From an uncultured Candidatus Peribacteria bacterium (GTDB lineage Bacteria > Patescibacteriota > Gracilibacteria > Peribacterales > Peribacteraceae), in NCBI GenBank assembly GCA_964534205.1, contig CAZHQF010000004.1, positions 109,436 to 173,435 of the forward strand: DNA of 64,000 bases, written 5' to 3'. The notes under the pieces were generated by a model. That model was not told where the DNA came from, did no database searches, and was given only the letters and a program-made list of their open reading frames with translations. Shown here piece by piece: positions 1-64,000 of this stretch. How positions within the stretch are numbered: the first letter of the stretch is position 1; each line of letters begins with the position of its first letter. Position numbers and translations under genes: made by a program.

Positions 1-578
1 GCATTCTTCGTCATGTACACCTCGCCGGAGATCTCGATGAACTGCGGCGCATCTTTGGGGAGTGACGCGAGTGAGAACTGCAGCGGGATCGCCTCAATCG
101 TCCGCACGGTGTGCGTCACATCTTCCCCTTCTATGCCGTTTCCGCGCGTGACGGCACGGATGAGCGAGTACGTCTTCTCTTTGTCGTCGTGACGGTAGAT
201 GAGCGAGATATTGAGTCCGTCGATCTTCAGCTCGCACAGGTAGCGGAACGCACGCTTGTCATCACCCAGAAAGCGCCGCATCAATTCGAGCCACTCCTCC
301 AGTTCCTCAAAACTGAACGCATCGGTGAGCGATTCCTTGGGGGTGAGGTGCTGTACCTTCGGCAAGCGACCGTCCAAAGGCGCACCCACCCGCTGGGTTG
401 GCGAATCGGGGGTGATGAGATCGGGGAACTCCTTCTCCAGTGCGATCAGCTCCTGCTTGAGCGCATCACGCACATCCTCCGAGACTTCCGTGCGGTTCTC
501 GATGAAGTAGGCCTTGTTCAGCCGTTTGATCTCCTCACGCAACTTGAGGATGCGCTGCTGGGCTTTGTCGCGGTTCAT
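1..578 (-). CDS. ligA: NAD-dependent DNA ligase LigA, N-terminal ~192 aa (gene runs off the left edge)
   Basis: Absent from the ORF track because it is partial. My minus-strand translation from ATG 578..576 gives MNRDKAQQRILKLREEIKRLNKAYF...DSPTQRVGAPL...YLCELKIDGLNISLIY...TRGNGIEGEDVTHTVRTI. This shows the LigA Ia domain, the SPTQRVG motif and the KxDG adenylation motif. Confidence 0.9.
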   Translation of the reverse strand, partial: MNRDKAQQRILKLREEIKRLNKAYFIENRTEVSEDVRDALKQELIALEKEFPDLITPDSPTQRVGAPLDGRLPKVQHLTPKESLTDAFSFEELEEWLELMRRFLGDDKRAFRYLCELKIDGLNISLIYRHDDKEKTYSLIRAVTRGNGIEGEDVTHTVRTIEAIPLQFSLASLPKDAPQFIEISGEVYMTKN

Positions 579-903
579 TGGAGGAAGAATATCAGAAAAC
601 CCGCACTCAGGACGCTGCTTTGACTCCCTCCAGATGAGATCTATGCGAAGCGGAGGGGCCCCGTCGCCGCCCGGGGGCTTGCCCTGAGTGAGTCAGCCGC
701 AGCTGACGAGTCGAAGGGTGAGGCAGACAAAGAAAAGAAGGAGGTATTGCCTGGCCCGCGGCTAGAAAAGCCGCTCCAACATTTGAAGATGGGAGACGAA
801 CCAGTTTCAGAGCGGGTGCCCATTTTTTTATTCTCAGTTCACCAAAAACTATTGAGTAAAGTCTTCTATACAAAACACAACGAATCGGCACGCGTCAGCA
901 AAA

Positions 904-1194
904 ATGTCACTTGCAATCTGTCCTATTTCGGGAAAGATGCACACCATGCCCGTCTCCCACAGTCTCCGCGAACAACTCATCAAACTCGACCAGCAGATCA
1001 TCGATCTCTTCGCTGAGCGGATCAACCTGTGCCAGAAGGCCATGGAAGAGGACGAGGGCGTGTTCGACGATGCCACCCAGAGCGAATTTGTGCATGAATG
1101 GGAGGGCATGGCCGACGAGCAGGGCATGCATGTGGGTTCGGTGAGCGCCATCTGCAAGCTGGTCCTCAAGCTCTGCCGCGTCAGCGCGGAGTAA
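904..1194 (+). CDS. Small chorismate-mutase-like (AroQ/CM_2-like) protein, tentative
   Basis: 96-aa ORF. The LREQLIKLDQQIIDLFAERINLCQKA segment resembles the helix-1 R..ID..D..L..L...R pattern of AroQ chorismate mutases. High GC3. Sits directly upstream of pilT. Confidence 0.4.
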   Translation: MSLAICPISGKMHTMPVSHSLREQLIKLDQQIIDLFAERINLCQKAMEEDEGVFDDATQSEFVHEWEGMADEQGMHVGSVSAICKLVLKLCRVSAE

Positions 1195-1236
1195 AGAGAA
1201 TTTGAAGCCAAAGCCAAAATCTGCTAGAATAGGGAG

Positions 1237-2268
1237 ATGGACAAAAACACAGCAATCACCGTGTTCGAAAAGGCCGCCGAGCTCAAGGCATCGGACGTCC
1301 ATGTGGCCGTGGGTTCCCCGATCCTCTTCCGTATCAACGGAGAGCTCACCCCCCAGACCAAACAGGCGGTCACCGATGCGCAGGCCCAGTCGTTTGCGCA
1401 GGCGGTACTCGGTGACGGGTGGAAGCGGTTCCAGGAGACCCGCGAAGCCGATTGTTCGCTCGGTCTCAGCGACGGCACGCGCCTGCGTATCAACTGCCAC
1501 TTTGAACGCGGCAACGTGAGTATTGCGGCGCGTATCGTCCCCAACGCGATCCCCACCCCGGAGGAACTCGGCCTCGGTGACCTCACCCAGCGCTTTATCC
1601 AGGAGCGCCAAGGGCTCGTGCTCTTCACCGGCCCCACCGGTGCCGGTAAATCCACCTCTCTCGCCTCCATCCTCCAGGCCATCCGCAAGCAGAAGGCCCT
1701 CAATGTCATCACGCTCGAGGACCCCATTGAATTCGTCTTCCCGCCCGAACAGGGCGTGATGCGCCAGCGCGAGTACGGCCAGGACTTCCTCTCCTTCCCC
1801 GAAGCGCTCAAGCACGTCCTGCGCCAGGACCCGGAGATCGTCCTCGTGGGCGAGATGCGCGACCCGGAGACCATCGCCGCAGCCCTGACGCTGGCCGAAA
1901 CCGGCCACCTGATCTTCGCCACTCTCCACACTCCCAACGCCATCCAGACCATCGACCGCATCATCGATGTGTTCCCGCCCCACCAGCAGAGCCAGATCCG
2001 CTCGCAGCTCTCCCTCTCGCTCAAGGCGGTGGTGGCCCAGCGCCTGATGCCCAAAGTGGGCGGCGGACGCGTAGCCGTGCGCGAGGTGCTCATCAATACT
2101 CCCGCGGTGGGCAACATCATCCGCGAGAGCCGCGCGCAGGAACTCACTTCAGTCCTTCAGACGGGCGAATCCGCGGGCATGATCACCTTTGAGAAGGCGG
2201 CCAAGCAGATGCTCAAAGCAGGCACCATCACGCAGGAGACGTATGAGTTGATTGTGAAGTTGTCCTGA
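1237..2268 (+). CDS. pilT: Type IV pilus retraction ATPase PilT
   Basis: 343 aa with Walker A GPTGAGKSTSL, Asp box ITLEDPIEF, Walker B ILVGEMRD and His box ATLHT. Length and motifs are typical of PilT rather than PilB. Confidence 0.9.
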   Translation: MDKNTAITVFEKAAELKASDVHVAVGSPILFRINGELTPQTKQAVTDAQAQSFAQAVLGDGWKRFQETREADCSLGLSDGTRLRINCHFERGNVSIAARIVPNAIPTPEELGLGDLTQRFIQERQGLVLFTGPTGAGKSTSLASILQAIRKQKALNVITLEDPIEFVFPPEQGVMRQREYGQDFLSFPEALKHVLRQDPEIVLVGEMRDPETIAAALTLAETGHLIFATLHTPNAIQTIDRIIDVFPPHQQSQIRSQLSLSLKAVVAQRLMPKVGGGRVAVREVLINTPAVGNIIRESRAQELTSVLQTGESAGMITFEKAAKQMLKAGTITQETYELIVKLS

Positions 2269-2270
2269 GG

Positions 2271-2301
2271 GCGTTCTGTGGGTCCACAGAACGTCTTTTT
2301 T
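2271..2301 (+). terminator. Intrinsic terminator after pilT
   Basis: Stem CGTTCTGTGG (2272-2281) pairs with CCACAGAACG (2284-2293) and is followed by TCTTTTTT. It starts 3 nt after the pilT stop. Confidence 0.7.
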
Positions 2302-2433
2302 GGCTTACAGAAGAGATTTTTACGTTTTTCTTCTTCCAAAAAAGAACAGAGGGCTTGCACTGTGTTACTTGACCATAAAACCAAATTATATCCTGATCTT
2401 TACAGCAGGCTCTAGACTGCGTAGAGTGAGCGT

Positions 2434-4023
2434 TTGTCGATGAACGCCCTCCCCCAAAGCATCGAAACCGCGCTGGAAGAAGCCGGCTTCGCAGGCACGG
2501 AAATCCTCATCCTTAGGAGGCTTCTGGAGGGTGAAGCAATGACGGTACGCGAGATCGCATCCAAGACAGGAAAGAGTACGGGCATCCTGGATCAATCGAT
2601 GAAGAAACTGCTACAGAAAGGTGTGGTGGAAAGGCAGTGGGTGAACGACACGACGCGCTACTCACTGACGTCGCTTGATGCCGTTGCGAAATGGATGGCG
2701 GAAGACATGCGCAAGAAGCACGAACTGATGATTCGCAGGCATCAGAATTTTGAGACATTCATCTCAACACTGAAAATAGACAAGAATCGGCCCGAAGTCC
2801 GCTACTACGATGGCGTTACCGGTATCGCCAGTGCATACAGGGAACTCCTGAAACCCGGCCAGGAACTCCTGTGTTTCTCCCCTGTGGATTCACCGAAAGA
2901 GAATGACCCCCTTCAGGAGTTCCATGCGGAATATTTCCGTGACCGTCGTCGTAAAAATATTTTGCAGCGCGTCATCACGCATGATACGCCACTCGGCAGA
3001 CGCCTCCAGAGCCGAGATCCCTTTGAACACCGCCAGACGGTTCTGGTCTCCCAGGAAGAATTCCCTCTGTCTTTTGAAAAAATTATCGCCGGCGATTACA
3101 TCGCCTGCTTTAACCATCTGGAGAACCGCGCCTGTGTGATGCGGTATCCGGAACTGGCTTCTCTGGAACGCGGCCTCTTTGAATCGCAATGGAGACGCGC
3201 CACAAAGCCCCAGCAGCAACCGGAGATTGTGGAGAGTGCGGTTACACCGCCTCCGGTGATTGCCGCAGAGAAAAAAAGTATGGAGGAGGGTCCACTAAGC
3301 ACGCAGACACTTTCTGAACTCAAGAAGTTCTTCTTCCGCGGGAGAAGTATCGCCGTTCTGGCCGGACTGGCCGTTCTGGCCGCCGGAATTACGTACGGGG
3401 TCTACTACAACAACTACCGGCTGCATGTCCGCCAACTCCAGGAACGCGCACTAGCGATCGTGCAAAACAGTGTGCAGGAGATTGATCCGGCTCTTGTAGA
3501 ACAGATTCATACGTCGGAAGATACGAATAAGCCGGCGTATGCACAACTTCTGAAGACCATTACAACAATTCTGAACCGAAATGCAGGAGCAAAATACGTC
3601 TATATCATGCGCCCCCGTTTTGATATCTCTCCGGATAGTTGGGAGTTTGTTGTCGATGCAGATACAGTTGATACTCAAGAGCCGGGAAATCTCTATAGCG
3701 ATAAGGGTTCACTTCCACAGAGTGCTGCCTCTTTAGAAAAGGCGATATATTTTGAGCCCTTCACAGACGAATGGGGTACATGGATCAGTGCCTATGCTCC
3801 AATTCGTGACGTGTCTGGTAAGGCGATTGCCGTTCTTGGTGCAGACACGGAAGATGCAGAAGCCATACAACTCACGACTCGGTCTTTCTCACTGCTTCTA
3901 AGTTTCGTAGGTCTCTTCCTACTCTTTGTTCTGGTGAGAATGGCGGCATTACATGGAGAATTACTGAGATTAGTGTACAAAGCCGTCAATAAAAAGATGT
4001 ACAACAATTGCATCCAGCATTAG
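2434..4023 (+). CDS. Membrane-bound TrmB-family HTH regulator with an extracytoplasmic Cache/PDC-like sensor domain
   Basis: N-terminal winged HTH (ILILRRLLEGEAMTVREIASKTGKSTGILDQSMKKLLQKGVVER). TM segment IAVLAGLAVLAAGITYGVYY, then YVYIMRP...EFVVDAD...DEWGTWISAYAPIRDVSGKAIAVLGADTE, then a second TM segment LLLSFVGLFLLFVLV. Confidence 0.75.
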   Translation: MSMNALPQSIETALEEAGFAGTEILILRRLLEGEAMTVREIASKTGKSTGILDQSMKKLLQKGVVERQWVNDTTRYSLTSLDAVAKWMAEDMRKKHELMIRRHQNFETFISTLKIDKNRPEVRYYDGVTGIASAYRELLKPGQELLCFSPVDSPKENDPLQEFHAEYFRDRRRKNILQRVITHDTPLGRRLQSRDPFEHRQTVLVSQEEFPLSFEKIIAGDYIACFNHLENRACVMRYPELASLERGLFESQWRRATKPQQQPEIVESAVTPPPVIAAEKKSMEEGPLSTQTLSELKKFFFRGRSIAVLAGLAVLAAGITYGVYYNNYRLHVRQLQERALAIVQNSVQEIDPALVEQIHTSEDTNKPAYAQLLKTITTILNRNAGAKYVYIMRPRFDISPDSWEFVVDADTVDTQEPGNLYSDKGSLPQSAASLEKAIYFEPFTDEWGTWISAYAPIRDVSGKAIAVLGADTEDAEAIQLTTRSFSLLLSFVGLFLLFVLVRMAALHGELLRLVYKAVNKKMYNNCIQH

Positions 4024-4095
4024 TCTTGAACTGCTCAAGATATACTTATACCAAGATCGATTATTATTTAGTGTCCAACGAACTATAATTGCTTA

Positions 4096-4542
4096 TTAAA
4101 TATGTTTCGCAGTGCTTATCGAAATAATTGCAGCACCAAGACCAATGAGTACCCCCCCCACGGCGGTAAACCAAGTGATTTGATTCTTGTTTAAAATTAT
4201 AAAAGTGAAGAGGACTATAAAAAGTGGGTACGAAATTTCAATTATTCCTGCTAGAGCAGCATTCTTGTTTAAAATCGAAAAACCAATACAAAGTTCTGCA
4301 GCAACATAAATTGCTATTGCAAATACAGTCCAAACGCCTAGTTCCTTAGAGAGATTAATTGCTTTAAGATCTGGCAATAATGTTGATTGTGCATACCCGA
4401 TTCCAGCAAATATCAAAAAGGAGAAAAATGAGACGATTGTTAAATAACTCGTAACAGTAATTTTTTCAAACAAAACTTCTTGAATTACATAAGTAAGACC
4501 CCAGAGCATCGAAGCCATTAATGCAAGTAGAACCCAAGTCAC
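4096..4542 (-). CDS. EamA/DMT-family half-size membrane transporter
   Basis: 148 aa with about 5 hydrophobic helices. The N-terminus LLALMASMLWGLTYV is typical of EamA domains. Low-GC gene. Confidence 0.6.
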   Translation of the reverse strand: MTWVLLALMASMLWGLTYVIQEVLFEKITVTSYLTIVSFFSFLIFAGIGYAQSTLLPDLKAINLSKELGVWTVFAIAIYVAAELCIGFSILNKNAALAGIIEISYPLFIVLFTFIILNKNQITWFTAVGGVLIGLGAAIISISTAKHI

Positions 4543-4586
4543 TCATTTAAAGTATAACACAAAAATTGGAAATTTCATAATTAAAA

Positions 4587-5111
4587 CTAATTATTATATT
4601 TGTCAATTTTTTCCTGCAAATACCATGAAAAGTAGCCTCTATTGTTCTTTTGAAACTTTTTGTCTTTCCAAGAATTACCGGATATTTTTTTTCTACACTT
4701 TTTCTCAAGGCAATGGCATTTAAATGGTAGTCCATTGACTTGTGTCATTTCTGTTGTCTCGTAATCAAAACAAATTTCTTCCCCAGCCCTAATATCCCTA
4801 CGAGCAACTAATAGTATCTGACCCTTAATGCCTGCATTAGGGTTGCAGGAGTGGTTAAAATGCTCAGAAGCTTCTAGTAACCTGAAATCTAAAGGAATTA
4901 GGAATAAGTCTTCATAGATCGCTATTGGATGCGCAACAATATGAGGTTTCTTTTGAGCAGCTCTAGATAGCGTATCTTTGTGCCAAATCATACCCCCCCA
5001 AGCAGCAATAAGCTCGCCTTGCTTTATTCTTTTTTTTGCAAAAACACCATAATTATGAATCATGGATTGTTTTTTTGCACATTTCTTTGACAGAAAGGAA
5101 AAGTGATGCAC
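4587..5111 (-). CDS. SET-domain protein (putative protein-lysine N-methyltransferase)
   Basis: YGVFAKKRIKQGELI, FNHSCNPNAG, RDIRAGEEICFDYE, and a post-SET-like Cys cluster CHCLEKKC. Low GC. Confidence 0.85.
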   Translation of the reverse strand: MHHFSFLSKKCAKKQSMIHNYGVFAKKRIKQGELIAAWGGMIWHKDTLSRAAQKKPHIVAHPIAIYEDLFLIPLDFRLLEASEHFNHSCNPNAGIKGQILLVARRDIRAGEEICFDYETTEMTQVNGLPFKCHCLEKKCRKKISGNSWKDKKFQKNNRGYFSWYLQEKIDKYNN

Positions 5112-5179
5112 CTAGAGGAGTTGGAAACCCAGATAAATTTCCGATTACAAAATAACCGACGGTATGCTATAATAATCTG

Positions 5180-6625
5180 ATGTTGAAAGCCACAAAACAA
5201 ATACTTAGGCATACGGTGAAGGTAGGTTTGAATCCTTCTTTTTTGGTATTTTTTCTATGTATAACCATTGCAGTCGGCTGCACATTTTTTCTTCAAAATT
5301 ACACTTCTCAGTTATTAAGAGGACGTCTAAACGAAAGGTTGATTGCGATAGTTTCAACTGCCTCGCTGCAATTTGATGGCAGTGAGATTAGTGAGATCAC
5401 TAGGCTGAAAACAAATGCAGAAAAGACAGATATTTATCGTAAGAATGTTTTAAAGTTACAGGCAATTAGGGCAGCTAATAAAAACATTCGTTATGCCTAC
5501 ATAATTGGTAAAACCCAAGATCCTCTTATTGTGGAATATATCGTTGACGCAGATGCAATGATACTGACGCCAACAATTGATTATACGGGCGATGGTCTCG
5601 TTGATGATGATGACATCAGTATTCCGGGAGAGGAATATGATGCAACAGATGTTCCTGCTATGCAGGGTCCTGCTTTTGAATATTCAACAGTTGATGAAGA
5701 ACTTTCAATCGATGAATGGGGAACGTTTTTGTCTGCGTACGCACCAATTCGGGAAAAAAATGGGGAAGTTGTAGGGGCACTTACAATTGACGTAGAAGTC
5801 AGCGAATTTCAGGCACTCGTTAACACAACATTTGTTCCTTTCTCATTATTCATTGTTGCACTTCTGTTTCTTATCAGCTTCCTCACACTGTTTGTTGTTC
5901 GCATCTGGCAAAGCAGAGTTTCATTGCTTCAAGAGCTTGACCGCCAAAAAGATGAGCTCTTGAGCATTGTCAGCCATCAACTTGCTACACCGATTACTTC
6001 CGTAAAGTGGTACTTGGAAATGCTTGCAAATGGTGACATGGGTGAGCTGAAGAAAGAACAGAAAGACCATGTGAAATCCATGCAAGCGATCGCACTGAAT
6101 CTCGCCGATCTTGTCGGCATGATTCTCGATGTGTCCCGCATTCAGCTCGGTCGCATGAAGATCGATAAGCAGGAACTGAATCTCAATGATTTCTTCAAGG
6201 AAATTCTGAATATTATTGAGCCCAAGGCTATTGAAAAGAATGTGCAGTTTATCAAGAACATGCCTGAGTCCTTGCCTGTGGCTAAGCTAGATAGGCGTTA
6301 CACCCACATGACCATCGAGAACCTCCTCAGCAACGCTATCAAGTACACGCCTGAGGGTGGTGAGGTCATCTTCAATCTGGAGATCCGCAATAACACGATG
6401 TACTGCACAGTAAGGGACACCGGTTGCGGTATCCCCAAGGCTGAACAGGAAAAGATCTTCGGGAAGCTCTTCCGCGCCAGCAACGTCCGTAACAAGGTGG
6501 ACGGCAACGGCTTCGGGCTCTATGTGGCCAAGGGTGCCGTGGAAGCCCAGGGCGGCAAAATCCGCTTTGAGAGCACCGAAGGCAAGGGCACCACGTTCTA
6601 CGTTGAGCTGCCCCTTAATAAGTAA
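5180..6625 (+). CDS. Sensor histidine kinase with extracytoplasmic Cache/PDC-like domain (no response regulator in the window)
   Basis: Two TM segments flank YAYIIGK...EYIVDADA...DEWGTFLSAYAPIREKNGEVVGALTIDVE. H-box LSIVSHQLATPITS, N-box NLLSNAIKYTPEGG, G-boxes DTGCGIP and GNGFGLYVAKG. Confidence 0.9.
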   Translation: MLKATKQILRHTVKVGLNPSFLVFFLCITIAVGCTFFLQNYTSQLLRGRLNERLIAIVSTASLQFDGSEISEITRLKTNAEKTDIYRKNVLKLQAIRAANKNIRYAYIIGKTQDPLIVEYIVDADAMILTPTIDYTGDGLVDDDDISIPGEEYDATDVPAMQGPAFEYSTVDEELSIDEWGTFLSAYAPIREKNGEVVGALTIDVEVSEFQALVNTTFVPFSLFIVALLFLISFLTLFVVRIWQSRVSLLQELDRQKDELLSIVSHQLATPITSVKWYLEMLANGDMGELKKEQKDHVKSMQAIALNLADLVGMILDVSRIQLGRMKIDKQELNLNDFFKEILNIIEPKAIEKNVQFIKNMPESLPVAKLDRRYTHMTIENLLSNAIKYTPEGGEVIFNLEIRNNTMYCTVRDTGCGIPKAEQEKIFGKLFRASNVRNKVDGNGFGLYVAKGAVEAQGGKIRFESTEGKGTTFYVELPLNK

Positions 6626-7364
6626 GAGGCCTTACAGTCATTAACACTTGCTGAAGAATCTTTTCACCTTTTTCGCTAGCCGAAAACCAATATGTCCTTA
6701 TTCGAAAGATAGAATTCCCTGAATGTACGATATACTCTCTGTTATCAAAGAAAGTTGGCATTTCAATTACCGAGCTATCGGTTAAATCGATGCTGCCCAT
6801 ATCAAACAAAATTTCGCATAGCTTTCCGAATTCTTTTCTTGAACGAGCGATCTCTTCTCCAGAACAATAAACTGATTCCACAGGAGGTGATGCTAAACCT
6901 CCAGGAAAATTACATATATTTTGTGCCACAAAAAGCTCAGTCTCATCTGATCTATAAAGGGATTCAATATTTGTATATTTGTATGCAGCATTAATATCTG
7001 ACCAAGTTCTTGAATTAGGAGCATTATAATATATTTGATTGCGAGGATCGCAATTATCGGCATTTAGATAATTTGTAATATCAGTATTTTTTTGCCTAAA
7101 GACATATGCCCCGAATGAAAATTCCCCTTCACCACGAGGACCGGTTTCTTCTCCTGAATTTATGGAAAAAAGCCACCAGCCATTAGGATTTTTTATTACT
7201 TTCATTGATTCAGGAGCAGAAAAAACAATTTTTTCATCCTTAAGAGGAATTTCGCTGAATGGGATTTTCATTCCTGTACCAGTAACTAATTCTGCAGGAG
7301 ACTTCTTAATACCAGATGAGCATCCTAGTAAAATTAGACTGATAAAAAGTAAAAGAGATTTCAT
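6615..7364 (-). CDS. Lipoprotein of unknown function (candidate immunity partner of the upstream CHAP-domain protein)
   Basis: Signal peptide plus lipobox MKSLLLFISLILLGCSSG. Its ATG (7364..7362) overlaps the TGA of the upstream ORF (7363..7361) as ATGA. Low GC. Confidence 0.7.
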   Translation of the reverse strand: MKSLLLFISLILLGCSSGIKKSPAELVTGTGMKIPFSEIPLKDEKIVFSAPESMKVIKNPNGWWLFSINSGEETGPRGEGEFSFGAYVFRQKNTDITNYLNADNCDPRNQIYYNAPNSRTWSDINAAYKYTNIESLYRSDETELFVAQNICNFPGGLASPPVESVYCSGEEIARSRKEFGKLCEILFDMGSIDLTDSSVIEMPTFFDNREYIVHSGNSIFRIRTYWFSASEKGEKILQQVLMTVRPLTY

Positions 7365-10300
7365 TCGTTAATTCGGTAAAGAGTAAAGTTGAGAGTCTGG
7401 TTAAGCTTATTCCAACTAAAGAAATGATAACGCGGTGTTAGGTCATCTGTCTCCGTACCATTTGGTAGTGTTCTGCCTTCGCCAAAATTTGAATCAAAAA
7501 CCCATATTCCCTCTGCTGTAACAGATCCTATAAGGAAAGTGTGCTGATAATTATCGAGTGTATATTGAACCATATCGCCAGTAAGCAATTGCTTGGATTC
7601 TGCGAGTTCACTGAGCACTGTTCCCAGAGTACCCTCATCGCTTTCAGTATGACCAGTTGCTATAGCAATAACATCTGTGTTTGAAACCCACTGATACTGG
7701 GCATTTTCCATATTTTTTCCGATATTAATTCCGACTTCCGGATCTTTTAGAATCAATTGCTGTAACCAATATTTACATTGACCCTCTTGAAAGCTTTCAT
7801 AAGGAGTGCCCACCCATGCGTTCGCCTGAGAATCCCAAATCGCTTTGTGCTCATCGGATGCATTTTGGCCAAGGAAGTGTTCAAGAAGGAACTTGATTGT
7901 CGCTGTTGCTTTTGCGCGATCGGGACTCAGGCCGGTAAATGAAAGTGCTTCGAGCACTCTCTGTTTATCCTGTGCATCCAGCGCATCAAAATCGGCAACA
8001 TACTGTCTGGCGATATCTTCGGTAGCTTGGTCATTTATCGATGCGGTAATAGTGCTCACAGATTGTGGAAACATGACATTCACGAATATTTCTGCCTCAC
8101 GGTTTGTGCCACCACCAAGACCCTCCACATTCTCGCCTGTTGATTGCAAAAGGGCAAGTTTTAGCCTAAAAGCTCCTGCTAAGTTCCCGTTGATGCCAGC
8201 ATAAGCCAGAGACTGCATTGGAATTTTTGCAGTATATCCTCCTTGAAATAGAGGTGTGAGTGCAATGCCTCCCCCTTGATGATTCATGCCAATTTGAAAT
8301 CCAAATTCGCTGAGGAGATAGAATGTTCCACCTGAATACAGATTTGTTGTAGTGCTAAAATTTTGCGGCAAAAGGAGATCAAACTTCACAGGAATCATCG
8401 CATTAGGATCAGTGTGATCAAAAGCACCGAGAATGACTTTAGCAACCTCAGGTTTTTCAGGAGCAATTGACGATGATGCTGTCGAAGGAACAAAAAGATG
8501 ATCAAGTCCGGCTATTGCACAAGTTGTCCAAAAAGTTCTAAAGGAACGCGAAGGATCACTTGTCGTGATAGCAAAATTCGCTTGCAGCAATTCACCTGAC
8601 ACTCCCAATAGTCGCTCAGCAATAGCTATTCGTAGCCGCAATTCCCCAATCGAAGTGTCCGCTGCAGATTGAAATAATCCTGTGAGTATCCTTCCTGCAA
8701 CGGTGTCTGTACGCATTTTTTGTCCTTCAAATTCTAAAGCAGAATTCCTGAACCAGGAGAATGCAATAATCTGCAATTGTGAAAGAGGAAGATTATTCAC
8801 TGCCTCGCGTGCATCAACGAGAGAGATCGTATTTTCACTGGCTTGAGTATCAGTGGCATAACCAACAAGTGAAGATGTAAACCCCAATGTCTGTCTAACT
8901 TGTATCTCTGACGTACCAGTGAATGCCGCCAACTGCCCCCAGGAAAGTTCGCGTCCAACAGACCTTGCATAATTATGGAGCGGTACAATGGCATCAGCGG
9001 GTGCCGCCGCGTGGCTGAGGAGAATCACATTCACTGTATGATTGAACGCCGCATCCGACACCTCATTCGTGTCCGCCGGATCCTCATGTTCACTCACCCT
9101 GTGCGTCCAGTTGAGGATCATCTGGTAATAGGCGGATTCCTCGGCTTTGCGCATCTCCACCGCCGCATTCGCATCTGAGCATCTGCACTCCAGGCACTCC
9201 CGGATCTGCTCTGCGGTGGGGAAGCCCGGATAGGAACACTGGAAGCGGGAGAAATCGAAGATGCCCGGCTCCTCCCCGGCATCGCGTCTCATGAGCCAGG
9301 TGTGGTAATCCGAGGCGGCGTTCAGAAGGCGTTCCGAGGCATCGAAGACCTCGTTCCAGACCTGCTCCTCCTGGAACGCGCCCGGATGCCCACCCAGCGC
9401 ATAGATCTGGGCAAAACGCTGCTGCAGCACCTGGTTCTTTGCGCTTGCGAGCAGCTCATTGGTGAAGGCCAGCAAGCCGACTGCAGACCAGATAGAGGAA
9501 GCGACGTTGCGGGCGATGGAATATTCCCCCACCGTGACAGGCTCGATATGCGGCGCGACGGACATGACGAGCGCGGCACTCTCCGCCTGCGCAACGGCGA
9601 GATCCTCCGCATCAGGAACAACGGCAACATCAATGGATGCATCTAGGAGACGCGGGAAGCTCTCCGGCAGAAGCTGCAGCGTCCGTAAGGCCGGATGCCA
9701 CTGTGCATACAGAGACTCTTCCTCGATACGCTGACCGTCGACGAGGACAGACACGCGATACATGCGGTTGCCATCCATGGTCACCGTGCCATTCATCGTG
9801 CCGTGGAAGGGCACAGAGACCGTGACGAAGGATTGCTCTTCATCACGGGTGACCGTGGCACCGAGTTCGAGGCGCACCCAGCCGCCAGGACCGTTAAGCA
9901 TGATCTCCGGCTGCACTTCCTGACCCTCAAGGACAAAAACTCTCAGGACAAGCTTGTTCCTGTTCACACCGAGAATGGAAACGGTGTTCCGCAGTGGCAC
10001 CTCCGTCTCCTCCCGCGCGAACAGATCCTGCGCTGCGATGAGAGCGTTCTCCAGACGCGTGATCCGATTCGCTGCCCCGTTCATCCTGTTCTGCGCCTGC
10101 TCCACGTCCCAGTCCGTCGCCTGGTTCTGATGACGCCGAACGAGGACCGTGTGTAGTTCCTGCTGAAGGGTGGATAGTGAATTTTCGGCTTCAGTAAGCG
10201 CAAATTCAAGGACAGGAATCGCGTGTGCGGCGGCGAAGCGGTTGCCTTCCGTAAGACCGGAGAGAATCTCCTGAAGCACAGGATTGGATTCCGCTGCCGC

Positions 10301-11737
10301 AAAGGCAGCGGCAATGGCATCACTGGACGGCGGAGCTTCCTCCGGCGGGAGGCCCGGATCGGGGTCGGGCTGGGATGCAGCAGCGATCTCCTCGGGTGTG
10401 GGAGGCAGCGGCTCGGGAAGCGGAGTGGCATTCCGGTACGTCTGGATACCACCCTGGATGGATGCAGACACGATTCCCGGCTGTCCACCGGGGGTGAATG
10501 CACCGACGCTGACACCGATCACCTGCTGGTTGTCCTGCAGGATCTGTGGCGAGCCGAACTCACCATTGCCGAGCCCGGTGAGGACAGAAACGCCTCCCTG
10601 GGTATTGCTCCGCTGCCAGAAGAGCGAGGCGACAAGATCGCGTACGTTGTCCCCGTTGAAATCAACGGCCTTGAGTGTGTAGATATGTTGGCCACCCACG
10701 TTATCGATAGAACCGATGCGCTGCAGCGCGCCACTAGTATTGACGGTGTATGTGACAAGCGTGTGATTCTGCGTGGCGGCAATAACGTACATCTGTCCGT
10801 TTTCCTCATACGCAGTCACTGTGTATCCGAGCGCACCGAGATTCACCGAACCGGCTTGCTGATAGCGACCGTTGCCCGTAGAGAGCAGTGTCATCACCTG
10901 ACCCGTGCGGTGGACGATCACCAGGTCCTCGCGGCCATCATGATTGATATCGATGGCCGCACCGTCGAGCGGGAAATCCCCTACGGGAATCATCTCCTGG
11001 TGGTTGTTTTTGGTTACGGTATAGAGCGCGTCAGCTGATTGATCGACAACAATGGTGTCTGCTCCGCTCTGGCCTGCCGTGCGAGCCAAAAACACACTGC
11101 GGGGGTTACCACCCGCTCCTCCGATGACTTCCGGCTCCTGGAAAGTGCCATCCCCGTTGCCCCGCAGGGTGACGATCTCACCGGAACCGTACATTGCCGT
11201 ATTCACATCGATCTTCCCGTCACCATCCCGATCACCAAATGAAACGGAACGCGCATCGGACCCCGGAAGATCAAAACTCTGATAGGCGGATGGAACGCCT
11301 TGCGACGTGAGGGTCCGGATGTTCACTGTACGGTCGTTACTGATATGTGCGGTCGCGGCCTGACCGTTCTCCAGAATCGTCTGGTCGATCGCCATCGTGT
11401 CCGCGCCACCACCGGTACGGGAACCTGCTTCAAACGTCGGATCCGTAACGGAAGGAGTAATGCGGTCGTCGAGCGATTCCAGGACCATGGACCGCGTTGA
11501 GGTACGCGATTGCTCCACAGCCGGATCAGTGGCGCGACGCAGGAGGATTTCGTACGGCTGTTCCTTCGGAGAGGGGGGGCCGGATCTGTGACGGTCGGGC
11601 GTCATGGGAGGAGGGGGGAAGTTCACCACCAGCAAACTCCCTCCCAAAGACAGCCGGGAGGCCCCGGAAACCATCGAAAAAATGAGTGTTCGACTTTTTG
11701 GCTTACAAAAGAGCTCCTTGGCGTTCTGTGACCCCAC
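7361..11737 (-). CDS. Large FG-GAP/VCBS-repeat protein with C-terminal CHAP-like Cys-His peptidase (putative peptidoglycan hydrolase) domain
   Basis: FG-GAP-type repeats (FGDRDGDGKIDV, IDINHDGREDLV, VDFNGDNVRDLV, GNGDGTFQ, GLGNGEFG), then a Pro-rich linker. The C-terminus has EGQCKYWLQQ ... GDMVQYTLDNYQHTFLIGSVTAEGIWVFDSNFG, matching the CHAP GQC...H...N pattern. The true start is probably internal (for example ATG at 11605, MTPDRH), because the first ~40 codons cross an intergenic repeat. Confidence 0.8.
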   Translation of the reverse strand: MGSQNAKELFCKPKSRTLIFSMVSGASRLSLGGSLLVVNFPPPPMTPDRHRSGPPSPKEQPYEILLRRATDPAVEQSRTSTRSMVLESLDDRITPSVTDPTFEAGSRTGGGADTMAIDQTILENGQAATAHISNDRTVNIRTLTSQGVPSAYQSFDLPGSDARSVSFGDRDGDGKIDVNTAMYGSGEIVTLRGNGDGTFQEPEVIGGAGGNPRSVFLARTAGQSGADTIVVDQSADALYTVTKNNHQEMIPVGDFPLDGAAIDINHDGREDLVIVHRTGQVMTLLSTGNGRYQQAGSVNLGALGYTVTAYEENGQMYVIAATQNHTLVTYTVNTSGALQRIGSIDNVGGQHIYTLKAVDFNGDNVRDLVASLFWQRSNTQGGVSVLTGLGNGEFGSPQILQDNQQVIGVSVGAFTPGGQPGIVSASIQGGIQTYRNATPLPEPLPPTPEEIAAASQPDPDPGLPPEEAPPSSDAIAAAFAAAESNPVLQEILSGLTEGNRFAAAHAIPVLEFALTEAENSLSTLQQELHTVLVRRHQNQATDWDVEQAQNRMNGAANRITRLENALIAAQDLFAREETEVPLRNTVSILGVNRNKLVLRVFVLEGQEVQPEIMLNGPGGWVRLELGATVTRDEEQSFVTVSVPFHGTMNGTVTMDGNRMYRVSVLVDGQRIEEESLYAQWHPALRTLQLLPESFPRLLDASIDVAVVPDAEDLAVAQAESAALVMSVAPHIEPVTVGEYSIARNVASSIWSAVGLLAFTNELLASAKNQVLQQRFAQIYALGGHPGAFQEEQVWNEVFDASERLLNAASDYHTWLMRRDAGEEPGIFDFSRFQCSYPGFPTAEQIRECLECRCSDANAAVEMRKAEESAYYQMILNWTHRVSEHEDPADTNEVSDAAFNHTVNVILLSHAAAPADAIVPLHNYARSVGRELSWGQLAAFTGTSEIQVRQTLGFTSSLVGYATDTQASENTISLVDAREAVNNLPLSQLQIIAFSWFRNSALEFEGQKMRTDTVAGRILTGLFQSAADTSIGELRLRIAIAERLLGVSGELLQANFAITTSDPSRSFRTFWTTCAIAGLDHLFVPSTASSSIAPEKPEVAKVILGAFDHTDPNAMIPVKFDLLLPQNFSTTTNLYSGGTFYLLSEFGFQIGMNHQGGGIALTPLFQGGYTAKIPMQSLAYAGINGNLAGAFRLKLALLQSTGENVEGLGGGTNREAEIFVNVMFPQSVSTITASINDQATEDIARQYVADFDALDAQDKQRVLEALSFTGLSPDRAKATATIKFLLEHFLGQNASDEHKAIWDSQANAWVGTPYESFQEGQCKYWLQQLILKDPEVGINIGKNMENAQYQWVSNTDVIAIATGHTESDEGTLGTVLSELAESKQLLTGDMVQYTLDNYQHTFLIGSVTAEGIWVFDSNFGEGRTLPNGTETDDLTPRYHFFSWNKLNQTLNFTLYRINE

Positions 11738-11743
11738 AGAACG
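11694..11743. repeat. Intergenic repeat: TTTTTGGCTTACA(A/G)AAG(A/G)GCTCC module plus CGTTCTGTG/CACAGAACG hairpin
   Basis: CTTTTTGGCTTACAAAAGAGCTCCTTGG followed by CGTTCTGTGACCCCACAGAACG. Related copies at 2272-2348 and 53423-53494. Module-only copies at 49232-49252, 59172-59190 and 61907-61950. Confidence 0.7.
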
Positions 11744-11758
11744 TACGGAAAGTTCTTT

Positions 11759-12484
11759 TTACTTTTGGGCTCCCAACCTCCTCTGCAACTTCTTCAGCGC
11801 CCAGAGCTCCTTGAACATGTTCACAATCACGTAGAGCTTGGCACCGGTGGGGTTCCCCGCCGTGCGCGGGTAGTGCGGCACATCCACCTGCGCCCACTCG
11901 ATCCCCTGCATCTTGAGGCGCAGGAACATCTCGGTGTTGAAGAGTTTTTCATACCCGACGGTCGGGCGGATGGAAGGCCAGAGGTCCCTGAAGTAACACT
12001 TCATGCCGCAGTTCACATCGCGCACCCAGAGGCCGAGGACGATCCAGTTCATGAGACCGAGCACCTTGCCGAACATGTTGCGGATAAAAGAATCCGCGCG
12101 CTTGCGGCGGCGGCCGGTGGCAAAGCGGTGGGTTTCGAGGAGCGGGAGGAGTTTCTCCAGATCCTCGGGCTTGAACTGTCCGTCGGAATCCATGAAGGCG
12201 ATCACCTCCTTGGTGGCGGTATCGCAGCCGGCGCGGATGGCTCCGCCGTAGCCCTGGTTTTTGGTGTTGTGGATCACGCGCAGGTGCGTGTCCTCTTTCG
12301 CCATGGCATCCAGGAGTGCGCCCGTGCGGTCGCGCGAGCCGTCATCCACGGCGATGACTTCGCCGTCCATCCCTGTGCGCGCAAGCCAGGCAAGGCACGC
12401 GCGGACGGTGACAGGCACATTGTCCTCCTCGTTGTAACACGGGAGGACCAGGGAGAGGGAACGCACGGACATCCGGGGCATCAT
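11759..12484 (-). CDS. Family-2 glycosyltransferase (polyprenyl-phosphate sugar synthase type, DPM1/ArnC/GtrB-like)
   Basis: LSLVLPCYNEEDNV, VIAVDDGSRDRT, GYGGAIRAG and MDSDGQFKPEDL motifs. Confidence 0.9.
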   Translation of the reverse strand: MMPRMSVRSLSLVLPCYNEEDNVPVTVRACLAWLARTGMDGEVIAVDDGSRDRTGALLDAMAKEDTHLRVIHNTKNQGYGGAIRAGCDTATKEVIAFMDSDGQFKPEDLEKLLPLLETHRFATGRRRKRADSFIRNMFGKVLGLMNWIVLGLWVRDVNCGMKCYFRDLWPSIRPTVGYEKLFNTEMFLRLKMQGIEWAQVDVPHYPRTAGNPTGAKLYVIVNMFKELWALKKLQRRLGAQK

Positions 12485-12534
12485 TGCGGATGCAGACGAG
12501 CCGGGTCAACGGTTCTTTCCGCGGGCGGGAGCGC

Positions 12535-14331
12535 TCAGCTGAGCGGAAAAAGGGAGATGATCACGATAAACACCGCCGAAAGGGCGGATAGCACTACAAA
12601 AGGAGTGGAAGCGGCAGGGCGCAGCCACTTGAGCCGCGGGTGCAGGCGGTCGGTGGCGAGGAGGGCAAAGGCCAGGAGCGGCAGCAGGGCCAGGAAGGAA
12701 TACCGGAAATCCTGGGAGGAGGAGTACGGGTACCGGATACGGAAGAACAGGTGACCGAAGAGACACGCACCGGCAACGAGCCACAGCGGCATGGTTTTAC
12801 GGATGTTGCCGAAGAAGGAGACGAGCATCCCGAGCGCCGAGAACAAGGCGGTGAACAGACCCGAGATCAGGATGGCGCTGCTGAGGAGCCGCAGCTGCAG
12901 GCTGAAGGTGAACTCCCCGAAGAACGCGGACCGGAAGAGGTATTCCCAGAAGAACTGACGCCCCGCGTCGTCGCCCCACGGGTTGTTGTACACGATCGTG
13001 GCGATCCGCTGGGGGTTGAAGACCGTTAGATTCTGGAGCGTGTTTTGCACGAGCAACCCGGAGTTGAGGTTGCCGATGTTCCCCACGAGCATCTCGTGCT
13101 CTCCCTGGAACAGACGGAAGGCATAGAGCCATCCGCAGAGAAGGAAGAGGATAAGGAGCATCGATCCCGTGAGGGATGCTTTCCGCTTCCACGGGAGCCT
13201 GGGCCGGAGCAGTAGCGCAAGGAACGCGGCGGGAACGAGCAGCAGGGCGTTGCCTTTGGTGAGGATGCCAAGGCCGATGCAGACGGCAACGGCGCTCCAC
13301 TCCCCGTCTTTGGCGTTCTGCCAGAACCGCAGGAGGAAGTAGAAGGCGGCGGTCATCCACAGCTGCAGGAGCACATCGTTGTTGATGCGCGCGGCAAAGA
13401 GGATGAGTCCGGGGAACGTGGCGACGACCGCAGCGAAGAGCAGCCGTTCCATCCGCTGCCGCTTCAGCGGGAACAGGAGCGGCGCGCACGCGCACGCAAA
13501 GCAGAGCGTGAGAATGCTCGCGATGAGCGCACCGGTCTGGATATCGGTGAGAATCGCCTCGTTGCTGCGACCGAAGAACTCCGCGACCGCCATCCAGCCG
13601 CCGGCGGCGGCGTAGTAGAGAGGAGGCTGATAGAACTGCCAGCCGCCGTGCGGCGGAGGGATGGCCGCGTGGTCGGCCATGTAGCGGATGTACTGGATGT
13701 GCCCGTCGGTATCGTGGCCGCGCAGGGAGTACGGCGTGCCGGTAACATAGAGGATGCGCAGCAGGATGCCGGCACAGAGAAGCGCAACGAAGAGGCCGTC
13801 CGTCTTGCGTGTGCGGATGAGCGGGTACAGCTGCAAAACAAACGCAATCAGGAGCGCGAGCGCCGTGAGGTTGAACGTGAGAGTGACGGGATCGAGAGCC
13901 GCAATGCGCACACTCAGTCCGCCGGGTCCGCCGTCGTTGCGGATTTTCACGGTGATGCTGTTGTCTCCGGTGTGAAGGTAGGGGCCCAGATTGAGCACAC
14001 TGCCCTTGCTGTAATCGCAGAAGGGAATCCCCTGCTCGGTAACAAGGACGCTGTTCACGATGACACTCTCCACGCAGTCATCGGGGATGAACTGATAGTA
14101 CGTGGGCATGAGGGAACCCACCGTGAGCGTGAACGTGGCTTCGGCGGTGCTGTTGCCTTCCGAACTGAAGGAGAGCGGCAGCGTGAAAGGCTGCGCATCG
14201 AACCAACCGTCCATGCGGTAACTGCCGGTCCCGAATTCCGGCACCGCCTGCGACCACAGCGTCAGCAGGAGTGCAAACGCCGCAAGAAAGATGCCCGTGC
14301 AGATGCCGATACGGCGGAACCGCAACGTCAT
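12535..14331 (-). CDS. GT-C fold, PMT/ArnT-like (family 39-like) polyprenyl-phosphate-dependent glycosyltransferase with an extra N-terminal extracytoplasmic domain
   Basis: 598 aa with more than 10 TM helices. First-loop motif GHDTDGHIQYIRYMADHAAIPPPHGGWQFYQPPLYY is typical of PMT_2-type enzymes. About 130 aa of non-membrane sequence lie between TM1 and TM2. Confidence 0.7.
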   Translation of the reverse strand: MTLRFRRIGICTGIFLAAFALLLTLWSQAVPEFGTGSYRMDGWFDAQPFTLPLSFSSEGNSTAEATFTLTVGSLMPTYYQFIPDDCVESVIVNSVLVTEQGIPFCDYSKGSVLNLGPYLHTGDNSITVKIRNDGGPGGLSVRIAALDPVTLTFNLTALALLIAFVLQLYPLIRTRKTDGLFVALLCAGILLRILYVTGTPYSLRGHDTDGHIQYIRYMADHAAIPPPHGGWQFYQPPLYYAAAGGWMAVAEFFGRSNEAILTDIQTGALIASILTLCFACACAPLLFPLKRQRMERLLFAAVVATFPGLILFAARINNDVLLQLWMTAAFYFLLRFWQNAKDGEWSAVAVCIGLGILTKGNALLLVPAAFLALLLRPRLPWKRKASLTGSMLLILFLLCGWLYAFRLFQGEHEMLVGNIGNLNSGLLVQNTLQNLTVFNPQRIATIVYNNPWGDDAGRQFFWEYLFRSAFFGEFTFSLQLRLLSSAILISGLFTALFSALGMLVSFFGNIRKTMPLWLVAGACLFGHLFFRIRYPYSSSQDFRYSFLALLPLLAFALLATDRLHPRLKWLRPAASTPFVVLSALSAVFIVIISLFPLS

Positions 14332-14405
14332 GCGTCACAGTGTAGACGAACAAGACGCTTTCTCAGCAGCTGCAGACCGATGGAAAATGATGTGTATTCG
14401 CTGAA

Positions 14406-14452
14406 CGAAAAAACCGCTGTCACCCTTCGACTACGCTCGGGATGACAGCGGT
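14406..14452 (-). terminator. Intrinsic terminator after the 146-aa gene, built from a REP-like hairpin
   Basis: The minus strand reads ACCGCTGTCATCCCGAGCGTAGTCGAAGGGTGACAGCGGT followed by TTTTTTCG. Confidence 0.6.
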
Positions 14453-14471
14453 GTTGATTGCAAAAAGAAAC

Positions 14472-14912
14472 TTACTGTGCGTCGGTGGCACCCTCGGCAG
14501 CAGCGGGCTGCTGGATCTGCACGGGGACAACATCCAGGATGCGGTCCTGGGAAGGGCTATAGAGGATAGCGCGGTCGGTGGTGACGATGAGGTGATCGCC
14601 GTTCTGCGCCTTGGTGTAGAACGCGTTGCGCTCGCGCAGCTTCTCCACGTCCACGATGGTGGCGACCGTGGGCTCGATATCGGACGGGATATCGATGTGG
14701 CGGCGGACCTTCTCCACGATGGCCTTGGCCTCCTCCTGGTTCTGCTGCTGGTTCTCATCCGTCACCTGACCCAGGCGGACGGAGAGCTGAGCCAGCTGAT
14801 CCTCGGCGGCGCGGCGGCGCATATCGAGGACGAGGACGAGGACGACGAGTCCGAGGACGACGAGGAATCCGAGCGGCTTGGCGCGGGAAGCCTTGGTGGA
14901 AGTGGTCTCCAT
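14472..14912 (-). CDS. Small N-terminally membrane-anchored protein, unknown function
   Basis: 146 aa with one TM segment (LGFLVVLGLVVLVLVL), a Gln/Glu-rich linker and a small globular C-terminus. High GC3. Lies between the glycosyltransferases and the giant gene. Confidence 0.7.
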   Translation of the reverse strand: METTSTKASRAKPLGFLVVLGLVVLVLVLDMRRRAAEDQLAQLSVRLGQVTDENQQQNQEEAKAIVEKVRRHIDIPSDIEPTVATIVDVEKLRERNAFYTKAQNGDHLIVTTDRAILYSPSQDRILDVVPVQIQQPAAAEGATDAQ

Positions 14913-15062
14913 GAAGAACGGGGGAAAAGAGGTTCGGATCTCATCCTACGTTGCTTTCCACCGCAGAGGCAAGCCATCTTCGCAGTGTTGCAATTTATAC
15001 GAATGCAACAGAAAAAATATGTCTGTCAAAAAACGTCAGGTTCAGTGTTCCTTCCCGATCTC

Positions 15063-18000
15063 TCAGGGAGTTACGGGGACGGACTCCTGGGGTGCAGGCG
15101 GTGCAGCCTCGACCGGCTCATCGGTAGCAGACGGTGTTTCCTCCGGGAGAGCAGGCTCTTCCACCGGCTCGTCCCCCGAAGGTTCAACGGAGGGGGATGC
15201 TTCGGGCTCAAGGACGGGTTCCTCTGCAGGAGGAAGATCGGCAGGAACATCCGACGGTGTCTCCTCCGGAGGAGGTGTGTCCGACGGTGTCTCACTCGGA
15301 GGTTCCGTCACCGGTTCCTCCAAAGGAGTCTCCTCAGGAGCCGGCTCCGTGATCTCCTCACTCATTGTCTCCTCCACTCGTGAGTACCCGTCCGGGAGGA
15401 CGAGGAGCGGCGGCGTGGTCTGGGTGTTCCAGGTGAATTCAATCGAGAGATCCGGATGCGTCCAGACATAGTCCTCGTGATACCGGCTGCAGGAGAGCGG
15501 GTTCCCGTCGGCATCCAGCGTCACCTGGTTTCTGATACACGCGTTCCAGACCGCGTTACTGGAGAGCGGAACGCCGGAGGCATCGACCGGGAAGGCGATA
15601 CCCACTGAGGAGGACGAGGAAGAGGACGACGTGAGGGCGGACGGATCGAAGGTGAAGGCACCGAGTGCATGCCAGGAGAAGGTGATGTCCTCCGTGGCCG
15701 GAGCGGCAAGACGGATAGTGAAGCCCGTCATGGTGGCGTTGGAGACGGCATAGAGCACCGGCACATCCGGCGAGGCGGTGACGATGGGCTGTACGGTCGT
15801 GGGCGGATCGAAGGTGATGGTGACAGAGGTACCGGACATCGGGATCTTCGCCATGCCTGCCTGGCGATCGCTCACCTGGAGCTCACCGTGCACCTGCACG
15901 TCACCGAGGAACTGTGCGAGGCCTTCAATGGTGACGGGGCCGAGGACATGCAGCGCATTCCTGACGACGAGGGTGCTGAAGTCGACGGTGGAACCCGAAG
16001 CGAATCCGAGTGTCGCGCCGGAGGCGAGTTCCAGCGAGCCCTGGATCGTGAGCACTCCGCCGATCGTGGCACCGGAGGAGACGGTGAGCGTATCGGCATC
16101 GAGGGAGGACGCGGTGAGCGCGCCGTCGATCGTGACGATGCCCGGGATGAAGAGGCTCGAAACCCTGAGCGTGCCATCGAGCTCCAGATCTCCGGCGATG
16201 CGGGCGTTACTGCCGACGATCAGCGTGTCTTCCACATTGAGCGTGGAGGCGACCAGGTCCGCACTGGTTGTTCCTGTGCCAGCTGAGGAGCCTCCGAGAG
16301 AGGTTTCGAGCTGCGAGATGCGGGCTGCGAGAGCGTTCAGCGCACTGTCGCCGGCAACGGTGACCGTGCCGCCGGAGAGGGAATCGATGCGCGCGTTGAG
16401 AGCGGCAAGGCGCTCCTCGATGGATTGCACGTTGAGAGCGGATACCTGGCGGCTCACTTCCTCGCTGATCGGCTGCATCAGCGTGCCGGACGCGGAGAAC
16501 TGCGCCACGGCCTGCTGGAGCGAAAGCTCGAGCTCATCCTGGATCTTGAGATCCTGGACGGTCTGGAGGACGCGCTCGGAAACGGCTTCGGTGGTGAGGC
16601 TCTGGTTGCGGCGCGAGATGAGCACCTGAATGGTCCCCGTGGTGCCCGTGTTCCCGGTGAGACCCGTGAGCGCGACACCCACCGTGGACTCCCCTGCCAT
16701 CGCCTTGCGGACGTACCCGGACAGCGCGGCGGCGGTGAGACTGTCACCCGGACGGATGACGGAACCCGAGGCGATGACGGCCTTTGCCGGGACCTGACCG
16801 ATAAGACCGACAAGGACGGTGCCGGGAACGGGAACGCCGTCTGCACCGGACATCACGTTACCCACGAAGGACGGGTTGGTGGAGACGATACCGATCACGT
16901 CCGGATCGCCGTCGCCGCGGCACTTGCGCACGCTGTTCTCACGCGTGACATCGATACACACCGCATCACCCGGCACCAGATCGGTGTCGGCGGTGCGGAA
17001 CCACTCGGCGTAGTCGGCACCGGTACCGTTGTAGCTGCCGTCCGAGTACACAGTGCCGTCCGCACGGATACTGAAGACGGGATTATTGGCCGACGTGACG
17101 TTGCTCATGATGCGGAAGGCGTTCACGGCCGAGTCCGTGGTGCCCGTGGTGAGCAGCAGGGCTCCGGAGTTGGCGTTGACCCTGAGCGCATAGGAGAGCG
17201 AGCCGCTCGCGGTGATGGAGGCTCCGCCGACGACATTCATGCCCTGGCCCACCGTGAGCGCGCCGCGGATATCGGTATCGTTGAACACCTGGAGATTCTC
17301 GCGGAAGAGACCGGTGCCTGCCTCAAAACCGCCCACGCCGAGCTGATGGATGTACGTGCCGAAGGCGTTGAGGACGTGCAGTTTGCTGTTGGAGGTATCC
17401 GTCAGATATGCATGCTGACCGAGAACGAACAGCGCACGGGGTACGGACAAACTCGTGGACTCACTATCGACGAAGCTGACCGACGCGGGATTGCTGACGT
17501 CGTATACTCCCAATGTGCCGCCAAGGTTGGTGACGTACATGTATTCGCCCTGCACATACACGGACTCGGGATCACTCATGTTGCTCGTCGTGGTGCTGAT
17601 GTGGACCGGATACGCCGGGTTACTGATATCGTAAATGCTGACGCCGTCATTTCCCTGTGCTGCGATGTATGCGTAGCGGCCCTGGACGTAAATGCCCGTC
17701 GGCAAAGAGGTAAAATTCGTACCGCTCGAAACATACGTGGGCGCGGCGGGATCGCTGACATCGAAGACGTACATGGCGTTGGCTTCGACATCTGCGACGT
17801 AGGCGTAGCGGCCCTGGACGTAAATCGCGTACGGATCGGCGAGGTTGGTGCTGACGACACCGACCCTGATGGGATTTTTGGGGTTGCTGACATCGATGAC
17901 ATTCAGCGTGTCATTGTTGGACACAACGTATGCATACCGGCCCTGGACGTACACGTCTCTGAGAAGACCGGCGAGCGTGACTGAACCTACACTGGTTATG

Positions 18001-21000
18001 CGAGCCGGGTTGGAAACATCCATGATCGTGAGGATGGAAGTATCCTGGTTGGTGACGTACGCGTAACGGCCCTGGACGTAGACGGCCTCGGGCGTAAAGA
18101 GACCGGTGCTGATGCTGAAGATCTGCACCGGATCAGCGGGGTCGCTGACATCAAATGCGTTGAGGGTATGAGCGTAAAGATCGGTGACGTAGGCATAATT
18201 GCCCTGGACGTAGACATCCGACGGATACGAGAGGGCGAGCGTGCTTGCCGAGGAACCGGCGGAACTGTCGCCGCTGCCGGCATCACCGCCGCTGTACGCC
18301 AGGCTGCCTTCCGTGATCCCGCCGCCGCCGAGGGAGCTGGTGTTGCAGAAAATGTTGCCGGAGCTGTCGGTGGCGAGGACGGAACAGTTCGTGAGCCCGC
18401 TGATCTGCACCGTGCTGTCGAAGAAGGCGATGCCGTCGACCTCCAGCGATTGCTCGATAAAGACATCGCTGTAACCGTCGAGCCCGTGGCCGGCCATGCT
18501 GCTGCCATTGGTCGCAAAGAAGCTGTAGGGCACCAGGTTTGACACGCCGCCGACATGGAGGTTGCCGTTGACATCTAGGGTGGCGTTCGGTGCGCTGGTG
18601 TTGATGCCGACCATTCCCATATCCAGAATGCGCATGCGCTCGGTATTGTTGGTACGGAACGCGAGGTGCGTGCCGTCGGTGGTACCGACGAATTGGGCGG
18701 AGGCGTTGATTCCGCTGTTGCCGGTCAGCGCCCAGAAATCGCCGCCGGCCGAACTGGTGTTGCAGTACACATTGCCCGAAACGTCGGTGGCCAGGAACGA
18801 ACAGCTGGTGATCGCGCTGAACGTCAGCGAGTTATCAAAGAATGCGGCGCTGTCCACCTCGAGAGAACCGGAGATGTAGAGGTCATCGGTGGAATCAAGA
18901 TTGGTCGCAACGGAGGAATCGTTGGTGGTGATCTTGTTGTACGAGGCGGAGGTAGTGGCACCGCCGACGATAAAGGTGTGCCCGAGACGTACGCCGGTAT
19001 CGAAGAAGGCATAGCCGTCGACTTCCAGCGCACCGCCGATATACAGGTCATCCGACGTATTGATCTGGTCGGACGCGGTGTGGCTGGCAACGCTGGAATC
19101 GTTGTTGCTGATCAGGTTATAGCCTGCGTTGCTCGTGGTGGATCCGCCGACGACGAAGGTGCCGCCAAGTTTGAGAAGATTGAGAGAGTCGTTATAGAAG
19201 AAATTGGTGTTGTCTTGAGCGAGAACGCCGGAGGGGCCGAGGAAGAGAACGGAGCCTTGCGTACCCGAACCGACAGCATCACCGATCGAGGCGGCACCGC
19301 CACCGTCCGTGCCGCAGGTGAGCACACCGTTGGCCGTTTCCAGGGCGGTACAGTTGGCGTAGTTGTTAAGGTAGGCAAGGCCATCGACGATGAGGGAACC
19401 GGAAGACCGGAGCGAATCCTGTGCGTGCACGGTGCGTCCGGACGCGGTGCCCCTCACTTCCGCGCCGCCTGCACCGGTGAAGTGGAAGCCATCGGAGGAG
19501 TTGTAGCCCATGACCCCCTCGCTGACGGAGGTACCCATATGGACGCTGGTGCCACTGATGTACAGATCCCTCCAGCGATTGGTGTTGGAACCCAGGTCAT
19601 ACGTGGCATCCGCGGTCGGGACCACGTGACCGGTGATGTATGCACCGGACTGCAGGCGTGTGGTGCTGCGGACGATGAGCGTGCCGGAGCTGCGCAGCTG
19701 ATCCTGAGCATGAACGATTGCTCCGGAGACGGTGGTGAACTCAAGGAGAGAACCGGTGATCGTGGTATTCAGTGTGAAGACGTTGCTCGTAAGTGTCAGG
19801 CCGCGGCCGGCGAAGTATGAGGAACCGTCGTCGGTGCCGCAGGTGATGAGACCGTTGACAGTCTCAAGCGCAGTGCAGTTGGCGTAGTTGTTGAAGTACA
19901 CGGCACCGTCCACGAGGAGGGAACCGGATGCACGGAGCTGATCCTGCGCGTGAATCACCCGGCCGGAGGCGGTGCCGATGATCTCCAGCTTGAGGTTGGT
20001 ATCCACCGTGGAGGAACCGATGTTCACGGATCCGAGCAGGTAACTGTTGCCGGCCATCACCGTGAGTGCCGCACCGGAGAGGGTGCCGCGGGTGGTGAGG
20101 TTGCCCTTCACGAGACCGGTGCTCTGGACCACGAGGGTTCCCGAAGAAGCGAGACGGTCCTGGGCGTGGAGGACACGGCCGGAGGCCATGCCGATGATCT
20201 CCAGGGAGACGCCGGTGTCCGCGGCGGACGATCCGAGGTTTCCGTTTGCATTGATGATCATGGCACCGGAGAGGGCCAGACGGGAACCGGGACTGGCCGT
20301 ACCGAGGCCGAGGCGGTAGTTGGTGGTGTCGGTGTAGAGGAGCGGATACGGACGCGTGGTACGGATGACGAGCGCACCGGAGGATTCCAGCTTGTCCTGC
20401 GCGTGTATCACACGGCCGGAAGCGGTACCGATGACCTCCAGCTTGAGGTTGGTATCCACCGTGGAGGAACCGATGTTGACGGAGCCCAAGAGGTAACTGT
20501 TGCCGGCCATCACCGTGAGTGCCGCACCGGAGAGGGTGCCGCGGGTGGTGAGGTTGCCCTTCACGAGACCCGTGCTCTGGACCACGAGGGTGCCGGAGGA
20601 GGCAAGGCGGTCCTGGGCGTGGAGGACACGGCCGGAGGCCATGCCGATGATCTCGAGTTTGACGTTGGTGTCGATGGCGGTGGACCCGAGGTTGAGGGGA
20701 CCCAGGAAGGAGCTGTTGCCGCTCATGATGGTGAGCGCACCGCCGGAGAGCGTGTTGCGGGCGGAGACGTTGGTATTGGCGTACAGGTTGTTGACGGAGA
20801 TGTTATTGGAGAAGTTGCCGTCGACGCTAAAGATGTTCGACCAGCGGTTGGTGGAGTTGCCGAGTGCGTAGCTGTTGTTGGCGGCGGCGAGGATGCTGGT
20901 ATTGGCCGAACCGTTGAAGGAGATGTTGTCACCGGCGGCGTCACCGAGGGAGACGTTGCCGTTGGCAAAGAGGTTGCCGGAGAAGTTGCCGGTACCGGCA

Positions 21001-24000
21001 TAGAGGCCGTTCCAGCGGTTGGAGGTGTTGCCCAGGTCGTAGGTGACGTTGGCGGCGGGCAGGAGGCTCGTGTTGAACAGACCGTTGGCGGCAATGTTAT
21101 CGGAGGTGGCGTCACCGAGACCCACGTTGCCGTTCATGTTCACGTTGCCGGAGAAGTTGCCGGTGTTGGCGTAGAGGTTGTTCCAGCGGAGAGACGTGTT
21201 ACCCAGGTCATACGTGGCATTGGAGGCGGGGATGAAGTTGGTGCTCACGTTGCCGTTGAAGTATGCGCTGCCGTCGACGATGAGGGAGCCGGAGGAACGG
21301 AGGATGTCCTGGGCGTGGAGGATGCGGCCGGAGGCGACGCCGAGGACTTCAAAGAGGATGCCGGAATCGAGGAAGGCGGTGCCGTTGCCGGAGCGGATGA
21401 TGAGACCGCCGGTCATGGTGTCACCGGAGACGTTCACGTACCTGCTGTCTGCGGTGGTCTGGGAGAGGCCGCCGGCCGAGCCGCAGGAGAGGGCACCGGC
21501 GGAATCGGTCTGGAGGGCAGAGCAGTTGGTGAGGGACTTGAAGGTGACGCCGCTCTGGACCACGAGGGTGCCGGAGGAGGCAAGGCGGTCCTGGGCGTGG
21601 AGGACACGGCCGGAGGCCATGCCGATGATCTCGAGCTTGATGTTGGAATCGTAGTTGGTGGACCCAAGGTTGAGGGGGCCCAGAAACGAGCTGTTGCCCG
21701 CCATGATGGTGAGCGCACTGCCGGAGAGGGTGTTGCGGGCGGAGATGTTGGTCGCCGTGACATTGGTGGCGAAGTTGCCATTCACCGCGTACAGGGTGGC
21801 CCAGCGGTTGGAGCTGTTGCCGAGGTCGTATGAGTTGTTTGCAGCGAGGAGGATGCTGGTGTTCGCAAGACCGTTGAAGGAAACGTTGTCGGCTGCTCCG
21901 TCACCGAGACCCACGTTGCCGTTCATGTTCACGTTGCCGGAGAAGTTGCCGGTGTTGGCGTAGAGGCCGTTCCAGCGGTTGGAGGTGTTGCCCAGGTCGT
22001 ACGTGACGTTGGCGGCGGGCAGGAGACTCGTGTTGAACAGACCGTTGGCGGCAATGTTGTCGGAGGTGGAGTCGCCCAGGGAGATGTTGCCCTGGAGGAA
22101 GGAGTTGCCTTCCACGGCGAGAGCGCCGGAGGAACGCAGGAGGTCCTGCGCATGAACGGTTGCACCGGAGACCGTTGTAAATTCAAGGAGAGAACCGGTG
22201 ATCGTTGTGTTCAGAGTGAAGACGTTGGAACTGACGGTGAGCCCCCTGCCTGCAAGGTAGGTGGTACCGTCGTCAGTGCCACACGTGACAAGGCCGTTGA
22301 CGGTCTCGAGAGAGGTGCAGTTTGCGTAGTTGTTGAAGTACACGGCACCGTCGACGAGGAGGGAGCCGGACGCACGGAGAACATCCTGGGCGTGGAGGAC
22401 GCGGCCGGAGGCGGTGCCGATGATTTCCAGGGCAAGACCTGTATCAGCTGTCATGCCCGTCGTGCCGGTGGAATTAATGATCATGGCGCCGGAAAGCGCG
22501 AGCTTGCTGCCAGGTGCATTGGTATTGATACCAATGTTGTCGGTGGAAGCATCCAAGAAGAACAGGTTGGACTTGGTGTCACCCTCGATGCGGAAGTCAG
22601 TGTTGCCGGCGTCGTTATTGAAGACGATTTCGGACGTACCTAGGTCCATAAGGTTGACTGTCGTGCTGTACGCGTTTGTGGAGTTGTATAGGACAAAAGT
22701 CCCGCTTGCCTCAATGCGCCAGCTGTTATTGCCATTGTTGCGATTGAAATCAATATACGAAGTGTGGCCGTTGGTGCCGTGCAACGTGAGCTTGGGAATC
22801 CCGGTGGATGCGATGGTGAGATCCGACGTCGGAGCGGCTGTCCCGATACCGACGCGCCCATTGGTGACATCGGTATAGAGGACCGGATTTGTCGTAGTAG
22901 AGCGCACGACGAGCGCACCGGAGGCTTCCAGCCTGTCCTGGGCGTGGAGGATGCGGCCGGAGGCGGTGCCGATGATCTCGAGCTTGAGGTTGGAATCAAC
23001 GGTGCTGGAGCCGAGGTTGAGGTTTCCGAGGAGGTAGCTGTTGCCGGCCATCACCGTGAGTGCTGCACCGGAGAGGGTGCCGCGGGTGGTGAGGTTTCCT
23101 TTGATGAGACCAGTGGTATCGACGACGAGTGAGCCGGAGCTCCGTAGCTGGCTGCGGGCATACACCGTCATGCCGGAGAGGGTCTGGAAGTTGACGAGCG
23201 AACCGGTGATCGTGGTGTTGAGACGGAAGCCCGTGCCGGTGAGGGTGAGGCCTTGGCCGGCGCTGTAGGAAGAGCCGTTATCCGTACCGCAGGTCACAAG
23301 ACCGTTGACGGTCTCGAGCGCGGTACAGTTTGCGTAGTTGTTGAGGTACACGACCCCATCGACGAGGAGAGAGCCGGAGGAGCGGAGCTGGTTCTGCGCA
23401 TGGATCGTGCGGCCGGAAGCGGTACCGATGACTTCGAGACCCTCCTGGATGAAGACATCGGCATCGTCGAAGTATCCGGACCAGGCGACGGCCCCCGTGG
23501 CGGTGGCGTAGATGCCGTAGGCCGCCGAGCCGGGGCTGTTGAGGTCTTCGGCCATCGCGGCCCCAAAGTAACCGCCATAGACGAGATCGATACCGTTGCC
23601 GGTCCGGCCCGCCATGGTCATCACGGCGGTGGCGTCGATACCGTAGACCTTGCGGTTCACGGCCGATCCCACGCCCGATGTCGTGGCATCCCCGACATGA
23701 GAGGCGGACACGGAGATGCCCGCCTGAACCATCGTATGCAGAGACCCTTCGTCGACGGAAAGCGTACGCTGGCTATCGCTGTTCACATACAGGCCGTAGT
23801 CTGTGGGGCCGAAATTCGTCGTCGTCACCTCTTCCGGCATGTCCGCATCGATGTACACCCCCGTCAGCCCGCTGTCATAGGTGCCCGGCAGCTGATTCTG
23901 CGTGCTGACGTAGAGCAAGCCGTCGTCCGGCATGGCGGTACCGATGCCGACCCTCTTGTTGGTGGCGTCGTACACGAGACCGTTGGTATCGACCACGAGA

Positions 24001-27000
24001 GTGTTGCCGGTGTTGGTGCCGGAGCGCTTCTTGATGGCGAGCGCGCCGGTCATGGTGTCTCCGGAAACGTTGACGTACCGGGAATCGAAGGATGCGCGCA
24101 GTGATCCGGTGGAAGTGAAGAGCACCCCGTAATCCTCCAGTGAGCTGACATCTCCGCATTCCACGCTTCCGGCATCGTCGGTGATCAGCAGCGGGCAACT
24201 GACAAAGACGGAATCCAGGAGGCGGAATCCGTTCTCGATCGCAAGGTTGTAGATGTAAGCCCCGCTGTTGAGGTACGCGTTACCGTCCACCGCGAGCACT
24301 CCGCTGGAGGCGAGTCTGTTGTTGGCGAAGAGTGTGGAACCGGAGACGGTGGTGAATTCGAGGAGGGAGCCGGTGATGGTGGTGTTCAGGGTGAAGACGT
24401 TGCTCGTGAGGGTGAGGCCGCGGCCGGCGACGTACGACGTTCCGCCATCATCCGTGCCACAGACGATCTGACCGTTGGAAGTTTCCAGAGAGGTGCAGTT
24501 TGCGTAGTTGTTGAAGTACACGGCACCGTCGACGAGGAGGGAGCCGGAGGCGCGGAGCTGATCCTGGGCATGGAGAACACGGCCGGAAGCGGTGCCGATG
24601 ATCTCGAGCTTGAGGTTGGAATCAACGGTGCTGGAGCCGAGGTTGAGGTTTCCGAGGAGGTAGCTGTTGCCGGCCATCACCGTGAGTGCTGCACCGGAGA
24701 GGGTGCCGCGGGTGGTGAGGTTTCCTTTGATGAGACCAGTGGTATCGACGACGAGTGAGCCGGAGCTCCGTAGCTGGCTGCGGGCATACACCGTCATGCC
24801 GGAGAGGGTCTGGAAGTTGACGAGCGAACCGGTGATCGTGGTGTTGAGACGGAAGCCCGTGCCGGTGAGCGTCAGACCCTGCCCTGCCCCGTACTGCGAA
24901 TTGGAGTCGGTGCCGCAGACGAGGTCGCCGTTGGAGTTGGTATCGAGCGTGTTGCAGTTGGTGAGAGCGGTCAGACGGACGGTACCCTGCAGGAAGGAAT
25001 TGCCTTCAACGGCGAGGACACCGGAGGAAGCAAGGCGGTTGTTTGCGGTGACTGTAGAGCCGGAGATGGTCTGGAATGTGAGGGAGGAGCCGGTGATGGT
25101 GGCGTTGAGTCTGAATGACGTTCCGTTGAGCGTCAGGCCCTGGGCGGCGGTGTAGGTGGTGTTGTCGTCGGTGCCGCAGACGAGATCGCCGTCCGCGTCG
25201 GTCTCAAGCGCGGTGCAGCCGAAGAAACTGGCGTTGAGGAGCTTGATCGGGGCGCTGCTGCCTGCATTGATCGTGCCACCGAAGAAGGAGTTGCCTTCGA
25301 CCGCAAGAACTCCGGAGGAGGTGAGACGGTCAGTGGCAGAGACGAGGGAGCCGGAGACAGTGGTGAATTCCAGGAGCGAACCGGTAATTGTCGTGTTGAG
25401 CGTAAAGACACCGGCGGTGAGCGTGAGTCCCCTGCCGGCGAAGTACGACGTTCCGCCATCGTCCGTGCCACAGACAATCTGACCGTTGGAGGTTTCCAGA
25501 GCGGTGCAGTTTGCGTAGTTGTTGAAGTACACGGCACCGTCCACGAGGAGAGAGCCGGAGGAACGGAGCTGATCCTGTACATGAACGATGCGGCCGGAAG
25601 CCGTACCGAGAACCTCGAGGAGAACACCGGCATCGACTGTGACAGTGCCGTTACCGGAGCGGATCGCGAGAGCTCCGGTCATCGTGTCGCCGGAGACGTT
25701 CACGAAACGGTTATCGAAGTAGGTCGTGAGCGAGCCGGTACCGAACGATGCGCCGCCTGCACCCGTATCATCCGTGCCGCAGACAATCTGGCCGTTGGAG
25801 GTCTCAAGCGCGGTACAGTTCTGATAGTTATTGAGGTACACAACGCCGTCCACAAGCAACGAGCCCGACGAGCGGAGACTGTCTTGGGCGTGCAGAACGC
25901 GTCCGGAAGCCGTTCCAAGAACATTCAGACCGCCATCGAGCTGCACGGATCCATCCACCTCCAGTGATCCTTCGATGAAGAGATCGTCGTCGGAATCGAT
26001 GACATCGGTGTGGCTTGCGCTGCCCGAATCGGAAATGATGTTGTAGGCCCGGGCTCCGACACCTCCCACATTATAGGTACCAACGACTGCGATACCGGAA
26101 GCGAAGTTCACGGAGTTGTCGTAGTAACTGATGCCATCGACCTCGATGGTGCCGGCGATGAAGAGATCATCATCGGAATCGAGGCCGCCGCCGCCCGCGT
26201 GGGAGGCCGCGCCGGAATCACTGATGATGTTGTAGACCTGCGAGGCGGCGCCGCCGACATTGAAAGCACCTTCGACCGTGAGGGATCCGGACGACAGAAG
26301 ATTCGTACGCGCAAAGACGCTGGAACCGGAAACCGTCGTGAAATTCACCAGGGAACCGGTGATTGCGCCATTGAGACGGAATGCCGTGCCGTTGAGCGTG
26401 AGGCCCTGAGCCGCCGAGTATGTGGTGCCCTCGTCGGTGCCGCAGACCAGATTGCCGCTGGGATCGGTATCGAGCGAATTACAGTTCGTAAGAGCGGCGA
26501 GGCGGACCGTCCCCTGGAGATACGAGGTGCCTTCCACGGCGAGAACGCCGGAGGACGTGAGGCGGTTGGCGGCGGAGATCGTGGAACCGGAGACTGTCTG
26601 GAACGAGACGAGAGAACCCGTGAGCGTGCCGTTGAGGCGGAAGACGTTTCCGGTGAGACCGATCCCCTGGCCCGCAACGTACGTGGAACCTTCGTCCGTG
26701 CCGCAGCTGAGGTTGCCGTTGGCATCGGTATCGAGCGTGTTGCAGTTCTTGAGTGTGGAGACGGTGAGTGTTGCACCGGAGAGGTTGCCGCGGGTGGTAA
26801 GGTTGCCCTTGAAGAGACCGGTCGTCTGAACGATGAGCGAACCGGAAGAGCGCAGGGTGTTGTTTGCAAACAACGTGGTACCGGACACGGTCTGGAAATT
26901 CACAAGCGAACCGGAAATCGAGGAGGCGAGGCGGAAGCTGTTGGACGTGAGCACGAGGCCCTGGGCGGCGGTGTACGTGGTGCCTTCGTCCGTGCCGCAG

Positions 27001-28574
27001 ACCAGGTCACCGCTGGAGTTGGTATCCAGTGTGTTGCAGTTGGTGAGCGACGTGATGCGGACGGTTCCCTGGAGGAAGGAATTGCCTTCAACGGCGAGGA
27101 CACCGGAGGAGGTGAGGCGGCTGTTTGCGGTGATCGTGGAGCCGGAGATCGTCTGGAAGGTGAGAGAGGAACCGGTGAGCGTCGTGTTCAGCGTGATGAC
27201 GGTGCCGTTGAGGGTCAGGCCGCGGCCCACGCTGTACGTGGTGTCGGAGTCTGAACCGCAGACGAGGTCGCCATCAGCATCGGTCTCAAGGGCGGTGCAG
27301 CCGAAGAAATCGGAATGGAGAAGCTTGAGACCGGCGGCCAGCGTGGTGTTGCCGGTGACGGCAAGGGTGCCGCCGAGGAAGGAGTTGCCTTCGACCGCGA
27401 GTGAACCGGAGAGCGACGTGGCGCCTTCCACGAGGAGCACACCCGAGGACCGGAGAACCGTCTGCGCGTGAACGACGGAACCGGAGACCGTCGTGAATTC
27501 CAGGAGGGAGCCGGTGATCGTGGAGTTGAGCGTGAACGTGTTCGTGATCGTGTTGAGCGTGAGACCCTGGCCGGCGCGGTAGCTGGAGCCGGCACCGCCC
27601 TCGTCCGTGCCGCAGACAAAGTTGCCGTCGGCATCGGTATCGATCGTGTTGCAGTTCTTGAGTCCGGAGATCGTGAGCGTGGCACCGCTGAGGTTGCCGT
27701 GGACGACTGCATCGCCGGCGACGATCAGATCACCGCTGCTCGTGAGGAGCTGCTCGGCGTGGAGGACGGATCCGGAGATCGTGCCCGTGACATTGAGGCC
27801 GAGTCCGTCGACGAGGATGTTGAGGAGCCCCGTCATCGTGTCGCCGGGAACGTTCACATAGCGGCCGTCGGCATCACTCTGGGAGAGACCGCCCGTACCG
27901 CCCGTGCCACCGGAATTGCCGCTGTCACCGCCGCCGCCTCCGCCGCCGTAGCTGCGCTGCACCGGACCCGACTCACCGCCGGAACTGCCGCCGACCGGGA
28001 ACGGGCGGCGGCCGAGACCGGGACTGTAGACTCCGGGGAAATCTTTCCAGACGGCTTTGCCGTTCTCGATCATCAGAATCTGGCCTTCCCTGCCGTCATC
28101 CGGGAAGCGCAGCGCGGAGACGCGCTGGCCGAATTCGCTGCGGGTCTGCACGGTGGGGACGGCTGTGCGGAGGACCGGAGCACCGAACCACGTGGGCTCG
28201 GGAATCGCGGGGACCGCAACTGCCGCAGCGGCCGGAGACGTGCGGGGCGAAGGCGAACCGAACCACGTGGGCTCGGGAATGCTCTCCGTGCGCGGGCTCG
28301 CCTGCGTCACGCGTACGCGCGTAGAAGAAAACACCGATGCCTGCTGCGTGGAAACGACAGCGTTCGTTGCGGATGTCTGTGCGGGACGCGGAGACGGCGC
28401 AAGCACGCCGAACGTGGCACGCAGGAACACGTCCCCGATCACCGATGCCCTGGACGCGTGTCCCGAACCGGTCAGCAGCAGCAACGCGAGAGCCACCACG
28501 CCCGCGGCAAACACGCGGCGATGCACGCTGCGTTTCCGTCCTGCCGTGTTGGTGTTGGAAAGTGGCTCCGGCAT
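15063..28574 (-). CDS. Giant (4503 aa) anchored surface fibre protein: concatenated tail-fibre-like modules, 7-repeat LVIVD region and a C-terminal beta-helix module
   Basis: Uninterrupted 13.5 kb ORF. N-terminal signal/anchor VFAAGVVALALLLLTG. Recurrent Y(V/L)NVSGDTMTG, (R/N)VGIGT..P, IIGTASGR.LHAQD.LRSSG, YDLGN.SNRWN.LYA and NC..L.T...G...CGTD units. YVQGRYAYV repeats. See findings. Confidence 0.9.
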   Translation of the reverse strand: MPEPLSNTNTAGRKRSVHRRVFAAGVVALALLLLTGSGHASRASVIGDVFLRATFGVLAPSPRPAQTSATNAVVSTQQASVFSSTRVRVTQASPRTESIPEPTWFGSPSPRTSPAAAAVAVPAIPEPTWFGAPVLRTAVPTVQTRSEFGQRVSALRFPDDGREGQILMIENGKAVWKDFPGVYSPGLGRRPFPVGGSSGGESGPVQRSYGGGGGGGDSGNSGGTGGTGGLSQSDADGRYVNVPGDTMTGLLNILVDGLGLNVTGTISGSVLHAEQLLTSSGDLIVAGDAVVHGNLSGATLTISGLKNCNTIDTDADGNFVCGTDEGGAGSSYRAGQGLTLNTITNTFTLNSTITGSLLEFTTVSGSVVHAQTVLRSSGVLLVEGATSLSGSLAVEGNSFLGGTLAVTGNTTLAAGLKLLHSDFFGCTALETDADGDLVCGSDSDTTYSVGRGLTLNGTVITLNTTLTGSSLTFQTISGSTITANSRLTSSGVLAVEGNSFLQGTVRITSLTNCNTLDTNSSGDLVCGTDEGTTYTAAQGLVLTSNSFRLASSISGSLVNFQTVSGTTLFANNTLRSSGSLIVQTTGLFKGNLTTRGNLSGATLTVSTLKNCNTLDTDANGNLSCGTDEGSTYVAGQGIGLTGNVFRLNGTLTGSLVSFQTVSGSTISAANRLTSSGVLAVEGTSYLQGTVRLAALTNCNSLDTDPSGNLVCGTDEGTTYSAAQGLTLNGTAFRLNGAITGSLVNFTTVSGSSVFARTNLLSSGSLTVEGAFNVGGAASQVYNIISDSGAASHAGGGGLDSDDDLFIAGTIEVDGISYYDNSVNFASGIAVVGTYNVGGVGARAYNIISDSGSASHTDVIDSDDDLFIEGSLEVDGSVQLDGGLNVLGTASGRVLHAQDSLRSSGSLLVDGVVYLNNYQNCTALETSNGQIVCGTDDTGAGGASFGTGSLTTYFDNRFVNVSGDTMTGALAIRSGNGTVTVDAGVLLEVLGTASGRIVHVQDQLRSSGSLLVDGAVYFNNYANCTALETSNGQIVCGTDDGGTSYFAGRGLTLTAGVFTLNTTITGSLLEFTTVSGSLVSATDRLTSSGVLAVEGNSFFGGTINAGSSAPIKLLNASFFGCTALETDADGDLVCGTDDNTTYTAAQGLTLNGTSFRLNATITGSSLTFQTISGSTVTANNRLASSGVLAVEGNSFLQGTVRLTALTNCNTLDTNSNGDLVCGTDSNSQYGAGQGLTLTGTGFRLNTTITGSLVNFQTLSGMTVYARSQLRSSGSLVVDTTGLIKGNLTTRGTLSGAALTVMAGNSYLLGNLNLGSSTVDSNLKLEIIGTASGRVLHAQDQLRASGSLLVDGAVYFNNYANCTSLETSNGQIVCGTDDGGTSYVAGRGLTLTSNVFTLNTTITGSLLEFTTVSGSTLFANNRLASSGVLAVDGNAYLNSGAYIYNLAIENGFRLLDSVFVSCPLLITDDAGSVECGDVSSLEDYGVLFTSTGSLRASFDSRYVNVSGDTMTGALAIKKRSGTNTGNTLVVDTNGLVYDATNKRVGIGTAMPDDGLLYVSTQNQLPGTYDSGLTGVYIDADMPEEVTTTNFGPTDYGLYVNSDSQRTLSVDEGSLHTMVQAGISVSASHVGDATTSGVGSAVNRKVYGIDATAVMTMAGRTGNGIDLVYGGYFGAAMAEDLNSPGSAAYGIYATATGAVAWSGYFDDADVFIQEGLEVIGTASGRTIHAQNQLRSSGSLLVDGVVYLNNYANCTALETVNGLVTCGTDNGSSYSAGQGLTLTGTGFRLNTTITGSLVNFQTLSGMTVYARSQLRSSGSLVVDTTGLIKGNLTTRGTLSGAALTVMAGNSYLLGNLNLGSSTVDSNLKLEIIGTASGRILHAQDRLEASGALVVRSTTTNPVLYTDVTNGRVGIGTAAPTSDLTIASTGIPKLTLHGTNGHTSYIDFNRNNGNNSWRIEASGTFVLYNSTNAYSTTVNLMDLGTSEIVFNNDAGNTDFRIEGDTKSNLFFLDASTDNIGINTNAPGSKLALSGAMIINSTGTTGMTADTGLALEIIGTASGRVLHAQDVLRASGSLLVDGAVYFNNYANCTSLETVNGLVTCGTDDGTTYLAGRGLTVSSNVFTLNTTITGSLLEFTTVSGATVHAQDLLRSSGALAVEGNSFLQGNISLGDSTSDNIAANGLFNTSLLPAANVTYDLGNTSNRWNGLYANTGNFSGNVNMNGNVGLGDGAADNVSFNGLANTSILLAANNSYDLGNSSNRWATLYAVNGNFATNVTATNISARNTLSGSALTIMAGNSSFLGPLNLGSTNYDSNIKLEIIGMASGRVLHAQDRLASSGTLVVQSGVTFKSLTNCSALQTDSAGALSCGSAGGLSQTTADSRYVNVSGDTMTGGLIIRSGNGTAFLDSGILFEVLGVASGRILHAQDILRSSGSLIVDGSAYFNGNVSTNFIPASNATYDLGNTSLRWNNLYANTGNFSGNVNMNGNVGLGDATSDNIAANGLFNTSLLPAANVTYDLGNTSNRWNGLYAGTGNFSGNLFANGNVSLGDAAGDNISFNGSANTSILAAANNSYALGNSTNRWSNIFSVDGNFSNNISVNNLYANTNVSARNTLSGGALTIMSGNSSFLGPLNLGSTAIDTNVKLEIIGMASGRVLHAQDRLASSGTLVVQSTGLVKGNLTTRGTLSGAALTVMAGNSYLLGSVNIGSSTVDTNLKLEVIGTASGRVIHAQDKLESSGALVIRTTRPYPLLYTDTTNYRLGLGTASPGSRLALSGAMIINANGNLGSSAADTGVSLEIIGMASGRVLHAQDRLASSGTLVVQSTGLVKGNLTTRGTLSGAALTVMAGNSYLLGSVNIGSSTVDTNLKLEIIGTASGRVIHAQDQLRASGSLLVDGAVYFNNYANCTALETVNGLITCGTDDGSSYFAGRGLTLTSNVFTLNTTITGSLLEFTTVSGAIVHAQDQLRSSGTLIVRSTTRLQSGAYITGHVVPTADATYDLGSNTNRWRDLYISGTSVHMGTSVSEGVMGYNSSDGFHFTGAGGAEVRGTASGRTVHAQDSLRSSGSLIVDGLAYLNNYANCTALETANGVLTCGTDGGGAASIGDAVGSGTQGSVLFLGPSGVLAQDNTNFFYNDSLNLLKLGGTFVVGGSTTSNAGYNLISNNDSSVASHTASDQINTSDDLYIGGALEVDGYAFFDTGVRLGHTFIVGGATTSASYNKITTNDSSVATNLDSTDDLYISGSLEVDSAAFFDNSLTFSAITSCSFLATDVSGNVYCNTSSAGGDFWALTGNSGINASAQFVGTTDGTHLAFRTNNTERMRILDMGMVGINTSAPNATLDVNGNLHVGGVSNLVPYSFFATNGSSMAGHGLDGYSDVFIEQSLEVDGIAFFDSTVQISGLTNCSVLATDSSGNIFCNTSSLGGGGITEGSLAYSGGDAGSGDSSAGSSASTLALSYPSDVYVQGNYAYVTDLYAHTLNAFDVSDPADPVQIFSISTGLFTPEAVYVQGRYAYVTNQDTSILTIMDVSNPARITSVGSVTLAGLLRDVYVQGRYAYVVSNNDTLNVIDVSNPKNPIRVGVVSTNLADPYAIYVQGRYAYVADVEANAMYVFDVSDPAAPTYVSSGTNFTSLPTGIYVQGRYAYIAAQGNDGVSIYDISNPAYPVHISTTTSNMSDPESVYVQGEYMYVTNLGGTLGVYDVSNPASVSFVDSESTSLSVPRALFVLGQHAYLTDTSNSKLHVLNAFGTYIHQLGVGGFEAGTGLFRENLQVFNDTDIRGALTVGQGMNVVGGASITASGSLSYALRVNANSGALLLTTGTTDSAVNAFRIMSNVTSANNPVFSIRADGTVYSDGSYNGTGADYAEWFRTADTDLVPGDAVCIDVTRENSVRKCRGDGDPDVIGIVSTNPSFVGNVMSGADGVPVPGTVLVGLIGQVPAKAVIASGSVIRPGDSLTAAALSGYVRKAMAGESTVGVALTGLTGNTGTTGTIQVLISRRNQSLTTEAVSERVLQTVQDLKIQDELELSLQQAVAQFSASGTLMQPISEEVSRQVSALNVQSIEERLAALNARIDSLSGGTVTVAGDSALNALAARISQLETSLGGSSAGTGTTSADLVASTLNVEDTLIVGSNARIAGDLELDGTLRVSSLFIPGIVTIDGALTASSLDADTLTVSSGATIGGVLTIQGSLELASGATLGFASGSTVDFSTLVVRNALHVLGPVTIEGLAQFLGDVQVHGELQVSDRQAGMAKIPMSGTSVTITFDPPTTVQPIVTASPDVPVLYAVSNATMTGFTIRLAAPATEDITFSWHALGAFTFDPSALTSSSSSSSSVGIAFPVDASGVPLSSNAVWNACIRNQVTLDADGNPLSCSRYHEDYVWTHPDLSIEFTWNTQTTPPLLVLPDGYSRVEETMSEEITEPAPEETPLEEPVTEPPSETPSDTPPPEETPSDVPADLPPAEEPVLEPEASPSVEPSGDEPVEEPALPEETPSATDEPVEAAPPAPQESVPVTP
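20611..21568. repeat. About 0.96 kb block nearly identical to 34744-35701 in the second giant gene (offset 14133)
   Basis: Read directly. The same DNA runs from tcctgggcgtggaggacacggccggaggccatgccgatgatctcgagtttgacg onward. The antisense ORFs 20723..21115 and 34856..35248 translate identically. I saw only isolated mismatches, for example near 21514. Confidence 0.85.
22965..23243. repeat. About 279 bp repeat, no mismatch seen by eye, with 24591-24869 inside the 4503-aa gene (offset 1626)
   Basis: Identical text from ggtgccgatgatctcgagcttgaggttggaatcaacgg to cccgtgccggtgag in both places. The protein segment ...LSGMTVYARSQLRSSGSLVVDTTGLIKGNLTTRGTLSGAALTVMAGNSYLLGNLNLGSSTVDSNLKLEIIGTASGR occurs twice. 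Confidence 0.85.
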
Positions 28575-28766
28575 TGGGTTTTTGTGTGATTTCGGTGTGT
28601 CCCCAAAATCTATCTATTTTACCGGAAAAGAGGCTCCCTCCTCAATGGTCAGCACCATAAAAATGCAGTTACGCAAGTACCATTTTCGAACCGATTTTAT
28701 CGCCCTGGCAACTAAAATCTTGGCTTCCATTAGCCAAAGTTCACATTAATTTTTTTAACACAAAAA

Positions 28767-31700
28767 TCATTCCTGTCCACTTTCGGGCACCGGCTCGCTC
28801 GATGCAGGCGCAGCTTCCGGCTGCGCTGAACCCTCTCCTGCATCGGAGGTTGTCACCGGCTCGGCGGGAGCCTCCGATATCTCCTCGGGTTCTTCTGCGG
28901 GAGTGTCCGTCGTCGCAGTGTCTTCCGTCGGCAATTCCTCAACAGGTGTCTCCGTAGCAGGCTCTTCCGTTGTCACGGGAACCTCATCCGCCGGAGCATC
29001 ATCAGACGGAACGGACAGCCCGTCGGTGATCACAGGAATCTGCACGGTGGCTGCGTAGCCGTCTGGCAAAAGCAGGAGCGGCGGTGTGGTCTGCGTGTTC
29101 CACGTGAAGGTGATCTCAAGATCCGGATGCGTCCACACATAGTCGGTGTGGTAGCGGCTGCACGAGAGCGGATTTCCGTCGGTATCGAGCGTGACGAGAT
29201 TTCTGATACAGGAATTCCAGACGTTATTGCTCGAGAGCGGCACACCGAAGGCATCCACCGGGAAGGCAATCGAGTTTTCCGCATCTGTAACGGCAGATCC
29301 GCTGGCACTCATCTGCGGGTCGTTGGCGAGGATCGCGGTCCAGGCAAAGTCATAATTCTCGGCAGCGGGATTTTTGAGTTCGATCGTGAAGCCCGTGGAC
29401 GTCGCCGGCGTGATCCTCCACGGACCTTCCACGAAGCTCAGCGGCGTGACATTCACGACCGGCGCGAGCGTGAGATCGTGCGTGAAACGCACGGTGACCA
29501 TGGTCTGACCGGTACCGATGCGGGCGAAGCCCGCGTGGCGGTTGCTGACGCGGAGTTCACCGGAAATTTCGACATCACCGAGGAACTGTGCGAGACCATC
29601 GATGGTGATGGGCCCAAGCACGTGGAGCGCGTTTTTGACGACCAGGTTGCCGAAGTCCACGGTGGAACCGGAGGCGAAGTTGAGCAGAGCGCCGGATGCC
29701 AGATCGAGTGAGCCCTGGATCAGGAGCGTGCCGCCGATCGTGGCACCGGAGGAGACGGAGAGGTGATCCGTATCAACGGACGACGCGGTGAGTGCGCCAT
29801 CGATCGTCACGATGCCCGGGATGAAGAGGCTCTGCACCTGCAGCACTCCGTCGAGCGCAAGATCACCGGCGATGCGTGCATCCCCGCCGACCATGAGCGT
29901 GTCCTCCACGTTGAGCGTGGAGGCGGTGAGATCGGAAACGCGTGCCGCAGAACCGGAGAGCGGGTTTTCTACCCGCGGATCGGAAGCAATAATTTGGCTT
30001 CCTGTAGCGGTTTCCTGACTGTCCACAAGAGCCCCCGAGAGCGCGGCTACCTGCTCGCTCAACGTGGTCAGCCTGGAAGACAGGTCTGCAATGTTGAGTG
30101 CGGCGACCTGGCGGTTCACCTCTTCACTGATCGGGAGCATCAGCGTGCCCGAGGCGGAGAAGTTCTCCACGGCCTCCTTGAGCGAGAGTTCAATCTCGTC
30201 CTCGATGCGCAGATCCTTCACCGCCTGCAACACGCGGTCCGTGACGGCTTCCGTGGTGAGCGAACCGTTGCGGCGCGCCACAAGGACACTGATGAGCCCC
30301 GTGGTTCCCTCGGGACCATCGAGGCCTTCAAGAGCCACACCGACCGTCGGCTCCCCTGCCTCGGCACGGCGCGCGTAGCCCGGTGTGAGAGCGGGGGTGA
30401 GCGAATCTCCCGGACGGATCACCGCACCGGATTCCACAATGACTTTGGCCGGGATCTGACCGATGAGACCGACGAGCGTGTATCCCGGCACCGGCAGACC
30501 TTCCTTGAACATCGAGAACCAGCCGCCACCCGTCACGTCGTTACCCACGAAGGACGGGTTGGTGGTGACGATACCCATCACATTCGGGTCGGCCGACCCG
30601 CGGCAGCGCTGGACGGTGCTGCTCTTGGTGGCATCGATACAGACCAATTCGCCGCTCTTGAGGTCGCTGTCCGAGGCTTTGAACCACTCGGCGTAGTCGG
30701 CACCGGGGGCGACATGCGTGGTGTCGGCAGCCGGGTAGAAGTAGAACTTGGTGAGTTCCAGGTGATAGTTTGAGCTGGAGGCGTTCTTGGTGTTCACGAC
30801 ACCCTTGAGGATGTGGTAACCATCACCCGTGATCGTGACGGTATCTGTTTTCACCACGTTGTAGGTGGTGGACGCCGTGTACCAGTCTTGTCCGGTTTCC
30901 ACGAGAACCCCGTCGATGTACCAGTCCACTTTGGCGGAGGCGTTGGTTGTCGCTCCGAGAGCGGCGAACGTGTAGCTACCGGCCCGGAGATAGAAACCGT
31001 TCGTAAACGCATTGCCGTCGGCAGGGGTTGTATGGCGGTTAAAGCTGGCATACTGCTGGCTGCTGTCCGTGCGTGATGTCATTGCCGATCCTGCCACGGA
31101 GATACTTTCCTGATGCCACATCACGGCACGGTCCGGGTACGTGGTGCCCGTTCCGGTGCCCACCTGCACCATCCTCCAGCCTTTCTTGCCCGTACTGTCA
31201 CCGACAAGGTTACCCATATTGACGTAGGCAAAGCCGCGCTTGTTATCGAGGTAGAGCGAGCCCGTGCTGGCCTGCACAAGGTTGTACGGCGTGCCGGAAC
31301 CGGAGTAGATGCCGGCGTTGCGGTTGTACGTGTTGTCGTTCAGACGGATGAACTCGCTGCGGTTCGCGCGGCTGATGACGGCGCCGGAGGAGAGGCGGAG
31401 CACCTGGCCGGACATGGTGCCGACCACCTCGAGCTTCACATTGGAATCGATCGACGTGGCGCCGAGAACGAGGTTATCGCTGGTGTCGTTCAGGAGCACA
31501 AAGGCACCGGCATCGCTGAAGGGCGAAGCTCCCGCCGTGTTATCGATCTGCATCACCGTCATCGTCGGGCGGGCTTCCGTGGTGGTATCCGTGCTGGCAC
31601 CGCCATCGATGTAGACGTACATTTCCAGGTAATCTCCGGCAACAAGATCGAATGTGTCGACCACTGTGGCAGTCACCTGATAGCCGGAACTGCGAGCGAG

Positions 31701-34700
31701 GTCGTAACGTACGAGTGATCCGTTCTTGTAGATGTACGAGACGATGGCTCCGTTGGCAAGGCCTGTGGCATCGGACCACGATGCCGTCACGAGGTACTTG
31801 CCGGACTTCTTGATATCGAAGCGATCGTTGGTACTGTAATCGGCAATGCTGCCGATGTCGTACGCCTCGCCATCGAAGGCAATTTTGGTGACGGTAGCAG
31901 TCGTAATACTCTGTGCTGCAGCCCTGTGCATCCTGGCCATGTGCACTGAGCCTGAGCCCGTTGCAAGAGAGGACCAGACCGTTCCCCCATTTTCATTCTT
32001 CCAGATGGTTCCGGTGTCGGTGGCGAAGTAGAGCGAGGCGCGGTTGCCGGAGACACTACCGTTCGGATTACCAGTGCCGGTTTTGAGCATGACGGAGCCG
32101 CCGTTGGCGCTGTCTTCGAGGAGGAGGTTTCCTGAGGCAGAGACCCCGCGGGAGAGTGTGAGCGCGCCGCTCAAGTTCAGGATTCCGCGGGAGACGCGTG
32201 TGAGCGCCGTATCGTACACGCCACCGGAACCGAACAGGATGTGTGCGGCCCCCTTCGTCGCCAGGCGCAGCGCACCCGTGCCCGTGGTACTCGGTCCGGC
32301 GAGGATGCTGATATCCAGACCGCTCTTCTGCGCCGAGAGATCACGGAGGAAGAACAGTGCACCGGAGCCGGTACCCCCGGAAGCCGGGTTGACGATCTTG
32401 AACGAGTTATCGGAAGACGTGAGCTGGATCATGGCATCGCCGCCGTCAAGGTCGTTGAGATATGCGTCGCGGAGCGTGGTACCAGTGGCGGCACCGCCGA
32501 GGAAGCTCTGGTCGGTTGTCGGCGAGAACCACATCTTTGTCAGCGCGATCGCGTAGCTGCTGGAACTGGCGTGCTTGCCATTCACCGTGCCCTTAAGCAC
32601 GTGGTAACCGCTGGTAGGAATCGTAACCGTCGCTGTCTTCACGGTGTTATAGCCAAGCGAGGTGTACCAGTCCTGACCAGTGACGATTGCGACACCGTCG
32701 ACCGTCCAGTCGATGATACCGTTGTTGGTATTGGTGATACCGAGGACGGAGAATGTGTATGTGCCCGCCTTGAGCATGAATCCTTGCGTGAAGGCATCTC
32801 CGTTGGCGGGTGTCGCCTGCTGGGTAAACGTGTAATAGATCTGGTTCGCATTGGTGAAGTTGGTGAGTGCGGTACCCGCCGTCTTCGTGCTCTCGCTGTG
32901 CCACATCGTGGCGCGGCTCGGGACTACGTTGCCGGACGCGGAACCGCCGCTTCCTTCGGCATCCGTGCCACAAGTGAGCAGACCATTGACGGTTTCAAGG
33001 GCGGTACAGTTGGCGTAGTTGTTGAAGTACGCGTTGCCGTCGACAATGAGGGAACCGGAGGAACGGAGGATGTCCTGGGCGTGGAGGACGCGGCCGGAGG
33101 CGGTGCCGATCACTTCCAGTTTCACGCCGGTATCGATGGTGATGGCGCCGATGGCGAGACCGTCGGAAGTATCATTGAGGTAAGCGAAGGAACCACCATC
33201 AATGAACGGCGACGCACCGGCGCCATCCATCTGTACCACAGAGAGTCGCGGACGAAGATCAGAGCTGGCATCTGTGTTCACCGCATTCGAGCTATAGACG
33301 TACATTTCAATATAATCGCCTACCACAAGATCAAGGACTTCGGTTGCTACTGGCAACGTGGAAGATCCTCCGCCGCCAGCCATCACGCGAGAGCCATTTT
33401 TGTAAATCGACGTCATGGTTGTCGCACCGGGGTTCGGACTGTACCAGTACGCCGTCACGAGATATTTGCCGGCTTTCTTAATATCAATACGGCTGTTGGT
33501 GGTATTTGCCATGCCACCCACATCAATTTCTGTAGTGTTAAGGCTGATTTTTGTATGCGCCGCAGCCCCAATACTTTGGGCAGTGGAACGAGTCATCTTT
33601 GCCATCAGTACTCCCGATCCCGACATGAGTTCCACCCACTGCGTACCGTTGTTGTTGTTCTTCCAGATCTTGCCGGTATCGGTGGCGAAGTAGAGAGAGG
33701 CCCTGCCGCCGCGGATCACCCCGTTCGGGTCGCCGGTGCCGCTGAAGAAGCCGACGGTAGTGTTGTTCGTGGAGTCCTTGAGTGTCAGGAAGCTGGAATT
33801 GGGAGCCTGACGGATCTGCAGCGCACCGCTCAGGGAAAGGACGTTGGAGCCCGTGCGGGACAGGGACACGTTATAGGTGCTTCCCGTGCCGAACAGGATG
33901 TGTGCCGCGCCCTTGGTGGCAAGACGGAGTGCGCCGCTGCTGTTATTGAGGATGCCGGCCCTGATGCTGATATCGAGCCCGCTCTTCTGACTGGAGAGAT
34001 CGCGGATGAAGAACAGCGCACCGGAGCCCGTGCCGTTGCTGGACGGGTTCACGATCTTGAACGAGTTGTCGGAGGACGTGAGCTGGATCATGGCATCGCC
34101 GCCGTCAAGGTCGTTGAGATATGCGTCGCGGAGCGTGGTACCAGTGGCGGCACCGCCGAGGAAGCTTTGATCGGTTGCAGGCGAGAACCACATTTTTGTG
34201 AGAACCATGCAGTACGATGAGGCGCTCGCGTTCTTGCCGTTCACCACACCCTTGAGCACGTGGTAACCGCTGCTGCTGACCGTGACGGAGGCAGTCTTCG
34301 GCGTATTGAAGTTTGCCGCTGCGGCGTACCAGTCCTGCTGCGACACGGCGAGCACTCCGTCGATGTACCAATCGATGATACCGCGATTGGAACTGGGAAT
34401 GCCAAGCACGGAGAAGGTGTACGTTCCCGCCTTGAGGAGGAACCCGTTGGTGAACGAGTCGGAGTTCGTACATGTGCTCTGGAACATAGCCTGTTGATAG
34501 GCTTGCGAACCGACGTTGCTGGAATCCTGACTGAGTGATCCTCCGGTGATAACCTTGCTCTCGTCATGCCACATCGTGGCGCGGCTGGGCACCACGTTGC
34601 CGGAAGCCGAACCGCCGCCGCTTCCTTCGGCGTCCGTGCCACAAGTGAGCAGACCGTTGACGGTTTCAAGGGCGGTACAGTTGGCGTAGTTGTTGAAGTA

Positions 34701-37700
34701 CACAAGACCGTCGGCAATGAGCGAGCCCGAGGAGCGAAGGATGTCCTGGGCGTGGAGGACACGGCCGGAGGCCATGCCGATGATCTCGAGTTTGACGTTG
34801 GTGTCGATGGCGGTGGACCCGAGGTTGAGGGGACCCAGGAAGGAGCTGTTGCCGCTCATGATGGTGAGCGCACCGCCGGAGAGCGTGTTGCGGGCGGAGA
34901 CGTTGGTATTGGCGTACAGGTTGTTGACGGAGATGTTATTGGAGAAGTTGCCGTCGACGCTAAAGATGTTCGACCAGCGGTTGGTGGAGTTGCCGAGTGC
35001 GTAGCTGTTGTTGGCGGCGGCGAGGATGCTGGTATTGGCCGAACCGTTGAAGGAGATGTTGTCACCGGCGGCGTCACCGAGGGAGACGTTGCCGTTGGCA
35101 AAGAGGTTGCCGGAGAAGTTGCCGGTACCGGCATAGAGGCCGTTCCAGCGGTTGGAGGTGTTGCCCAGGTCGTAGGTGACGTTGGCGGCGGGCAGGAGGC
35201 TCGTGTTGAACAGACCGTTGGCGGCAATGTTATCGGAGGTGGCGTCACCGAGACCCACGTTGCCGTTCATGTTCACGTTGCCGGAGAAGTTGCCGGTGTT
35301 GGCGTAGAGGTTGTTCCAGCGGAGAGACGTGTTACCCAGGTCATACGTGGCATTGGAGGCGGGGATGAAGTTGGTGCTCACGTTGCCGTTGAAGTATGCG
35401 CTGCCGTCGACGATGAGGGAGCCGGAGGAACGGAGGATGTCCTGGGCGTGGAGGATGCGGCCGGAGGCGACGCCGAGGACTTCAAAGAGGATGCCGGAAT
35501 CGAGGAAGGCGGTGCCGTTGCCGGAGCGGATGATGAGACCGCCGGTCATGGTGTCACCGGAGACGTTCACGTACCTGCTGTCTGCGGTGGTCTGGGAGAG
35601 GCCGCCGGCCGAGCCGCAGGAGAGGGCACCGGCGGAATCGGTCTGGAGAGCGGAGCAGTTGGTGAGGGACTTGAAGGTGACGCCGCTCTGGACCACGAGG
35701 GTTCCCGAAGAAGCGAGGCGGTCCTGGGCGTGGAGGACACGGCCGGAGGCCATGCCGATGATCTCGAGACGGACGTTACTGTCGATGCTGGTGTTGCCGA
35801 TATTCACGAAGCCGGCAGTGACGTTCTGGGAGAAGTTGCCGTTGACGGAGAAGATGTCTGCCAAACGGTTACTGGTGTTGGCGAGGTTGTATGAGTTGTT
35901 GGCAGCGAGGAGGATGCTCGTGTTCACGAGACCGTTGAAGGAGACGTTGTCGGCTGCTCCGTCACCGAGGGCGACGTTGCCGTTGGCAAAGAGGTTGCCG
36001 GAGAAGTTGCCGGTGTTGGCGTACAGAACATTCCAACGGAGGGAGCTGGCGCCAAGGTCATACGTGACGTTCAAGCTGGGAGTGACGTGGCCGGAGAAGT
36101 TTCCGGAGGCGGCAGTGATGTTGCCCGAGAAGTTACCCACGTTGGCGAAAAGGTTGTTCCAGCGGTTACTGGAGTTGCCAAGGTCGTATGTGGCATTCTG
36201 TGAGGGAACGAAGCTGGTGTTGATGAGGCCGTTGAAGTACGCGTTGCCGTCGACGATGAGGGAACCGGAGGAACGGAGGATGTCCTGGGCGTGGAGGATG
36301 CGACCGGAAGCGGTACCGATGATTTCGAGCTTCGCGTCCCCTGCCAGTGCCGCACCGATGGCCACATTGCCTGTCTGGGCGATGGAGAAGAAATCCTCGG
36401 AACCGATGCCGCCATCGGCGGAGATCACGAGCGTGTCCGAGGCGCTACCGTGGTTCGCGATGGTCCACTTGTTCGTGCCCGCTTCCTTGAGCGTGAATCC
36501 GGCATAGCCGTTTGCGCCAGAATCCAAATAGACAAATGCATTGCTTGTATCGGATTCCACGACTATGTCGGTAGAGGCGGAACCGTTGTACAGATGGAGC
36601 TGGGCGAAGGGATTGGTGGTGCCGATACCCACGTAGTTATCGGCGCTGTCGACGTACAGAGTGGAACCATCGAGGTACGTATCCCCTTCCACAAGGAGGG
36701 TGCCGGAGGAGCGGAGGATGTCCTGGGCGTGGAGGATGCGGCCGGAGGCGGTGCCGATGACTTCAAGCTTTGCATTTGCGACATCGCCGAACAGGTTGTC
36801 TCCCATAGTGATATTGCCGCTGGAGTCCACCTGCATTTTGATCTCACTTCCCCTGTAAAAGTAGATCGGGGCGGCCTCCTGATTGCCAATGGAAAGTGAT
36901 GTGCCATTGACTTCCAGGAACGAACCGTCTGTGGACGCCGTTCCCGTCCAGGCGTTGGTCAAGAGGAGACGCGCGGGAGTGGTGATAGATGAAGAGTGAA
37001 TTTGTACTGGGGCGGCGGGCTCTGCAATACCCACGCCAACACGCTTATTGGAAGCGTCGTACACGAAGCCCGCTGTATCTATAACAAGAATGTTTCCTGT
37101 GGAAGTCCCTGCATATTTCTTGACTACAAGGGCACCGGAGGAAAGGAGAGAGTTTCTGGCAAAGACGGTGGCACCGGAAACGGTGGTGAACTCGAGGAGA
37201 GAACCGGAGATGGTGGTGTTGAGGGCGAGAGCGCCGTTGAGGGTCCTGAGACCCTGGCCGACGGAGATGGAACCCGTGTCATCCGTACCACAGACAATCT
37301 GACCGTTGGAGGTTTCCAGAGCGGTGCAGTTGGCGTAGTTGTTTAGGTACACAGCACCGTCGACGAGGAGGGAGCCACTGGAACGGAGGATGTCCTGCGC
37401 GTGGAGAATGCGACCGGAGGCGGTGCCGATCACCTCAAGTTTGGTGTCCGCACTGAATGCGCCCATGGAGATGTTGCCGTCACCGCCAACACGGAGCATG
37501 GGGCTGGTGCCAGCGCCGTTCATCACAATCAGGCCGTAATCGGAAGCATTGGTTCCTCCGTAGATGCGCACACCGGAACCGAGCGTGGAATAGACATCGA
37601 GACCCAGGTATCCGGCGGTGGTAGTAATGATCTCAAGACCGCTCTTATTGGTGGGAGCGGTGATACTCATGGCAAAATTGCTGTTGGTAGCCCCGATACC

Positions 37701-37763
37701 CACCACGTCATTTGTACTGTCGACGATGAGCGTTGTGCCATCGATGTTCGCGGAACCCTCCAC
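28767..37763 (-). CDS. C-terminal ~3000 aa of a giant surface fibre gene (no signal peptide of its own; continues the 37784..45916 ORF after a frameshift)
   Basis: The ORF-track start is a GTG inside the repeat consensus (..SSGSLIVEGSANIDG). Same module types as the 4503-aa protein, plus tandem jelly-roll-like and C1q/TNF-like domains. The C-terminal ~650 aa are paralogous to the 4503-aa protein. Confidence 0.85.
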   Translation of the reverse strand: MEGSANIDGTTLIVDSTNDVVGIGATNSNFAMSITAPTNKSGLEIITTTAGYLGLDVYSTLGSGVRIYGGTNASDYGLIVMNGAGTSPMLRVGGDGNISMGAFSADTKLEVIGTASGRILHAQDILRSSGSLLVDGAVYLNNYANCTALETSNGQIVCGTDDTGSISVGQGLRTLNGALALNTTISGSLLEFTTVSGATVFARNSLLSSGALVVKKYAGTSTGNILVIDTAGFVYDASNKRVGVGIAEPAAPVQIHSSSITTPARLLLTNAWTGTASTDGSFLEVNGTSLSIGNQEAAPIYFYRGSEIKMQVDSSGNITMGDNLFGDVANAKLEVIGTASGRILHAQDILRSSGTLLVEGDTYLDGSTLYVDSADNYVGIGTTNPFAQLHLYNGSASTDIVVESDTSNAFVYLDSGANGYAGFTLKEAGTNKWTIANHGSASDTLVISADGGIGSEDFFSIAQTGNVAIGAALAGDAKLEIIGTASGRILHAQDILRSSGSLIVDGNAYFNGLINTSFVPSQNATYDLGNSSNRWNNLFANVGNFSGNITAASGNFSGHVTPSLNVTYDLGASSLRWNVLYANTGNFSGNLFANGNVALGDGAADNVSFNGLVNTSILLAANNSYNLANTSNRLADIFSVNGNFSQNVTAGFVNIGNTSIDSNVRLEIIGMASGRVLHAQDRLASSGTLVVQSGVTFKSLTNCSALQTDSAGALSCGSAGGLSQTTADSRYVNVSGDTMTGGLIIRSGNGTAFLDSGILFEVLGVASGRILHAQDILRSSGSLIVDGSAYFNGNVSTNFIPASNATYDLGNTSLRWNNLYANTGNFSGNVNMNGNVGLGDATSDNIAANGLFNTSLLPAANVTYDLGNTSNRWNGLYAGTGNFSGNLFANGNVSLGDAAGDNISFNGSANTSILAAANNSYALGNSTNRWSNIFSVDGNFSNNISVNNLYANTNVSARNTLSGGALTIMSGNSSFLGPLNLGSTAIDTNVKLEIIGMASGRVLHAQDILRSSGSLIADGLVYFNNYANCTALETVNGLLTCGTDAEGSGGGSASGNVVPSRATMWHDESKVITGGSLSQDSSNVGSQAYQQAMFQSTCTNSDSFTNGFLLKAGTYTFSVLGIPSSNRGIIDWYIDGVLAVSQQDWYAAAANFNTPKTASVTVSSSGYHVLKGVVNGKNASASSYCMVLTKMWFSPATDQSFLGGAATGTTLRDAYLNDLDGGDAMIQLTSSDNSFKIVNPSSNGTGSGALFFIRDLSSQKSGLDISIRAGILNNSSGALRLATKGAAHILFGTGSTYNVSLSRTGSNVLSLSGALQIRQAPNSSFLTLKDSTNNTTVGFFSGTGDPNGVIRGGRASLYFATDTGKIWKNNNNGTQWVELMSGSGVLMAKMTRSTAQSIGAAAHTKISLNTTEIDVGGMANTTNSRIDIKKAGKYLVTAYWYSPNPGATTMTSIYKNGSRVMAGGGGSSTLPVATEVLDLVVGDYIEMYVYSSNAVNTDASSDLRPRLSVVQMDGAGASPFIDGGSFAYLNDTSDGLAIGAITIDTGVKLEVIGTASGRVLHAQDILRSSGSLIVDGNAYFNNYANCTALETVNGLLTCGTDAEGSGGSASGNVVPSRATMWHSESTKTAGTALTNFTNANQIYYTFTQQATPANGDAFTQGFMLKAGTYTFSVLGITNTNNGIIDWTVDGVAIVTGQDWYTSLGYNTVKTATVTIPTSGYHVLKGTVNGKHASSSSYAIALTKMWFSPTTDQSFLGGAATGTTLRDAYLNDLDGGDAMIQLTSSDNSFKIVNPASGGTGSGALFFLRDLSAQKSGLDISILAGPSTTGTGALRLATKGAAHILFGSGGVYDTALTRVSRGILNLSGALTLSRGVSASGNLLLEDSANGGSVMLKTGTGNPNGSVSGNRASLYFATDTGTIWKNENGGTVWSSLATGSGSVHMARMHRAAAQSITTATVTKIAFDGEAYDIGSIADYSTNDRFDIKKSGKYLVTASWSDATGLANGAIVSYIYKNGSLVRYDLARSSGYQVTATVVDTFDLVAGDYLEMYVYIDGGASTDTTTEARPTMTVMQIDNTAGASPFSDAGAFVLLNDTSDNLVLGATSIDSNVKLEVVGTMSGQVLRLSSGAVISRANRSEFIRLNDNTYNRNAGIYSGSGTPYNLVQASTGSLYLDNKRGFAYVNMGNLVGDSTGKKGWRMVQVGTGTGTTYPDRAVMWHQESISVAGSAMTSRTDSSQQYASFNRHTTPADGNAFTNGFYLRAGSYTFAALGATTNASAKVDWYIDGVLVETGQDWYTASTTYNVVKTDTVTITGDGYHILKGVVNTKNASSSNYHLELTKFYFYPAADTTHVAPGADYAEWFKASDSDLKSGELVCIDATKSSTVQRCRGSADPNVMGIVTTNPSFVGNDVTGGGWFSMFKEGLPVPGYTLVGLIGQIPAKVIVESGAVIRPGDSLTPALTPGYARRAEAGEPTVGVALEGLDGPEGTTGLISVLVARRNGSLTTEAVTDRVLQAVKDLRIEDEIELSLKEAVENFSASGTLMLPISEEVNRQVAALNIADLSSRLTTLSEQVAALSGALVDSQETATGSQIIASDPRVENPLSGSAARVSDLTASTLNVEDTLMVGGDARIAGDLALDGVLQVQSLFIPGIVTIDGALTASSVDTDHLSVSSGATIGGTLLIQGSLDLASGALLNFASGSTVDFGNLVVKNALHVLGPITIDGLAQFLGDVEISGELRVSNRHAGFARIGTGQTMVTVRFTHDLTLAPVVNVTPLSFVEGPWRITPATSTGFTIELKNPAAENYDFAWTAILANDPQMSASGSAVTDAENSIAFPVDAFGVPLSSNNVWNSCIRNLVTLDTDGNPLSCSRYHTDYVWTHPDLEITFTWNTQTTPPLLLLPDGYAATVQIPVITDGLSVPSDDAPADEVPVTTEEPATETPVEELPTEDTATTDTPAEEPEEISEAPAEPVTTSDAGEGSAQPEAAPASSEPVPESGQE

Positions 37764-37783
37764 GATGAGGGAACCCGAAGATC

Positions 37784-40700
37784 TCAGCTGGTCCTGAGCG
37801 TGGACCGTTGCACCGCTGACAGTCGTGAACTCAAGGAGTGAACCGGTGATGGTGGAGCTGAGACGGAAGCCCGTGCGGTGAGAGTAAGACCCTGACCTGC
37901 GGCATACTGGGTACCTGCGGTGTTGCTGGAACAGACGAGGTTGCCGGAGCTGTCGGTGGTCAGGCGGCCGCAGTTGTTGAAGCCGCCGGAGGTGAGGCGG
38001 AGGCCGGACTGCAGATATGTCTGTCCTTCGACGGAGAGTGAGCCGGATGAGAGCAGCTGGCTGCGGGCGAAGAGCGTGGAGCCCGAGACCGTCGTGAACT
38101 TAAGCAGGGAGCCGCTGATGGTGGAGCTGAGGCGGAAGCCCGTGCCGGTGAGAGTAAGACCCTGGCCGGCGGAGTAGCTCTTGCCGACGCTCGTGGCAGC
38201 GGAGCAGACGAGGTTGCCGGAAGAGTCGGTGGTGAGGACGCCGCAGTTGTTGAAACCCGAAACGATGCGAATACCCGAATTGGCCTGCAGCATGTCGTCG
38301 CCAGCAAAGAAGCCGTCGCCGTAGATGCGCCCGTCGCCATCGACTCCCAGTTCAGTTATGCCGTCGTAGCGAACATCAAGAACATACGTAGCTGGATCAT
38401 CAGCAGCCATATCGAGCACGAGTGCTGTCGTGGCATCCGAATTGTAAATGGTCATCGCAACATCGTTGTCTGAGACAACACTTACCTGACCTTGCAGATA
38501 GGTTTCCCCCTCCACGGACAAGGTTCCACTGGAGGTCAGTCTGCTCTTCGCGGTCACTGTTGAACCGGAAACCGTCTGGAAGCGAACGAGCGAGCCGGTG
38601 ATGGTGGAGTTCAGCTTGAAGCCCGTGCCGGTGAGAGTAAGACCCTGGCCGGCGGAGTAGCTCTTGCCGACGCTCGTGGCAGCGGAGCAGACGAGGTTGC
38701 CGGAAGAGTCGGTGGTGAGGACGCCGCAGTTGTTGAAGCCGCCCGAAGCGAGACGGAGGCCGCCCTGGAGGAAGGTGTTGCCGTCGACGGCGAGGACGCC
38801 GGAGGAGGTCAGACGGTTCGTAGCAGAGACCGTCGCACCGGAGACGGTTGTGAACTCAAGGAGGGAACCCGTGATCGTGGCGTTCAGTCTGAATGACGTA
38901 CCGTTCAAGGTCAGACCCTGAGCGGCGGTATACGTGGTGTTATCGTCGGTGTCACAGACCACGTCTCCATCGGCATCGGTGGAAAGTGCCGTGCAGTTGT
39001 TGAATCCACCGGAGGCGAGCTTGAGGCCGGAAGAGAGAGTCGTGTTGCCGGTGACCGCGACAGTCCCCTGCAGGAAGGAATTGCCTTCCACTGCGAGGAT
39101 GCCGGAGGAGGTCAGACGGTTCGTTGCGGAAACCGTTGCACCGGAGACAGTGGAAAATTCGAGGAGAGAGCCGGTGATGGTGGTGTTCAGCGTGAAGACG
39201 TTGCCCGTGAGTCCAAGACCGCGACCTGCGGCGTACGTGGTGTTGTCATCAGTGCCACAGACCACATCACCATCAGCATCGGTCTCGAGGGTGGAGCAGT
39301 TGTTAAAGCCACCAGAGGAAAGCTTGAGGCCGTTCTGCAGGTAGGTGTTCTGCATGACGGCAAGCGTGCCGGAGACGGAGAGGTTGCCCTTCAGGATAGA
39401 GTTGTTCTCCACGACGAGAGCGCCGGAGGAACGCAGATAGTTGGCAGCGAAGACCTGGGAACCGGAGACGGTCTGGAAACGGACAAGGGAGCCGGTGATC
39501 GTGGCATTGAGACGGAAGCTGGTGCCGTTGAGGGTCAGGCCCTGGGCTGCGGTATAGGTTGTGTTGTCGTCGGTGTCACACGTGATGTTTCCAGAGGAAT
39601 CCGTGGAGAGTGCCGTGCAGGAATTGAATCCGCCGGAAGCGAGACGCAGACCAGACTGCAGAATCGAATTGCCCTCGACGAGGAGCGTGCCGGAGCTGCG
39701 CAACTGATCCTGCGCGTGCACAGTCGCGCCAGAGACCGTGACAAATTCGAGGAGGGAGCCGGTGATCGTCGCGTTGAGACGGAAGCTCGTGCCGTTCAGA
39801 GTCAGGCCCTGTGCAGCGGTGTACGTCGTGTTGTCATCCGTGTCACAGACGATGTCACCGGACGAGTTGGTGGAGAGAGCTGTGCAGGAGTTGAAGCCGC
39901 CGGACGCGAGCCTGAGGCCGCCCTGGAGGAAGGCGTTGCCATCGACGGCGAGAACGCCGGAGGAAGTGAGACGGTTTGCTGCACTGACGAGAGAACCCGA
40001 GACCGTCTGGAAATTCACGACGGAACCGGTGAGGGTTGTGTTGAGAGTGATGACTGTGCCGTTGAGTGTGAGGCCGCGACCGACGGAGTACGTGGTGTTG
40101 TCATCGGTGTCACACGTCACGTTGCCGGAGGAATCCGTGGCAAGAGCGGTGCAACCGTTGAAGCCGCCGGAAGCGAGGCGCAGACCAGAGTTCAGATAGG
40201 CGGTGCCGTCGATGGCCAGAGCGCCGCTGGACTGGAGCGTGTTCTGGGCATGGACGGTAGCGCCGGAGACGAGAGCGAATTCGAGGGTGGAACCGGTGAT
40301 GTTTGCGGAGAGACGGAAGCCGGTGCCCGTGAGGGTGAGGCCCTGCGCAGCGGAGTACTGCGTATTTGTATCTGCATCCGTACCGCACACGAGGTCACCG
40401 TTAGAGTTGGTATCGAGCGTGTTGCAGTTGGTGAGAGCGGTCAGACGTACCGTGCCCTGCAGGAACGCATTGCCGTCGACTGCGAGGACTCCGGAAGACG
40501 TCAGACGATCGGTAGCTGACACTGTTGCACCACTGACCGTAATGAATTCCACAAGCGATCCCGTGATCGTGGCATTCAGCCTGAAGCTCGTACCGTTCAA
40601 GGTCAGACCCTGAGCGGCGGTATACGTGGTGTTATCGTCGGTATCACAGACCACGTCACCATCGGCATCGGTGGAGAGTGCCGTGCAGTTGTTGAAGCCG

Positions 40701-43700
40701 CCGGAGGCAAGCTTGAGGCCGGAAGAGAGAGTCGTGTTGCCGGTGACTGCGACAGTCCCCTGCAGGAACGAGTTCCCTTCAACCGCGAGGACACCAGAGG
40801 AGCTCAGGCGGTTGGCAGCAGCGATCGTGGTACCGGAAACGGTCTGGAACGACACGAGGGAACCGGTGAGAATGCCGTTGAGACGGAAGACGTTGCCATT
40901 GAGCGTGACACCCTGACCGGCGACGTACGTGGTGTCGGAGTCCGAACCGCAAACCAGGTCACCATCAGCATCGGTCTCCAGAGCCGTACAACCGTTAAAG
41001 CCGCCGGAGGCGAGCTTGAGGCCACCCTGAAGGAAAGTATTGCCGTCGACAGCGAGCACTCCGGAGGAAGTCAGACGATTGGTGGCGGAAACCGTTGCGC
41101 CGGAGACAGATGCAAATTCAAGGGTCGAACCTGTGATGTTGAGCGAGAGACTGAAGCCTGTACCCGTGAGGGTGATGCCCTGACCAGCTGCGTACCTTGT
41201 GTTGGTATCGACCACAGCCGTGGAACAGACAAGATCGCCATCGGCGTCCGTCGTAAGCATTCCACAAGCGTTGAATCCGCCGGAGGCGAGCTTGAGGCCA
41301 CCCTGAAGGAAAGTATTGCCGTCGACGGCGAGGACTCCGGAGGAGGTGAGGCGATTTGCAGCGGCCACAGTAGAGCCCGAGACCGTGGTAAAGTTCACGA
41401 GAGAACCCGTGATGGTCGTGTTGAGTGTAATCGTGGTGCCGTTGAGCGTGAGGCCGCGACCGACGTTGTATGTCGTGTCTGCGTCAGTACCGCACGTGAT
41501 GTTTCCGGACGAATCTGTCTCCAGAGACGTGCAGGAGTTAAAGCCGCCAGAAGCGAGGCGCAGGCCCGACTGAAGAATCGAATTACCTTCGACGAGAAGT
41601 GTACCGCTGGAGCGCAGCTGATCCTGTGCGTGGACGGTTGCACCGGAGACGGTGGTGAACTCAAGGAGTGAACCCGTGATCGTGGCGTTCAGTCTGAATG
41701 ACGTACCGTTCAAAGTCAGACCCTGGGCTGCGGTGTATGTGGTGTTATCGTCGGTATCACAGACCACGTCACCATCGGCATCCGTGGAGAGTGCTGTGCA
41801 GTTGTTGAATCCACCGGAGGCGAGCTTGAGGCCGGAAGAGAGAGTCGTGTTGCCGGTGACTGCGACAGTCCCCTGCAGGAACGAGTTCCCTTCAACGGCG
41901 AGAACACCGGAGGAAGTCAGGCGGTTGGCAGCGGCGATTGTGGAGCCGGAGACGGTCTGGAAGTTGAGGAGAGAACCGGTGAGAGTTGTGTTGAGCGTGA
42001 TGACCGTGCCGTTGAGCGTGAGCCCGCGGCCGACGGAATACGTGGTGTTGTCGTCCGTGTCACAGATGACATCACCATCCGCATCCGTTGCGAGCGCTGT
42101 GCAGCCGTTAAAGCCGCCCGAGGCGAGCTTGAGACCGGACTGAAGGACAGAATTGCCTTCCACAAGCAGCGTGCCGCTGGAACGAAGTTCATCCTGTGCA
42201 TGGAACACGCGGCCGGAAGCGGTACCGAGAACTTCGAGCAGCACACCGTTATCCACAACGACCGTGCCGTTGCCGTTACGGATAGCCAACGCGCCGGTCA
42301 TCGTGTCGCCGGAAATATTCACATAGCGGGTATCGGCAGTGCCGATATCGAGGCCGCTTGCGGCTGTCTCATCCACGCCGCAGACAAAGTTGCCGGAAGC
42401 ATCGGTATCGATCGTGTTGCAGTTACGCAGGCTCGAGACGGTGATGGTGGCACCGGAGAGGTTGCCCCGCGTTGTCAGGTTGCCCTTCACGAGACCGGTG
42501 CTCTGGACGACGAGGGTGCCGGAGGAAGCGAGTGACGTTTTGGCGAAGAGTGTGGAACCGGAAATGGTCTCAAATTTGAGGAGCGAGCCCGTGACGGTGG
42601 CATTCAGGCGGAACGTGGTGCCGTTGAGCGAAAGACCCTGACCGGCGGAGTACGTGGTGTTGGTGTCGTCATCCGTACCGCACACCACATCGCCGTCGGC
42701 ATCGGTCTCGAGCGCTGTGCAGCCGTTAAAGCCGCCGCTCGCGAGCTTCAGACCGGAGTTGAGGTACGTGTTGCCATCAACAGCCAGGACTCCGGAGGAG
42801 CTCAAACGGTTCGTGGCAGAGACAGACGCACCGGAGACACTGGCGAACTCAAGTGTGGAACCGGTGATGTTGGTGTTCAGACTGAAACCTGTACCCGTGA
42901 GCGTGAGGCCCTGACCGGCAGCGTATCTCGTGTTTGTGTCGACGACTGCAGAGGAACAGACAAGGTTCCCGGAAGAGTCCGTTGTCAGAGCACCGCAGGA
43001 ATTGAATCCGCCGCTCGCCAATCTCAAACCGGAGTTGAAGTATGCCGTGCCATCGATGGCCAAAGCACCCGAGGACTGCAGAGTATCTTGGGCATGGACG
43101 GTTGCACCGGAAACAGTGGTGAACTCAAGGAGGGAACCGGTGATCGTCGCGTTCAGTCTGAACGACGTGCCGTTCAGGGTCAGGCCTTGTGCTGCGGTGT
43201 ACGTGGTGTTGTCATCGGTGTCGCAGACCACGTCTCCGTCAGAATCAGTGGAGAGAGCCGTGCAGTTGTTGAATCCACCGGAGGCAAGCTTGAGGCCGGA
43301 AGAGAGAGTCGTGTTGCCGGTGACCGCGACAGTTCCCTGCAGGAAGGAGTTCCCTTCAACTGCGAGGACACCAGAGGAGCTCAAACGGTTTGCCGCAGCG
43401 ATCGTGGAACCGGAGATGGTCTGGAAGCTCACGAGCGAACCCGTGAGAATGCCGTTGAGGCGGAAGACATTGCCGTTGAGCGTGACACCCTGGCCTGCGA
43501 CATACGCCGAACCGCCATCCGTGCCGCAGATCAAGTTGCCGTTGCCGTCGGTATCGAGCGTGTCACAGTTTTTGAGAGAGGAGACAGTAAGCGTTGCACC
43601 GGAGAGGTTGCCACGCGTGGTGAGGTTGCCTTTCACGAGGCCGTTGCCCTGAATGACAAGACTTCCAGACGAACGGAGCGAGTTCTGGGCAAACAGTGTC

Positions 43701-45916
43701 GAACCGGAGACTGTCTGGAAACTTGCGAGTGAACCTGTGAGCGTGGTGCTGAGTCTGAACGTCGTGGAGTTGAGCACAATTCCCTGACCGGCCGTATACG
43801 TGGTTCCTTCATCGGTCCCGCACACCAGATCTCCGTTAGAGTTGGTATCGAGCGTGTTGCAATTGGTGAGCGAGGTGATACGGACAGACCCCTGGAGGAA
43901 AGTGGCACCATCAACCGCCAGGACTCCGGAAGAACTGAGACGGTTATTGGCGAAGACCGTGGTTCCGGATACGGAACCGAATTCGAGTGTGGCACCGGTG
44001 ATGTTTGTGTTCAGACTGAAACCCGTGCCCGTGAGGGTGATGCCCTGACCGGCGGCGTAGCGGGTGTTTGTATCAACCGGAGCGGAGGAGCACACCAGGT
44101 CGCCATCGGGGTCGGTAGTCAGCATGCCGCAACCGTTAAAGCCGCCACTCGCGAGCTTCAGGCCGCCCTGCAGGAAGGTGTTGCCTTCCACCGCGAGCGA
44201 GCCGGACGAGCGGAGCACACTGTTCGCAAACAGTGTGGAACCAGAAACCGTCTGGAAGGAGAGGACAGAACCCGTGAGTGTGGAACCCAGGCGGAAGGTG
44301 GTGCCGTTCAGGACGATTCCCTGACCGGCGGTGTACGTGGTGTTGGTATCGGCATCGGTTCCGCAGACCAGGTCTCCGTTGGCGTCGGTATCGAGCGAAT
44401 CACAGTTGGTAAGAGCCGTGAGGCGCACGCCGCTCTGGAAGTACGCGTTCCCCTCTATAGAGAGGATGCCGGAGGAAGTCAGGCGGGTGCCGGCGGTGAC
44501 CGTCCGTCCCGAGAGCGTCTGATACGAGGCGAGCGCACCGGTAATCGTGGAGTTGAGAGAGAAGGTGGAGGTAATGGTGTTGAGCGTCAGACCCTGGCCC
44601 GCCTTATAGGTGGAGCCCACTCCCCCTTCATCCGTGCCGCAGACAAAATTGCCGGAAGCATCGGTATCGATGCTATTGCAGTTCTTGAGTGCGGAAACCG
44701 TGAGCGTTGCGCCGGAGAGGTTGCCGCGTACAACCGCAGAACCGGCCACAAGCAGGTTGCCGCTTGTCGAGAGAAGAGAGGAGGCGTGGATCGTGGAACC
44801 GGAGATCGTGCCGGACACGTTGAGTGCAAGCCCGTCGACGAGGATGTTCAGGAGGCCGGTCATGGTGTCGCCAGTCACGTTCACAAAACGCGCATCGGCC
44901 CCGTTCTGATCGAGGCCGCTCTGCACGAGGGTGGTTTCGGTGGAGCCGCCACCGCCTCCCCCGCCTCCGCGTGACGGACGTTCAGCCACGCCACCGCCGG
45001 ATGGAAGCGGTGCAATACCGCGGCCCGGCTGGTACACACCCGGGAAATCCTTCCATACCGCTTTGCCGTTCTCGATCATGAGAATCTGACCGTTCTTGCC
45101 GCCGTTGGGGAGTTTGAGTGCGGCAATGCGGAGATTGAACTCGTTCTGCGTCTGGGCGGTGGACGTGGCGGACTTGAGCACCGGCCACCCGAACCACGTG
45201 GGCTCGGGGATGAACGGCACGGAAGAAGCGGCCTGCACAAGCCTGCGGGACGAGACGGAGGACGACGAACGGGACGATGCTGCCGACGAACGGGAAGAGG
45301 CGGCAGACGAGACGACGGACGAGCGGGACGAAGACGACGCAGCCACCTGGGCAACAACAATGCGGGAAGACGAACTCTGTGCTGCGGCAACGCGGCCAGC
45401 GGAAGACGAAGACGAGCGGACAGCGACGGTGTTCGTTTGCGTGAACGTGGCAATGAGCGACGACGTGAGGTCCCTGCCGTACGGCAGGAAGAACAGGGCA
45501 ATGAGCACGGCGACACCAGCGAGCACCGGTGTGGTGTGGCGCGGCATCGGAGCGGAGAGCACGGTCGACGCGACCGGGTGCTGCTGCGCATGACGGTAGA
45601 GCGCGATCTGGCGCTCGATGTGCGGGAGCGAGTAGGCAGTGGCCCTGGCGATATACTGGCGTACCGTGCCTTTCTCCTCGCGGGAGAGTGACTCGTAGTG
45701 CAGCTGTGAGAGAACACGGGAAATCCACCGGAGCTTCTCCGCACCCGTCAACGCCGACATGTCCTGCGCCGCCGCCTGGTTGTCCAGGACGGAACGCATG
45801 TGGGCCAGTGTCGGAATGTTGGTGTGCACGTGAGTCTGTGTGTTTGTTGTGTTTCCGCGATTCCGCACCCGCGCGCGAAATCTCATGATTTTAGCGATCT
45901 GCTGCAAAAAGCTCAA
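37784..45916 (-). CDS. N-terminal ~2700 aa of the same giant surface fibre gene (cytoplasmic N-domain, TM anchor, Ser-rich spacer, about 25 repeats of ~90 aa)
   Basis: The track start is TTG at 45916. Alternative ATGs lie at 45886 and 45547 (MPRHTTPVLAGVAVLIALFFLPY). The last ~30 codons (ARASVSAPPSPVHSLSSRLSAVQRSTLRTS) are out-of-frame repeat sequence. Confidence 0.85.
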   Translation of the reverse strand: MSFLQQIAKIMRFRARVRNRGNTTNTQTHVHTNIPTLAHMRSVLDNQAAAQDMSALTGAEKLRWISRVLSQLHYESLSREEKGTVRQYIARATAYSLPHIERQIALYRHAQQHPVASTVLSAPMPRHTTPVLAGVAVLIALFFLPYGRDLTSSLIATFTQTNTVAVRSSSSSAGRVAAAQSSSSRIVVAQVAASSSSRSSVVSSAASSRSSAASSRSSSSVSSRRLVQAASSVPFIPEPTWFGWPVLKSATSTAQTQNEFNLRIAALKLPNGGKNGQILMIENGKAVWKDFPGVYQPGRGIAPLPSGGGVAERPSRGGGGGGGGSTETTLVQSGLDQNGADARFVNVTGDTMTGLLNILVDGLALNVSGTISGSTIHASSLLSTSGNLLVAGSAVVRGNLSGATLTVSALKNCNSIDTDASGNFVCGTDEGGVGSTYKAGQGLTLNTITSTFSLNSTITGALASYQTLSGRTVTAGTRLTSSGILSIEGNAYFQSGVRLTALTNCDSLDTDANGDLVCGTDADTNTTYTAGQGIVLNGTTFRLGSTLTGSVLSFQTVSGSTLFANSVLRSSGSLAVEGNTFLQGGLKLASGGFNGCGMLTTDPDGDLVCSSAPVDTNTRYAAGQGITLTGTGFSLNTNITGATLEFGSVSGTTVFANNRLSSSGVLAVDGATFLQGSVRITSLTNCNTLDTNSNGDLVCGTDEGTTYTAGQGIVLNSTTFRLSTTLTGSLASFQTVSGSTLFAQNSLRSSGSLVIQGNGLVKGNLTTRGNLSGATLTVSSLKNCDTLDTDGNGNLICGTDGGSAYVAGQGVTLNGNVFRLNGILTGSLVSFQTISGSTIAAANRLSSSGVLAVEGNSFLQGTVAVTGNTTLSSGLKLASGGFNNCTALSTDSDGDVVCDTDDNTTYTAAQGLTLNGTSFRLNATITGSLLEFTTVSGATVHAQDTLQSSGALAIDGTAYFNSGLRLASGGFNSCGALTTDSSGNLVCSSAVVDTNTRYAAGQGLTLTGTGFSLNTNITGSTLEFASVSGASVSATNRLSSSGVLAVDGNTYLNSGLKLASGGFNGCTALETDADGDVVCGTDDDTNTTYSAGQGLSLNGTTFRLNATVTGSLLKFETISGSTLFAKTSLASSGTLVVQSTGLVKGNLTTRGNLSGATITVSSLRNCNTIDTDASGNFVCGVDETAASGLDIGTADTRYVNISGDTMTGALAIRNGNGTVVVDNGVLLEVLGTASGRVFHAQDELRSSGTLLVEGNSVLQSGLKLASGGFNGCTALATDADGDVICDTDDNTTYSVGRGLTLNGTVITLNTTLTGSLLNFQTVSGSTIAAANRLTSSGVLAVEGNSFLQGTVAVTGNTTLSSGLKLASGGFNNCTALSTDADGDVVCDTDDNTTYTAAQGLTLNGTSFRLNATITGSLLEFTTVSGATVHAQDQLRSSGTLLVEGNSILQSGLRLASGGFNSCTSLETDSSGNITCGTDADTTYNVGRGLTLNGTTITLNTTITGSLVNFTTVSGSTVAAANRLTSSGVLAVDGNTFLQGGLKLASGGFNACGMLTTDADGDLVCSTAVVDTNTRYAAGQGITLTGTGFSLSLNITGSTLEFASVSGATVSATNRLTSSGVLAVDGNTFLQGGLKLASGGFNGCTALETDADGDLVCGSDSDTTYVAGQGVTLNGNVFRLNGILTGSLVSFQTVSGTTIAAANRLSSSGVLAVEGNSFLQGTVAVTGNTTLSSGLKLASGGFNNCTALSTDADGDVVCDTDDNTTYTAAQGLTLNGTSFRLNATITGSLVEFITVSGATVSATDRLTSSGVLAVDGNAFLQGTVRLTALTNCNTLDTNSNGDLVCGTDADTNTQYSAAQGLTLTGTGFRLSANITGSTLEFALVSGATVHAQNTLQSSGALAIDGTAYLNSGLRLASGGFNGCTALATDSSGNVTCDTDDNTTYSVGRGLTLNGTVITLNTTLTGSVVNFQTVSGSLVSAANRLTSSGVLAVDGNAFLQGGLRLASGGFNSCTALSTNSSGDIVCDTDDNTTYTAAQGLTLNGTSFRLNATITGSLLEFVTVSGATVHAQDQLRSSGTLLVEGNSILQSGLRLASGGFNSCTALSTDSSGNITCDTDDNTTYTAAQGLTLNGTSFRLNATITGSLVRFQTVSGSQVFAANYLRSSGALVVENNSILKGNLSVSGTLAVMQNTYLQNGLKLSSGGFNNCSTLETDADGDVVCGTDDNTTYAAGRGLGLTGNVFTLNTTITGSLLEFSTVSGATVSATNRLTSSGILAVEGNSFLQGTVAVTGNTTLSSGLKLASGGFNNCTALSTDADGDVVCDTDDNTTYTAAQGLTLNGTSFRLNATITGSLLEFTTVSGATVSATNRLTSSGVLAVDGNTFLQGGLRLASGGFNNCGVLTTDSSGNLVCSAATSVGKSYSAGQGLTLTGTGFKLNSTITGSLVRFQTVSGSTVTAKSRLTSSGTLSVEGETYLQGQVSVVSDNDVAMTIYNSDATTALVLDMAADDPATYVLDVRYDGITELGVDGDGRIYGDGFFAGDDMLQANSGIRIVSGFNNCGVLTTDSSGNLVCSAATSVGKSYSAGQGLTLTGTGFRLSSTISGSLLKFTTVSGSTLFARSQLLSSGSLSVEGQTYLQSGLRLTSGGFNNCGRLTTDSSGNLVCSSNTAGTQYAAGQGLTLTARASVSAPPSPVHSLSSRLSAVQRSTLRTS
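37871..37878 (-). other. Frameshift site: 1-nt deletion joining or splitting the 2710-aa and 2998-aa ORFs
   Basis: cgtgcggtgag here versus cgtgccggtgag in sister repeats (for example 38141-38152 and 38621-38632). Restoring the missing C gives ...AGQGLTLTGTGFRLSSTITGSLLEFTTVSGATVHAQDQLRSSGSLIVEGSANIDG, which is continuous with the downstream ORF. Confidence 0.8.
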
Positions 45917-46065
45917 TGCACCGAGACCCCCCTACCCCCTCAAAACCACTGAAAATAGTATATTTATGAAACATTTTTTCCTTTTTGGAACCCCCTCAGG
46001 CCATTCCATTTTCAAAAAAATATTTTATAATATACTACTAAAATTCTGCAATCATTCGGCTTTTG

Positions 46066-46113
46066 GCAAATGATGGTGAACATCATCGTCCCGGCGCAGC
46101 AAATGATGGTGAA
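46066..46113. promoter_or_regulatory. Two exact 15-nt direct repeats GCAAATGATGGTGAA in the divergent region between the giant gene and purC
   Basis: Copies at 46066-46080 and 46099-46113, spaced 33 nt start to start, in an AT-rich non-coding stretch. Confidence 0.3.
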
Positions 46114-46317
46114 GGTCAACGGTCGTTTTCCCCTGTTTTTTCACGTCCGGAACACCATCAAAAATAAAGGAAACTACTTTCCAGAAATTTCAAGTCCTTC
46201 ACTTTTCCGGTCCTGGCCCCCTCCCGGCAAAACCGCAAAATCATTTTTGAAAAATGAGAAAAGTGCCTCCCTCACGGATCCGATTTTCACCCTCATCGCG
46301 TCTGCTATCCTCGCCCC

Positions 46318-47292
46318 ATGCACTCCCCCGACACCCTCAAACCCTTTCTCACGACCACCCTCGACCGCACGGATTTCAAGGATCTGGGGAAGAAATACGG
46401 GGGAAAGGTGCGTGATGTGTACGACCAGGGCGAGAACATCATCCTGATCGCCACAGACCGCCAATCGGCGTTTGATAAGCAATGGTGCACGATTCCGTTG
46501 AAAGGACAGGTATTGAATCAGCTCAGCAACTGGTGGTTTGAACAGGTCAAAGACGTGATGCCGACCCACGTGATCGCGACCCCGGACCCGAATGTGACGA
46601 TTGCAAAGAAGCTCAAGATGGTGAAAGTGGAGGTGGTGGTGCGTGCGTACCTGACCGGATCGACTTCCACCTCGGTCTGGGTGAACTACCAGAACGGCAG
46701 CCGCAATTTCTGCGGAAATCCGCTCCCGGACGGCATGAAAAAGAACCAGAAGCTCCCGGAGACCATCTTTACCCCGTCGACAAAGCCCGAATCCGGCCAT
46801 GATGAATCCATGAGCCCGGAGGAGCTGATAGCCCGCGGTGATACGACGCGGGAGGAGATCGATCAGATCAAGACGCTTGCGCTCAAGCTCTTCAAGCGCG
46901 GACAGGAAGTGGCCGCCAAGCGCGGGCTCATCCTCGTGGATACCAAGTACGAGATGGGCTACGACGCGGAGGGAAACCTGTGTGTGGGAGACGAGGTGCA
47001 CACCCCCGATTCCTCCCGCTACTGGGTGGCTGCGAGTTACGATCAGCGCATGGCCGAGGGCAAAGAGCCGGAGAGCCTGGATAAGGAGTTCTTCCGTCTG
47101 TGGCTCAAGAGCGCGGGCTACACCGGTGACGACGGCCCGCAGCCGGAGGTCACCGACGAGGTGCGCGTGATGCTTGGCAGCAAGTACATCGGCCTCTACG
47201 AAAAGATGACCGGCCAGGACTTTGTCATTCCGGCAGATGCAGATGTCGTAGGCCGGATTGAGAAGAACATCCGTGCGTACCTCAAGAAGTAA
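46318..47292 (+). CDS. purC: Phosphoribosylaminoimidazole-succinocarboxamide (SAICAR) synthase, long form
   Basis: GKVRDVYD, ILIATDRQSAFD, VVVRAYLTGS, FTPSTK and LVDTKYEMG motifs. 324 aa. Confidence 0.9.
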   Translation: MHSPDTLKPFLTTTLDRTDFKDLGKKYGGKVRDVYDQGENIILIATDRQSAFDKQWCTIPLKGQVLNQLSNWWFEQVKDVMPTHVIATPDPNVTIAKKLKMVKVEVVVRAYLTGSTSTSVWVNYQNGSRNFCGNPLPDGMKKNQKLPETIFTPSTKPESGHDESMSPEELIARGDTTREEIDQIKTLALKLFKRGQEVAAKRGLILVDTKYEMGYDAEGNLCVGDEVHTPDSSRYWVAASYDQRMAEGKEPESLDKEFFRLWLKSAGYTGDDGPQPEVTDEVRVMLGSKYIGLYEKMTGQDFVIPADADVVGRIEKNIRAYLKK

Positions 47293-47406
47293 ATTCAAAG
47301 CACGAATTTCGAAATCCGAAGGAATGGCAAAATTGAAAATTCGAATTTCTTTCGGATTTAGTGCTTAGGATTTCGAATTTTTTGTGAAAATATGTGCATT
47401 TCCTTT

Positions 47407-47910
47407 TTACAGTTTTAACCTCCATCCTGTCTTGATCCCCCAGTCCGCAACCGTCCCCGCGGGCAGTTCCAGCGCGTAGAGCGCAAATGTTGCGGAAAGA
47501 TACGTACGGCACGGATCCTGCGTGCACGGCTCCATCGTCGCTGCGGAGACAAAGTTCCCTTCAGCGTCGAAGTAGACGATATCCAGGGGGATCAATGTGT
47601 TTTTCATCCAGAAGGAAAGCTGCTGCTCGCTCTCAAACGTGAAGAGCATGCCCGTGCCTTCCGGCAGGACCGTGCGGCCCATGAGTCCGCGCATCTGCTC
47701 CTCCGGTGTGCGCGCATGTTCCACGGTGACAACGGCGGCCTTGTTCTCGGGCGAGAGCAGTTCGATGGTGTTGTCCGCCTGAACATCAGCATCAACGGAA
47801 GACGTCGGTGTGGATCCGGTTTCCGACGGCAGCAGTTCCGTGACGGGCGCAGCTCCACAGGCCGTGAGGAGCAGAGCAAACCCGATGAGAAATGAATGAT
47901 GCTTCATCAT
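47407..47910 (-). CDS. DUF192-family lipoprotein
   Basis: Lipobox LLLTACGA. MRGLMGR..LPEGTGMLF and FWMKNTLIPLDIVYFD motifs. The start overlaps the rpe stop by 4 nt. Confidence 0.8.
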   Translation of the reverse strand: MMKHHSFLIGFALLLTACGAAPVTELLPSETGSTPTSSVDADVQADNTIELLSPENKAAVVTVEHARTPEEQMRGLMGRTVLPEGTGMLFTFESEQQLSFWMKNTLIPLDIVYFDAEGNFVSAATMEPCTQDPCRTYLSATFALYALELPAGTVADWGIKTGWRLKL

Positions 47911-48554
47911 GAGCCACGCAGAACTTTGATCGCCCCGGCGCGGTCGGGGGTGGAGAAAATGAAGCTGGCGGAAACCAGACTGTTGGCACCGGCCTCGCGG
48001 CAGAGCGGAGCGGTATCGGCATCGATGCCGCCATCCATCTGGATTGTGAGCGCGGGGTGTTTCGCACGCAGTTCCCTGACCTTCTGCAAAACATCTCCCA
48101 TGAACGCCTGGCCGGAGAACCCGGGAACGACGGACATCACAAGCACGAGATCGACATCGTTGACCACGTCATCGATGGCAGAGACGGGCGTGGAAGGATT
48201 GATGGCGATGCCGGCCGTGGCCTTCCCTTTCCGGATTTCTGCAATCAACGCCTTGCGGTCCGCAGTGGACGTGACGGCTTCTGCATGGAACGTGATGTGC
48301 TTGGCCTTCACCTTCAGGAACTCCTGGACGCGCGAGGCGGGGTTACTGACCATCAGGTGAATATCCAGAAGCAGATTGGTCTCGATGCACTTGAGCACCG
48401 GCGCCCCGAACGTGAGATTGGGGACAAAATGCCCGTCCATCACATCCACCTGGATGCCGTCGGCGTAGTCTTCGATACTCTCAATCTCCTCCTGCAGCCG
48501 CCCGAGATCGGCGGAGAGGATGGAAGGGACGACGGCGATCTTCGGAGATGGCAT
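47907..48554 (-). CDS. rpe: Ribulose-phosphate 3-epimerase
   Basis: PSILSADLGRLQEE, VDVMDGHFVPNLTFG, HLMV and VMSVVPGFSGQAF motifs. Confidence 0.9.
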   Translation of the reverse strand: MPSPKIAVVPSILSADLGRLQEEIESIEDYADGIQVDVMDGHFVPNLTFGAPVLKCIETNLLLDIHLMVSNPASRVQEFLKVKAKHITFHAEAVTSTADRKALIAEIRKGKATAGIAINPSTPVSAIDDVVNDVDLVLVMSVVPGFSGQAFMGDVLQKVRELRAKHPALTIQMDGGIDADTAPLCREAGANSLVSASFIFSTPDRAGAIKVLRGS

Positions 48555-48697
48555 GGCTGGATGATACGGCTAAAACAGCACGGCAACTATGGGAGGATTA
48601 AAAGAAGAATGCAAATACCGCACTGAGGAGAACAGATGTACCCGAATTCTATATATAGATAGACCGCGAAGCGACGGGTCTCGTGGGTCCCGTCGAT

Positions 48698-48762
48698 GAG
48701 CGCTCCTCTTTAGGGAAGGGTGGGCCCGTGGGAGGGACACCGTAGGTGGCCCTTCCGCGAAT
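48698..48762 (-). repeat. Conserved element immediately after the rpiB stop; second copy at 62792-62855 after the rpsI stop
   Basis: Shared 37-nt core CCGTGGGAGGGACACCG(T/G)AGGTGGCCCTTCCGCGAAT (48726-48762 and 62819-62855), plus weaker upstream similarity (GAGCGC...GGAAGGG). Confidence 0.75.
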
Positions 48763-49232
48763 TACTCGAGATCTTTGATCCTCCGCTCATGCCTGCCACC
48801 CTCAAACGGCGTCTCTAAAAAGATATCGACGATCTTCAGCGCGAGCTCGGGTTTTGTGAGACGTCCGCCCATACTCAGCACGTTCGCATCGTTATGACTG
48901 CGCGCGAGCTTCGCCGTCTCCTCGCTGTAGCAGAGCGCCGCGCGGATGCCGCGGACCTTGTTGGCAGCCATCGCCTCGCCGTTGCCGCTGCCACCGAAGA
49001 TGATGGCCGGTGCCCCGATCTCGAGTGCACGTGCGCACGCCTTGCGGATGATGCCCGGATAATCCACCGGCTCCTCGGAGAACGTGCCTTCATCGAGGAC
49101 ATCGATTTTTTTGGAGAGCAGATGCTTTTTCACGATCTCCTTTAACGCGTATCCGGCGTGATCGGTACCAAGGACGATGCGGGCGGGGGTGGACATACGT
49201 AAAGCGTAGCAGGAAACAGTGATAGATGACAT
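48762..49232 (-). CDS. rpiB: Ribose-5-phosphate isomerase B (RpiB/LacAB family)
   Basis: IVLGTDHAGYALKE and GGSGNGEAMAANKVRGIRAAL motifs. The likely real start is the ATG at 49196 (MSTPARIVLG). Confidence 0.9.
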   Translation of the reverse strand: MSSITVSCYALRMSTPARIVLGTDHAGYALKEIVKKHLLSKKIDVLDEGTFSEEPVDYPGIIRKACARALEIGAPAIIFGGSGNGEAMAANKVRGIRAALCYSEETAKLARSHNDANVLSMGGRLTKPELALKIVDIFLETPFEGGRHERRIKDLE

Positions 49233-49327
49233 TTTGGCTTACAGAAGGGCTCATCAAAGGTTTCCCGGCTGTTTCTTAGGCGACAGATACCTCCGGTTTT
49301 ATACTGGCCGCGTTCCCCCCTAATATT

Positions 49328-49981
49328 GTGAATTCTTCTTCTCAGTATCAGGAAAGCGATGAAATCGTCAGCTATGACGTTTCACCCGGAACCGATGCCA
49401 CACACATAGAGAGGGGTGATATGGCGAAGACTGCCCTGGAGGTGAATGCCAAACCGACAGAAGCCGCACTGGATTCGATGGCGATAACCGCCACAGACAT
49501 CAATCTGCAGATTCTGGCGCTCACAAAAAACATTCCAGCCGAAAATCCGCCGAAACGTGCTGCCTTCAGCGATTGGCACGACCCGTACGTCACGTATCCC
49601 GGAGAAAGGAGAATCACGAGTGACAACGCCACCGAGCTTGAGGAAATCCTGTTTCACAACTGCGCGATCAGATTGGAATCCAGTTACACCGAAAATATTA
49701 AAAAGCGAATCGATGCCGGCGACCTTGAGCGACTGTATACCGAATATCCGTTTGCGCACCGCACTATCCGTATCCGCTGCCTTGCGCGCCAGCCGGAAGC
49801 ACAGAATCTACGAAAGAGGCTCGCAACGAAGGAAGCCTACTCATTCGGAGACAGATTGTTCACGGTCCAATCCTGCAAGGAGGTCCGCGAAGCGTTTTAC
49901 ACGGAAAAGGGGGACAACGGTGTTGATACGCTCCTCGAAGCCGAAATCGAACTGATCCCCGGGGCCATTGTTCTTGAATAA
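49328..49981 (+). CDS. Hypothetical protein
   Basis: 217-aa ORF with a non-ATG start in the track. An internal ATG (MAKTALEV) is possible. No motif recognised. Confidence 0.5.
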   Translation: MNSSSQYQESDEIVSYDVSPGTDATHIERGDMAKTALEVNAKPTEAALDSMAITATDINLQILALTKNIPAENPPKRAAFSDWHDPYVTYPGERRITSDNATELEEILFHNCAIRLESSYTENIKKRIDAGDLERLYTEYPFAHRTIRIRCLARQPEAQNLRKRLATKEAYSFGDRLFTVQSCKEVREAFYTEKGDNGVDTLLEAEIELIPGAIVLE

Positions 49982-50077
49982 GGAGAAAACAGGGTATGCT
50001 CACCGCGTGACCCCCCGCCCCTTCATTGCCCCTCGACGGGCTCGGGGCCTTTACCCGCTTTCCGTGTTTAGAGCTCT

Positions 50078-50785
50078 ATGACGAAAAAGAACATGTTGAT
50101 AGCGGCAAACTGGAAAATGAACCCCGCTCCGGACGGATTCAACCGGAGTGATTCTGTGTATCGCGCGACGAAGAGCGTCGATGTGGTCGTCTTTCCCACG
50201 TACCTGGATCTCCATGAATGCATCGCGGCCGCACTCACCACCGGCGCGCAGCACGGACGCGCGCAGGAGAAAGGTGCCTTTACCGGAGACGTGAGCATGA
50301 AGATGCTCAGGGACAAAGGCTGCACGTACGTCCTCTGCGGACACTCGGAACGGAGGCGTGAGCACGGCGAGACGGACGAGGACGTGGCATCACAGGTACA
50401 AGCGGCGCTTGCGGCAGGGCTGATCCCGATTGCCTGCGTGGGGGAGACCGTGGAAGACCGGACGGCAGGCAGACATCAGGACACGGTAAAGAAACGCCTT
50501 TCTGCTCTACCCGTTGCGGAAAAGTTGATCATCGCCTATGAGCCCTTCTGGGCCATCGGCAACGGGAAGAGCGCCACACCCGCCGATGCGGAGGAAATGC
50601 ACGCGTTCATCCGCAGTATTCCCCAGTGGAAAAATGCCCGCATCCTCTATGGTGGTTCACTGAATGCCGGGAACGCAGAAGCAATCCTGAGGCAGAAAGA
50701 TGTGGATGGTGCGCTCATCGGCGGCGCATCGCTCCGCCCGGAAGAGTTCGCGAAAATTGTGGAGATCGCAGCGAAGAAGTCCTAA
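50078..50785 (+). CDS. tpiA: Triosephosphate isomerase
   Basis: AANWKMN, CGHSERR, AYEPFWAIGNG and YGGSL motifs. Confidence 0.9.
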   Translation: MTKKNMLIAANWKMNPAPDGFNRSDSVYRATKSVDVVVFPTYLDLHECIAAALTTGAQHGRAQEKGAFTGDVSMKMLRDKGCTYVLCGHSERRREHGETDEDVASQVQAALAAGLIPIACVGETVEDRTAGRHQDTVKKRLSALPVAEKLIIAYEPFWAIGNGKSATPADAEEMHAFIRSIPQWKNARILYGGSLNAGNAEAILRQKDVDGALIGGASLRPEEFAKIVEIAAKKS

Positions 50786-50895
50786 GGCCTGCCCTGAGCG
50801 ACCTCTTAGCTACCACAAGCCTTGATTGTGCATAAACGGGGAAATATTTGTGTCGAAGGGCTGGAAAAAAGAAGTGAAGGGTGTAGCGTGAAGGC

Positions 50896-51660
50896 ATGGA
50901 ACTCCTTGTCTTTCTTCCGTTTGCGATCCCGGTCCTTATTCTCCTGTTCTCCCTGATCCGTCAGGTGGACCAGTACGAAAAAGGTCTGCTCTTCACGATG
51001 GGAAAGTTCAGCAAGATCTGGGCACCGGGCTGGCACCTGATCATCCCCGTGTTCCAGCGTCTCGTGAAAGTCGACGTACGCGTCAAAGCCGTGGACGTGC
51101 CGGACCAGGAAGCCATCACCAAGGACAACATTCCCATCCGCATCAACGCGGTCATCTATTACAAGATCGCCGATGCGGCCAAAGCGGTGATCGAAGTGGA
51201 GAACTTCATCGTGGCCGTGGATCAGCTCGCGCAGACCACCATGCGCAACGCCGTGGGTGAGGTGAAGCTTGATGAGCTCCTCAGCAACAAGCAGCAGGTC
51301 AGCGAGAGCATCAAACTGCATGTGGACAGGGTCTCCGATGCGTGGGGTATCGACGTGCAGAGTGTGGAACTCAAAGACATCGTGCTCCCCGATTCCCTCA
51401 AGCGCACCATCGCCAAAGTCGCCGAGGCGGACCGTGAGAAGCAGGCCGTGATCATCAATTCCGAAGGTGAACTTGCCGCCGCCGAGAACGTCTCCAAGGC
51501 GGCACAGATGCTGGCAAGCACTCCCGGCGCTCTCCACCTGCGCACGCTCCAGAGCATCAATGACATCAGCTCCGACCAGAGCAACACGACGGTCTGGATG
51601 GTGCCGATCGAAGCCCTGAAGGCCCTGGAAGGCCTGGGTGAACTGATCAAGAAGAAGTGA
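50896..51660 (+). CDS. SPFH/band-7 (stomatin-like) membrane protein
   Basis: N-terminal TM segment, then EKGLLFTMGKF...PGWHLIIPVFQRLVKVDVR...ITKDN...AVIYYKI...R(E/D)K.A.I..AEGE-type signature. Confidence 0.85.
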   Translation: MELLVFLPFAIPVLILLFSLIRQVDQYEKGLLFTMGKFSKIWAPGWHLIIPVFQRLVKVDVRVKAVDVPDQEAITKDNIPIRINAVIYYKIADAAKAVIEVENFIVAVDQLAQTTMRNAVGEVKLDELLSNKQQVSESIKLHVDRVSDAWGIDVQSVELKDIVLPDSLKRTIAKVAEADREKQAVIINSEGELAAAENVSKAAQMLASTPGALHLRTLQSINDISSDQSNTTVWMVPIEALKALEGLGELIKKK

Positions 51661-51852
51661 TTTTTGGCCTAGGAAAGCCAATAATTCTTCCTCTTTTTTG
51701 TCATATTTGCATAAACGAAGAAAGAATGTACGCTCTTACTTGTCTGTTCGTTTCCGAAGGGGGGCGAACAGCAGAAGAGGCGGCCATGAGGCCACCCCGC
51801 AAATCCTCACTGGTCCTTCGGATCAGTGAGTTTTTTTGTATACTGAGGAGCT

Positions 51853-52215
51853 ATGGTCCTGGTAGAAGCCGTACAACGATGGCATGCAGAAGGAAAACTG
51901 AATGCCGAATACGGGAAGCTGGAAGAAATCCTGACAGCAAGAACATTCACGCGTGATCAGGTCCGGTTCTGCTTCGAGAATATGCTGCCGGGTATTGCAC
52001 TGTTGTGCGCTATGGAAACAAATACGCTGAAGCTGGAAACATTCCGGAAACGCCTGGAGTCGTTGTTCGCCGACGAAGTGCAGATTGTGGAATCCTGCGC
52101 ATCCATCGTCACGATGATGGACAAGTCTGAGCCCGAACTTCTGGAAGAGTTCAAGCGCACCGTTGAGAACAGGCTCTGGCAACGGGGACAACGCGATGAG
52201 GATGGAACATCTTGA
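51853..52215 (+). CDS. Hypothetical protein
   Basis: 120-aa ORF between SPFH and dprA. No motif recognised. Confidence 0.45.
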   Translation: MVLVEAVQRWHAEGKLNAEYGKLEEILTARTFTRDQVRFCFENMLPGIALLCAMETNTLKLETFRKRLESLFADEVQIVESCASIVTMMDKSEPELLEEFKRTVENRLWQRGQRDEDGTS

Positions 52216-52249
52216 GTTTCGTCATTCTTCATCCGCCATTCGCGATTAT

Positions 52250-53353
52250 TCATCCCCGCACCCACATCCCCCCTCCCAGATTCCGCGCACCTCCCGCGAG
52301 TTCCATCATGGTGAGGGCGGAGCTGACTCGCGCGGCATCGAGACCGGTTTTTTCCACCAGTGCATCAATGCGCTGCGGCATGGCGGTGAGCATGCGGTAC
52401 GTGATGTCCTCATCTTCGCCCTGCGGCGCAAAGAGCGGGAGCGGAACTGCGTCGGCACCGCGGTCGACGATATTGAGCAGCCTGAGCACATCACCCGCCG
52501 ATGCGGCAAGGTGCGCACGGTTACCGGCGATGAGTGCGTGGCAGCCCGCGTAGTGACCATCGAAGATCGGACCGGGGACGGCAAACACATCACGTGAGTA
52601 CTCGAGCGCGAGATCGGCGGTGATGATGGCCCCGCTGCCCTCCGGAGCTTCGAGAACCACGGTGGCGGAACAGAGCCCCGCGATGATGCGGTTGCGTGCC
52701 GGGAACGTGTATTTGCCCGGTTCCAGTTTCATCGGGTATTCGGAGATGAGGAGTCCGCCGGCCTTCACAATGCGCTCGGCAAGTTTCGCGTTCGCCGGCG
52801 GATAGATGCCCTGCAATCCGTGCCCGAGCACGGCCACCGTTCTGCCGCCGGCCTTGAGGGTGCGTTCGGCCACGACCGAATCGATCCCGTGTGCCAGCCC
52901 GCTGACCGTGACAACACCCGCACGCACCAGCGGATCCACAAACTCTTCGGCCACCCGGCGACCGTACGCGGACATCTCGCGCGTGCCCACGAGCCCGATG
53001 CACGTCTGATCCAGAATACGGATATCCCCCTGGAGATACAGAAACGGCGGAGCATCACCGATCTCGTAGAGCATCGCGGGGTATTCCTCGTCAGTGAGCA
53101 TGAGGAAGCGGATCCCCCGCTTTTTCAGATGCTCTTCCTCTTTCACGGGATCAAACTCCTCCAGACGGTTGAGCGCGCCAAGCACGGTCTCCTCCTTACA
53201 ACCGAGCCTGCGTAAAAACTCCTCATCCACCAGCGGTGCGGCGGCGGCAAGTGACCCAAAGACCTTGAGTACCGCCTCGTACCGCTCGCGGGAAAGCACG
53301 TTGAGCGTGGACCAGAGGAGGGCCGCCTGAAATTCGGTAAGAGTGGCTTGCAT
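52250..53353 (-). CDS. dprA: DNA-processing protein DprA (Smf)
   Basis: GLVGTREMSAYG, VSGLAHGIDS, FPARNRIIAGL and VLEAPEGSGAIITA motifs. I moved the start to the ATG at 53353 (MQATLTEF), because the track extension to 53506 reads through the intergenic repeat. Confidence 0.85.
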   Translation of the reverse strand: MQATLTEFQAALLWSTLNVLSRERYEAVLKVFGSLAAAAPLVDEEFLRRLGCKEETVLGALNRLEEFDPVKEEEHLKKRGIRFLMLTDEEYPAMLYEIGDAPPFLYLQGDIRILDQTCIGLVGTREMSAYGRRVAEEFVDPLVRAGVVTVSGLAHGIDSVVAERTLKAGGRTVAVLGHGLQGIYPPANAKLAERIVKAGGLLISEYPMKLEPGKYTFPARNRIIAGLCSATVVLEAPEGSGAIITADLALEYSRDVFAVPGPIFDGHYAGCHALIAGNRAHLAASAGDVLRLLNIVDRGADAVPLPLFAPQGEDEDITYRMLTAMPQRIDALVEKTGLDAARVSSALTMMELAGGARNLGGGMWVRG

Positions 53354-53565
53354 ACGAGAGAACGCTATCTCTGAAGACTGCGACCGGGGAGGCCCTTGCA
53401 AACATTTTCTCGGGACTTTCTGTTTTTTTGGCTTCAGGAAGGGCTCCTGGCGTTCTGTGGGGTGGCAGAACGCCTTGGCCTTCCTTGCCAAAACCCCTTG
53501 TCCCAAGCGCCCGTTTGCCGCATGCTCTTCCGGCTCTTGTTCTTTTCGACTCTCAGGAAAAAAAT

Positions 53566-53641
53566 GCCGCTGTAGCTCAGCTGGTAGAGCGACGGTATCG
53601 TAAACCGTAGGTCACCGGTTCAAACCCGGTCAGCGGCTCCA
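53566..53641 (+). tRNA. tRNA-Thr (anticodon CGU), CCA encoded
   Basis: Hand-folded cloverleaf. Acceptor stem GCCGCTG/CAGCGGC. D arm GCTCAGCTGGTAGAGC. Anticodon stem ACGGT/ACCGT with loop ATCGTAA. T arm ACCGGTTCAAACCCGGT. Ends in TCCA. Confidence 0.9.
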
Positions 53642-53644
53642 CAC

Positions 53645-56600
53645 TCACTTCCCCAACTTCCGCAGGCTACCGAAGACCTTTTGCACTGCGCCCCTGCCCA
53701 TACTGACAAGCGAGGAGACCACACTTGTTTTGGATACAGACATCTCGGCTGTGACGACAGACTCAGGTGCAGCAGGCTGAACGCCTGTATCCCGCACCGT
53801 GGGGATGATCATGATCGGGTGCATGCGGTCACCGCCTGCCTCATATGTCTGGAGTTCGCGCATCTCAAAATCTACATCGAGGCCGTGCTCTTTCTTGAGC
53901 GTCTCACGCGCTTTTTCCAGGTGGCGCTGGAAGTGGCCGTCCGCGAAGAATTTGTACGATGTTTTTTCGCGAGCCTGCAGATACAGGGGCGTCATCTCCT
54001 TTTTGGAAAGATAGTTCTGCATGTAGAGATCCAGAAACGCCTGCACGATGCGCCCGCCCGCAAGCTGGCCCTCCTTGGCCGCAGCGCTCTCAGAAGCAGA
54101 AGCTGCCTGCTCCTTTTTTGCGGCAAAGGAGGCGAGGTCGGCGATGTACACCACCTTCTGTCCTTTCCATTCCCTGAGCTGCGATGCATCCGCGATATCT
54201 CTTTGGGTCACCGCACCTTCGTAGGCAAGGATATATGCCTGCAGGATGCCGTCCTTTTCGTATTTGAGTGTCATATTCGGTCTCTTCTTCTTGGAGTTAT
54301 TGATGTCTTTGGCAATGAGCATGTTCTCCATTTTCTGGAGATAGAACATCAGCTCCTTGTTGTCGTACGCCTTGCCCTCCAGGTAGGACATCGGGAGCGT
54401 GTCGTGGTAATCGGCGTACGAGACTCCACGGACACGGATGGGCGTCTGTACTGGCGGAGCGGGCACGGGCTCTTCGATGATTTTGCACGGAAAATCCGGA
54501 GACGGCTTCTCCAGGTCCAGCATAAACACTGCATTTTCTTTTTTGTCGGTATACCCCACCGGAGCCTCGGGAGCATACGTATTGGGTACTTTCGGCAGCT
54601 GCGTCAGTGTGTCACCGAATCCTGTGCCGATCGGCAGTTTGGTGGGATCAAAGTTGAGCTGCCCACCAAAACGCTTCATGTATTCCTGAAAGAATTTACG
54701 GTAGACGGCTTCATAAATCTGATCGAACTCGGCAGATTTGTGCGTGGGTGCCACTTCAATGTTATCCGGACAGGCATAGGCTTTGCTCTGCGCGAGAATA
54801 TCCGGCGGCAAGACCTCACTGAGATTCTTCTGTCCGCTCTGGAGCTCTTTGATTACCTCGGGAATCAGCTTCTTAATATCGCGGTCCCGCGTCATCACGC
54901 TCTGCGCGATCGTGCGATTGCCCTCAGGGGTTTCCAGCTGCACCGTGAACTGACAGGTATTCAGGTTGTAGTCGTAAATGAGCTTTTTGCCCGAACCGAA
55001 GGGCATGCAGCAGACGGTATCGTCACCGGCGAGCACCGCTTCCGGATCGCTCTTCAGGTTCATTTTCACGATGAGCGTGTACGTCTCGGGCTGCGGAATG
55101 CCGTACTCCGGATGGCTCACGAGTGATCGGATTTTGTCTTCTGCCTCGGCCGGTACGGTTTTGCCGGCGATGTATTCCTGCACCGTGCATCCGTGCTCTT
55201 TGAGGAGTTTCGCCGCTTCCCCGAAAATCTTTTCGTGCTTTTTTGCCTTGGGAGCACGCTTTTCTTTCCGGGATCCCAACGCCTGGTTAAGGAGAACGCG
55301 GAGATCCTGATCGGAAGTTCTCGTCTCGAACTTTCCGTCGCGCGGCACCGTCATGCGCATCGTGAGCGGCGGGAAGGCCTGCATAGCATCCAGGTCTCCT
55401 TCCGGCAGAGCGTCGCGCAGCTCTTCAGCCGTGAGATCGAGGAGCGGCATGGCAGTATAGTTCGATGGCTTCTTGGAGTTCTGGATCGCATCCGGCGTGT
55501 GTCCGTCCAGACGTGCAAGGAACTGTTCCGGCTTTCCCAAAAAATCGAGAACGGCGGACATATCCACCTTGCTGGTCTTGTGGAAGCCGAGCGTGCTGAT
55601 AAAACGATAGAGCTTCTCTTTGCCTTTCTTCTTTTTCAGCTGCGCCAGCTGATCGAGCACTTCCTTCTTCCCAAGAAGACGCTGGAGTTCAGCATATTTC
55701 TTCAGATTCTTCCACGAAGCGAAGATTTTTTTGGGTTCCGAAAAGACCGTGACGATTTCCTTGAGCTCGTCAATCTCGCCGTAGTCCTCAACCTGCTGGG
55801 CGACGGCGGCGAAATCGGTGTCCAATGACCGGGCAATGCGATTGAAGACATGATGCGCCGTTCCCTCGGGATAGGAAGCGCCATCGGCGGATACCTGGCG
55901 CAGGATCACCCTGTCGAATTCCGCCGGGGTCAGGCCGGAGCATCCATACAGATGACGAATACGGTCAAAGGCAAACAAGGCATCGTGCTTGGTGAGATTC
56001 TCGCGTGCGACGTATGCGAGCATTGTTTTTGTACCGAACACCTCCGCACCCCTGCGGAACGGCCCGAGAACGTTCTCCTCGTCGGTCCAGCCGCGGCAGT
56101 GCACCGAGGAAAGAGCGGTCGCGATTGATACGGGTGCAGGTTCATCCTCGAAGTTGTAATGAGGACTTGCCGCTTCCCGGCGAGCTTCCTCGAGTGCCTT
56201 TGCCTCATCAAAGCGGAAGCCGCCGCGCTTCGCCATTTCGCATTCGTAGAGCGAGAGCTTAAATTTTTTGAGGAGAGGAATGTCCTCTTTTGTCAGGGCA
56301 AGCGGCTCGTTCTTTCGGAACGAAAGCTCGTCTCTCAGCGCCTCATTGTCTTTCAAAAAATCATACAGATCATCCAGTTTCCGGATAGACCACAGGTCAA
56401 TAAGACTATCGAGGGCTACATATTTCCCCTGAAGATCACTGAACTGGATCCCGAAGAACTCCGCCCGTTCTTTGGCGACAGTTGCAGGAAACATCTGTTC
56501 AGATTTCCACACGTTCTCGACGCAGTTTTCCCGTACCTCATCCACAATCGCCGGATTGGTTTTCAGATCCTCAAAATCAAACTGCTTGATCAGGTCCATG

Positions 56601-58189
56601 ACCGTGAAGAGATCGTATTCCCCAAGAGCCTTGAAGACTCCTGCACGCGCAGCCTTGCGCACCTCCGCATCCTGAAGGATGTTCTCCGGAAGATCGCGGT
56701 ACACGGTCGTTCCGGCTCCTCTTTTTCCATCGGCAAGCGCGACTGTAAAACCTTCAACACTGAGTTCGCGGTAGCGCGCTGTATCCATGCCGTACCGCGT
56801 GGCGAGTTCTGAAGCAATCCTCAGGTGGCTATCCACGGGTGACTTGGTCAACCGTTCCACAGTTTCGAATGCAACCTTTTTTGCGAGCGAAACGGGAATG
56901 ATGTGCTGGGTCTCCATGTCGTACAACAGACTGAGATCGTGATCGTTGTTGATAGGCCTTTTTTCCGTAAAAAACGGCTCGAGGGCCTCCGCAATCTCCT
57001 CTTCCGACATTCCAAAAATTACCCTGATGACCGGCATCGCCTCCCCGGCCTCCACAACATTGTCCAATTCACAGGCATTGAAGATTTTTGCCACGATGGA
57101 AGTGCGTGCAGGTCCCTCCAGACATTTTGGTACGCGCTCCTTCAATAGGAGTAACTCCTGCATCATGTCTATTCCATAGGTCGTACGGGCCGGATCCGCA
57201 GTAAAATTTCCGCAGATAACCGATGCCTGTCTCTTCGCTGTTTCAATCACTTCGGGATCATTCCAGAGCATCTTCACATCCGTCGCCTTCTCCCAACGAT
57301 CGATCACAGCAATCGACTCCATGCCCAGACTCAAAATGCGTGTCATGTTTTTTCTGACCGTCCCGGAAAATTCTTCGTCGGTCAACGCGTACCGCTCTTT
57401 GATTTTTTTGGGTTCGGCAAAATCCCTTTTATAGCTTTCAGCCATGGCGACGAAAATCAGGGATGCTGCATGATCGCGTACGGCAGGGTCCTCCAAAGCA
57501 ACACTGACAAGCTTGTCGTTCTGGAGAGCGGCCGCCGGAGCATCGAAGAAATGCCCGGCAACATACTTGTGGAGCGCCTCTTTTGAAACGGCAAATGCCC
57601 GTGCAAAGCGGACAGCCTGTTCCGGATATTTTTCCGTAAATGTCTCAAAACGTTTTGACGCGCTCTCCTTCATTTTCTCCGTAAGCGGGGTGCCATACAT
57701 CTCCTGCAGAACAAGCGAGCGCTGAACAGGGGCATATTTCCACGAGCGGCCGCGGTCGGTCATATGCTCATTGCAGAGCAGGTCTTCAATACCTTTCTGG
57801 ATCTGCTGCCGGATGACGGACTCGATATCGTGATCCGCCATCCAGTCGGGGAACCGGGACAGCCACTGCCTCAGCGCCGTGAGCGTTGCGTTCACCTCTT
57901 CAGGCGTTTTTGTCGCGACAAATTTGTGCAGGTTTTCGTTGCATCCGTACCAGACATCCCAGGTACCGACATTGGAGTCCGCGCCGTGCTCCCGAAGCCA
58001 GGCAACCGGATCTTTCTCGTCCAGCCACCGGATGCCATCGTGAAACACACGCCTGTCTGTGTCGTAGATGTCAGCCCAATCGATGTCATCACCCGGTTCG
58101 CTTGGCATCACCCGCCACACGTCCTCCTTCTCATTGGGATCAGGGGGAATCTCGCGCGGTGAAGAGGGGGTTTCTGAAGGAGGCATCAA
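53645..58189 (-). CDS. Large (1514 aa) hypothetical protein, apparently cytoplasmic; possible GNAT-like fold near the C-terminus
   Basis: Uninterrupted 4.5 kb ORF with no TM or signal sequence. The only weak resemblance is VVYIADLASF...GGRIVQAFLDLY (acetyltransferase-like). The stop lies 4 nt from the tRNA 3-prime end. Confidence 0.8.
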   Translation of the reverse strand: MMPPSETPSSPREIPPDPNEKEDVWRVMPSEPGDDIDWADIYDTDRRVFHDGIRWLDEKDPVAWLREHGADSNVGTWDVWYGCNENLHKFVATKTPEEVNATLTALRQWLSRFPDWMADHDIESVIRQQIQKGIEDLLCNEHMTDRGRSWKYAPVQRSLVLQEMYGTPLTEKMKESASKRFETFTEKYPEQAVRFARAFAVSKEALHKYVAGHFFDAPAAALQNDKLVSVALEDPAVRDHAASLIFVAMAESYKRDFAEPKKIKERYALTDEEFSGTVRKNMTRILSLGMESIAVIDRWEKATDVKMLWNDPEVIETAKRQASVICGNFTADPARTTYGIDMMQELLLLKERVPKCLEGPARTSIVAKIFNACELDNVVEAGEAMPVIRVIFGMSEEEIAEALEPFFTEKRPINNDHDLSLLYDMETQHIIPVSLAKKVAFETVERLTKSPVDSHLRIASELATRYGMDTARYRELSVEGFTVALADGKRGAGTTVYRDLPENILQDAEVRKAARAGVFKALGEYDLFTVMDLIKQFDFEDLKTNPAIVDEVRENCVENVWKSEQMFPATVAKERAEFFGIQFSDLQGKYVALDSLIDLWSIRKLDDLYDFLKDNEALRDELSFRKNEPLALTKEDIPLLKKFKLSLYECEMAKRGGFRFDEAKALEEARREAASPHYNFEDEPAPVSIATALSSVHCRGWTDEENVLGPFRRGAEVFGTKTMLAYVARENLTKHDALFAFDRIRHLYGCSGLTPAEFDRVILRQVSADGASYPEGTAHHVFNRIARSLDTDFAAVAQQVEDYGEIDELKEIVTVFSEPKKIFASWKNLKKYAELQRLLGKKEVLDQLAQLKKKKGKEKLYRFISTLGFHKTSKVDMSAVLDFLGKPEQFLARLDGHTPDAIQNSKKPSNYTAMPLLDLTAEELRDALPEGDLDAMQAFPPLTMRMTVPRDGKFETRTSDQDLRVLLNQALGSRKEKRAPKAKKHEKIFGEAAKLLKEHGCTVQEYIAGKTVPAEAEDKIRSLVSHPEYGIPQPETYTLIVKMNLKSDPEAVLAGDDTVCCMPFGSGKKLIYDYNLNTCQFTVQLETPEGNRTIAQSVMTRDRDIKKLIPEVIKELQSGQKNLSEVLPPDILAQSKAYACPDNIEVAPTHKSAEFDQIYEAVYRKFFQEYMKRFGGQLNFDPTKLPIGTGFGDTLTQLPKVPNTYAPEAPVGYTDKKENAVFMLDLEKPSPDFPCKIIEEPVPAPPVQTPIRVRGVSYADYHDTLPMSYLEGKAYDNKELMFYLQKMENMLIAKDINNSKKKRPNMTLKYEKDGILQAYILAYEGAVTQRDIADASQLREWKGQKVVYIADLASFAAKKEQAASASESAAAKEGQLAGGRIVQAFLDLYMQNYLSKKEMTPLYLQAREKTSYKFFADGHFQRHLEKARETLKKEHGLDVDFEMRELQTYEAGGDRMHPIMIIPTVRDTGVQPAAPESVVTAEMSVSKTSVVSSLVSMGRGAVQKVFGSLRKLGK

Positions 58190-58277
58190 AAGAGAGGTAT
58201 CGTGGAATTATAGCAGAAAAACGGTACTTTTCCTATACGGTCTGCGGGAAAACAGGCATACTCGGCAGCCGGTTCCC

Positions 58278-58679
58278 ATGTCCGAACACCTCTCTCCTGC
58301 GGCCCAGTCCGTACAGCGATTTCTGGAAACGGAAAGTACGTGGGTTGTGGTCCACGATCAGCGGGAGGCGATCAGAACAGAGGCACTGGTATTGCTCACA
58401 CGGTCAAAGACCCTGAACGAAAAAACGGTCTACGCGAACCTGCATGCGTTGCAGGTGCGATCCCGGGGAAGGCTGTTCTTTGAAACCAAGCAGGAACAGA
58501 TCGCCTATGCGGAGAAACAGGTACACAAGGCCTGTGAAATCGACGGGAGGAGAGGGACTATTGAAGGCGTGACGATCACCGGGCACATCAAAGTACGCTT
58601 TTCCGACGGGGTAAAACCGTCTCTAAAGACCTATAACCTCAAAACTGTGACCATTCTTGCCGATGAAGAGAAACCCTGA
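58278..58679 (+). CDS. Hypothetical protein (133 aa from ATG 58278)
   Basis: The track ORF 58068..58679 overlaps the start of the 1514-aa gene. The internal ATG at 58278 (MSEHLSPAAQ) removes the overlap. Confidence 0.5.
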   Translation: MSEHLSPAAQSVQRFLETESTWVVVHDQREAIRTEALVLLTRSKTLNEKTVYANLHALQVRSRGRLFFETKQEQIAYAEKQVHKACEIDGRRGTIEGVTITGHIKVRFSDGVKPSLKTYNLKTVTILADEEKP

Positions 58680-58814
58680 GAAGAACCGGCTGTTTTCTTT
58701 ACAGAAATCGAAAAAGGATTTAAAAAATATTATTGTCATGAAAAATGAGACCCGCCTCGAGACCCGGCAGGAATTGTCGCAATTGGAGGAGCTTGAACAG
58801 CTGGCTCTGCCCCT

Positions 58815-58958
58815 TCAGCGCCGATCGAACAATGCACGCATGGCCGTCTTGGCATCCTCACGGTTCAGCAGACGCAGGTAGCAGTGCCGGAACACCGCGT
58901 CGGCATGGTCATCGTAGGCCTGCAGGAATTCCGCTCTGGTGACTTTCCTGTGGGGCAT
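58815..58958 (-). pseudogene. 47-codon fragment resembling the N-terminus (region 2 start) of an ECF-type sigma-70 factor
   Basis: My translation is MPHRKVTRAEFLQAYDDHADAVFRHCYLRLLNREDAKTAMRALFDRR*. The F..AY..H...V(F/Y)R.....L.....A(E/K)D pattern is typical of ECF sigma N-termini. No continuation in any frame. Confidence 0.35.
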
Positions 58959-59181
58959 AAACGGGAAGAAAACGAAACGGTACGAAGAACGCTAACACAG
59001 TGAAATTTCGCAATCCAGAGCGGACTCTTACCGATTTATTCTTGCTTTTGTGTCGAGAACATTTTCTTTGGTTCTTCGGCGATTCTGCACTTAGAACACA
59101 ACTCTATTGCCGATTTGTGATGATCGAGGGGTTGACCGGACGGGAGAAAGGCGTAAACTGCCCGAGCCCTGTTTTTGGCTT

Positions 59182-59364
59182 ATGGTGCTCTTCCGCGACG
59201 ATATCGACGGCTTCGACTATAGGATCAATACGATCTCAGGCACTGAACGTGTCCACCCGCTGGAAGAAAAGCGGTCTCTCGACTATCCGGTTTCTGCGCT
59301 GTGCTTCAAATCCTGGGAAAAGGCACAGGAACTGATGCGCAGCTTTGAAGGATACGCAGACTGA
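59182..59364 (+). CDS. Small hypothetical protein (60 aa)
   Basis: ATG at 59182 inside the TTTTTGGCTTATGG repeat module. No motif recognised. Confidence 0.3.
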   Translation: MVLFRDDIDGFDYRINTISGTERVHPLEEKRSLDYPVSALCFKSWEKAQELMRSFEGYAD

Positions 59365-59374
59365 ATTTTCCTGA

Positions 59375-61300
59375 TTACCGCACCGGCAGCTGTCGCAACA
59401 TCTGCTGTGCCGCGGCGTTCTGGGGCTGGAGCCTGAGGACCGCTTCCGCCTGCGCGCGTGCATCACTCGCGCGGCCCGCACGTGCGTAGAGAAGAGCGAG
59501 GTTCAGGCGCGCGGGAACGAACTGCGGCACGGTAGAGAGCAACTGCTCGTACTCACGGATGGCACCTTCCTCATCGCCGTCCTGCGAGAGCGCGAGCGCC
59601 AGGTTGTAGCGTGCCTCGGGGAAGAACGGATTGATGAGCAGACCTTTCCTGCACGCCTCTGCGGCGGCCTTGAGGTCGTTCATCTTCATGTAGGTGACGC
59701 ACATGTTGGTGTACGCCTCCTCGTAGAGAGGATCATCGTTGAGTGCGAGCTGATACTCGGCGATCGCCTCGGCGTACTTCAGTTCATCACTGAGGATCAG
59801 GCCCATGCCGAAGTGTGCATCACGGTTATTGGGGCTCAGTGCGAGTGCACGTTCAAAATCTTTCCGGGCACCTTTGCGGTCACCCATTTTGCGCTTGGTG
59901 GCCCCCAGGTTACTCAGCACTTTGGGGTGCACGCGCACGGCGAGACCCTTCTCATACGCTTCAATTGCTTTGGGCAGATCCCCCTGGATGCGGTAGACGT
60001 TGCCCAGGTTGTTGTACGCCACGTGCGAGGCATCGGGGTACTCCACGATGACGTTTGTGAAGAGCGTTTCGGTATTGGTCCACACGTGTGACTGCGCATA
60101 CGCCTTGATGGACGCAAGGACCAGAATGACCGCCGCGCCGCCGTAGACCACCTCGCGCTTGAGCCTGAGCATGTCCCAGAGCCAGGCAACAACGAGAATG
60201 ACGGCAAGCAAGATGCCAAACGATCCCAGGTACGCGTAGCGGTCGGAGGCGAAGTAGGTATCCAGATCCCCTTTGGAGGAGTTGATGAACGAGGGGCCGG
60301 TGGTGATGAGGAAGAACAGGAAACAGAAGAGCGGCCAACGCGTGCGCTTCCATAGCATCACAGTTACCACTGTGATCGTGATCAAGATCATGAGCGGCAC
60401 GTAAAAATCCGGCGACGCGAGCGTGATCTCCTTTGTGTACGGATAGAGGAGCGAAAGATGCAGCGGCAGCAGGGTCTGCTTGATATAGAAAACCGCACTT
60501 AAAAACGCGACGGTGATTTTGGTGGTGAGTGGTGACGATTCCAGCACTCCCGTTTTTCCGTAGAGGGCGATGATGCCGAAGATGATCGCAACGACGAAAT
60601 ACGGGATTTTATCCGTGAACATCGAGCGGTCGAACCTGCGGCGCTGCAGGACATCGATGAGCAGCAGAATGACGGGCAGCGGGATGATCATCACCTTGGC
60701 GAGGAGCCCGAGCGTGAAGGCGGCCACCCCGCTCCAGTAGAGGAGAGTTGTCTGGCGTTCGCGGCCGTAGAGATAGAGGATCACGGACGCAAAAAAGAAG
60801 AACGCGGAGAGCACGTCTTTGCGCGCGGAGACCCACATGACGGCTTCCGTATGCAGCGGATGCACGGCAAACAGGAGCCCGAGCACGATGCCGATCCAGC
60901 CCTTTTTGGAGAGCAGAAAGGCTATCCAGCCGCACAGGAGCGCATTGAGGGTGTGGAGGATCAGGTTGCCCAGATGGAACGGGAACGGCGATCCCCCGCC
61001 TACCGCGTAATCGAACTGATACGTGAGGAAGGTGAGCGGGATGTAGAGCTCGGGATCGTAGTGGGTGAACACGTACGCAACCGTCTGCGGCGTGATCTGC
61101 CGCACGGCGAGGTTCTCATACACAAGCAGGCCGTCATCCCACCGGACGAAAGGGTTATTGAGCCCCCAGCCGTAGAGCGCAAACGTGGCTGCAAAGAAGC
61201 CCGCGATGATCCAGAGGAGGGTCTTGCGCGGTGGAAGCGATGGTAATGACGCTGACTCGTCCATGGAATGAACTGTAGAGGAGAGGGTGAAAAGGTTCAA
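59375..61300 (-). CDS. GT-C-type membrane protein with C-terminal TPR repeats (TMTC/PMT-like putative protein O-glycosyltransferase)
   Basis: N-terminus FVRWDDGLLVYENLAVR...YIPLTFLTYQFDY...FPFHLGNLILHTLNALL, about 10 TM helices, then about 6 TPR units (AYNNLGNVYRIQGDLPKAIEAYEKGL and others). Confidence 0.75.
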   Translation of the reverse strand: MNLFTLSSTVHSMDESASLPSLPPRKTLLWIIAGFFAATFALYGWGLNNPFVRWDDGLLVYENLAVRQITPQTVAYVFTHYDPELYIPLTFLTYQFDYAVGGGSPFPFHLGNLILHTLNALLCGWIAFLLSKKGWIGIVLGLLFAVHPLHTEAVMWVSARKDVLSAFFFFASVILYLYGRERQTTLLYWSGVAAFTLGLLAKVMIIPLPVILLLIDVLQRRRFDRSMFTDKIPYFVVAIIFGIIALYGKTGVLESSPLTTKITVAFLSAVFYIKQTLLPLHLSLLYPYTKEITLASPDFYVPLMILITITVVTVMLWKRTRWPLFCFLFFLITTGPSFINSSKGDLDTYFASDRYAYLGSFGILLAVILVVAWLWDMLRLKREVVYGGAAVILVLASIKAYAQSHVWTNTETLFTNVIVEYPDASHVAYNNLGNVYRIQGDLPKAIEAYEKGLAVRVHPKVLSNLGATKRKMGDRKGARKDFERALALSPNNRDAHFGMGLILSDELKYAEAIAEYQLALNDDPLYEEAYTNMCVTYMKMNDLKAAAEACRKGLLINPFFPEARYNLALALSQDGDEEGAIREYEQLLSTVPQFVPARLNLALLYARAGRASDARAQAEAVLRLQPQNAAAQQMLRQLPVR

Positions 61301-61479
61301 AAGGGCAAAAATGGGTAAAAGGTGTCCTGACGCTGCCTTTTGTGGGCGTTCTTTTTTGCCCTTTTCTCCCTTTTAACCCTTTTCAACCTTCTCGTTATTC
61401 CGCAAGTCCTCGCATCTTCAACAAACCCCCGATTTCTGCTATCATATCCTGATTTACCAAACACACCCCAACACACATC

Positions 61480-61842
61480 ATGACCATCGAAGCCTGCATC
61501 GCCCACGCCATCCACTCCGACCTCGATGTCCTCGAGGCCCTGCCCGAAGTGGAGCAGCTTCCGGTGGAGGAGCTCGAGACGTACGTCGAGCGCTTTGTGC
61601 TGGATGTGCAGGAGTCGCTGCGCAACATCATCACCCACCGCGGTGAGCGCTTCATCCGCTCGCGCGATGCCGCAGGCCTGTGTGCCACGTGCCTCGAGGC
61701 GGGAGTGAGCCTCCCCCCGGGCATGCTCCTCAGGATGTGCCAGACCATCGTCCAGCTCTCCGAAATGGACGCCAAATTCATCCTGGATACCGAAGACGGC
61801 CGCAGCCTCTATTACATCAAGATGAACGTCACGATGGCGTAA
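61480..61842 (+). CDS. Hypothetical protein
   Basis: 120 aa with strong GC3 bias in this frame. The overlapping minus-strand ORF 61297..61854 is judged spurious. Confidence 0.55.
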   Translation: MTIEACIAHAIHSDLDVLEALPEVEQLPVEELETYVERFVLDVQESLRNIITHRGERFIRSRDAAGLCATCLEAGVSLPPGMLLRMCQTIVQLSEMDAKFILDTEDGRSLYYIKMNVTMA

Positions 61843-62188
61843 ATGTGCATCCACCTGATGTACTACCTGTCATCCTGAGCGAAGTCGAAGGAGGGTTGTT
61901 TGAACCTTTTTTTGGCTCTATAAAGGGAAAATAGTTCCCTGGCGTCCGAAAATATTCAGCACTCGTTGACTGCGAGTGATAGTGTGCTATCCAATGTCCG
62001 ATAGATCGGTATTGGAGTGGTACACCCACATTGATAACGACACTCAGGCAGATGCTCATTAACATAGCCTGATCAAGTGGCGTCCAGAAGAGAGCCTGCG
62101 ACGAGAAACGCGAAAAATCCCGTGTGACGTGTTTCATATTGCCGTCTCAAATCCCGATTCCACTGCACCATTTCCCCCTTCATCCATC

Positions 62189-62353
62189 ATGGATGACATT
62201 GCCCTGCTGCCCGACCCTCGGGTGGCACCAGCATTACGAGAACTAGGTTTCGTCCTGCCGGGGCCCATCAACCTAGACGACATCGATCCTCTTAAGATCG
62301 TTGTCAAAAAGAAGAGGCCAATGCTTCGTCGCTTTGGCCCTTCACACACCTAA
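62189..62353 (+). CDS. Small hypothetical protein (54 aa from MDDIALL; the track ORF starts at 62129)
   Basis: The ORF is followed 7 nt later by a strong terminator hairpin. Confidence 0.35.
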   Translation: MDDIALLPDPRVAPALRELGFVLPGPINLDDIDPLKIVVKKKRPMLRRFGPSHT

Positions 62354-62360
62354 GCGCTGA

Positions 62361-62385
62361 GACCGGCCTAATAGGCCGGTCTTTT
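62361..62385 (+). terminator. Intrinsic terminator
   Basis: Perfect palindrome GACCGGCCTA-A-TAGGCCGGTC followed by TTTT. Confidence 0.75.
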
Positions 62386-62486
62386 GCGATGACGAAAGTA
62401 TTACAAAAGACTGTACTGAAAACAACTTTCACCTCGAGAAATTTTATGTCAAAAGAGGACTGCTCAAACCTCTATTCTGAATAGAT

Positions 62487-62733
62487 TCCTTCTTTCTTTT
62501 CTTGTCTGCCCGACAAGAAAAGAAACAAAAGAAGCGCACCGCCGCCGACCCTCCTCCACCCGGCACCGACTCTCCTCGCCGGACCTTCCAAGGCTTCAGG
62601 CCCGTCTCGTCGAGAGAAACGCGCACTGCGGTGCGCGCGGTGCCTTCCCCTTCACCCCCGGGCGGCGGCGGGGCCCCTCCGCTTCGCATAGATCACACTA
62701 TTCTGTATAGCAAAACAGTGTCCTGAACGAAGG
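62487..62733 (+). repeat. Intergenic element sharing both ends with 601-744 (minus orientation) but carrying a different, larger GC-rich core
   Basis: 5-prime block TTCCTTCTTTCTTTTCTTGTCTGCC. 3-prime block CCCCCGGGCGGCGGCGGGGCCCCTCCGCTTCGCATAGATC, then AAAACAGTGTCCTGAACG. The counterparts are the reverse complements of 722-744, 638-677 and 601-621. Confidence 0.75.
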
Positions 62734-62766
62734 ATGCTCACGTTGTGCGAAGCAATCAGATGAGTG

Positions 62767-62790
62767 CGCGAAAACCGGCTCCGCCGGTTT
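62767..62790 (-). terminator. Intrinsic terminator of the rplM-rpsI transcript
   Basis: The minus strand reads AAACCGGCGGAGCCGGTTTTCG. Confidence 0.65.
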
Positions 62791-62857
62791 GGAGCGCCAC
62801 CTTGCCGGAAGGGAGGGTCCGTGGGAGGGACACCGGAGGTGGCCCTTCCGCGAATGT

Positions 62858-63265
62858 TTAACGCTTGCTGAATTGAGGCGCTCTGCGGGCCCTCTTGAGA
62901 CCCGGCTTCTTGCGCTCTTTGATGCGTGCGTCGCGGCGGAGGAAGCCTGCGCGCTTGAGATCGGGGCGGACCTCCGGCTTGAGGAGAAGCATTACGCGGG
63001 AGAGCCCGTGGCGGACGGCATCGGACTGGGAGGCCTTGCCACCACCGACCACACGGACTTCGACATCGACATCGGACTTGGCCTGTCCGGACACGACGAG
63101 CGGGGACATGGCGTTCTCGATGGCCGTACCGTGGAAGTACTTCTTGATCTCGAGACCGTTCACCGTGAACTCACCGGCACCATCCTGGTACACCTTTACG
63201 CGGGCAATGGCGGTCTTGCGCTTGCCGACGGCTGCGATGTACGGACGCTTGGTCTGGGTGGCCAT
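62858..63265 (-). CDS. rpsI: 30S ribosomal protein S9
   Basis: GKRKTAIARV, GGGKASQSDAVRHGLSR and the C-terminal KKPGLKRARRAPQFSKR. Confidence 0.95.
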   Translation of the reverse strand: MATQTKRPYIAAVGKRKTAIARVKVYQDGAGEFTVNGLEIKKYFHGTAIENAMSPLVVSGQAKSDVDVEVRVVGGGKASQSDAVRHGLSRVMLLLKPEVRPDLKRAGFLRRDARIKERKKPGLKRARRAPQFSKR

Positions 63266-63277
63266 GGGAGTCTGAGG

Positions 63278-63706
63278 TTAGGCGGAGAGGGTGTAAGGCT
63301 TGGGCTTCTGCGGGGCGTAGGGGTGCTTGTCGTCCACAAAGACGTGCAGGCGCTTCATCATCTGGAGGCGCAGGCGGTTGCGCGGGAGCATGCCGTACAC
63401 AGCCTTCTCGATGACCTTCTCCGGGCTCTTCTCCATCATTTTACCGAGGGACGTGAACGAGATGTGACCGAAGTAACCGGTGTGGTCCACGTAGGTCTTG
63501 CGGCCTTTCTTCTCGGGGGTGACGCCAAGTTTGGCGGCGTTGATCACGATCACCTGATCTCCGCACAGCTGGTGCGGGGAGAACGACGGCTTGTGCTTCC
63601 CGCGCAGGAGCATGGAGATCTCTGCAGCCAGACGGCCGAAGGACTGATTCGTGGCATCGATGACGAGCCAAGCGGGAGCCGAAACGGGGACAGTCGTGGT
63701 CTTCAT
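63278..63706 (-). CDS. rplM: 50S ribosomal protein L13
   Basis: WLVIDATNQSFGRLAAEISMLLRGKHKP, VIVINA and GMLPRNRL motifs. Confidence 0.95.
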   Translation of the reverse strand: MKTTTVPVSAPAWLVIDATNQSFGRLAAEISMLLRGKHKPSFSPHQLCGDQVIVINAAKLGVTPEKKGRKTYVDHTGYFGHISFTSLGKMMEKSPEKVIEKAVYGMLPRNRLRLQMMKRLHVFVDDKHPYAPQKPKPYTLSA

Positions 63707-63708
63707 GA

Positions 63709-64000
63709 TCAGGCGGCGGAGGAAACGGGCTCGGCGGACTTTTTCTTTTTGCTCTTCGCCTGCCCTGAGCTCGTCGAAGGGGTCTTCGTCTCCACCGGCT
63801 GCGTTTCTGCATCCACGAGCTCGAACTTCACCATTTCTGCACCGTCACCGTGGCGTGCGCCGAGCGGGACGATGCGGGTGAAACCGGACGGGCGGGAGGC
63901 GTAGCGGACGCTCAGGACCTGGATCAGCTTGCGGCAGGCGTTCTTGTCGAGCACGTACGCGTTGATGGCGCGGATCGTGGCGGCATCCTGCTTTTTCTTG
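63709..64000 (-). CDS. rplQ: 50S ribosomal protein L17, C-terminal part (N-terminus beyond the right edge)
   Basis: The frame is open to the window edge: ..KKQDAATIRAINAYVLDKNACRKLIQVLSVRYASRPSGFTRIVPLGARHGDGAEMVKFELVD, plus a Lys/Ser-rich tail. Confidence 0.9.
   Translation of the reverse strand, partial: KKKQDAATIRAINAYVLDKNACRKLIQVLSVRYASRPSGFTRIVPLGARHGDGAEMVKFELVDAETQPVETKTPSTSSGQAKSKKKKSAEPVSSAA

Follow-up and report, generated by a model that had tools for sequence, protein, structure and literature searches.

Known gene conversion in surface-protein genes and a probable case in Peribacteria

Ectopic gene conversion and concerted evolution occur in repeat-rich surface-protein genes such as Neisseria opa, Treponema tpr and the MgPa-type repeats of Mycoplasma. 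In Borrelia, vls cassettes are flanked by 17-bp repeats, and the evolution of tail fibres typically swaps modules at conserved linkers. According to a published study, complete Peribacteria genomes carry recA and encode the Ruv pathway (PMC4736985). The same study found strain variation in Ca. Peribacter to be concentrated in large extracellular proteins with a proposed role in attachment; a long direct repeat in the genomes had complicated their assembly (PMC4736985). Few bacterial groups are as rich in huge uncharacterised proteins as Peregrinibacteria (PMC11573180).

We analyzed a 64,000-nucleotide (nt) stretch of DNA, here called the window, from an uncultured Candidatus Peribacteria bacterium, in which two giant genes, g1 and g2, share a near-identical module. 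The sharing is probably due to very recent non-reciprocal homologous recombination (gene conversion) between these paralogues. As in the opa, tpr and MgPa systems, general RecA-type recombination would have copied an internal segment non-reciprocally between paralogues on the same chromosome, and the locus likewise has mosaic genes and a tract of ~1 kb that lacks synonymous divergence and ends in conserved blocks. Unlike in those systems, the host is an uncultivated CPR bacterium (Peribacteria), the genes have 4.5k-5.7k codons, and the exchanged unit coincides exactly with a single structural module, delimited on both sides by a 48-nt perfect repeat. There is also no sign here of immune- or host-driven high-frequency switching.

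The organism belongs to the same class as Ca. Peribacter riflensis (Anantharaman et al. 2016, PMC4736985), which also has very large predicted extracellular proteins. Common to both, the giant proteins adjoin FG-GAP proteins and mannosyltransferase-like genes. The variation described in that study consists of strain-to-strain indels some tens of bp long, whereas here it would be conversion between paralogues. For the giant proteins, nothing closely related was retrieved; amino-acid identity is at most 59%, and the best relatives reach 59% in genomes and 51% in metagenomes.

The giant genes and their likeness to fibre proteins

The earlier note had described a cassette shared by two giant genes. 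The sharing was borne out, but the second gene is not a single frame: g3 and g2 are one gene of ~5.7k aa, interrupted by a 1-nt frameshift near 37870 (Table 1). The repeat unit GLTLT.. / ..FRLSSTITGSLLEFTTVSGATVHAQD carries on over the g3/g2 junction in the shifted frame. g1 is globally paralogous to and collinear with g3+g2 (41-57% amino-acid identity), and the cassette occupies equivalent, collinear positions in both, the two copies lying 14.1 kb apart in direct orientation. At its N terminus, g1 has a hydrophobic anchor or signal, followed by many LEIIGxASGRxLHAQD-bounded modules and LVIVD repeats; its C terminus is acidic and Pro/Glu-rich. The genomic context of the giant genes is housekeeping (TIM, RpiB, Rpe, DprA).

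Table 1. Coordinates of the giant genes, the shared tract and its junctions in the window
Feature	Position	Strand	Remarks
Giant gene g1, 4503 aa	15063..28574	-	Open frame, module and motif content
g2, 2998-aa open frame without signal peptide; 3' continuation of g3	28767..37763	-	
g3, 2710-aa open frame with N-terminal TM segment; 5' part of the ancestral gene of g2	37784..45916	-	
1-nt deletion (relative to paralogous units) parting the g3 and g2 frames	37860..37880	-	Repeat unit runs across the junction
Exact 906-bp tract, g1 copy (aa 2354-2655)	20610..21515	-	dN = dS = 0, 302 codons
Exact 906-bp tract, g2 copy (aa 706-1007)	34743..35648	-	Identical to 20610-21515
Older stratum at the gene-5' end of the g1 copy, 120 nt, 7 synonymous differences	21516..21635	-	dS 0.26; includes core 21588-21635
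Matching older stratum in g2	35649..35768	-	Includes core copy 35721-35768
Core copy at the gene-3' end of the g1 module	20610..20657	-	Alignment, exact-match list
Third M-type core in g1 (aa 2789)	20157..20204	-	1 mismatch to the core
Chimeric junction motif in g2 (aa 990-1017), gene-3' breakpoint	34713..34796	-	Motif table, alignment

The label "fibre genes", also used in the earlier note, is reasonable and is weakly suggested by a cyanophage fibre match and PHROG matches. The YDLG repeats matched a fibre of cyanophages P-SSM4/P-RSM3 (30.6% over 158 aa, E 6e-7, tblastn), and PHROG tail spike/fibre families were matched with E values of 6e-5 to 1e-2 (tail spike, E 5.8e-5). Pfam End_tail_spike scored 17.8-20.8 bits, under the 25-bit cut-off, and none of the curated family thresholds was reached by the giant proteins. 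A sequence search of the PDB returned no solved relative, and an AF2 model (pLDDT 51) was too poor for structure search. Numerous viral contigs contain the motif S-Y-V-x-x-S-G-D-T-M-T-G-x-L, with local identities of 50-85%. By this recurring viral motif and by the P-SSM4/P-RSM3 and PHROG matches, the giant proteins resemble phage tail-fibre and tail-spike proteins; unlike phage fibres, they are encoded on the chromosome, reach 10-20 times the length and carry a membrane anchor at the N terminus.

Anatomy of the shared tract

The repeat is collinear at a constant offset of 14133, as the earlier note had stated and as exact-run comparison and blastn confirmed. Since 14133 = 3 × 4711, codon phase is equal in both copies, and both are read in frame from the minus strand, as parts of g1 and g2, respectively. 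The longest exact run at this offset (906 bp) is part of a gapless near-identical tract of 1026 bp (20610-21635 vs 34743-35768; 99.3% identity). Its only mismatches are at 21516, 21519, 21570, 21573, 21576, 21579 and 21582, and all seven are synonymous and in third codon positions. With blastn, a single ungapped HSP was obtained (20586-21635 vs 34719-35768; 98.67%, 1050 bp), by a wide margin the strongest repeat in the window; the runners-up were 93.4% over 362 bp and 89.8% over 305 bp. No further cassette copies were found in the 64-kb window beyond those in g1 and g2. The repeat had previously been delimited as 20611-21568, which is slightly short at its ends; position 21568 is where a cluster of five synonymous differences starts. 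A mismatch noted near 21514 is real and corresponds to 21516/21519. The boundary strings "tcctgggcgtgg" and "gaccacgaggg" were both found in the sequence, and the translation given for the cassette was right for the minus strand.

The edges of the tract are sharp: identity is 100% over 906 bp against 58-74% at the nucleotide level in the flanking paralogous sequence, where dS between g1 and g2 is 0.64 to ~1.6. The alignment, which the earlier note had proposed, thus places the identity of the tract far above that of its surroundings. Over the 302 codons of the exact tract dS is 0, synonymous and replacement sites being homogenised alike, and it is 0.26 in the adjoining 40 codons. All mismatches lie within the first 120 of the 1026 nt, for which uniform divergence gives p = (120/1026)^7 ~3e-7, indicating two age strata; the 120 nt adjoining the exact tract represent older homology between g1 and g2. 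Chance identity was rejected, since its probability is 0.95^906 ~1e-20 even at a background of 95%, and the actual flanks are at 58-74%.

The tract consists of one 978-bp module plus an invariant 48-nt core. This core, CTCGAGATCATCGGCATGGCCTCCGGCCGTGTCCTCCACGCCCAGGAC, encodes LEIIGMASGRVLHAQD and is present at both module ends in g1 and in g2, so the cassette of the earlier note can be refined to exactly one module bounded by a perfect repeat. The perfect repeat on either side of the g1 module is longer, at 84 nt (20574-20657 = 21552-21635). The giant genes are chains of modules joined by the conserved junction motif LEIIG(M/T)ASGRxLHAQD. Within the 326-aa module are a neck motif, "SRYVNVSGDTMTGGL", a junction motif in the interior, three YDLGNxSxRW repeats of 57 aa each and, as its tail, "TLSGGALTIMSGNSS"; for the TLSGxALTxMxGNS tail, paralogues were found in g1 alone. 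The M-type core has three copies in g1 and is confined to the cassette ends in g2. At the g2 junction, the g1-type core VKLEIIGMASGRVLHAQD (34743-34790) is followed by g2-type ILRSSGSLIA, and this chimeric motif is present in g2 only. The 20 nt downstream of the third M-type core of g1 carry the same five synonymous variants as the g2 5' boundary; these five g2 variants of the older stratum also occur in the g1 motif copy at 20121-20204.

Paralogue painting showed that the cassette itself is a mosaic of g1-like and g2-like segments: aa 2444-2504 are up to 95% g1-like, and aa 2394-2434 are 88-93% g2-like. Additional exact patches of 281, 120, 92, 84 and 80 bp were detected within the giant genes. 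Judged by these sequence patterns, there was more than one exchange event. Giant ORFs of two other Peribacteria genomes have near-identical patches of their own, with this motif at their start or end (L028, 98.6% over 442 bp; L003, 95.2% over 333 bp). Among 185k species genomes and the JGI metagenomes, no close strain was found for a comparison of breakpoints.

The identity pattern, the strata, the junction anatomy and the mosaicism were observed directly, and from them we infer a RecA/SDSA mechanism. The earlier reading of the locus as recent gene conversion between paralogues is supported by the dS of 0 over 302 codons, the equivalent positions, the motif-anchored ends and the chimeric junction. 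One whole 326-aa module would have been copied into the equivalent position of the other giant gene. The 48-nt junction core, present at both ends in both genes, may have offered the homology needed for strand invasion and for resolution, which would place both tract ends at the outer core boundaries; RecA-type recombination would in this way be anchored in the conserved core. The g2-only chimeric junction is consistent with non-reciprocity, and the last event most likely ran from g1 to g2, the direction being partly ambiguous because the internal cassette motif is g2-like. This event would overlie older, shorter exchanges in both directions, by which g1 and g2 would evolve in concert. As an outcome, both fibres would present the same module, and g2 would have acquired a type of module that is otherwise characteristic of g1.

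Alternative explanations and significance

A short-read assembler, gap-filler or polishing step could have written one consensus into two similar modules (e.g. 95-99% identical), exaggerating their identity and making the tract appear abrupt. The repeat of 0.9-1.0 kb exceeds typical Illumina reads and inserts, and a collapsed interior consensus would look like the pattern seen, with differences confined to ~120 nt beside a unique flank. Independent Logan short-read contigs break at motif copies (L176, the one recovered contig to reach into the giant genes, ends on the g1 side at 19911, before the cassette), and the 1-nt g3/g2 frameshift could be a sequence error. However, X-R-Y-R-Z is the sole path through two direct repeats that uses all segments (a similar argument is made in PMC4736985), and the existence and placement of both copies are therefore not in doubt. 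On the gene-3' side, too, 120 nt lie beside a unique flank, with zero differences, and the chimeric motif at the junction is clean. The frames of 4503 and 2998 codons stay open through both copies. Two independent Logan contigs, whose span lies outside the cassette, match the window at 100% over 22 kb, indicating high base quality, and a tract of 97% true identity would still stand out from its flanks as conversion. We consider such an artefact unlikely.

It is doubtful that the 48-nt core is a built-in anchor of modular shuffling, by which Peribacteria would re-assort phage-tail-fibre-like binding modules between giant surface fibres without a dedicated recombinase, g2 serving as a reversible silent archive. 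If true, module shuffling would give episymbionts rapid variation in host attachment. Improbable, too, is programmed cassette switching (antigenic or host-range) as in pilE/pilS, vlsE and MgPa, with the core as recombination anchor and the frameshifted, promoterless g2 as a silent archive in high-frequency exchange. As in pilE/pilS and Borrelia vlsE/vls, a segment would have been copied unidirectionally into a surface-protein gene, and short conserved repeats flank the unit, here perfect direct repeats in both g1 and g2. The patchwork is mosaic and bidirectional with several further exact patches, g2 lies behind a frameshift without a start or signal sequence of its own, and motif-bounded patches recur in other Peribacteria.

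Unlike in pilE/pilS and vlsE, there is a single archive-like partner, g2, an intact 9-kb frame, and no array of truncated silent cassettes. The last event probably ran from the expressed gene to the putative silent copy, opposite to the direction from archive to expression site. No G4 motifs and no inverted repeats of at least 24 nt were found in 14-47 kb, nor, perhaps apart from the 48-nt cores, any other cis element, and the ORFs scanned against Pfam contained no RT, recombinase or transposase domains. Logan contigs from two sequencing runs, covering different parts of the window outside the cassette, were 100% identical to it and showed no population heterogeneity there. Synonymous-site conservation over 26 motif copies (60% vs 52-57% and 72% in three comparison regions) was not above background, and a conserved coding motif could account for the 48-nt flanking cores. 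Two further candidates were rejected: a diversity-generating retroelement, as there is no RT domain in the scanned ORFs and the 1-kb repeat differs only by seven synonymous third-position changes, and a shufflon or invertible segment, as the copies are direct, with neither inverted repeats of at least 24 nt (14-47 kb) nor a recombinase in the scanned ORFs.

It is highly improbable that the module was replaced in g1 and in g2 independently by the same imported DNA, acquired from a related strain through natural transformation. Competence-related genes are present in the window (DprA, 52250-53506; a T2SSE/PilB-type ATPase, 1237-2268), but import requires two identical integrations instead of one, and no external near-identical copy of the cassette was found in 185k species genomes or the JGI metagenomes. 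Most cassette segments have their nearest paralogues (up to 95%) inside g1/g2, which makes an internal origin more parsimonious. An ancient duplication held identical by purifying selection on protein or nucleic acid, conceivable for a module encoding conserved fibre-like repeats found across Peribacteria, is effectively refuted by the dS pattern, as there are 0 synonymous differences in 302 codons against a dS of 0.26-1.6 in equally conserved neighbours, and protein-level selection cannot freeze third codon positions.

Gene conversion, the preferred reading, is a familiar process of textbook homologous recombination and will not surprise a specialist; what is new is its setting in a little-studied group. 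Exact repeats of up to 0.9 kb cannot be phased by short-read assemblies, and both the module content of such genes and the strain "variation" in them warrant a long-read check. For strain variation of the kind described in Ca. Peribacter, the locus offers a concrete mechanism, in which 326-aa modules would pass between giant paralogues at a junction motif, amid smaller exchanges.

Extent and anatomy of the shared tract

Between the giant genes g1 and g2, identity at a fixed offset of 14133 nt (divisible by three) rose from approximately 0.3 to 1.0 at position 20610, stayed at 1.0 through 21515, and then decayed. The longest exact run at this offset was 906 bp (20610-21515 = 34743-35648). Seven mismatches lay beyond it, at 21516, 21519, 21570, 21573, 21576, 21579, and 21582, and identity collapsed after 21635. 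The alignment proposed in the earlier note, run as self-blastn of the window, confirmed the near-identical pair as a single ungapped HSP (20586-21635 versus 34719-35768, 98.67% over 1050 bp); the runner-up repeats were 93.4% identical over 362 bp and 89.8% over 305 bp. By offset scan, exact-run search, and self-blastn, the position given in that note (20611-21568 in g1) was essentially right, as were its boundary strings, example mismatch, and translation, and only the length was underestimated, the real tract being slightly longer.

The giant genes are built from serial modules linked by a junction motif, LEIIG(M/T)ASGRxLHAQD-xLxSSGxL, of which 26 copies were counted. Alignment of the five copies with Met at the variable position (M-type; g1 aa 2312, 2638, and 2789, g2 aa 664 and 990) revealed a common 48-nt core, CTCGAGATCATCGGCATGGCCTCCGGCCGTGTCCTCCACGCCCAGGAC, identical in four of the five and differing at one base in g1 aa 2789. 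The tract is bounded by the outer edges of two successive cores (21635/35768 and 20610/34743), so that its 1026 bp comprise exactly a single 978-bp module and a single core. A perfect 84-nt repeat lies on either side of the module in g1 (20574-20657 = 21552-21635). At the gene-3' end, the usual RLASSGTLVV follows in g1; in g2, the sequence changes directly after HAQD to its own ILRSSGSLIA, creating a chimeric motif.

Features of the giant genes and the cassette
Feature	Position	Strand	Remark
g1	15063-28574	minus	4503-aa open reading frame; holds one cassette copy in frame
g2	28767-37763	minus	2998-aa open reading frame; holds the other cassette copy in frame
g3	37784-45916	minus	2710-aa open reading frame; immediately upstream of g2
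1-nt deletion site	37784-37880, near 37870	minus	versus paralogous repeat units …CTCACCGCAC^GGGCTTCCGT…
Exact repeat, 281 bp	22963-23243 = 24589-24869		in g1; adjoins a junction motif copy
Exact repeat, 120 bp	38135-38254 = 38618-38737		in g3
Exact repeat, 92 bp	32416-32507 = 34075-34166		in g2
Painted segment	cassette aa 2314-2334		g1-like
Painted segment	cassette aa 2334-2394		essentially unique
Painted segment	cassette aa 2394-2434		g2-like, 88-93% versus 83-85% for g1
Painted segment	cassette aa 2444-2504		g1-like, up to 95%
Painted segment	cassette aa 2574-2614		g1-like

Age strata, mosaicism, and direction of exchange

Synonymous divergence (dS) was 0 in the exact tract (302 codons), 0.26 in the adjoining 40 codons (21516-21635), 0.64 in the module upstream, and 1.57 in the first collinear segment downstream; elsewhere in the giant genes it was about 1.0. 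All seven mismatches fall within the first 120 of the 1026 nt, for which uniform divergence gives a probability of (120/1026)^7, approximately 3e-7. At five of them (21570-21582), g2 carries the variants of a third g1 motif copy (20121-20204), which is 97.6% identical to g2 35685-35768. The five are thus not new mutations, and the tract records a minimum of two superimposed exchanges.

When 120-nt windows of the cassette were painted against the remaining sequence of g1, g2, and g3, the nearest paralogue varied along its length (see the table); the module itself thus arose through earlier exchanges running both ways. For the last event, g1 is favored as the donor and g2 as the recipient, because g2 alone has the chimeric junction and because the M-type core and the "TLSGxALTxMxGNS" tail are characteristic of g1. 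The identity pattern, age strata, junction anatomy, and mosaicism are shown, the direction and mechanism inferred, and the gene conversion suggested in the earlier note is supported. The finding holds up as a clean example of recent conversion between paralogues and of their concerted evolution.

The shorter exact patches in g1, g2, and g3 point to further recent conversions or duplications within single genes and show an ongoing process. Two other Peribacteria MAGs have giant ORFs with near-identical patches of their own. One, of 4469 codons in L028, pairs 5851-6292 with 10561-11002 (98.6% over 442 bp); the other, of 2345 codons in L003, pairs 10264-10595 with 11224-11555 (95.2% over 333 bp). 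Both have a patch boundary (start or end) at the same ASGRxLHA(Q/E) junction motif.

Alternative explanations and a likely mechanism

We consider it improbable that a short-read consensus erased interior differences between the two copies. The resolved differences all lie within read length of unique flank, and the Logan contig entering g1 (L176) stops exactly at a motif copy (19911), short of the cassette; against this, independent Logan contigs are 100% identical to the window over 22 kb. The end of L176 shows how such repeats break up short-read assemblies. The contigs come from two public runs (SRR16481182 and SRR12404957) and carry neighboring genes; one, L001, corresponds to 48727-53602.

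Programmed cassette switching, in which g2 would be a silent archive, is less probable still, as the defining features of such systems are lacking here. Double import of foreign DNA into both genes is unlikely: most of the cassette has its nearest paralogues within g1 and g2 themselves, and no near-identical external copy turned up among GTDB species genomes (best 59% amino acid identity) or JGI metagenome contigs (best 51%). Neither set yielded a close strain for comparing breakpoints. An exact-protein look-up of g1 gave no match. Purifying selection is an unlikely cause of the identity, given a dS of 0 in the tract versus 0.26-1.57 around it, and a mis-joined assembly was ruled out, since the two direct repeats leave a single path using all segments.

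No reverse transcriptase, recombinase, or transposase was found among the ORFs scanned in the window, and no inverted repeats or G4 motifs in the giant-gene region. Codon identity given amino acid identity was 60% across all copies of the junction motif versus 52-57% and 72% in three comparison regions; synonymous conservation is no higher than in those regions, and we rejected nucleotide conservation of the motif beyond coding needs. With neither dedicated machinery nor such conservation, gene conversion would most simply proceed by general RecA-dependent recombination. During break repair or template switching, invasion would occur at one conserved core, approximately 0.93 kb would be copied, and resolution would follow at the adjacent core, with no reciprocal exchange. 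Both recA and ruv genes are reported for complete Peribacteria genomes (PMC4736985). The window also holds DprA, a natural-transformation DNA-processing protein (52250-53506), and a T2SSE/PilB-type ATPase (1237-2268), consistent with a capacity for DNA uptake and recombination in this CPR genome.

Giant genes, their products, and genomic setting

The g2 frame lacks a signal peptide and opens 20 nt past the g3 stop in a different frame. A repeat unit, …GLTLT…F.L…ITGSLLEFTTVSGATVHAQD…, which occurs in frame at least 10 times elsewhere, crosses the g3/g2 junction with a one-base shift, indicating that g3 and g2 derive from a single ancestral gene of approximately 5.7k codons split by a 1-nt deletion. 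The deletion lies outside any long homopolymer. That the 9-kb g2 frame is still fully open leaves three readings of the frameshift: a very recent origin, a sequencing error, or reversibility. Gene g1 is a global paralogue of g3+g2 (41% amino acid identity over most of its length, 57% at the C terminus), and the cassette positions are collinear.

Full-length cassette homologues were found only in Candidatus Peribacteria/Peregrinibacteria (CPR) genomes, at 59% identity or less. The SxYVxxSGDTMTGxL motif is repeatedly present in many viral contigs, YDLG repeats matched a cyanophage fiber (30.6% over 158 aa, E 6e-7), and PHROG tail spike/fiber families gave weak matches. For these fiber-like pieces, no match reached a curated family cut-off and none was to a solved structure; curated-family searches of the giant proteins gave only LVIVD repeats and a weak choice-of-anchor B match for g1, CBM_35_2 for g2, and nothing for g3. 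AlphaFold2 with a 22-sequence cassette alignment yielded an unusable model (mean pLDDT 51, pTM 0.23), and a PDB search with the single cassette sequence gave no match. With a profile of the ASGRxLHAQDxLxSSGxLxV motif (copies, e.g., at 21558-21641), the sole PDB signal was from bulb-type lectins (curculin/neoculin, 2d04 and 2dpf), which at a nonsignificant E of 0.2-0.4 is probably noise. "Fiber-like giant surface proteins" is a reasonable, if unproven, description. The cassette protein (20610-21635) contains 21 N-x-S/T sequons in 340 aa versus 9.0 ± 2.5 in shuffles, and the giant proteins overall approximately 2.2 per 100 aa. Because PMT_2-type (GT-C) and GT2 glycosyltransferase genes (12535-14331 and 11759-12484) lie just downstream of g1, the putative surface fibers may be glycosylated.

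The neighbors are ordinary cellular genes for core metabolism and membrane (TIM, RpiB, Rpe, and Band_7), DNA uptake or pilus-type ATPase functions (DprA and T2SSE ATPase), regulation (histidine kinase), and surface and glycosylation (FG-GAP protein and the PMT_2 and GT2 enzymes). A stretch at 4001-8000, with a G+C content of 0.37-0.42 versus approximately 0.60 elsewhere, holds the histidine kinase gene (5180-6625), an ORF of 249 aa that matches no family, and the terminal part of the FG-GAP gene; horizontal acquisition of the stretch is possible.

Our literature search turned up no published case of gene conversion in CPR giant proteins. The novelty lies in the setting, the giant, phage-fiber-like surface proteins of a CPR bacterium, and not in a new kind of system. 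The case is a warning for the assembly and annotation of such giant repeat genes. Surface-protein variability has been reported in Peribacteria (PMC4736985), for which interparalogue conversion is useful as a mechanistic explanation.

Follow-up and report, generated by a model that had tools for sequence, protein, structure and literature searches.

Tandem jelly-roll and C1q-like modules as putative ligand-binding knobs of a giant Peribacteria surface fibre

A 64,000-nucleotide stretch of DNA from an uncultured Candidatus Peribacteria bacterium, hereafter the window, contains a giant gene in which units of about 1.66 kb are repeated in tandem, raising the question of which domains these units encode and what a small CPR bacterium would use them for. 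The explanation that we favour, and regard as reasonably likely, is that the region encodes multivalent ligand-binding knobs on a giant, N-terminally anchored and probably trimeric Peribacteria surface fibre assembled from modules of the phage-tail-fibre type.

Mosaic tandem units in a giant gene

The C-terminal part of the fibre gene is a 2998-aa ORF on the minus strand (28767..37763), a 9-kb open frame with no stop codon, in a gene of about 5700 codons in all. An upstream ORF of 2710 aa (37784-45916), which includes an N-terminal TM segment, is parted from it by a 1-nt frameshift near 37871 that, if real, would block expression of the 2998-aa part. Genes for a glycosyltransferase and a PMT_2 mannosyltransferase lie downstream of the giant genes. 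When the 2998-aa protein was inspected for a catalytic domain none was found, its translation contains no Gly-X-Y repeats, and Pfam returned no match to S74.

Unit boundaries were defined by windowed self-BLASTP of the 2998-aa translation and MAFFT alignment, with domains delimited by HMMs. Both methods recovered the two full and one partial tandem units described in the first-pass annotation: the full units measure ~555 aa and are 61% identical overall, unit-to-unit matches reach E values as low as 1e-64, and at the DNA level the repeats share 83-86% identity at a spacing of 1659-1671 nt. Assembly duplication was considered as a source of the repeat and excluded because 39% of residues are not shared between the copies. 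Unit 1 (aa 979-1535; 33159..34829) and unit 2 (aa 1536-2097; 31473..33158) both read L-A-M1-M2-B, and unit 3 (aa 2098-2348; 30720..31472) is partial and re-ordered, comprising a short L, M2 and A. These units and all domains described below lie on the minus strand, in the overall order L-A-M1-M2-B / L-A-M1-M2-B / L-M2-A / CT. The HMM-defined A and B blocks coincide with the coordinates given to them earlier; the units had been credited with these two domains only, and in fact hold a linker, L, followed by four (A, M1, M2 and B).

The linker module (aa 985-1049, 34617..34811; aa 1542-1606, 32946..33140) has the pattern KLEIIG.ASGRVLHAQDILRSSGSL...NCTALET..C and occurs at least seven times in the 2998-aa protein. 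The preamble thought to be shared by all units, '...NCTALET..CGTDAEGSGG.SASGNVVPSRATMWH', stands ahead of A1 and A2 but not of A3, which is preceded by an additional small domain, M2, and '...GTGTGTTYPDRAVMWH'. M1 is a fibre-like segment (copy 1, aa 1199-1312, 33828..34169; copy 2, aa 1752-1865, 32169..32510) for which database searches gave no match, and the initial ~35 codons of its two copies share 94-98% nucleotide identity. M2 (aa 1311-1384, 33612..33833; aa 1864-1939, 31947..32174; aa 2125-2205, 31149..31391) is a small β module of ~75 aa with the pattern 'G.G.P.G....GSLY....G..Y......W', and in relatives it stands ahead of A or B knobs.

Identity between units is mosaic, at 94-98% in the scaffolds and 25-50% in the knob cores. 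A segment reported as identical between units is present as an exact 92-nt run (32416-32507 = 34075-34166, offset 1659), although its coordinates had been placed 1 nt out of register; taken literally, the pair 34081-34200 and 32421-32540 agrees at 25/120 positions. Because junction segments, this run among them, are near-identical, we infer that intragenic recombination may be ongoing, homogenising the scaffolds and leaving the knob cores to diverge.

Repeats of this kind call for caution. The frameshift between the two ORFs could make the gene a pseudogene, and in a MAG the near-identical linker repeats flanking the units could mislead an assembler into joining strain variants as tandem units; yet the frame stays open for 9 kb, the B copies are so divergent, with indels, as to lie far beyond strain variation, and the domain order of unit 3 differs. 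An independently assembled Peribacteria MAG, moreover, carries three tandem A-bearing units (L-M2-A-M1), whose periods are 1659 and 1773 nt, followed by a terminal M2-A-CT1. We consider decay or mis-assembly very improbable.

Two jelly-roll domain families

Block A occurs three times (aa 1055-1199, 34167..34601; aa 1611-1752, 32508..32933; aa 2206-2348, 30720..31148), the third copy adjoining a chaperone-like module. The copies are ~140 aa long and 47-61% identical. That A might be a jelly roll had been guessed, and the guess is borne out by profile comparison with the PDB (MiXBM 7ehg, E 6.3e-7; xanthan lyase CBM 6f2p, E 1.2e-5) and by Foldseek with a model of copy 3, chosen for modelling, whose A part has a pLDDT >90. 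MiXBM is the closest relative of this model (TMt 0.80, rmsd 2.6 Å), and CBM35, CBM36 and CBM6 superpose with TMt 0.65-0.73. Judged by profile and model, A is a CBM6/35/36-type jelly roll. With the whole 2998-aa protein as query the Pfam family CBM_35_2 reaches 29.3 bits (cut-off 23), but only 3/27 A family members match it individually, so that A appears to be a separate family within the fold. A shares the β-jelly-roll with MiXBM and CBM6/35/36 but differs from them in that it is not attached to a carbohydrate-active enzyme, is found at the ends of fibres in phage-like proteins and has motifs of its own (an R-A-T-M-W-H-D-E start, QDWY and GYH.LKG.VNGKN.SS). Two observations speak against the favoured reading: none of the solved or named phage receptor-binding proteins matched A, and identity between A copies is 33% in loops and 44% in strands, an only modest enrichment of variation in loops.

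Block B, found in units 1 and 2 (aa 1385-1513, 33225..33611; aa 1940-2075, 31539..31946), is ~135 aa long (range ~130-140), and its copies are 43% identical and differ by indels. Here too variation is only modestly enriched in loops, with 31% identity there and 46% in strands. Its likeness to C1q/TNF heads and to BclA, suspected at first sight, held up in profile, model and Pfam comparisons. A profile built from 30 sequences matched C1QL1 (E 2.5e-11), C1q (5e-10) and BclA (0.06) in the PDB. The AF2 model of copy 2 (pLDDT 94.1, pTM 0.88) gave Foldseek probability 1.00 and TM 0.67-0.80 to caprin-2, C1QL1/3, C1q, collagen X NC1 and BclA; there were 396 PDB matches at E<=1e-3, and the best 50 are nearly all gC1q, TNF-ligand or BclA domains. 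Within the B family, 24/30 members match Pfam BclA_C (best 2e-9), making the BclA analogy apt, and 5/30 match C1q; the window's own copies reach E 3e-3 to 6e-3 against BclA_C (17-18 bits), below the gathering threshold of 38. Profile and predicted structure together indicate that B is a gC1q/TNF-like (BclA_C-like) jelly roll.

With the C-terminal domain of BclA (PF18573; PDB 1wck, 2z5w) and with metazoan gC1q, B has both fold and profile-level homology in common. In C1q and BclA this domain is C-terminal behind a Gly-X-Y stalk, whereas B has M2 in place of a collagen-like stalk, is internal, with L after it, and is repeated. The C1q-like knob in the central spike of Staphylococcus phage phi812 (PDB 9eul; TMq 0.79, profile E 2e-4) is likewise internal, in a longer phage protein that is trimeric, but it occurs once, as part of a baseplate spike, whereas B recurs along a cellular fibre.

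The internal position of B bears on function. In gC1q heads both chain ends sit on one face, which counts against internal B knobs in a continuing fibre, and such heads are trimerisation nuclei in C1q, collagen VIII/X and BclA. The knobs could be mainly structural, with gC1q-like heads nucleating or registering trimer folding, as in collagen X NC1, C1q and BclA, and jelly rolls stiffening or spacing the fibre, none of them having a specific ligand. Tandem arrays of B, which reach 10 copies, and invariant family residues that fall mostly in strands would suit such a role. A purely structural role, however, predicts the opposite of the mosaic seen here, in which divergence is greatest in the knob cores; phage proteins carry A at their end; and the TNF-like tips of Bdellovibrio mosaic adhesive trimer (MAT) fibres bind a sugar, GlcNAc (PMC10769870). 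We judge a mainly structural role quite unlikely.

A chaperone-like module, a variable slot and phage relatives

Directly downstream of A3, CT1 (aa 2353-2520; 30204..30707) begins with GADYAEWF and appears to be a weak relative of the Peptidase_G2 intramolecular chaperone. It forms the first part of a ~650-aa C-terminal module common to the 2998-aa ORF and a 4503-aa gene. Peptidase_G2 (PF11962) matches the window CT1 at E 0.016 (15 bits, cut-off 25) and 6/9 CT1 homologues, at best with 4.7e-6; comparison with chaperone D4 of Dpo31 (PDB 28nb) gave E 0.81, and both start with G(S/A)DYAE(Y/W)F. In phage tailspikes and fibres with a C-terminal intramolecular chaperone (PF11962; tailspike Dpo31 D4, 28nb), the module follows a variable distal domain, as here, although the similarity is weak and the module in the window has coiled-coil-like and β-helix-like stretches and an acidic tail in addition.

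The slot before CT1 is variable: among 80 Peribacteria/Peregrinibacteria loci it holds A in 3, B in 1, L in 9 and unrecognised sequence in 67. In Peribacteria giants the scaffold is hence conserved and the distal domain exchangeable. The knobs are accessory, since neither of the two same-genus genomes has A, M1 or B and none of the 60 sampled relatives has A.

Searches with A, B and the middle part of the unit found 11,906 representative proteins at E<=1e-3. Among the best 150, about 95 short proteins end in A, and B is found in M2-B modules or in arrays of 3-10 copies. In IMG/VR, fibre-like ORFs at 10 viral loci carry A at their very end, 0-10 aa ahead of the stop codon, and a B-B-A protein and a 10xB protein are both encoded on phage-like contigs. 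A and B each form a large family without annotation, and uncultivated phages use both in fibre-like proteins. The proposal of putative lectin-like or receptor-binding knobs along the fibre and at its end fits these data, agreeing with phage fibre tips and with the variable slot before the chaperone-like module.

A rival reading gives the knobs a different ligand. Among solved structures, A comes closest to polysaccharide-binding modules of enzymes (MiXBM, xanthan lyase, CBM6/35/36), and the glycosyltransferase and mannosyltransferase genes downstream are in keeping with knobs that bind polysaccharide other than a host receptor. Exopolymers, made by the cell itself or present in its environment, would then be bound to tether it to a matrix or biofilm or to capture nutrients, A acting as CBMs do in glycoside hydrolases. 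This appears unlikely, given that no catalytic module is attached, that the terminal position of A in viral fibre-like proteins is a receptor-recognition setting and that a variable slot before a chaperone-like module is typical for host-range determinants.

A model for the fibre

In the multivalent-fibre reading that we prefer, the A and B knobs are probably the parts that grip the surface of another cell. The fibre would be a homotrimer, given that trimers are the working form of both gC1q/TNF heads and G2-type chaperones. All that follows from GADYAEWF onwards, the C-terminal module, may serve as an intramolecular chaperone and then be cleaved off; cleavage would make A3 the distal tip, as in phage proteins that end in A. 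The five knobs, diverged as they are, could make the fibre both multivalent and multi-specific, its targets being glycans or proteins on the surface of a second cell, presumably the small-genome bacterium's host.

The MAT of Bdellovibrio bacteriovorus has ~1000 aa, only one tip, at its end, and a chaperone of the S74 type (PMC10769870). Compared by description, MAT and the present fibre are both bacterial, phage-like and, in the present case by prediction, adhesive, with a constant shaft and a swappable distal domain, and some MAT proteins have TNF/C1q-like tips and some a terminal intramolecular chaperone (PMC10769870). The fibre in the window, in contrast, has ~3000 aa, or about 5700 if the upstream ORF is counted, and five knobs, four of them internal; CBM-like and C1q-like folds alternate along it, and its chaperone-like module resembles the G2 type.

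A wider proposal, tentative and on balance doubtful, is that CPR (Peribacteria) and uncultivated phages share one pool of A/B receptor-binding knobs, several of which in each giant fibre would together act as a multi-specific organelle for host recognition, with autocleavage of the G2-like chaperone exposing the distal knob. If this were true, the knobs could be probes that identify Peribacteria hosts.

These results bear on how CPR bacteria with ~1-Mb genomes locate and hold partner cells, and on the Peregrinibacteria, in which huge uncharacterised proteins are notably abundant (PMC11573180). Confident folds are assigned to two large domain families that had no name, which offers annotators two candidate new family definitions, and both families are placed in a phage-fibre-like grammar of adaptor, knob and chaperone. 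The analysis also singles out five small expressible domains (~140 aa) that are usable in glycan arrays or as fluorescent probes of environmental cells. As a minor observation, an endolysin gene follows in one of the 10 IMG/VR loci with A.

Tandem repeat units and their domain order

Three giant open reading frames (ORFs) lie head-to-tail on the minus strand of the window: one of 2,710 aa (37784-45916), which stands upstream, one of 2,998 aa in the middle (28767-37763), which bears the repeat units, and one of 4,503 aa (15063-28574). Self-comparison of the 2,998-aa translation in 120-aa windows bore out the tandem units of about 1.66 kb described in the first-pass annotation. Units U1 (aa 979-1535) and U2 (aa 1536-2097) align end to end, with segment E values down to 1e-64 and segment identities of 44-81% (61% overall), and U3 (aa 2098-2348) is a partial repeat. 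In the DNA, the corresponding repeat families are spaced by 1659-1671 nt at 83-86% identity.

Each full unit opens with a linker module L (~65 aa; KLE.IG.ASGR.LHAQD.L.SSG.L ... C......G.L.CG), which recurs throughout the 2,998-aa protein and for which no solved relative was found in the PDB. Four domains follow: A (~140 aa), the fibre-like segment M1 (~113 aa), the small β module M2 (~75 aa; copies at 31149-31391, 31947-32174 and 33612-33833) and B (~135 aa). U3 has the order L(short)-M2-A and leads directly into a C-terminal module of ~650 aa. HMM-defined domain limits agree within a few codons with the block coordinates read earlier from the sequence. The preamble 'NCTALET...SASGNVVPSRATMWH', which had been assigned to every unit, precedes the first two A blocks but not the third. 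Searching with a unit as a single-sequence query returned no match in the PDB, and NCBIfam likewise gave none.

An alternative origin for these repeats is duplication during assembly. We rejected this explanation: the copies are too diverged, as B1 and B2 share 43% identity and differ by indels, and a parallel repeat occurs in a separately assembled Peribacteria MAG (L107, G061:C10). The latter carries an open frame of 3,674 aa in which three L-M2-A-M1 units follow one another in tandem at spacings of 1659 and 1773 nt; a terminal M1-M2-A-CT1 arrangement (CT1 being the first part of the C-terminal module) is also present, and B is lacking. The domain order of U3 is, moreover, unlike that of U1 and U2. 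The L107 protein also shows, by eye, an RCC1-like repeat region with WGYN..GQ.G.GNTT motifs (aa ~2306-2782), and long runs of a ~12-aa 'SSTGSL...F' repeat lie between its knob units.

Codon-wise comparison of U1 with U2 revealed a mosaic of similar and diverged stretches. The linker and the A/M1 junction retain 94-98% nucleotide identity, with 2-4 synonymous differences per 30 codons, whereas across the N-terminal third of A and through most of B identity falls to 43-55%. An exact run of 92 nt (32416-32507 = 34075-34166, offset 1659) lies within a neighbourhood otherwise 45-70% identical, indicating recent gene conversion within the gene; the first-pass annotation had recognized this identical segment but placed the pair one base off register. 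Together, the mosaic points to intragenic recombination that would homogenize the scaffolds while the knob cores (the A and B copies) remain diverged. Predicted loops hold only a modest excess of the differences between copies.

Predicted folds of blocks A and B

The suggestion that A adopts a jelly-roll fold was upheld by profile and model comparisons. Pfam CBM_35_2 matches the whole protein at 29.3 bits (cut-off 23), and a profile of 27 A sequences matches the xanthan-binding module MiXBM (7ehg; E 6.3e-7) and residues 814-900 of a Paenibacillus xanthan lyase (6f2p; E 1.2e-5). A model of M2-A from U3 (mean pLDDT 81.6; mostly >90 in A and 55-84 in M2) superposes on MiXBM with a TMt of 0.80 and an rmsd of 2.6 Å, followed by CBM36, CBM35 and CBM6 modules; a BFVD fold search with the same model returned only loose, high-rmsd β-sandwich matches. 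Block A is thus a CBM-like jelly roll. Only 3 of the 27 members reach CBM_35_2 singly, so A constitutes a distinct, previously undescribed family within that fold. Its family-invariant residues, in A2 numbering, are G60, Y62, G68, D82, W92, Y93, G112 and H114.

Block B had been likened to C1q/TNF domains, and here sequence profiles, the AlphaFold2 model and Foldseek all agree. Single B copies match Pfam BclA_C weakly (E 3.5e-3 and 6.4e-3). A U1 + U2 profile searched against 1.84 billion representative proteins retrieved 11,906 at E<=1e-3, and 30 B segments from these matches were aligned into a B profile. Among solved gC1q domains this profile best matches C1QL1 (E 2.5e-11), with further matches to C1QL2/3, C1q, caprin-2, collagen X NC1, cerebellin and TNFSF18, and a value of 0.06 for BclA. 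Taken singly, 24 of the 30 members match BclA_C in Pfam (best 2e-9) and 5 match C1q. The AlphaFold2 model built on the 30-segment alignment is all β (pLDDT 94.1, pTM 0.88); Foldseek searches of the PDB with it retrieved gC1q heads at probability 1.00 (TM 0.7-0.8), BclA at TM 0.67-0.70 and the knob of the phage phi812 central spike at TMq 0.79. These comparisons identify B as a C1q/TNF-like domain. Residues invariant across the B family are G51, Y53, N77 and D107. The two ends of a gC1q head emerge from the same face, a structural difficulty for a chain that continues past an internal B knob. In PHROGs, B2 matched nothing but the unnamed family phrog_25122.

The M2 profile matches the designed propeller proteins Pizza and Cake, where each blade scores E >2 and significance arises only from summed weak scores, a hint rather than a finding that M2 may be a propeller-blade-like β meander. 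In almost every relative of giant size, M2 comes before an A or a B knob.

Anchor, C-terminal module and proposed fibre

The 2,998-aa ORF lacks any signal of its own. Reading of three frames across 37600-38100 showed that the 2,710-aa ORF runs on into it after a 1-nt shift, and an N-terminal hydrophobic segment occurs once in this upstream ORF and once in the 4,503-aa protein. The segment in the upstream ORF indicates a fibre anchored through its N terminus, with the repeat region placed towards the distal end. In both giants the hydrophobic segment is followed by an IPEPTWFG motif and a Gly-rich stretch (45032-45210 and 28026-28277).

CT1 (30204-30707) starts with GADYAEWF, seven residues past the end of A3. 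The ~650-aa module is shared with the C terminus of the 4,503-aa gene (15063-17021) at 60-64% identity. Pfam Peptidase_G2 ('IMC autoproteolytic cleavage domain') is matched by 6 of 9 CT1 homologues (best E 4.7e-6) and weakly by the window's own copy (E 0.016); the sole PDB match, to chaperone domain D4 of the tailspike Dpo31, has the same start motif and is not significant (E 0.81). A shared module weakly related to Peptidase_G2 chaperones suggests that both giants may be processed like phage tailspikes.

Scanning one genome per species recovered 137 relatives of CT1. The best 80 loci analysed are nearly all labelled Candidatus Peribacteria, Peribacteraceae, Peribacterales or Peregrinibacteria, and a few Patescibacteria group, Gracilibacteria or 'bacterium', which settles the lineage of the window's relatives. 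Directly upstream of CT1 in these 80 lies A in 3, B in 1, L in 9 and an unrecognized domain in 67, so the slot before CT1 is highly variable, a pattern typically seen for the distal fibre domains that determine specificity. In the 67 loci (within L021-L100), ~500 aa upstream of CT1 match none of the A, B, M1, M2 and L models and represent a large reservoir of putative tip domains. In 14 of the L021-L100 loci (for example, L021, L029, L040, L045 and L055) CT1 is present twice, the copies usually separated by 30-380 aa.

We propose an N-anchored, phage-like adhesive fibre bearing five knobs. It would probably be trimeric, removal of the G2-like chaperone would expose the terminal A, and the knobs would act in binding. 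Among studied systems, the nearest analogue is the MAT family of Bdellovibrio fibres, whose TNF-like tips bind GlcNAc (PMC10769870). The predicted fibre extends an established class, that of adhesive fibres of the phage or MAT type with C1q/TNF-like and CBM-like binding domains, and the original interpretation of binding knobs on a fibre is supported. The present fibre differs from known members in having multiple knobs, most of them internal, in the alternation of two folds among them and in belonging to a giant CPR protein.

Distribution of A and B in relatives and phages

Architectures were read in the best 150 of the 11,906 matches. A is the last domain in ~95 short proteins (134-1003 aa) and otherwise occurs in A-A tandems of ~300 aa or as M2-A-CT1 in giants; B appears in giants as part of M2-B modules, or else forms arrays of 3-10 copies. 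Within these 150, the A-M1-M2-B combination is confined to the window's protein.

In ten IMG/VR viral contigs, A ends 0-10 residues short of the stop codon of fibre-like ORFs (180-1050 aa); in one of them the next gene is for an endolysin. Two compact phage-like contigs carry B: L108 (10001-12730) encodes a 909-aa B-B-A protein that matches Pfam PTL_trimer and adjoins a 3,200-aa gene, and L109 (8001-13160) encodes a tandem run of ten C1q-like B domains, after which comes a 1,324-aa gene. All of these proteins are nameless in their source records. A tblastn search of 50,697 cultured-phage records with A gave no match, and PHROGs gave none for the A-bearing short proteins, bar one weak 'tail protein' match outside A.

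Among 60 relatives sampled, none has A, and M2-B turns up in four genomes, all from the same family; neither A nor M2-B is present in the two genomes of the same genus. The distribution marks the knobs as accessory and mobile. The source genome measures 1.32 Mb in 8 contigs and is 99% complete; a whole-genome search of it placed A, M1 and B in this gene only, and no identical protein was found in other assemblies. Elsewhere in the window, GC content falls to 0.37-0.42 at 4001-8000 (~0.60 in the remainder). This stretch spans genes for a SET-domain protein and a histidine kinase and takes in the 3′ end of the gene for a 1,458-aa FG-GAP protein.

Follow-up and report, generated by a model that had tools for sequence, protein, structure and literature searches.

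For Candidatus Peribacter riflensis (Anantharaman et al., 2016; PMC4736985), very large surface proteins have been described that contain Cys and to which a role in attachment is ascribed, and variation between Peribacter strains is concentrated in large surface-protein genes in the form of small indels (PMC4736985). The bacterium studied here belongs to the same phylum-level group, judged by the names of homologues, and has a similar G+C content, about 0.6 compared with 58.5% in P. riflensis. The proteins are larger here, 4,503 and about 5,700 aa versus at most 3,861 aa, and while the indels in P. riflensis are in-frame and tens of bp long (PMC4736985), the one at this locus is a 1-nt frameshift. 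A possible likeness of another kind is that to phage tail fibres, tailspikes and neck appendages with an auto-chaperone at the C-terminus (phi29 and GA-1 gp12 with Peptidase_G2, PF11962; the endosialidase-type intramolecular chaperone, PF13884), and it concerns the first domain of the C-terminal module as well as the shaft and head repeats. In phages, C-terminal domains of such kind make the upstream fibre fold into trimers, after which they cut themselves off (PMC8326128). The protein described here differs from phage fibres in being cellular and membrane-anchored, in having 5 to 7 times their length, and in the about 500 conserved residues that come after its G2-like domain; for this protein trimerisation and autocleavage are putative.

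With respect to the interruption itself, the locus compares best with frameshift-interrupted genes, known as young pseudogenes or as indel errors in metagenome-assembled genomes. It shares with them the single-base indel, adjacent ORFs on the same strand in different frames, a second ORF without a start, and the rejoining of the ORFs by one inserted base. Nothing essential differs, apart from the unusual length of the gene (about 17 kb) and the lack of further decay in the 9 kb downstream of the break.

The split gene and its junction

The window, i.e., the whole stretch of DNA analysed, comprises 64,000 nt, and the features of the locus are collected in Table 1. Its neighbourhood includes RpiB, Rpe and DUF192 on the upstream side and PMT_2 and GT2 on the downstream side. 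The two long ORFs on either side of the junction, ORF1 and ORF2, are very probably the parts of a single ancestral gene, about 5,706 codons long if ATG 45886 is taken as its first codon. This ATG is the likely start of ORF1, as the N-terminal homology of the family begins at residue 29 when residues are numbered from the TTG. The exact 2,700-aa product of ORF1 has an entry of its own in the public protein collection, on an NCBI contig of 205,908 bp, and the exact product of ORF2 likewise has a separate entry.

Table 1. Positions and content of the features at the locus (window coordinates).
Feature	Position	Strand	Description
ORF1	37784..45886	-	2,700 aa from ATG 45886; longest ORF 37784..45916, 2,710 aa from TTG; N-terminal cytoplasmic domain, single membrane anchor, Ser-rich linker, 'GQILMIENGKAVWKDFPGVY' module, shaft repeats
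Hydrophobic, transmembrane-like segment	45467..45541	-	ORF1 residues 116-140, RHTTPVLAGVAVLIALFFLPYGRDL; the only one in the split gene
Shaft	37764..44700	-	~24 copies of an 87-107-aa repeat, from motif positions and spacings, repeat families and alignment
Frameshift site	37876..37877		Single C at + 37876 (coding-strand G); sister repeats have one base more
Out-of-frame tail of ORF1	37784..37876	-	30 codons (ARASVS...LRTS), then TGA stop at 37784-37786
Remainder of repeat 24	37764..37874	-	TGFRLSSTITGSLLEFTTVSGATVHAQDQLRSSGSLI; ORF2 frame, upstream of the nominal GTG start
ORF2	28767..37763	-	2,998 aa, frame different from ORF1; last shaft units, 'head' modules (KLEVIGTASGR.LHAQD units, TYDLGN..RWN tail-fibre-like repeats, three CBM35-like modules), conserved C-terminal module
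C-terminal module	28767..30749	-	660 aa, conserved; begins at GADYAEWF
ORF3, intact paralogue	15063..28574	-	4,503 aa, whole architecture in one frame

The shaft repeats are built from a C-x12-C loop (e.g., CTALSTDADGDVVC), a GQGLTLNGT.F.LN.TITGSLLEF.TVSG motif and an ending of the type ..SSG.L.VEG, and the deletion site lies inside the 24th of them. In the DNA alignment the junction copy carried a gap of one base relative to all seven sister repeats, CTCACC-GCACGG against CTCACCGGCACGG or its equivalent, and no other gap occurred in that stretch of the alignment. The coding strand at the junction thus reads ACC GCA CGG where ACC GGC ACG was expected. CGTGCGGTGAG occurred once, at 37872..37882, and CGTGCCGGTGAG four times against an expectation of 0.03. 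Insertion of one base at the site gave a single ORF of 5,716 codons with zero internal stops.

The C-terminal end of ORF1 is ARASVSAPPSPVHSLSSRLSAVQRSTLRTS, followed by the stop, whereas the -1 frame over the same DNA, open from 38099, reads TGFRLSSTITGSLLEFTTVSGATVHAQDQLRSSGSLIVEG and continues into ORF2. The -1-frame peptide was identical to another repeat in 35 of 40 positions, with a local score of 175 compared with a maximum of 55 in 200 shuffles. The in-frame tail of 30 residues scored 26, under the shuffle mean of 35, and showed no repeat similarity. Codon usage gave the same picture, as the log-odds ceased to favour the frame of ORF1 and came to favour that of ORF2 between the window starts 37920 and 37890. 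This places the switch at about 37880, some 90 nt ahead of the ORF1 stop and 113 nt ahead of the GTG of ORF2, and codon usage along the tail was negative in its own frame. An alternative genetic code was also considered, and rejected: read-through of the TGA stays in the non-coding-like frame and reaches a further stop. The preliminary description had proposed that a missing C splits a gene of ~5,700 aa, that the last 30 codons of the upstream ORF are not repeat-like while the -1 frame is and leads into ORF2, and that sister repeats differ from cgtgcggtgag at this site; all of this was borne out.

The paralogue, the family and the C-terminal module

ORF3 matches the split gene in its N-terminal anchor and module, in the shaft repeats, in the head modules, to which LVIVD repeats are added, and in the C-terminal module; its one hydrophobic segment by Kyte-Doolittle covers residues 16-40. 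Residues 1457-4322 of the repaired protein and 214-3277 of ORF3 formed one BLASTP alignment with 42% identity, which spans the junction, and the two C-termini were 57% identical. At least 11 distant homologues combine an N-terminal module of the ORF1 type, at residues 1 to about 280, with a C-terminal module of the ORF2 type in one polypeptide. The 20 full-length relatives inspected, as well as the paralogue, are single ORFs with no frameshift, and in several shorter homologues the alignment is continuous through the junction position. The gene is a member of a large, uncharacterised family of giant membrane-anchored Peregrinibacteria proteins with phage-tail-fibre-like modules and a conserved module at their end, and its product is probably a giant single-pass membrane-anchored surface protein, phage-tail-fibre-like, of a bacterium of the Peregrinibacteria/Peribacteria type (CPR).

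The C-terminal module starts with a putative Peptidase_G2 (phi29 gp12-like) domain; helices come next, and beta domains after them. At E<=1e-3 the module was matched by 2,413 representatives, and at E<=1e-30 by 300; among the full-length proteins listed (800-5,357 aa), nearly all had the match at their C-terminal end. Of 48 homologues of the ORF2 module, 16 carried a precomputed PF11962, and the C-terminus of ORF3 reached 23.6 bits against it (E=4e-5), below the cut-off of 25. The Pfam search with ORF2 gave no match, Pfam and PHROGs gave almost nothing on whole ORFs, and no match was obtained with the C-terminus in the sequence search of the PDB. In Foldseek, the AlphaFold model of the module, with pLDDT above 90 only at residues about 16-160 and 400-570, matched 3SUC, the pre-mature phi29 gp12, at E=2.9e-4, but with a TM score of 0.14-0.16 and an rmsd of 8.9 over 196 columns, and phage capsid decoration proteins matched the model equally well. 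Counterparts of the shaft and head repeats, 31-43% identical, were found in proteins of 700-1,000 aa, and one of these that was examined sits in a phage-like tail module.

Origin of the one-base difference

The deposited gene calls give two proteins, and with only 20 nt from the stop of ORF1 to the GTG of ORF2 the pair could be taken for two genuine genes, an anchored shaft protein and a separately made head protein. We regard this as next to excluded by the evidence, and the gene calls as a mirror of the frameshift only. The nominal GTG at 37763 encodes the V within the repeat motif LIVEG, the coding signal of the ORF2 frame is already present 113 nt upstream of it, the boundary cuts through a repeat unit, and a single polypeptide is the norm in the family. 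The segment that anchors ORF1 has a Kyte-Doolittle maximum of 1.96 (19-residue window); by the same measure no segment reached 1.6 in all 2,998 aa of ORF2, and no promoter-like or terminator-like site was found between the ORFs. The claim that ORF2 has no start context, signal or anchor of its own is in agreement with these results. The missing ribosome-binding site ahead of ORF2 is weak evidence taken alone, since the confident genes of the window are without Shine-Dalgarno motifs as well. Reinitiation at GTG 37763 was rejected, as the coding signal in the same frame begins upstream and the product has no export signal. Programmed -1 ribosomal frameshifting or transcriptional slippage would yield the full-length protein by recoding inside the overlap of the two frames (316 nt, 38099..37787) and would account for the intact downstream frame. 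The overlap and the need for a -1 shift are shared with programmed sites such as those of dnaX, the IS3-family transposases and the phage tail assembly chaperone G/GT, but the slippery heptamer, the stimulatory structure and conservation of the shift among relatives are all missing here. Within the overlap there were zero X_XXY_YYZ heptamers in the ORF1 frame and zero homopolymers of four or more. The RNA fold past the site (MFE -45.4 kcal/mol) was not significant against shuffles (-40.6 +/- 3.6; z = -1.35), 20 of 200 of which folded equally well. Moreover, the repeat register is regained only by a shift exactly between ACC and GCA, which is non-slippery, and neither the paralogue nor any family member examined needs a shift to encode this architecture, so that recoding appears highly improbable. 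Very improbable, too, is a population-variable switch resembling phase variation, in which alleles coexist and the frameshift toggles the distal half of the fibre on and off. Giant surface proteins are the main sites of strain-level indels in Ca. Peribacter genomes (PMC4736985) and a redundant paralogue adjoins, but only a CC is reduced to C here, and without a simple-sequence tract a mechanism for high-frequency reversible switching is lacking. The order of preference given in the preliminary description, error or mutation before a programmed or variable shift, is therefore retained. What remains is a frameshift of the common sort, caused by a recent mutation or by an error of assembly, and no new mechanism.

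Between these two, we put a real deletion at about even chances, while an assembly or sequencing indel is a serious possibility that falls short of even, and a small share is left for anything else. If the indel is an artefact, the gene of the organism is intact and the C is missing from the consensus only, which is a sub-case of the one-gene reading. The 2,998 downstream codons are wholly open and coding-like, as expected if nothing is wrong in vivo, and the missing base belongs to a 2-base homopolymer. A run of two bases is not known as a typical hotspot of long-read errors, which speaks against an artefact. An exact repeat of ~906 bp between ORF2 and ORF3 was resolved, which short reads alone rarely manage; this hints at long reads, whose dominant error type is indels. 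Against an artefact, the flanks are locally unique, with no exact match of the junction DNA to the rest of the window longer than 23 nt, and the extra base is present in all sister copies, so cross-mapped reads would add the base and not remove it. Collapse of the repeats is for these reasons unlikely, while a random or long-read indel error is possible. The earlier suggestion of a consensus error in a repetitive region is weakened accordingly. Furthermore, no other frameshift was seen in about 55 kb of coding sequence, the 13.5-kb ORF3 included, nor any other split gene among the about 34 ORFs of the window, which argues that the assembly is not generally indel-ridden. An independent Logan contig (SRR12404957) agreed with window positions 48727..53602 over 4,876 bp with 0 mismatches and 0 gaps, and, to judge from sequence, that run's Logan assembly includes this same population.

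Neither allele was recovered in the other collections searched. The word-index homology search with the junction region returned a best match of 37% identity and no orthologue. An exact DNA pattern permitting either allele had 0 matches in JGI metagenome contigs, and protein-guided scans of genome and metagenome contigs with the repaired junction peptide gave pattern matches with no relative among them. Fragments of the k=31 unitig 37302..38164, which was predicted around the junction from repeated 30-mers, were absent from the collection searched for either allele, and so were all four control fragments from other unique stretches, so that this absence carries no weight for or against either allele.

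Proposed consequences

In the sequence as written, the 24th shaft repeat lacks 1 nt, with C in place of CC at + 37876, and this deletion shifts the frame. Translation would then end 30 codons past the deletion, leaving an anchored shaft of 2,700 aa without the head or the conserved C-terminal module. The 2,998 codons downstream would be expected to be neither made nor exported, since ORF2 is without its own start, anchor and promoter. As the downstream 9 kb are fully open and coding-like, the deletion is presumably either very young or absent from the cells. If the organism does carry it, loss of function is the most likely effect of the allele, which the cells would tolerate thanks to the intact paralogue that adjoins it. 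The preliminary description had foreseen a truncated product losing head and tail modules; this can be refined, in that the deletion, if real, is probably inactivating rather than merely shortening, because hundreds of homologues conserve the lost module at their extreme C-terminus. The locus would then be an example of loss or truncation in one of two tandem paralogues, in agreement with the reports of giant surface proteins as sites of strain differences in the group.

It is very unlikely that a real deletion segregates as a polymorphism in the population, so that cells differ in the presence of the distal head of a giant attachment fibre. The 2,700-aa anchored shaft could then work as a shortened fibre, or could serve as an escape variant where the host, or phages with the same fibre modules, exert pressure. 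An episymbiotic CPR bacterium would thus have a system of surface variation based on a frameshift, with no simple-sequence tract involved. The frameshift itself holds no new lesson on recoding.

For annotation, the deposited 'proteins' of 2,700 and 2,998 aa are best read as one gene of ~5,700 aa that is interrupted or mis-assembled. The tryptic peptide expected over the junction ends in ...TQYAAGQGLTLTGTGFR if the product is intact or recoded, and in ...TQYAAGQGLTLTAR if it is truncated.

Architecture of the probable interrupted gene

Three very long minus-strand ORFs are arranged head to tail in the window: ORF1 and ORF2, the two halves of the split gene, and ORF3, a paralogue (table). The last 30 residues of ORF1 are ARASVSAPPSPVHSLSSRLSAVQRSTLRTS followed by the stop codon, and the alternative frame over the same end encodes ...TGFRLSSTITGSLLEFTTVSGATVHAQDQLRSSGSLIVEGSANIDG..., running on into ORF2. 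The ORF2 frame is open from 38099 and overlaps the ORF1 frame by 316 nt. According to the preliminary description the tail is not repeat-like, while the -1 frame is repeat sequence continuing into ORF2, and both statements held. The in-frame tail gave a local score of 26, under the shuffle mean, and the -1-frame peptide was identical at 35/40 positions to another ORF1 repeat (local score 175, best of 200 shuffles 55). Codon-usage log-odds, with ORF3 as the training set, were strongly positive in the ORF1 frame to about 37920 and positive in the ORF2 frame from about 37890. The coding signal therefore switches frame at the deletion, ~90 nt ahead of the ORF1 stop; the nominal ORF2 GTG comes 113 nt after the switch.

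The junction string CGTGCGGTGAG occurs once in the window; CGTGCCGGTGAG, one base longer, occurs four times against 0.03 expected. In a DNA alignment with seven sister repeat units, the junction copy CTCACC-GCACGG had one 1-base gap relative to all seven, with the flanks otherwise gapless; the single C thus sits where the sisters have two bases. The deletion falls in copy 24 of a repeat, 87-107 aa long, with a C-x12-C loop, the remainder of the copy lying in the ORF2 frame. Insertion of one base gave a single ORF of 5,716 codons. The earlier proposals that a missing C splits one gene of ~5,700 aa and that the sister repeats have an extra base at the site are both borne out.

Features of the window
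Feature	Position	Strand	Remark
ORF1	37784..45916	minus	2,710 aa counted from first TTG
ORF2	28767..37763	minus	2,998 aa
ORF3	15063..28574	minus	4,503 aa
Deletion site	+ 37876
Junction string	37872..37882
ORF1 predicted N-terminal domain	45540-45886
ORF2 C-terminal module	28767-30749
Near-identical stretch, ORF3	20586-21635		1,050 bp
Near-identical stretch, ORF2	34719-35768		1,050 bp
Low-G+C island	4001-8000		G+C 0.37-0.42
Large ORF	7361-11737	minus	1,458 aa, FG-GAP repeats
Large ORF	53645-58189	minus	1,514 aa, no family match

One gene or two, and the origin of the deletion

ORF1 and ORF2 are very probably one giant gene interrupted by a 1-nt deletion of the ordinary kind, and are best annotated as a single interrupted gene. 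ORF3 has all parts of the architecture within a single frame: a membrane anchor after a short cytoplasmic N-terminus, a module IPEPTWFG ... GQILMIENGKAVWKDFPGVY, the shaft repeats and head modules also present in ORF1/ORF2, and a C-terminal module sharing 57% identity with the ORF2 end. Residues 1457-4322 of the repaired protein aligned with ORF3 214-3277 in one BLASTP alignment (42% identity) straight across the junction, and several shorter homologues aligned continuously over this position. When the last 660 ORF2 residues were used in an exhaustive profile-free search, 2,413 cluster representatives matched (300 at E<=1e-30), the match lying at the C-terminal end in nearly all listed full-length proteins (800 to 5,357 aa). 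The ORF1-type N-terminal module was found at residues 1 to about 280 in 11 of the 148 best representatives; P0068 (4,069 aa), P0069 (5,006 aa) and P0078 (3,159 aa), for example, have both modules.

ORF2 had been described as lacking start context, signal and anchor, and our results agree. Its nominal GTG is the valine codon of the repeat motif LIVEG, no promoter-like or terminator-like sites were found in 37000..38600, and no transmembrane-like segment was found across its 2,998 residues; ORF1 and ORF3 have one each (residues 116-140 and 16-40). The missing Shine-Dalgarno motif before ORF2 carries little weight, since the checked genes, among them TIM, Rpe, RpiB, DprA and ORF3, showed none upstream either; this organism may rely little on such initiation. 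A public protein collection holds the exact 2,700-aa product (from ATG 45886, out-of-frame tail included) and the 2,998-aa product, entered as two proteins on one 205,908-bp NCBI contig; gene calling in the deposit has thus just followed the frameshift.

A -1 shift is required to join ORF1 to ORF2, and programmed frameshifting, transcriptional slippage and simple-sequence phase variation are all unsupported as its source. Within the overlap the ORF1 frame contains no X_XXY_YYZ heptamer and no run of a single base reaches four, the RNA fold of 141 nt from the site onward was no better than shuffles (z = -1.35), and none of the relatives examined needs a shift. The repeat register is regained only by a shift exactly between ACC and GCA, which is not slippery, in line with the preliminary view that the CC context is too short for classic slippage.

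For the deletion itself we estimate roughly even chances of a real young allele; an assembly or sequencing artefact is a serious possibility at somewhat below even, and any other origin is improbable. The 9 kb downstream of the deletion are perfectly intact. A ~906-bp exact repeat between ORF2 and ORF3 is also resolved in the assembly, which points to long reads, and these typically err by single-base indels. However, no other split gene was found among about 34 ORFs of the window, including the 13.5-kb ORF3, and an independent 4.9-kb Logan contig (run SRR12404957) was identical to the window. The consensus error in a repetitive region considered earlier is unlikely in its repeat-induced form, as 37701 to 38060 has exact matches of at most 23 nt to the rest of the window, and the extra base is present in all sister copies, so that cross-mapped reads would add a base, not remove one. 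Homology search and scans of genome and metagenome contigs found no orthologous locus or independent contig covering the junction.

Gene family and other features of the window

Neighbouring housekeeping genes encode triose-phosphate isomerase, RpiB, ribulose-phosphate epimerase, DprA and glycosyltransferases, and the homologues carry the names Candidatus Peregrinibacteria or Peribacteria. The window G+C of about 0.6 is near the 58.5% of Ca. Peribacter riflensis, where strain variation is mainly in very large, Cys-rich extracellular proteins (PMC4736985). ORF1 residues ~30-115 form a predicted cytoplasmic domain ahead of the anchor, without a match in Pfam. Its motif LSREEKG.VRQYI....YS...IERQI is conserved in distant family members (P0065, P0068, P0069, P0078; e.g., DKGLVREYL..TGYSRAQIARYI), and a conserved cytoplasmic domain would be odd for a surface fibre.

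The C-terminal module starts with GADYAEWF. ORF3 gave a sub-threshold match to Peptidase_G2 (PF11962; 23.6 bits vs cut-off 25), and PF11962 stands in the precomputed annotation of 16/48 homologues. The AlphaFold model of the module (mean pLDDT 66) was confident at residues about 16-160 and 400-570. Foldseek matched it to phage capsid decoration proteins and pre-mature phi29 gp12 (3SUC, E=2.9e-4), and more weakly to H-type lectins and tailspike C-terminal domains. The confidently modelled distal beta domains (model m39a10eba2a2a, residues ~400-570) had weak matches to the H-type lectins Helix pomatia agglutinin and discoidin II (E about 0.007-0.06) and to tailspike C-terminal domains, hinting at a possible carbohydrate-binding tip. 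Phage C-terminal intramolecular-chaperone domains fold the trimeric fibre upstream of them and afterwards cleave themselves off (PMC8326128); by analogy, if the module here is of that kind, as it may be, a product stopping at the frameshift would be without the element required for folding.

Shaft and head repeats have counterparts, 31-43% identical, in proteins of 700-1,000 aa (L002, P0008, P0017, P0023, P0026, P0029-P0031) on contigs strikingly uniform at 46-49 kb. The one locus examined, L002 (10001-12523 of JAWVHB010001576.1, 46,723 bp, GCA_040384165.1), is neighboured by large Peptidase_M23 proteins and a collagen-like protein and resembles a phage tail module. The giant cellular protein appears to have modules in common with phage tail fibres.

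The stretches shared by ORF2 and ORF3 are 98.7% identical and contain a ~906-942-bp exact repeat; outside them the two ORFs are only about 40% identical in protein, which looks like recent gene conversion between tandem paralogues. The low-G+C island, set in about 0.6 elsewhere, encodes an EamA transporter of half length (148 aa, with a single domain) alongside a SET-domain protein and a histidine kinase, and may be foreign DNA. With two further large ORFs, very large putative surface proteins are unusually numerous in the window.
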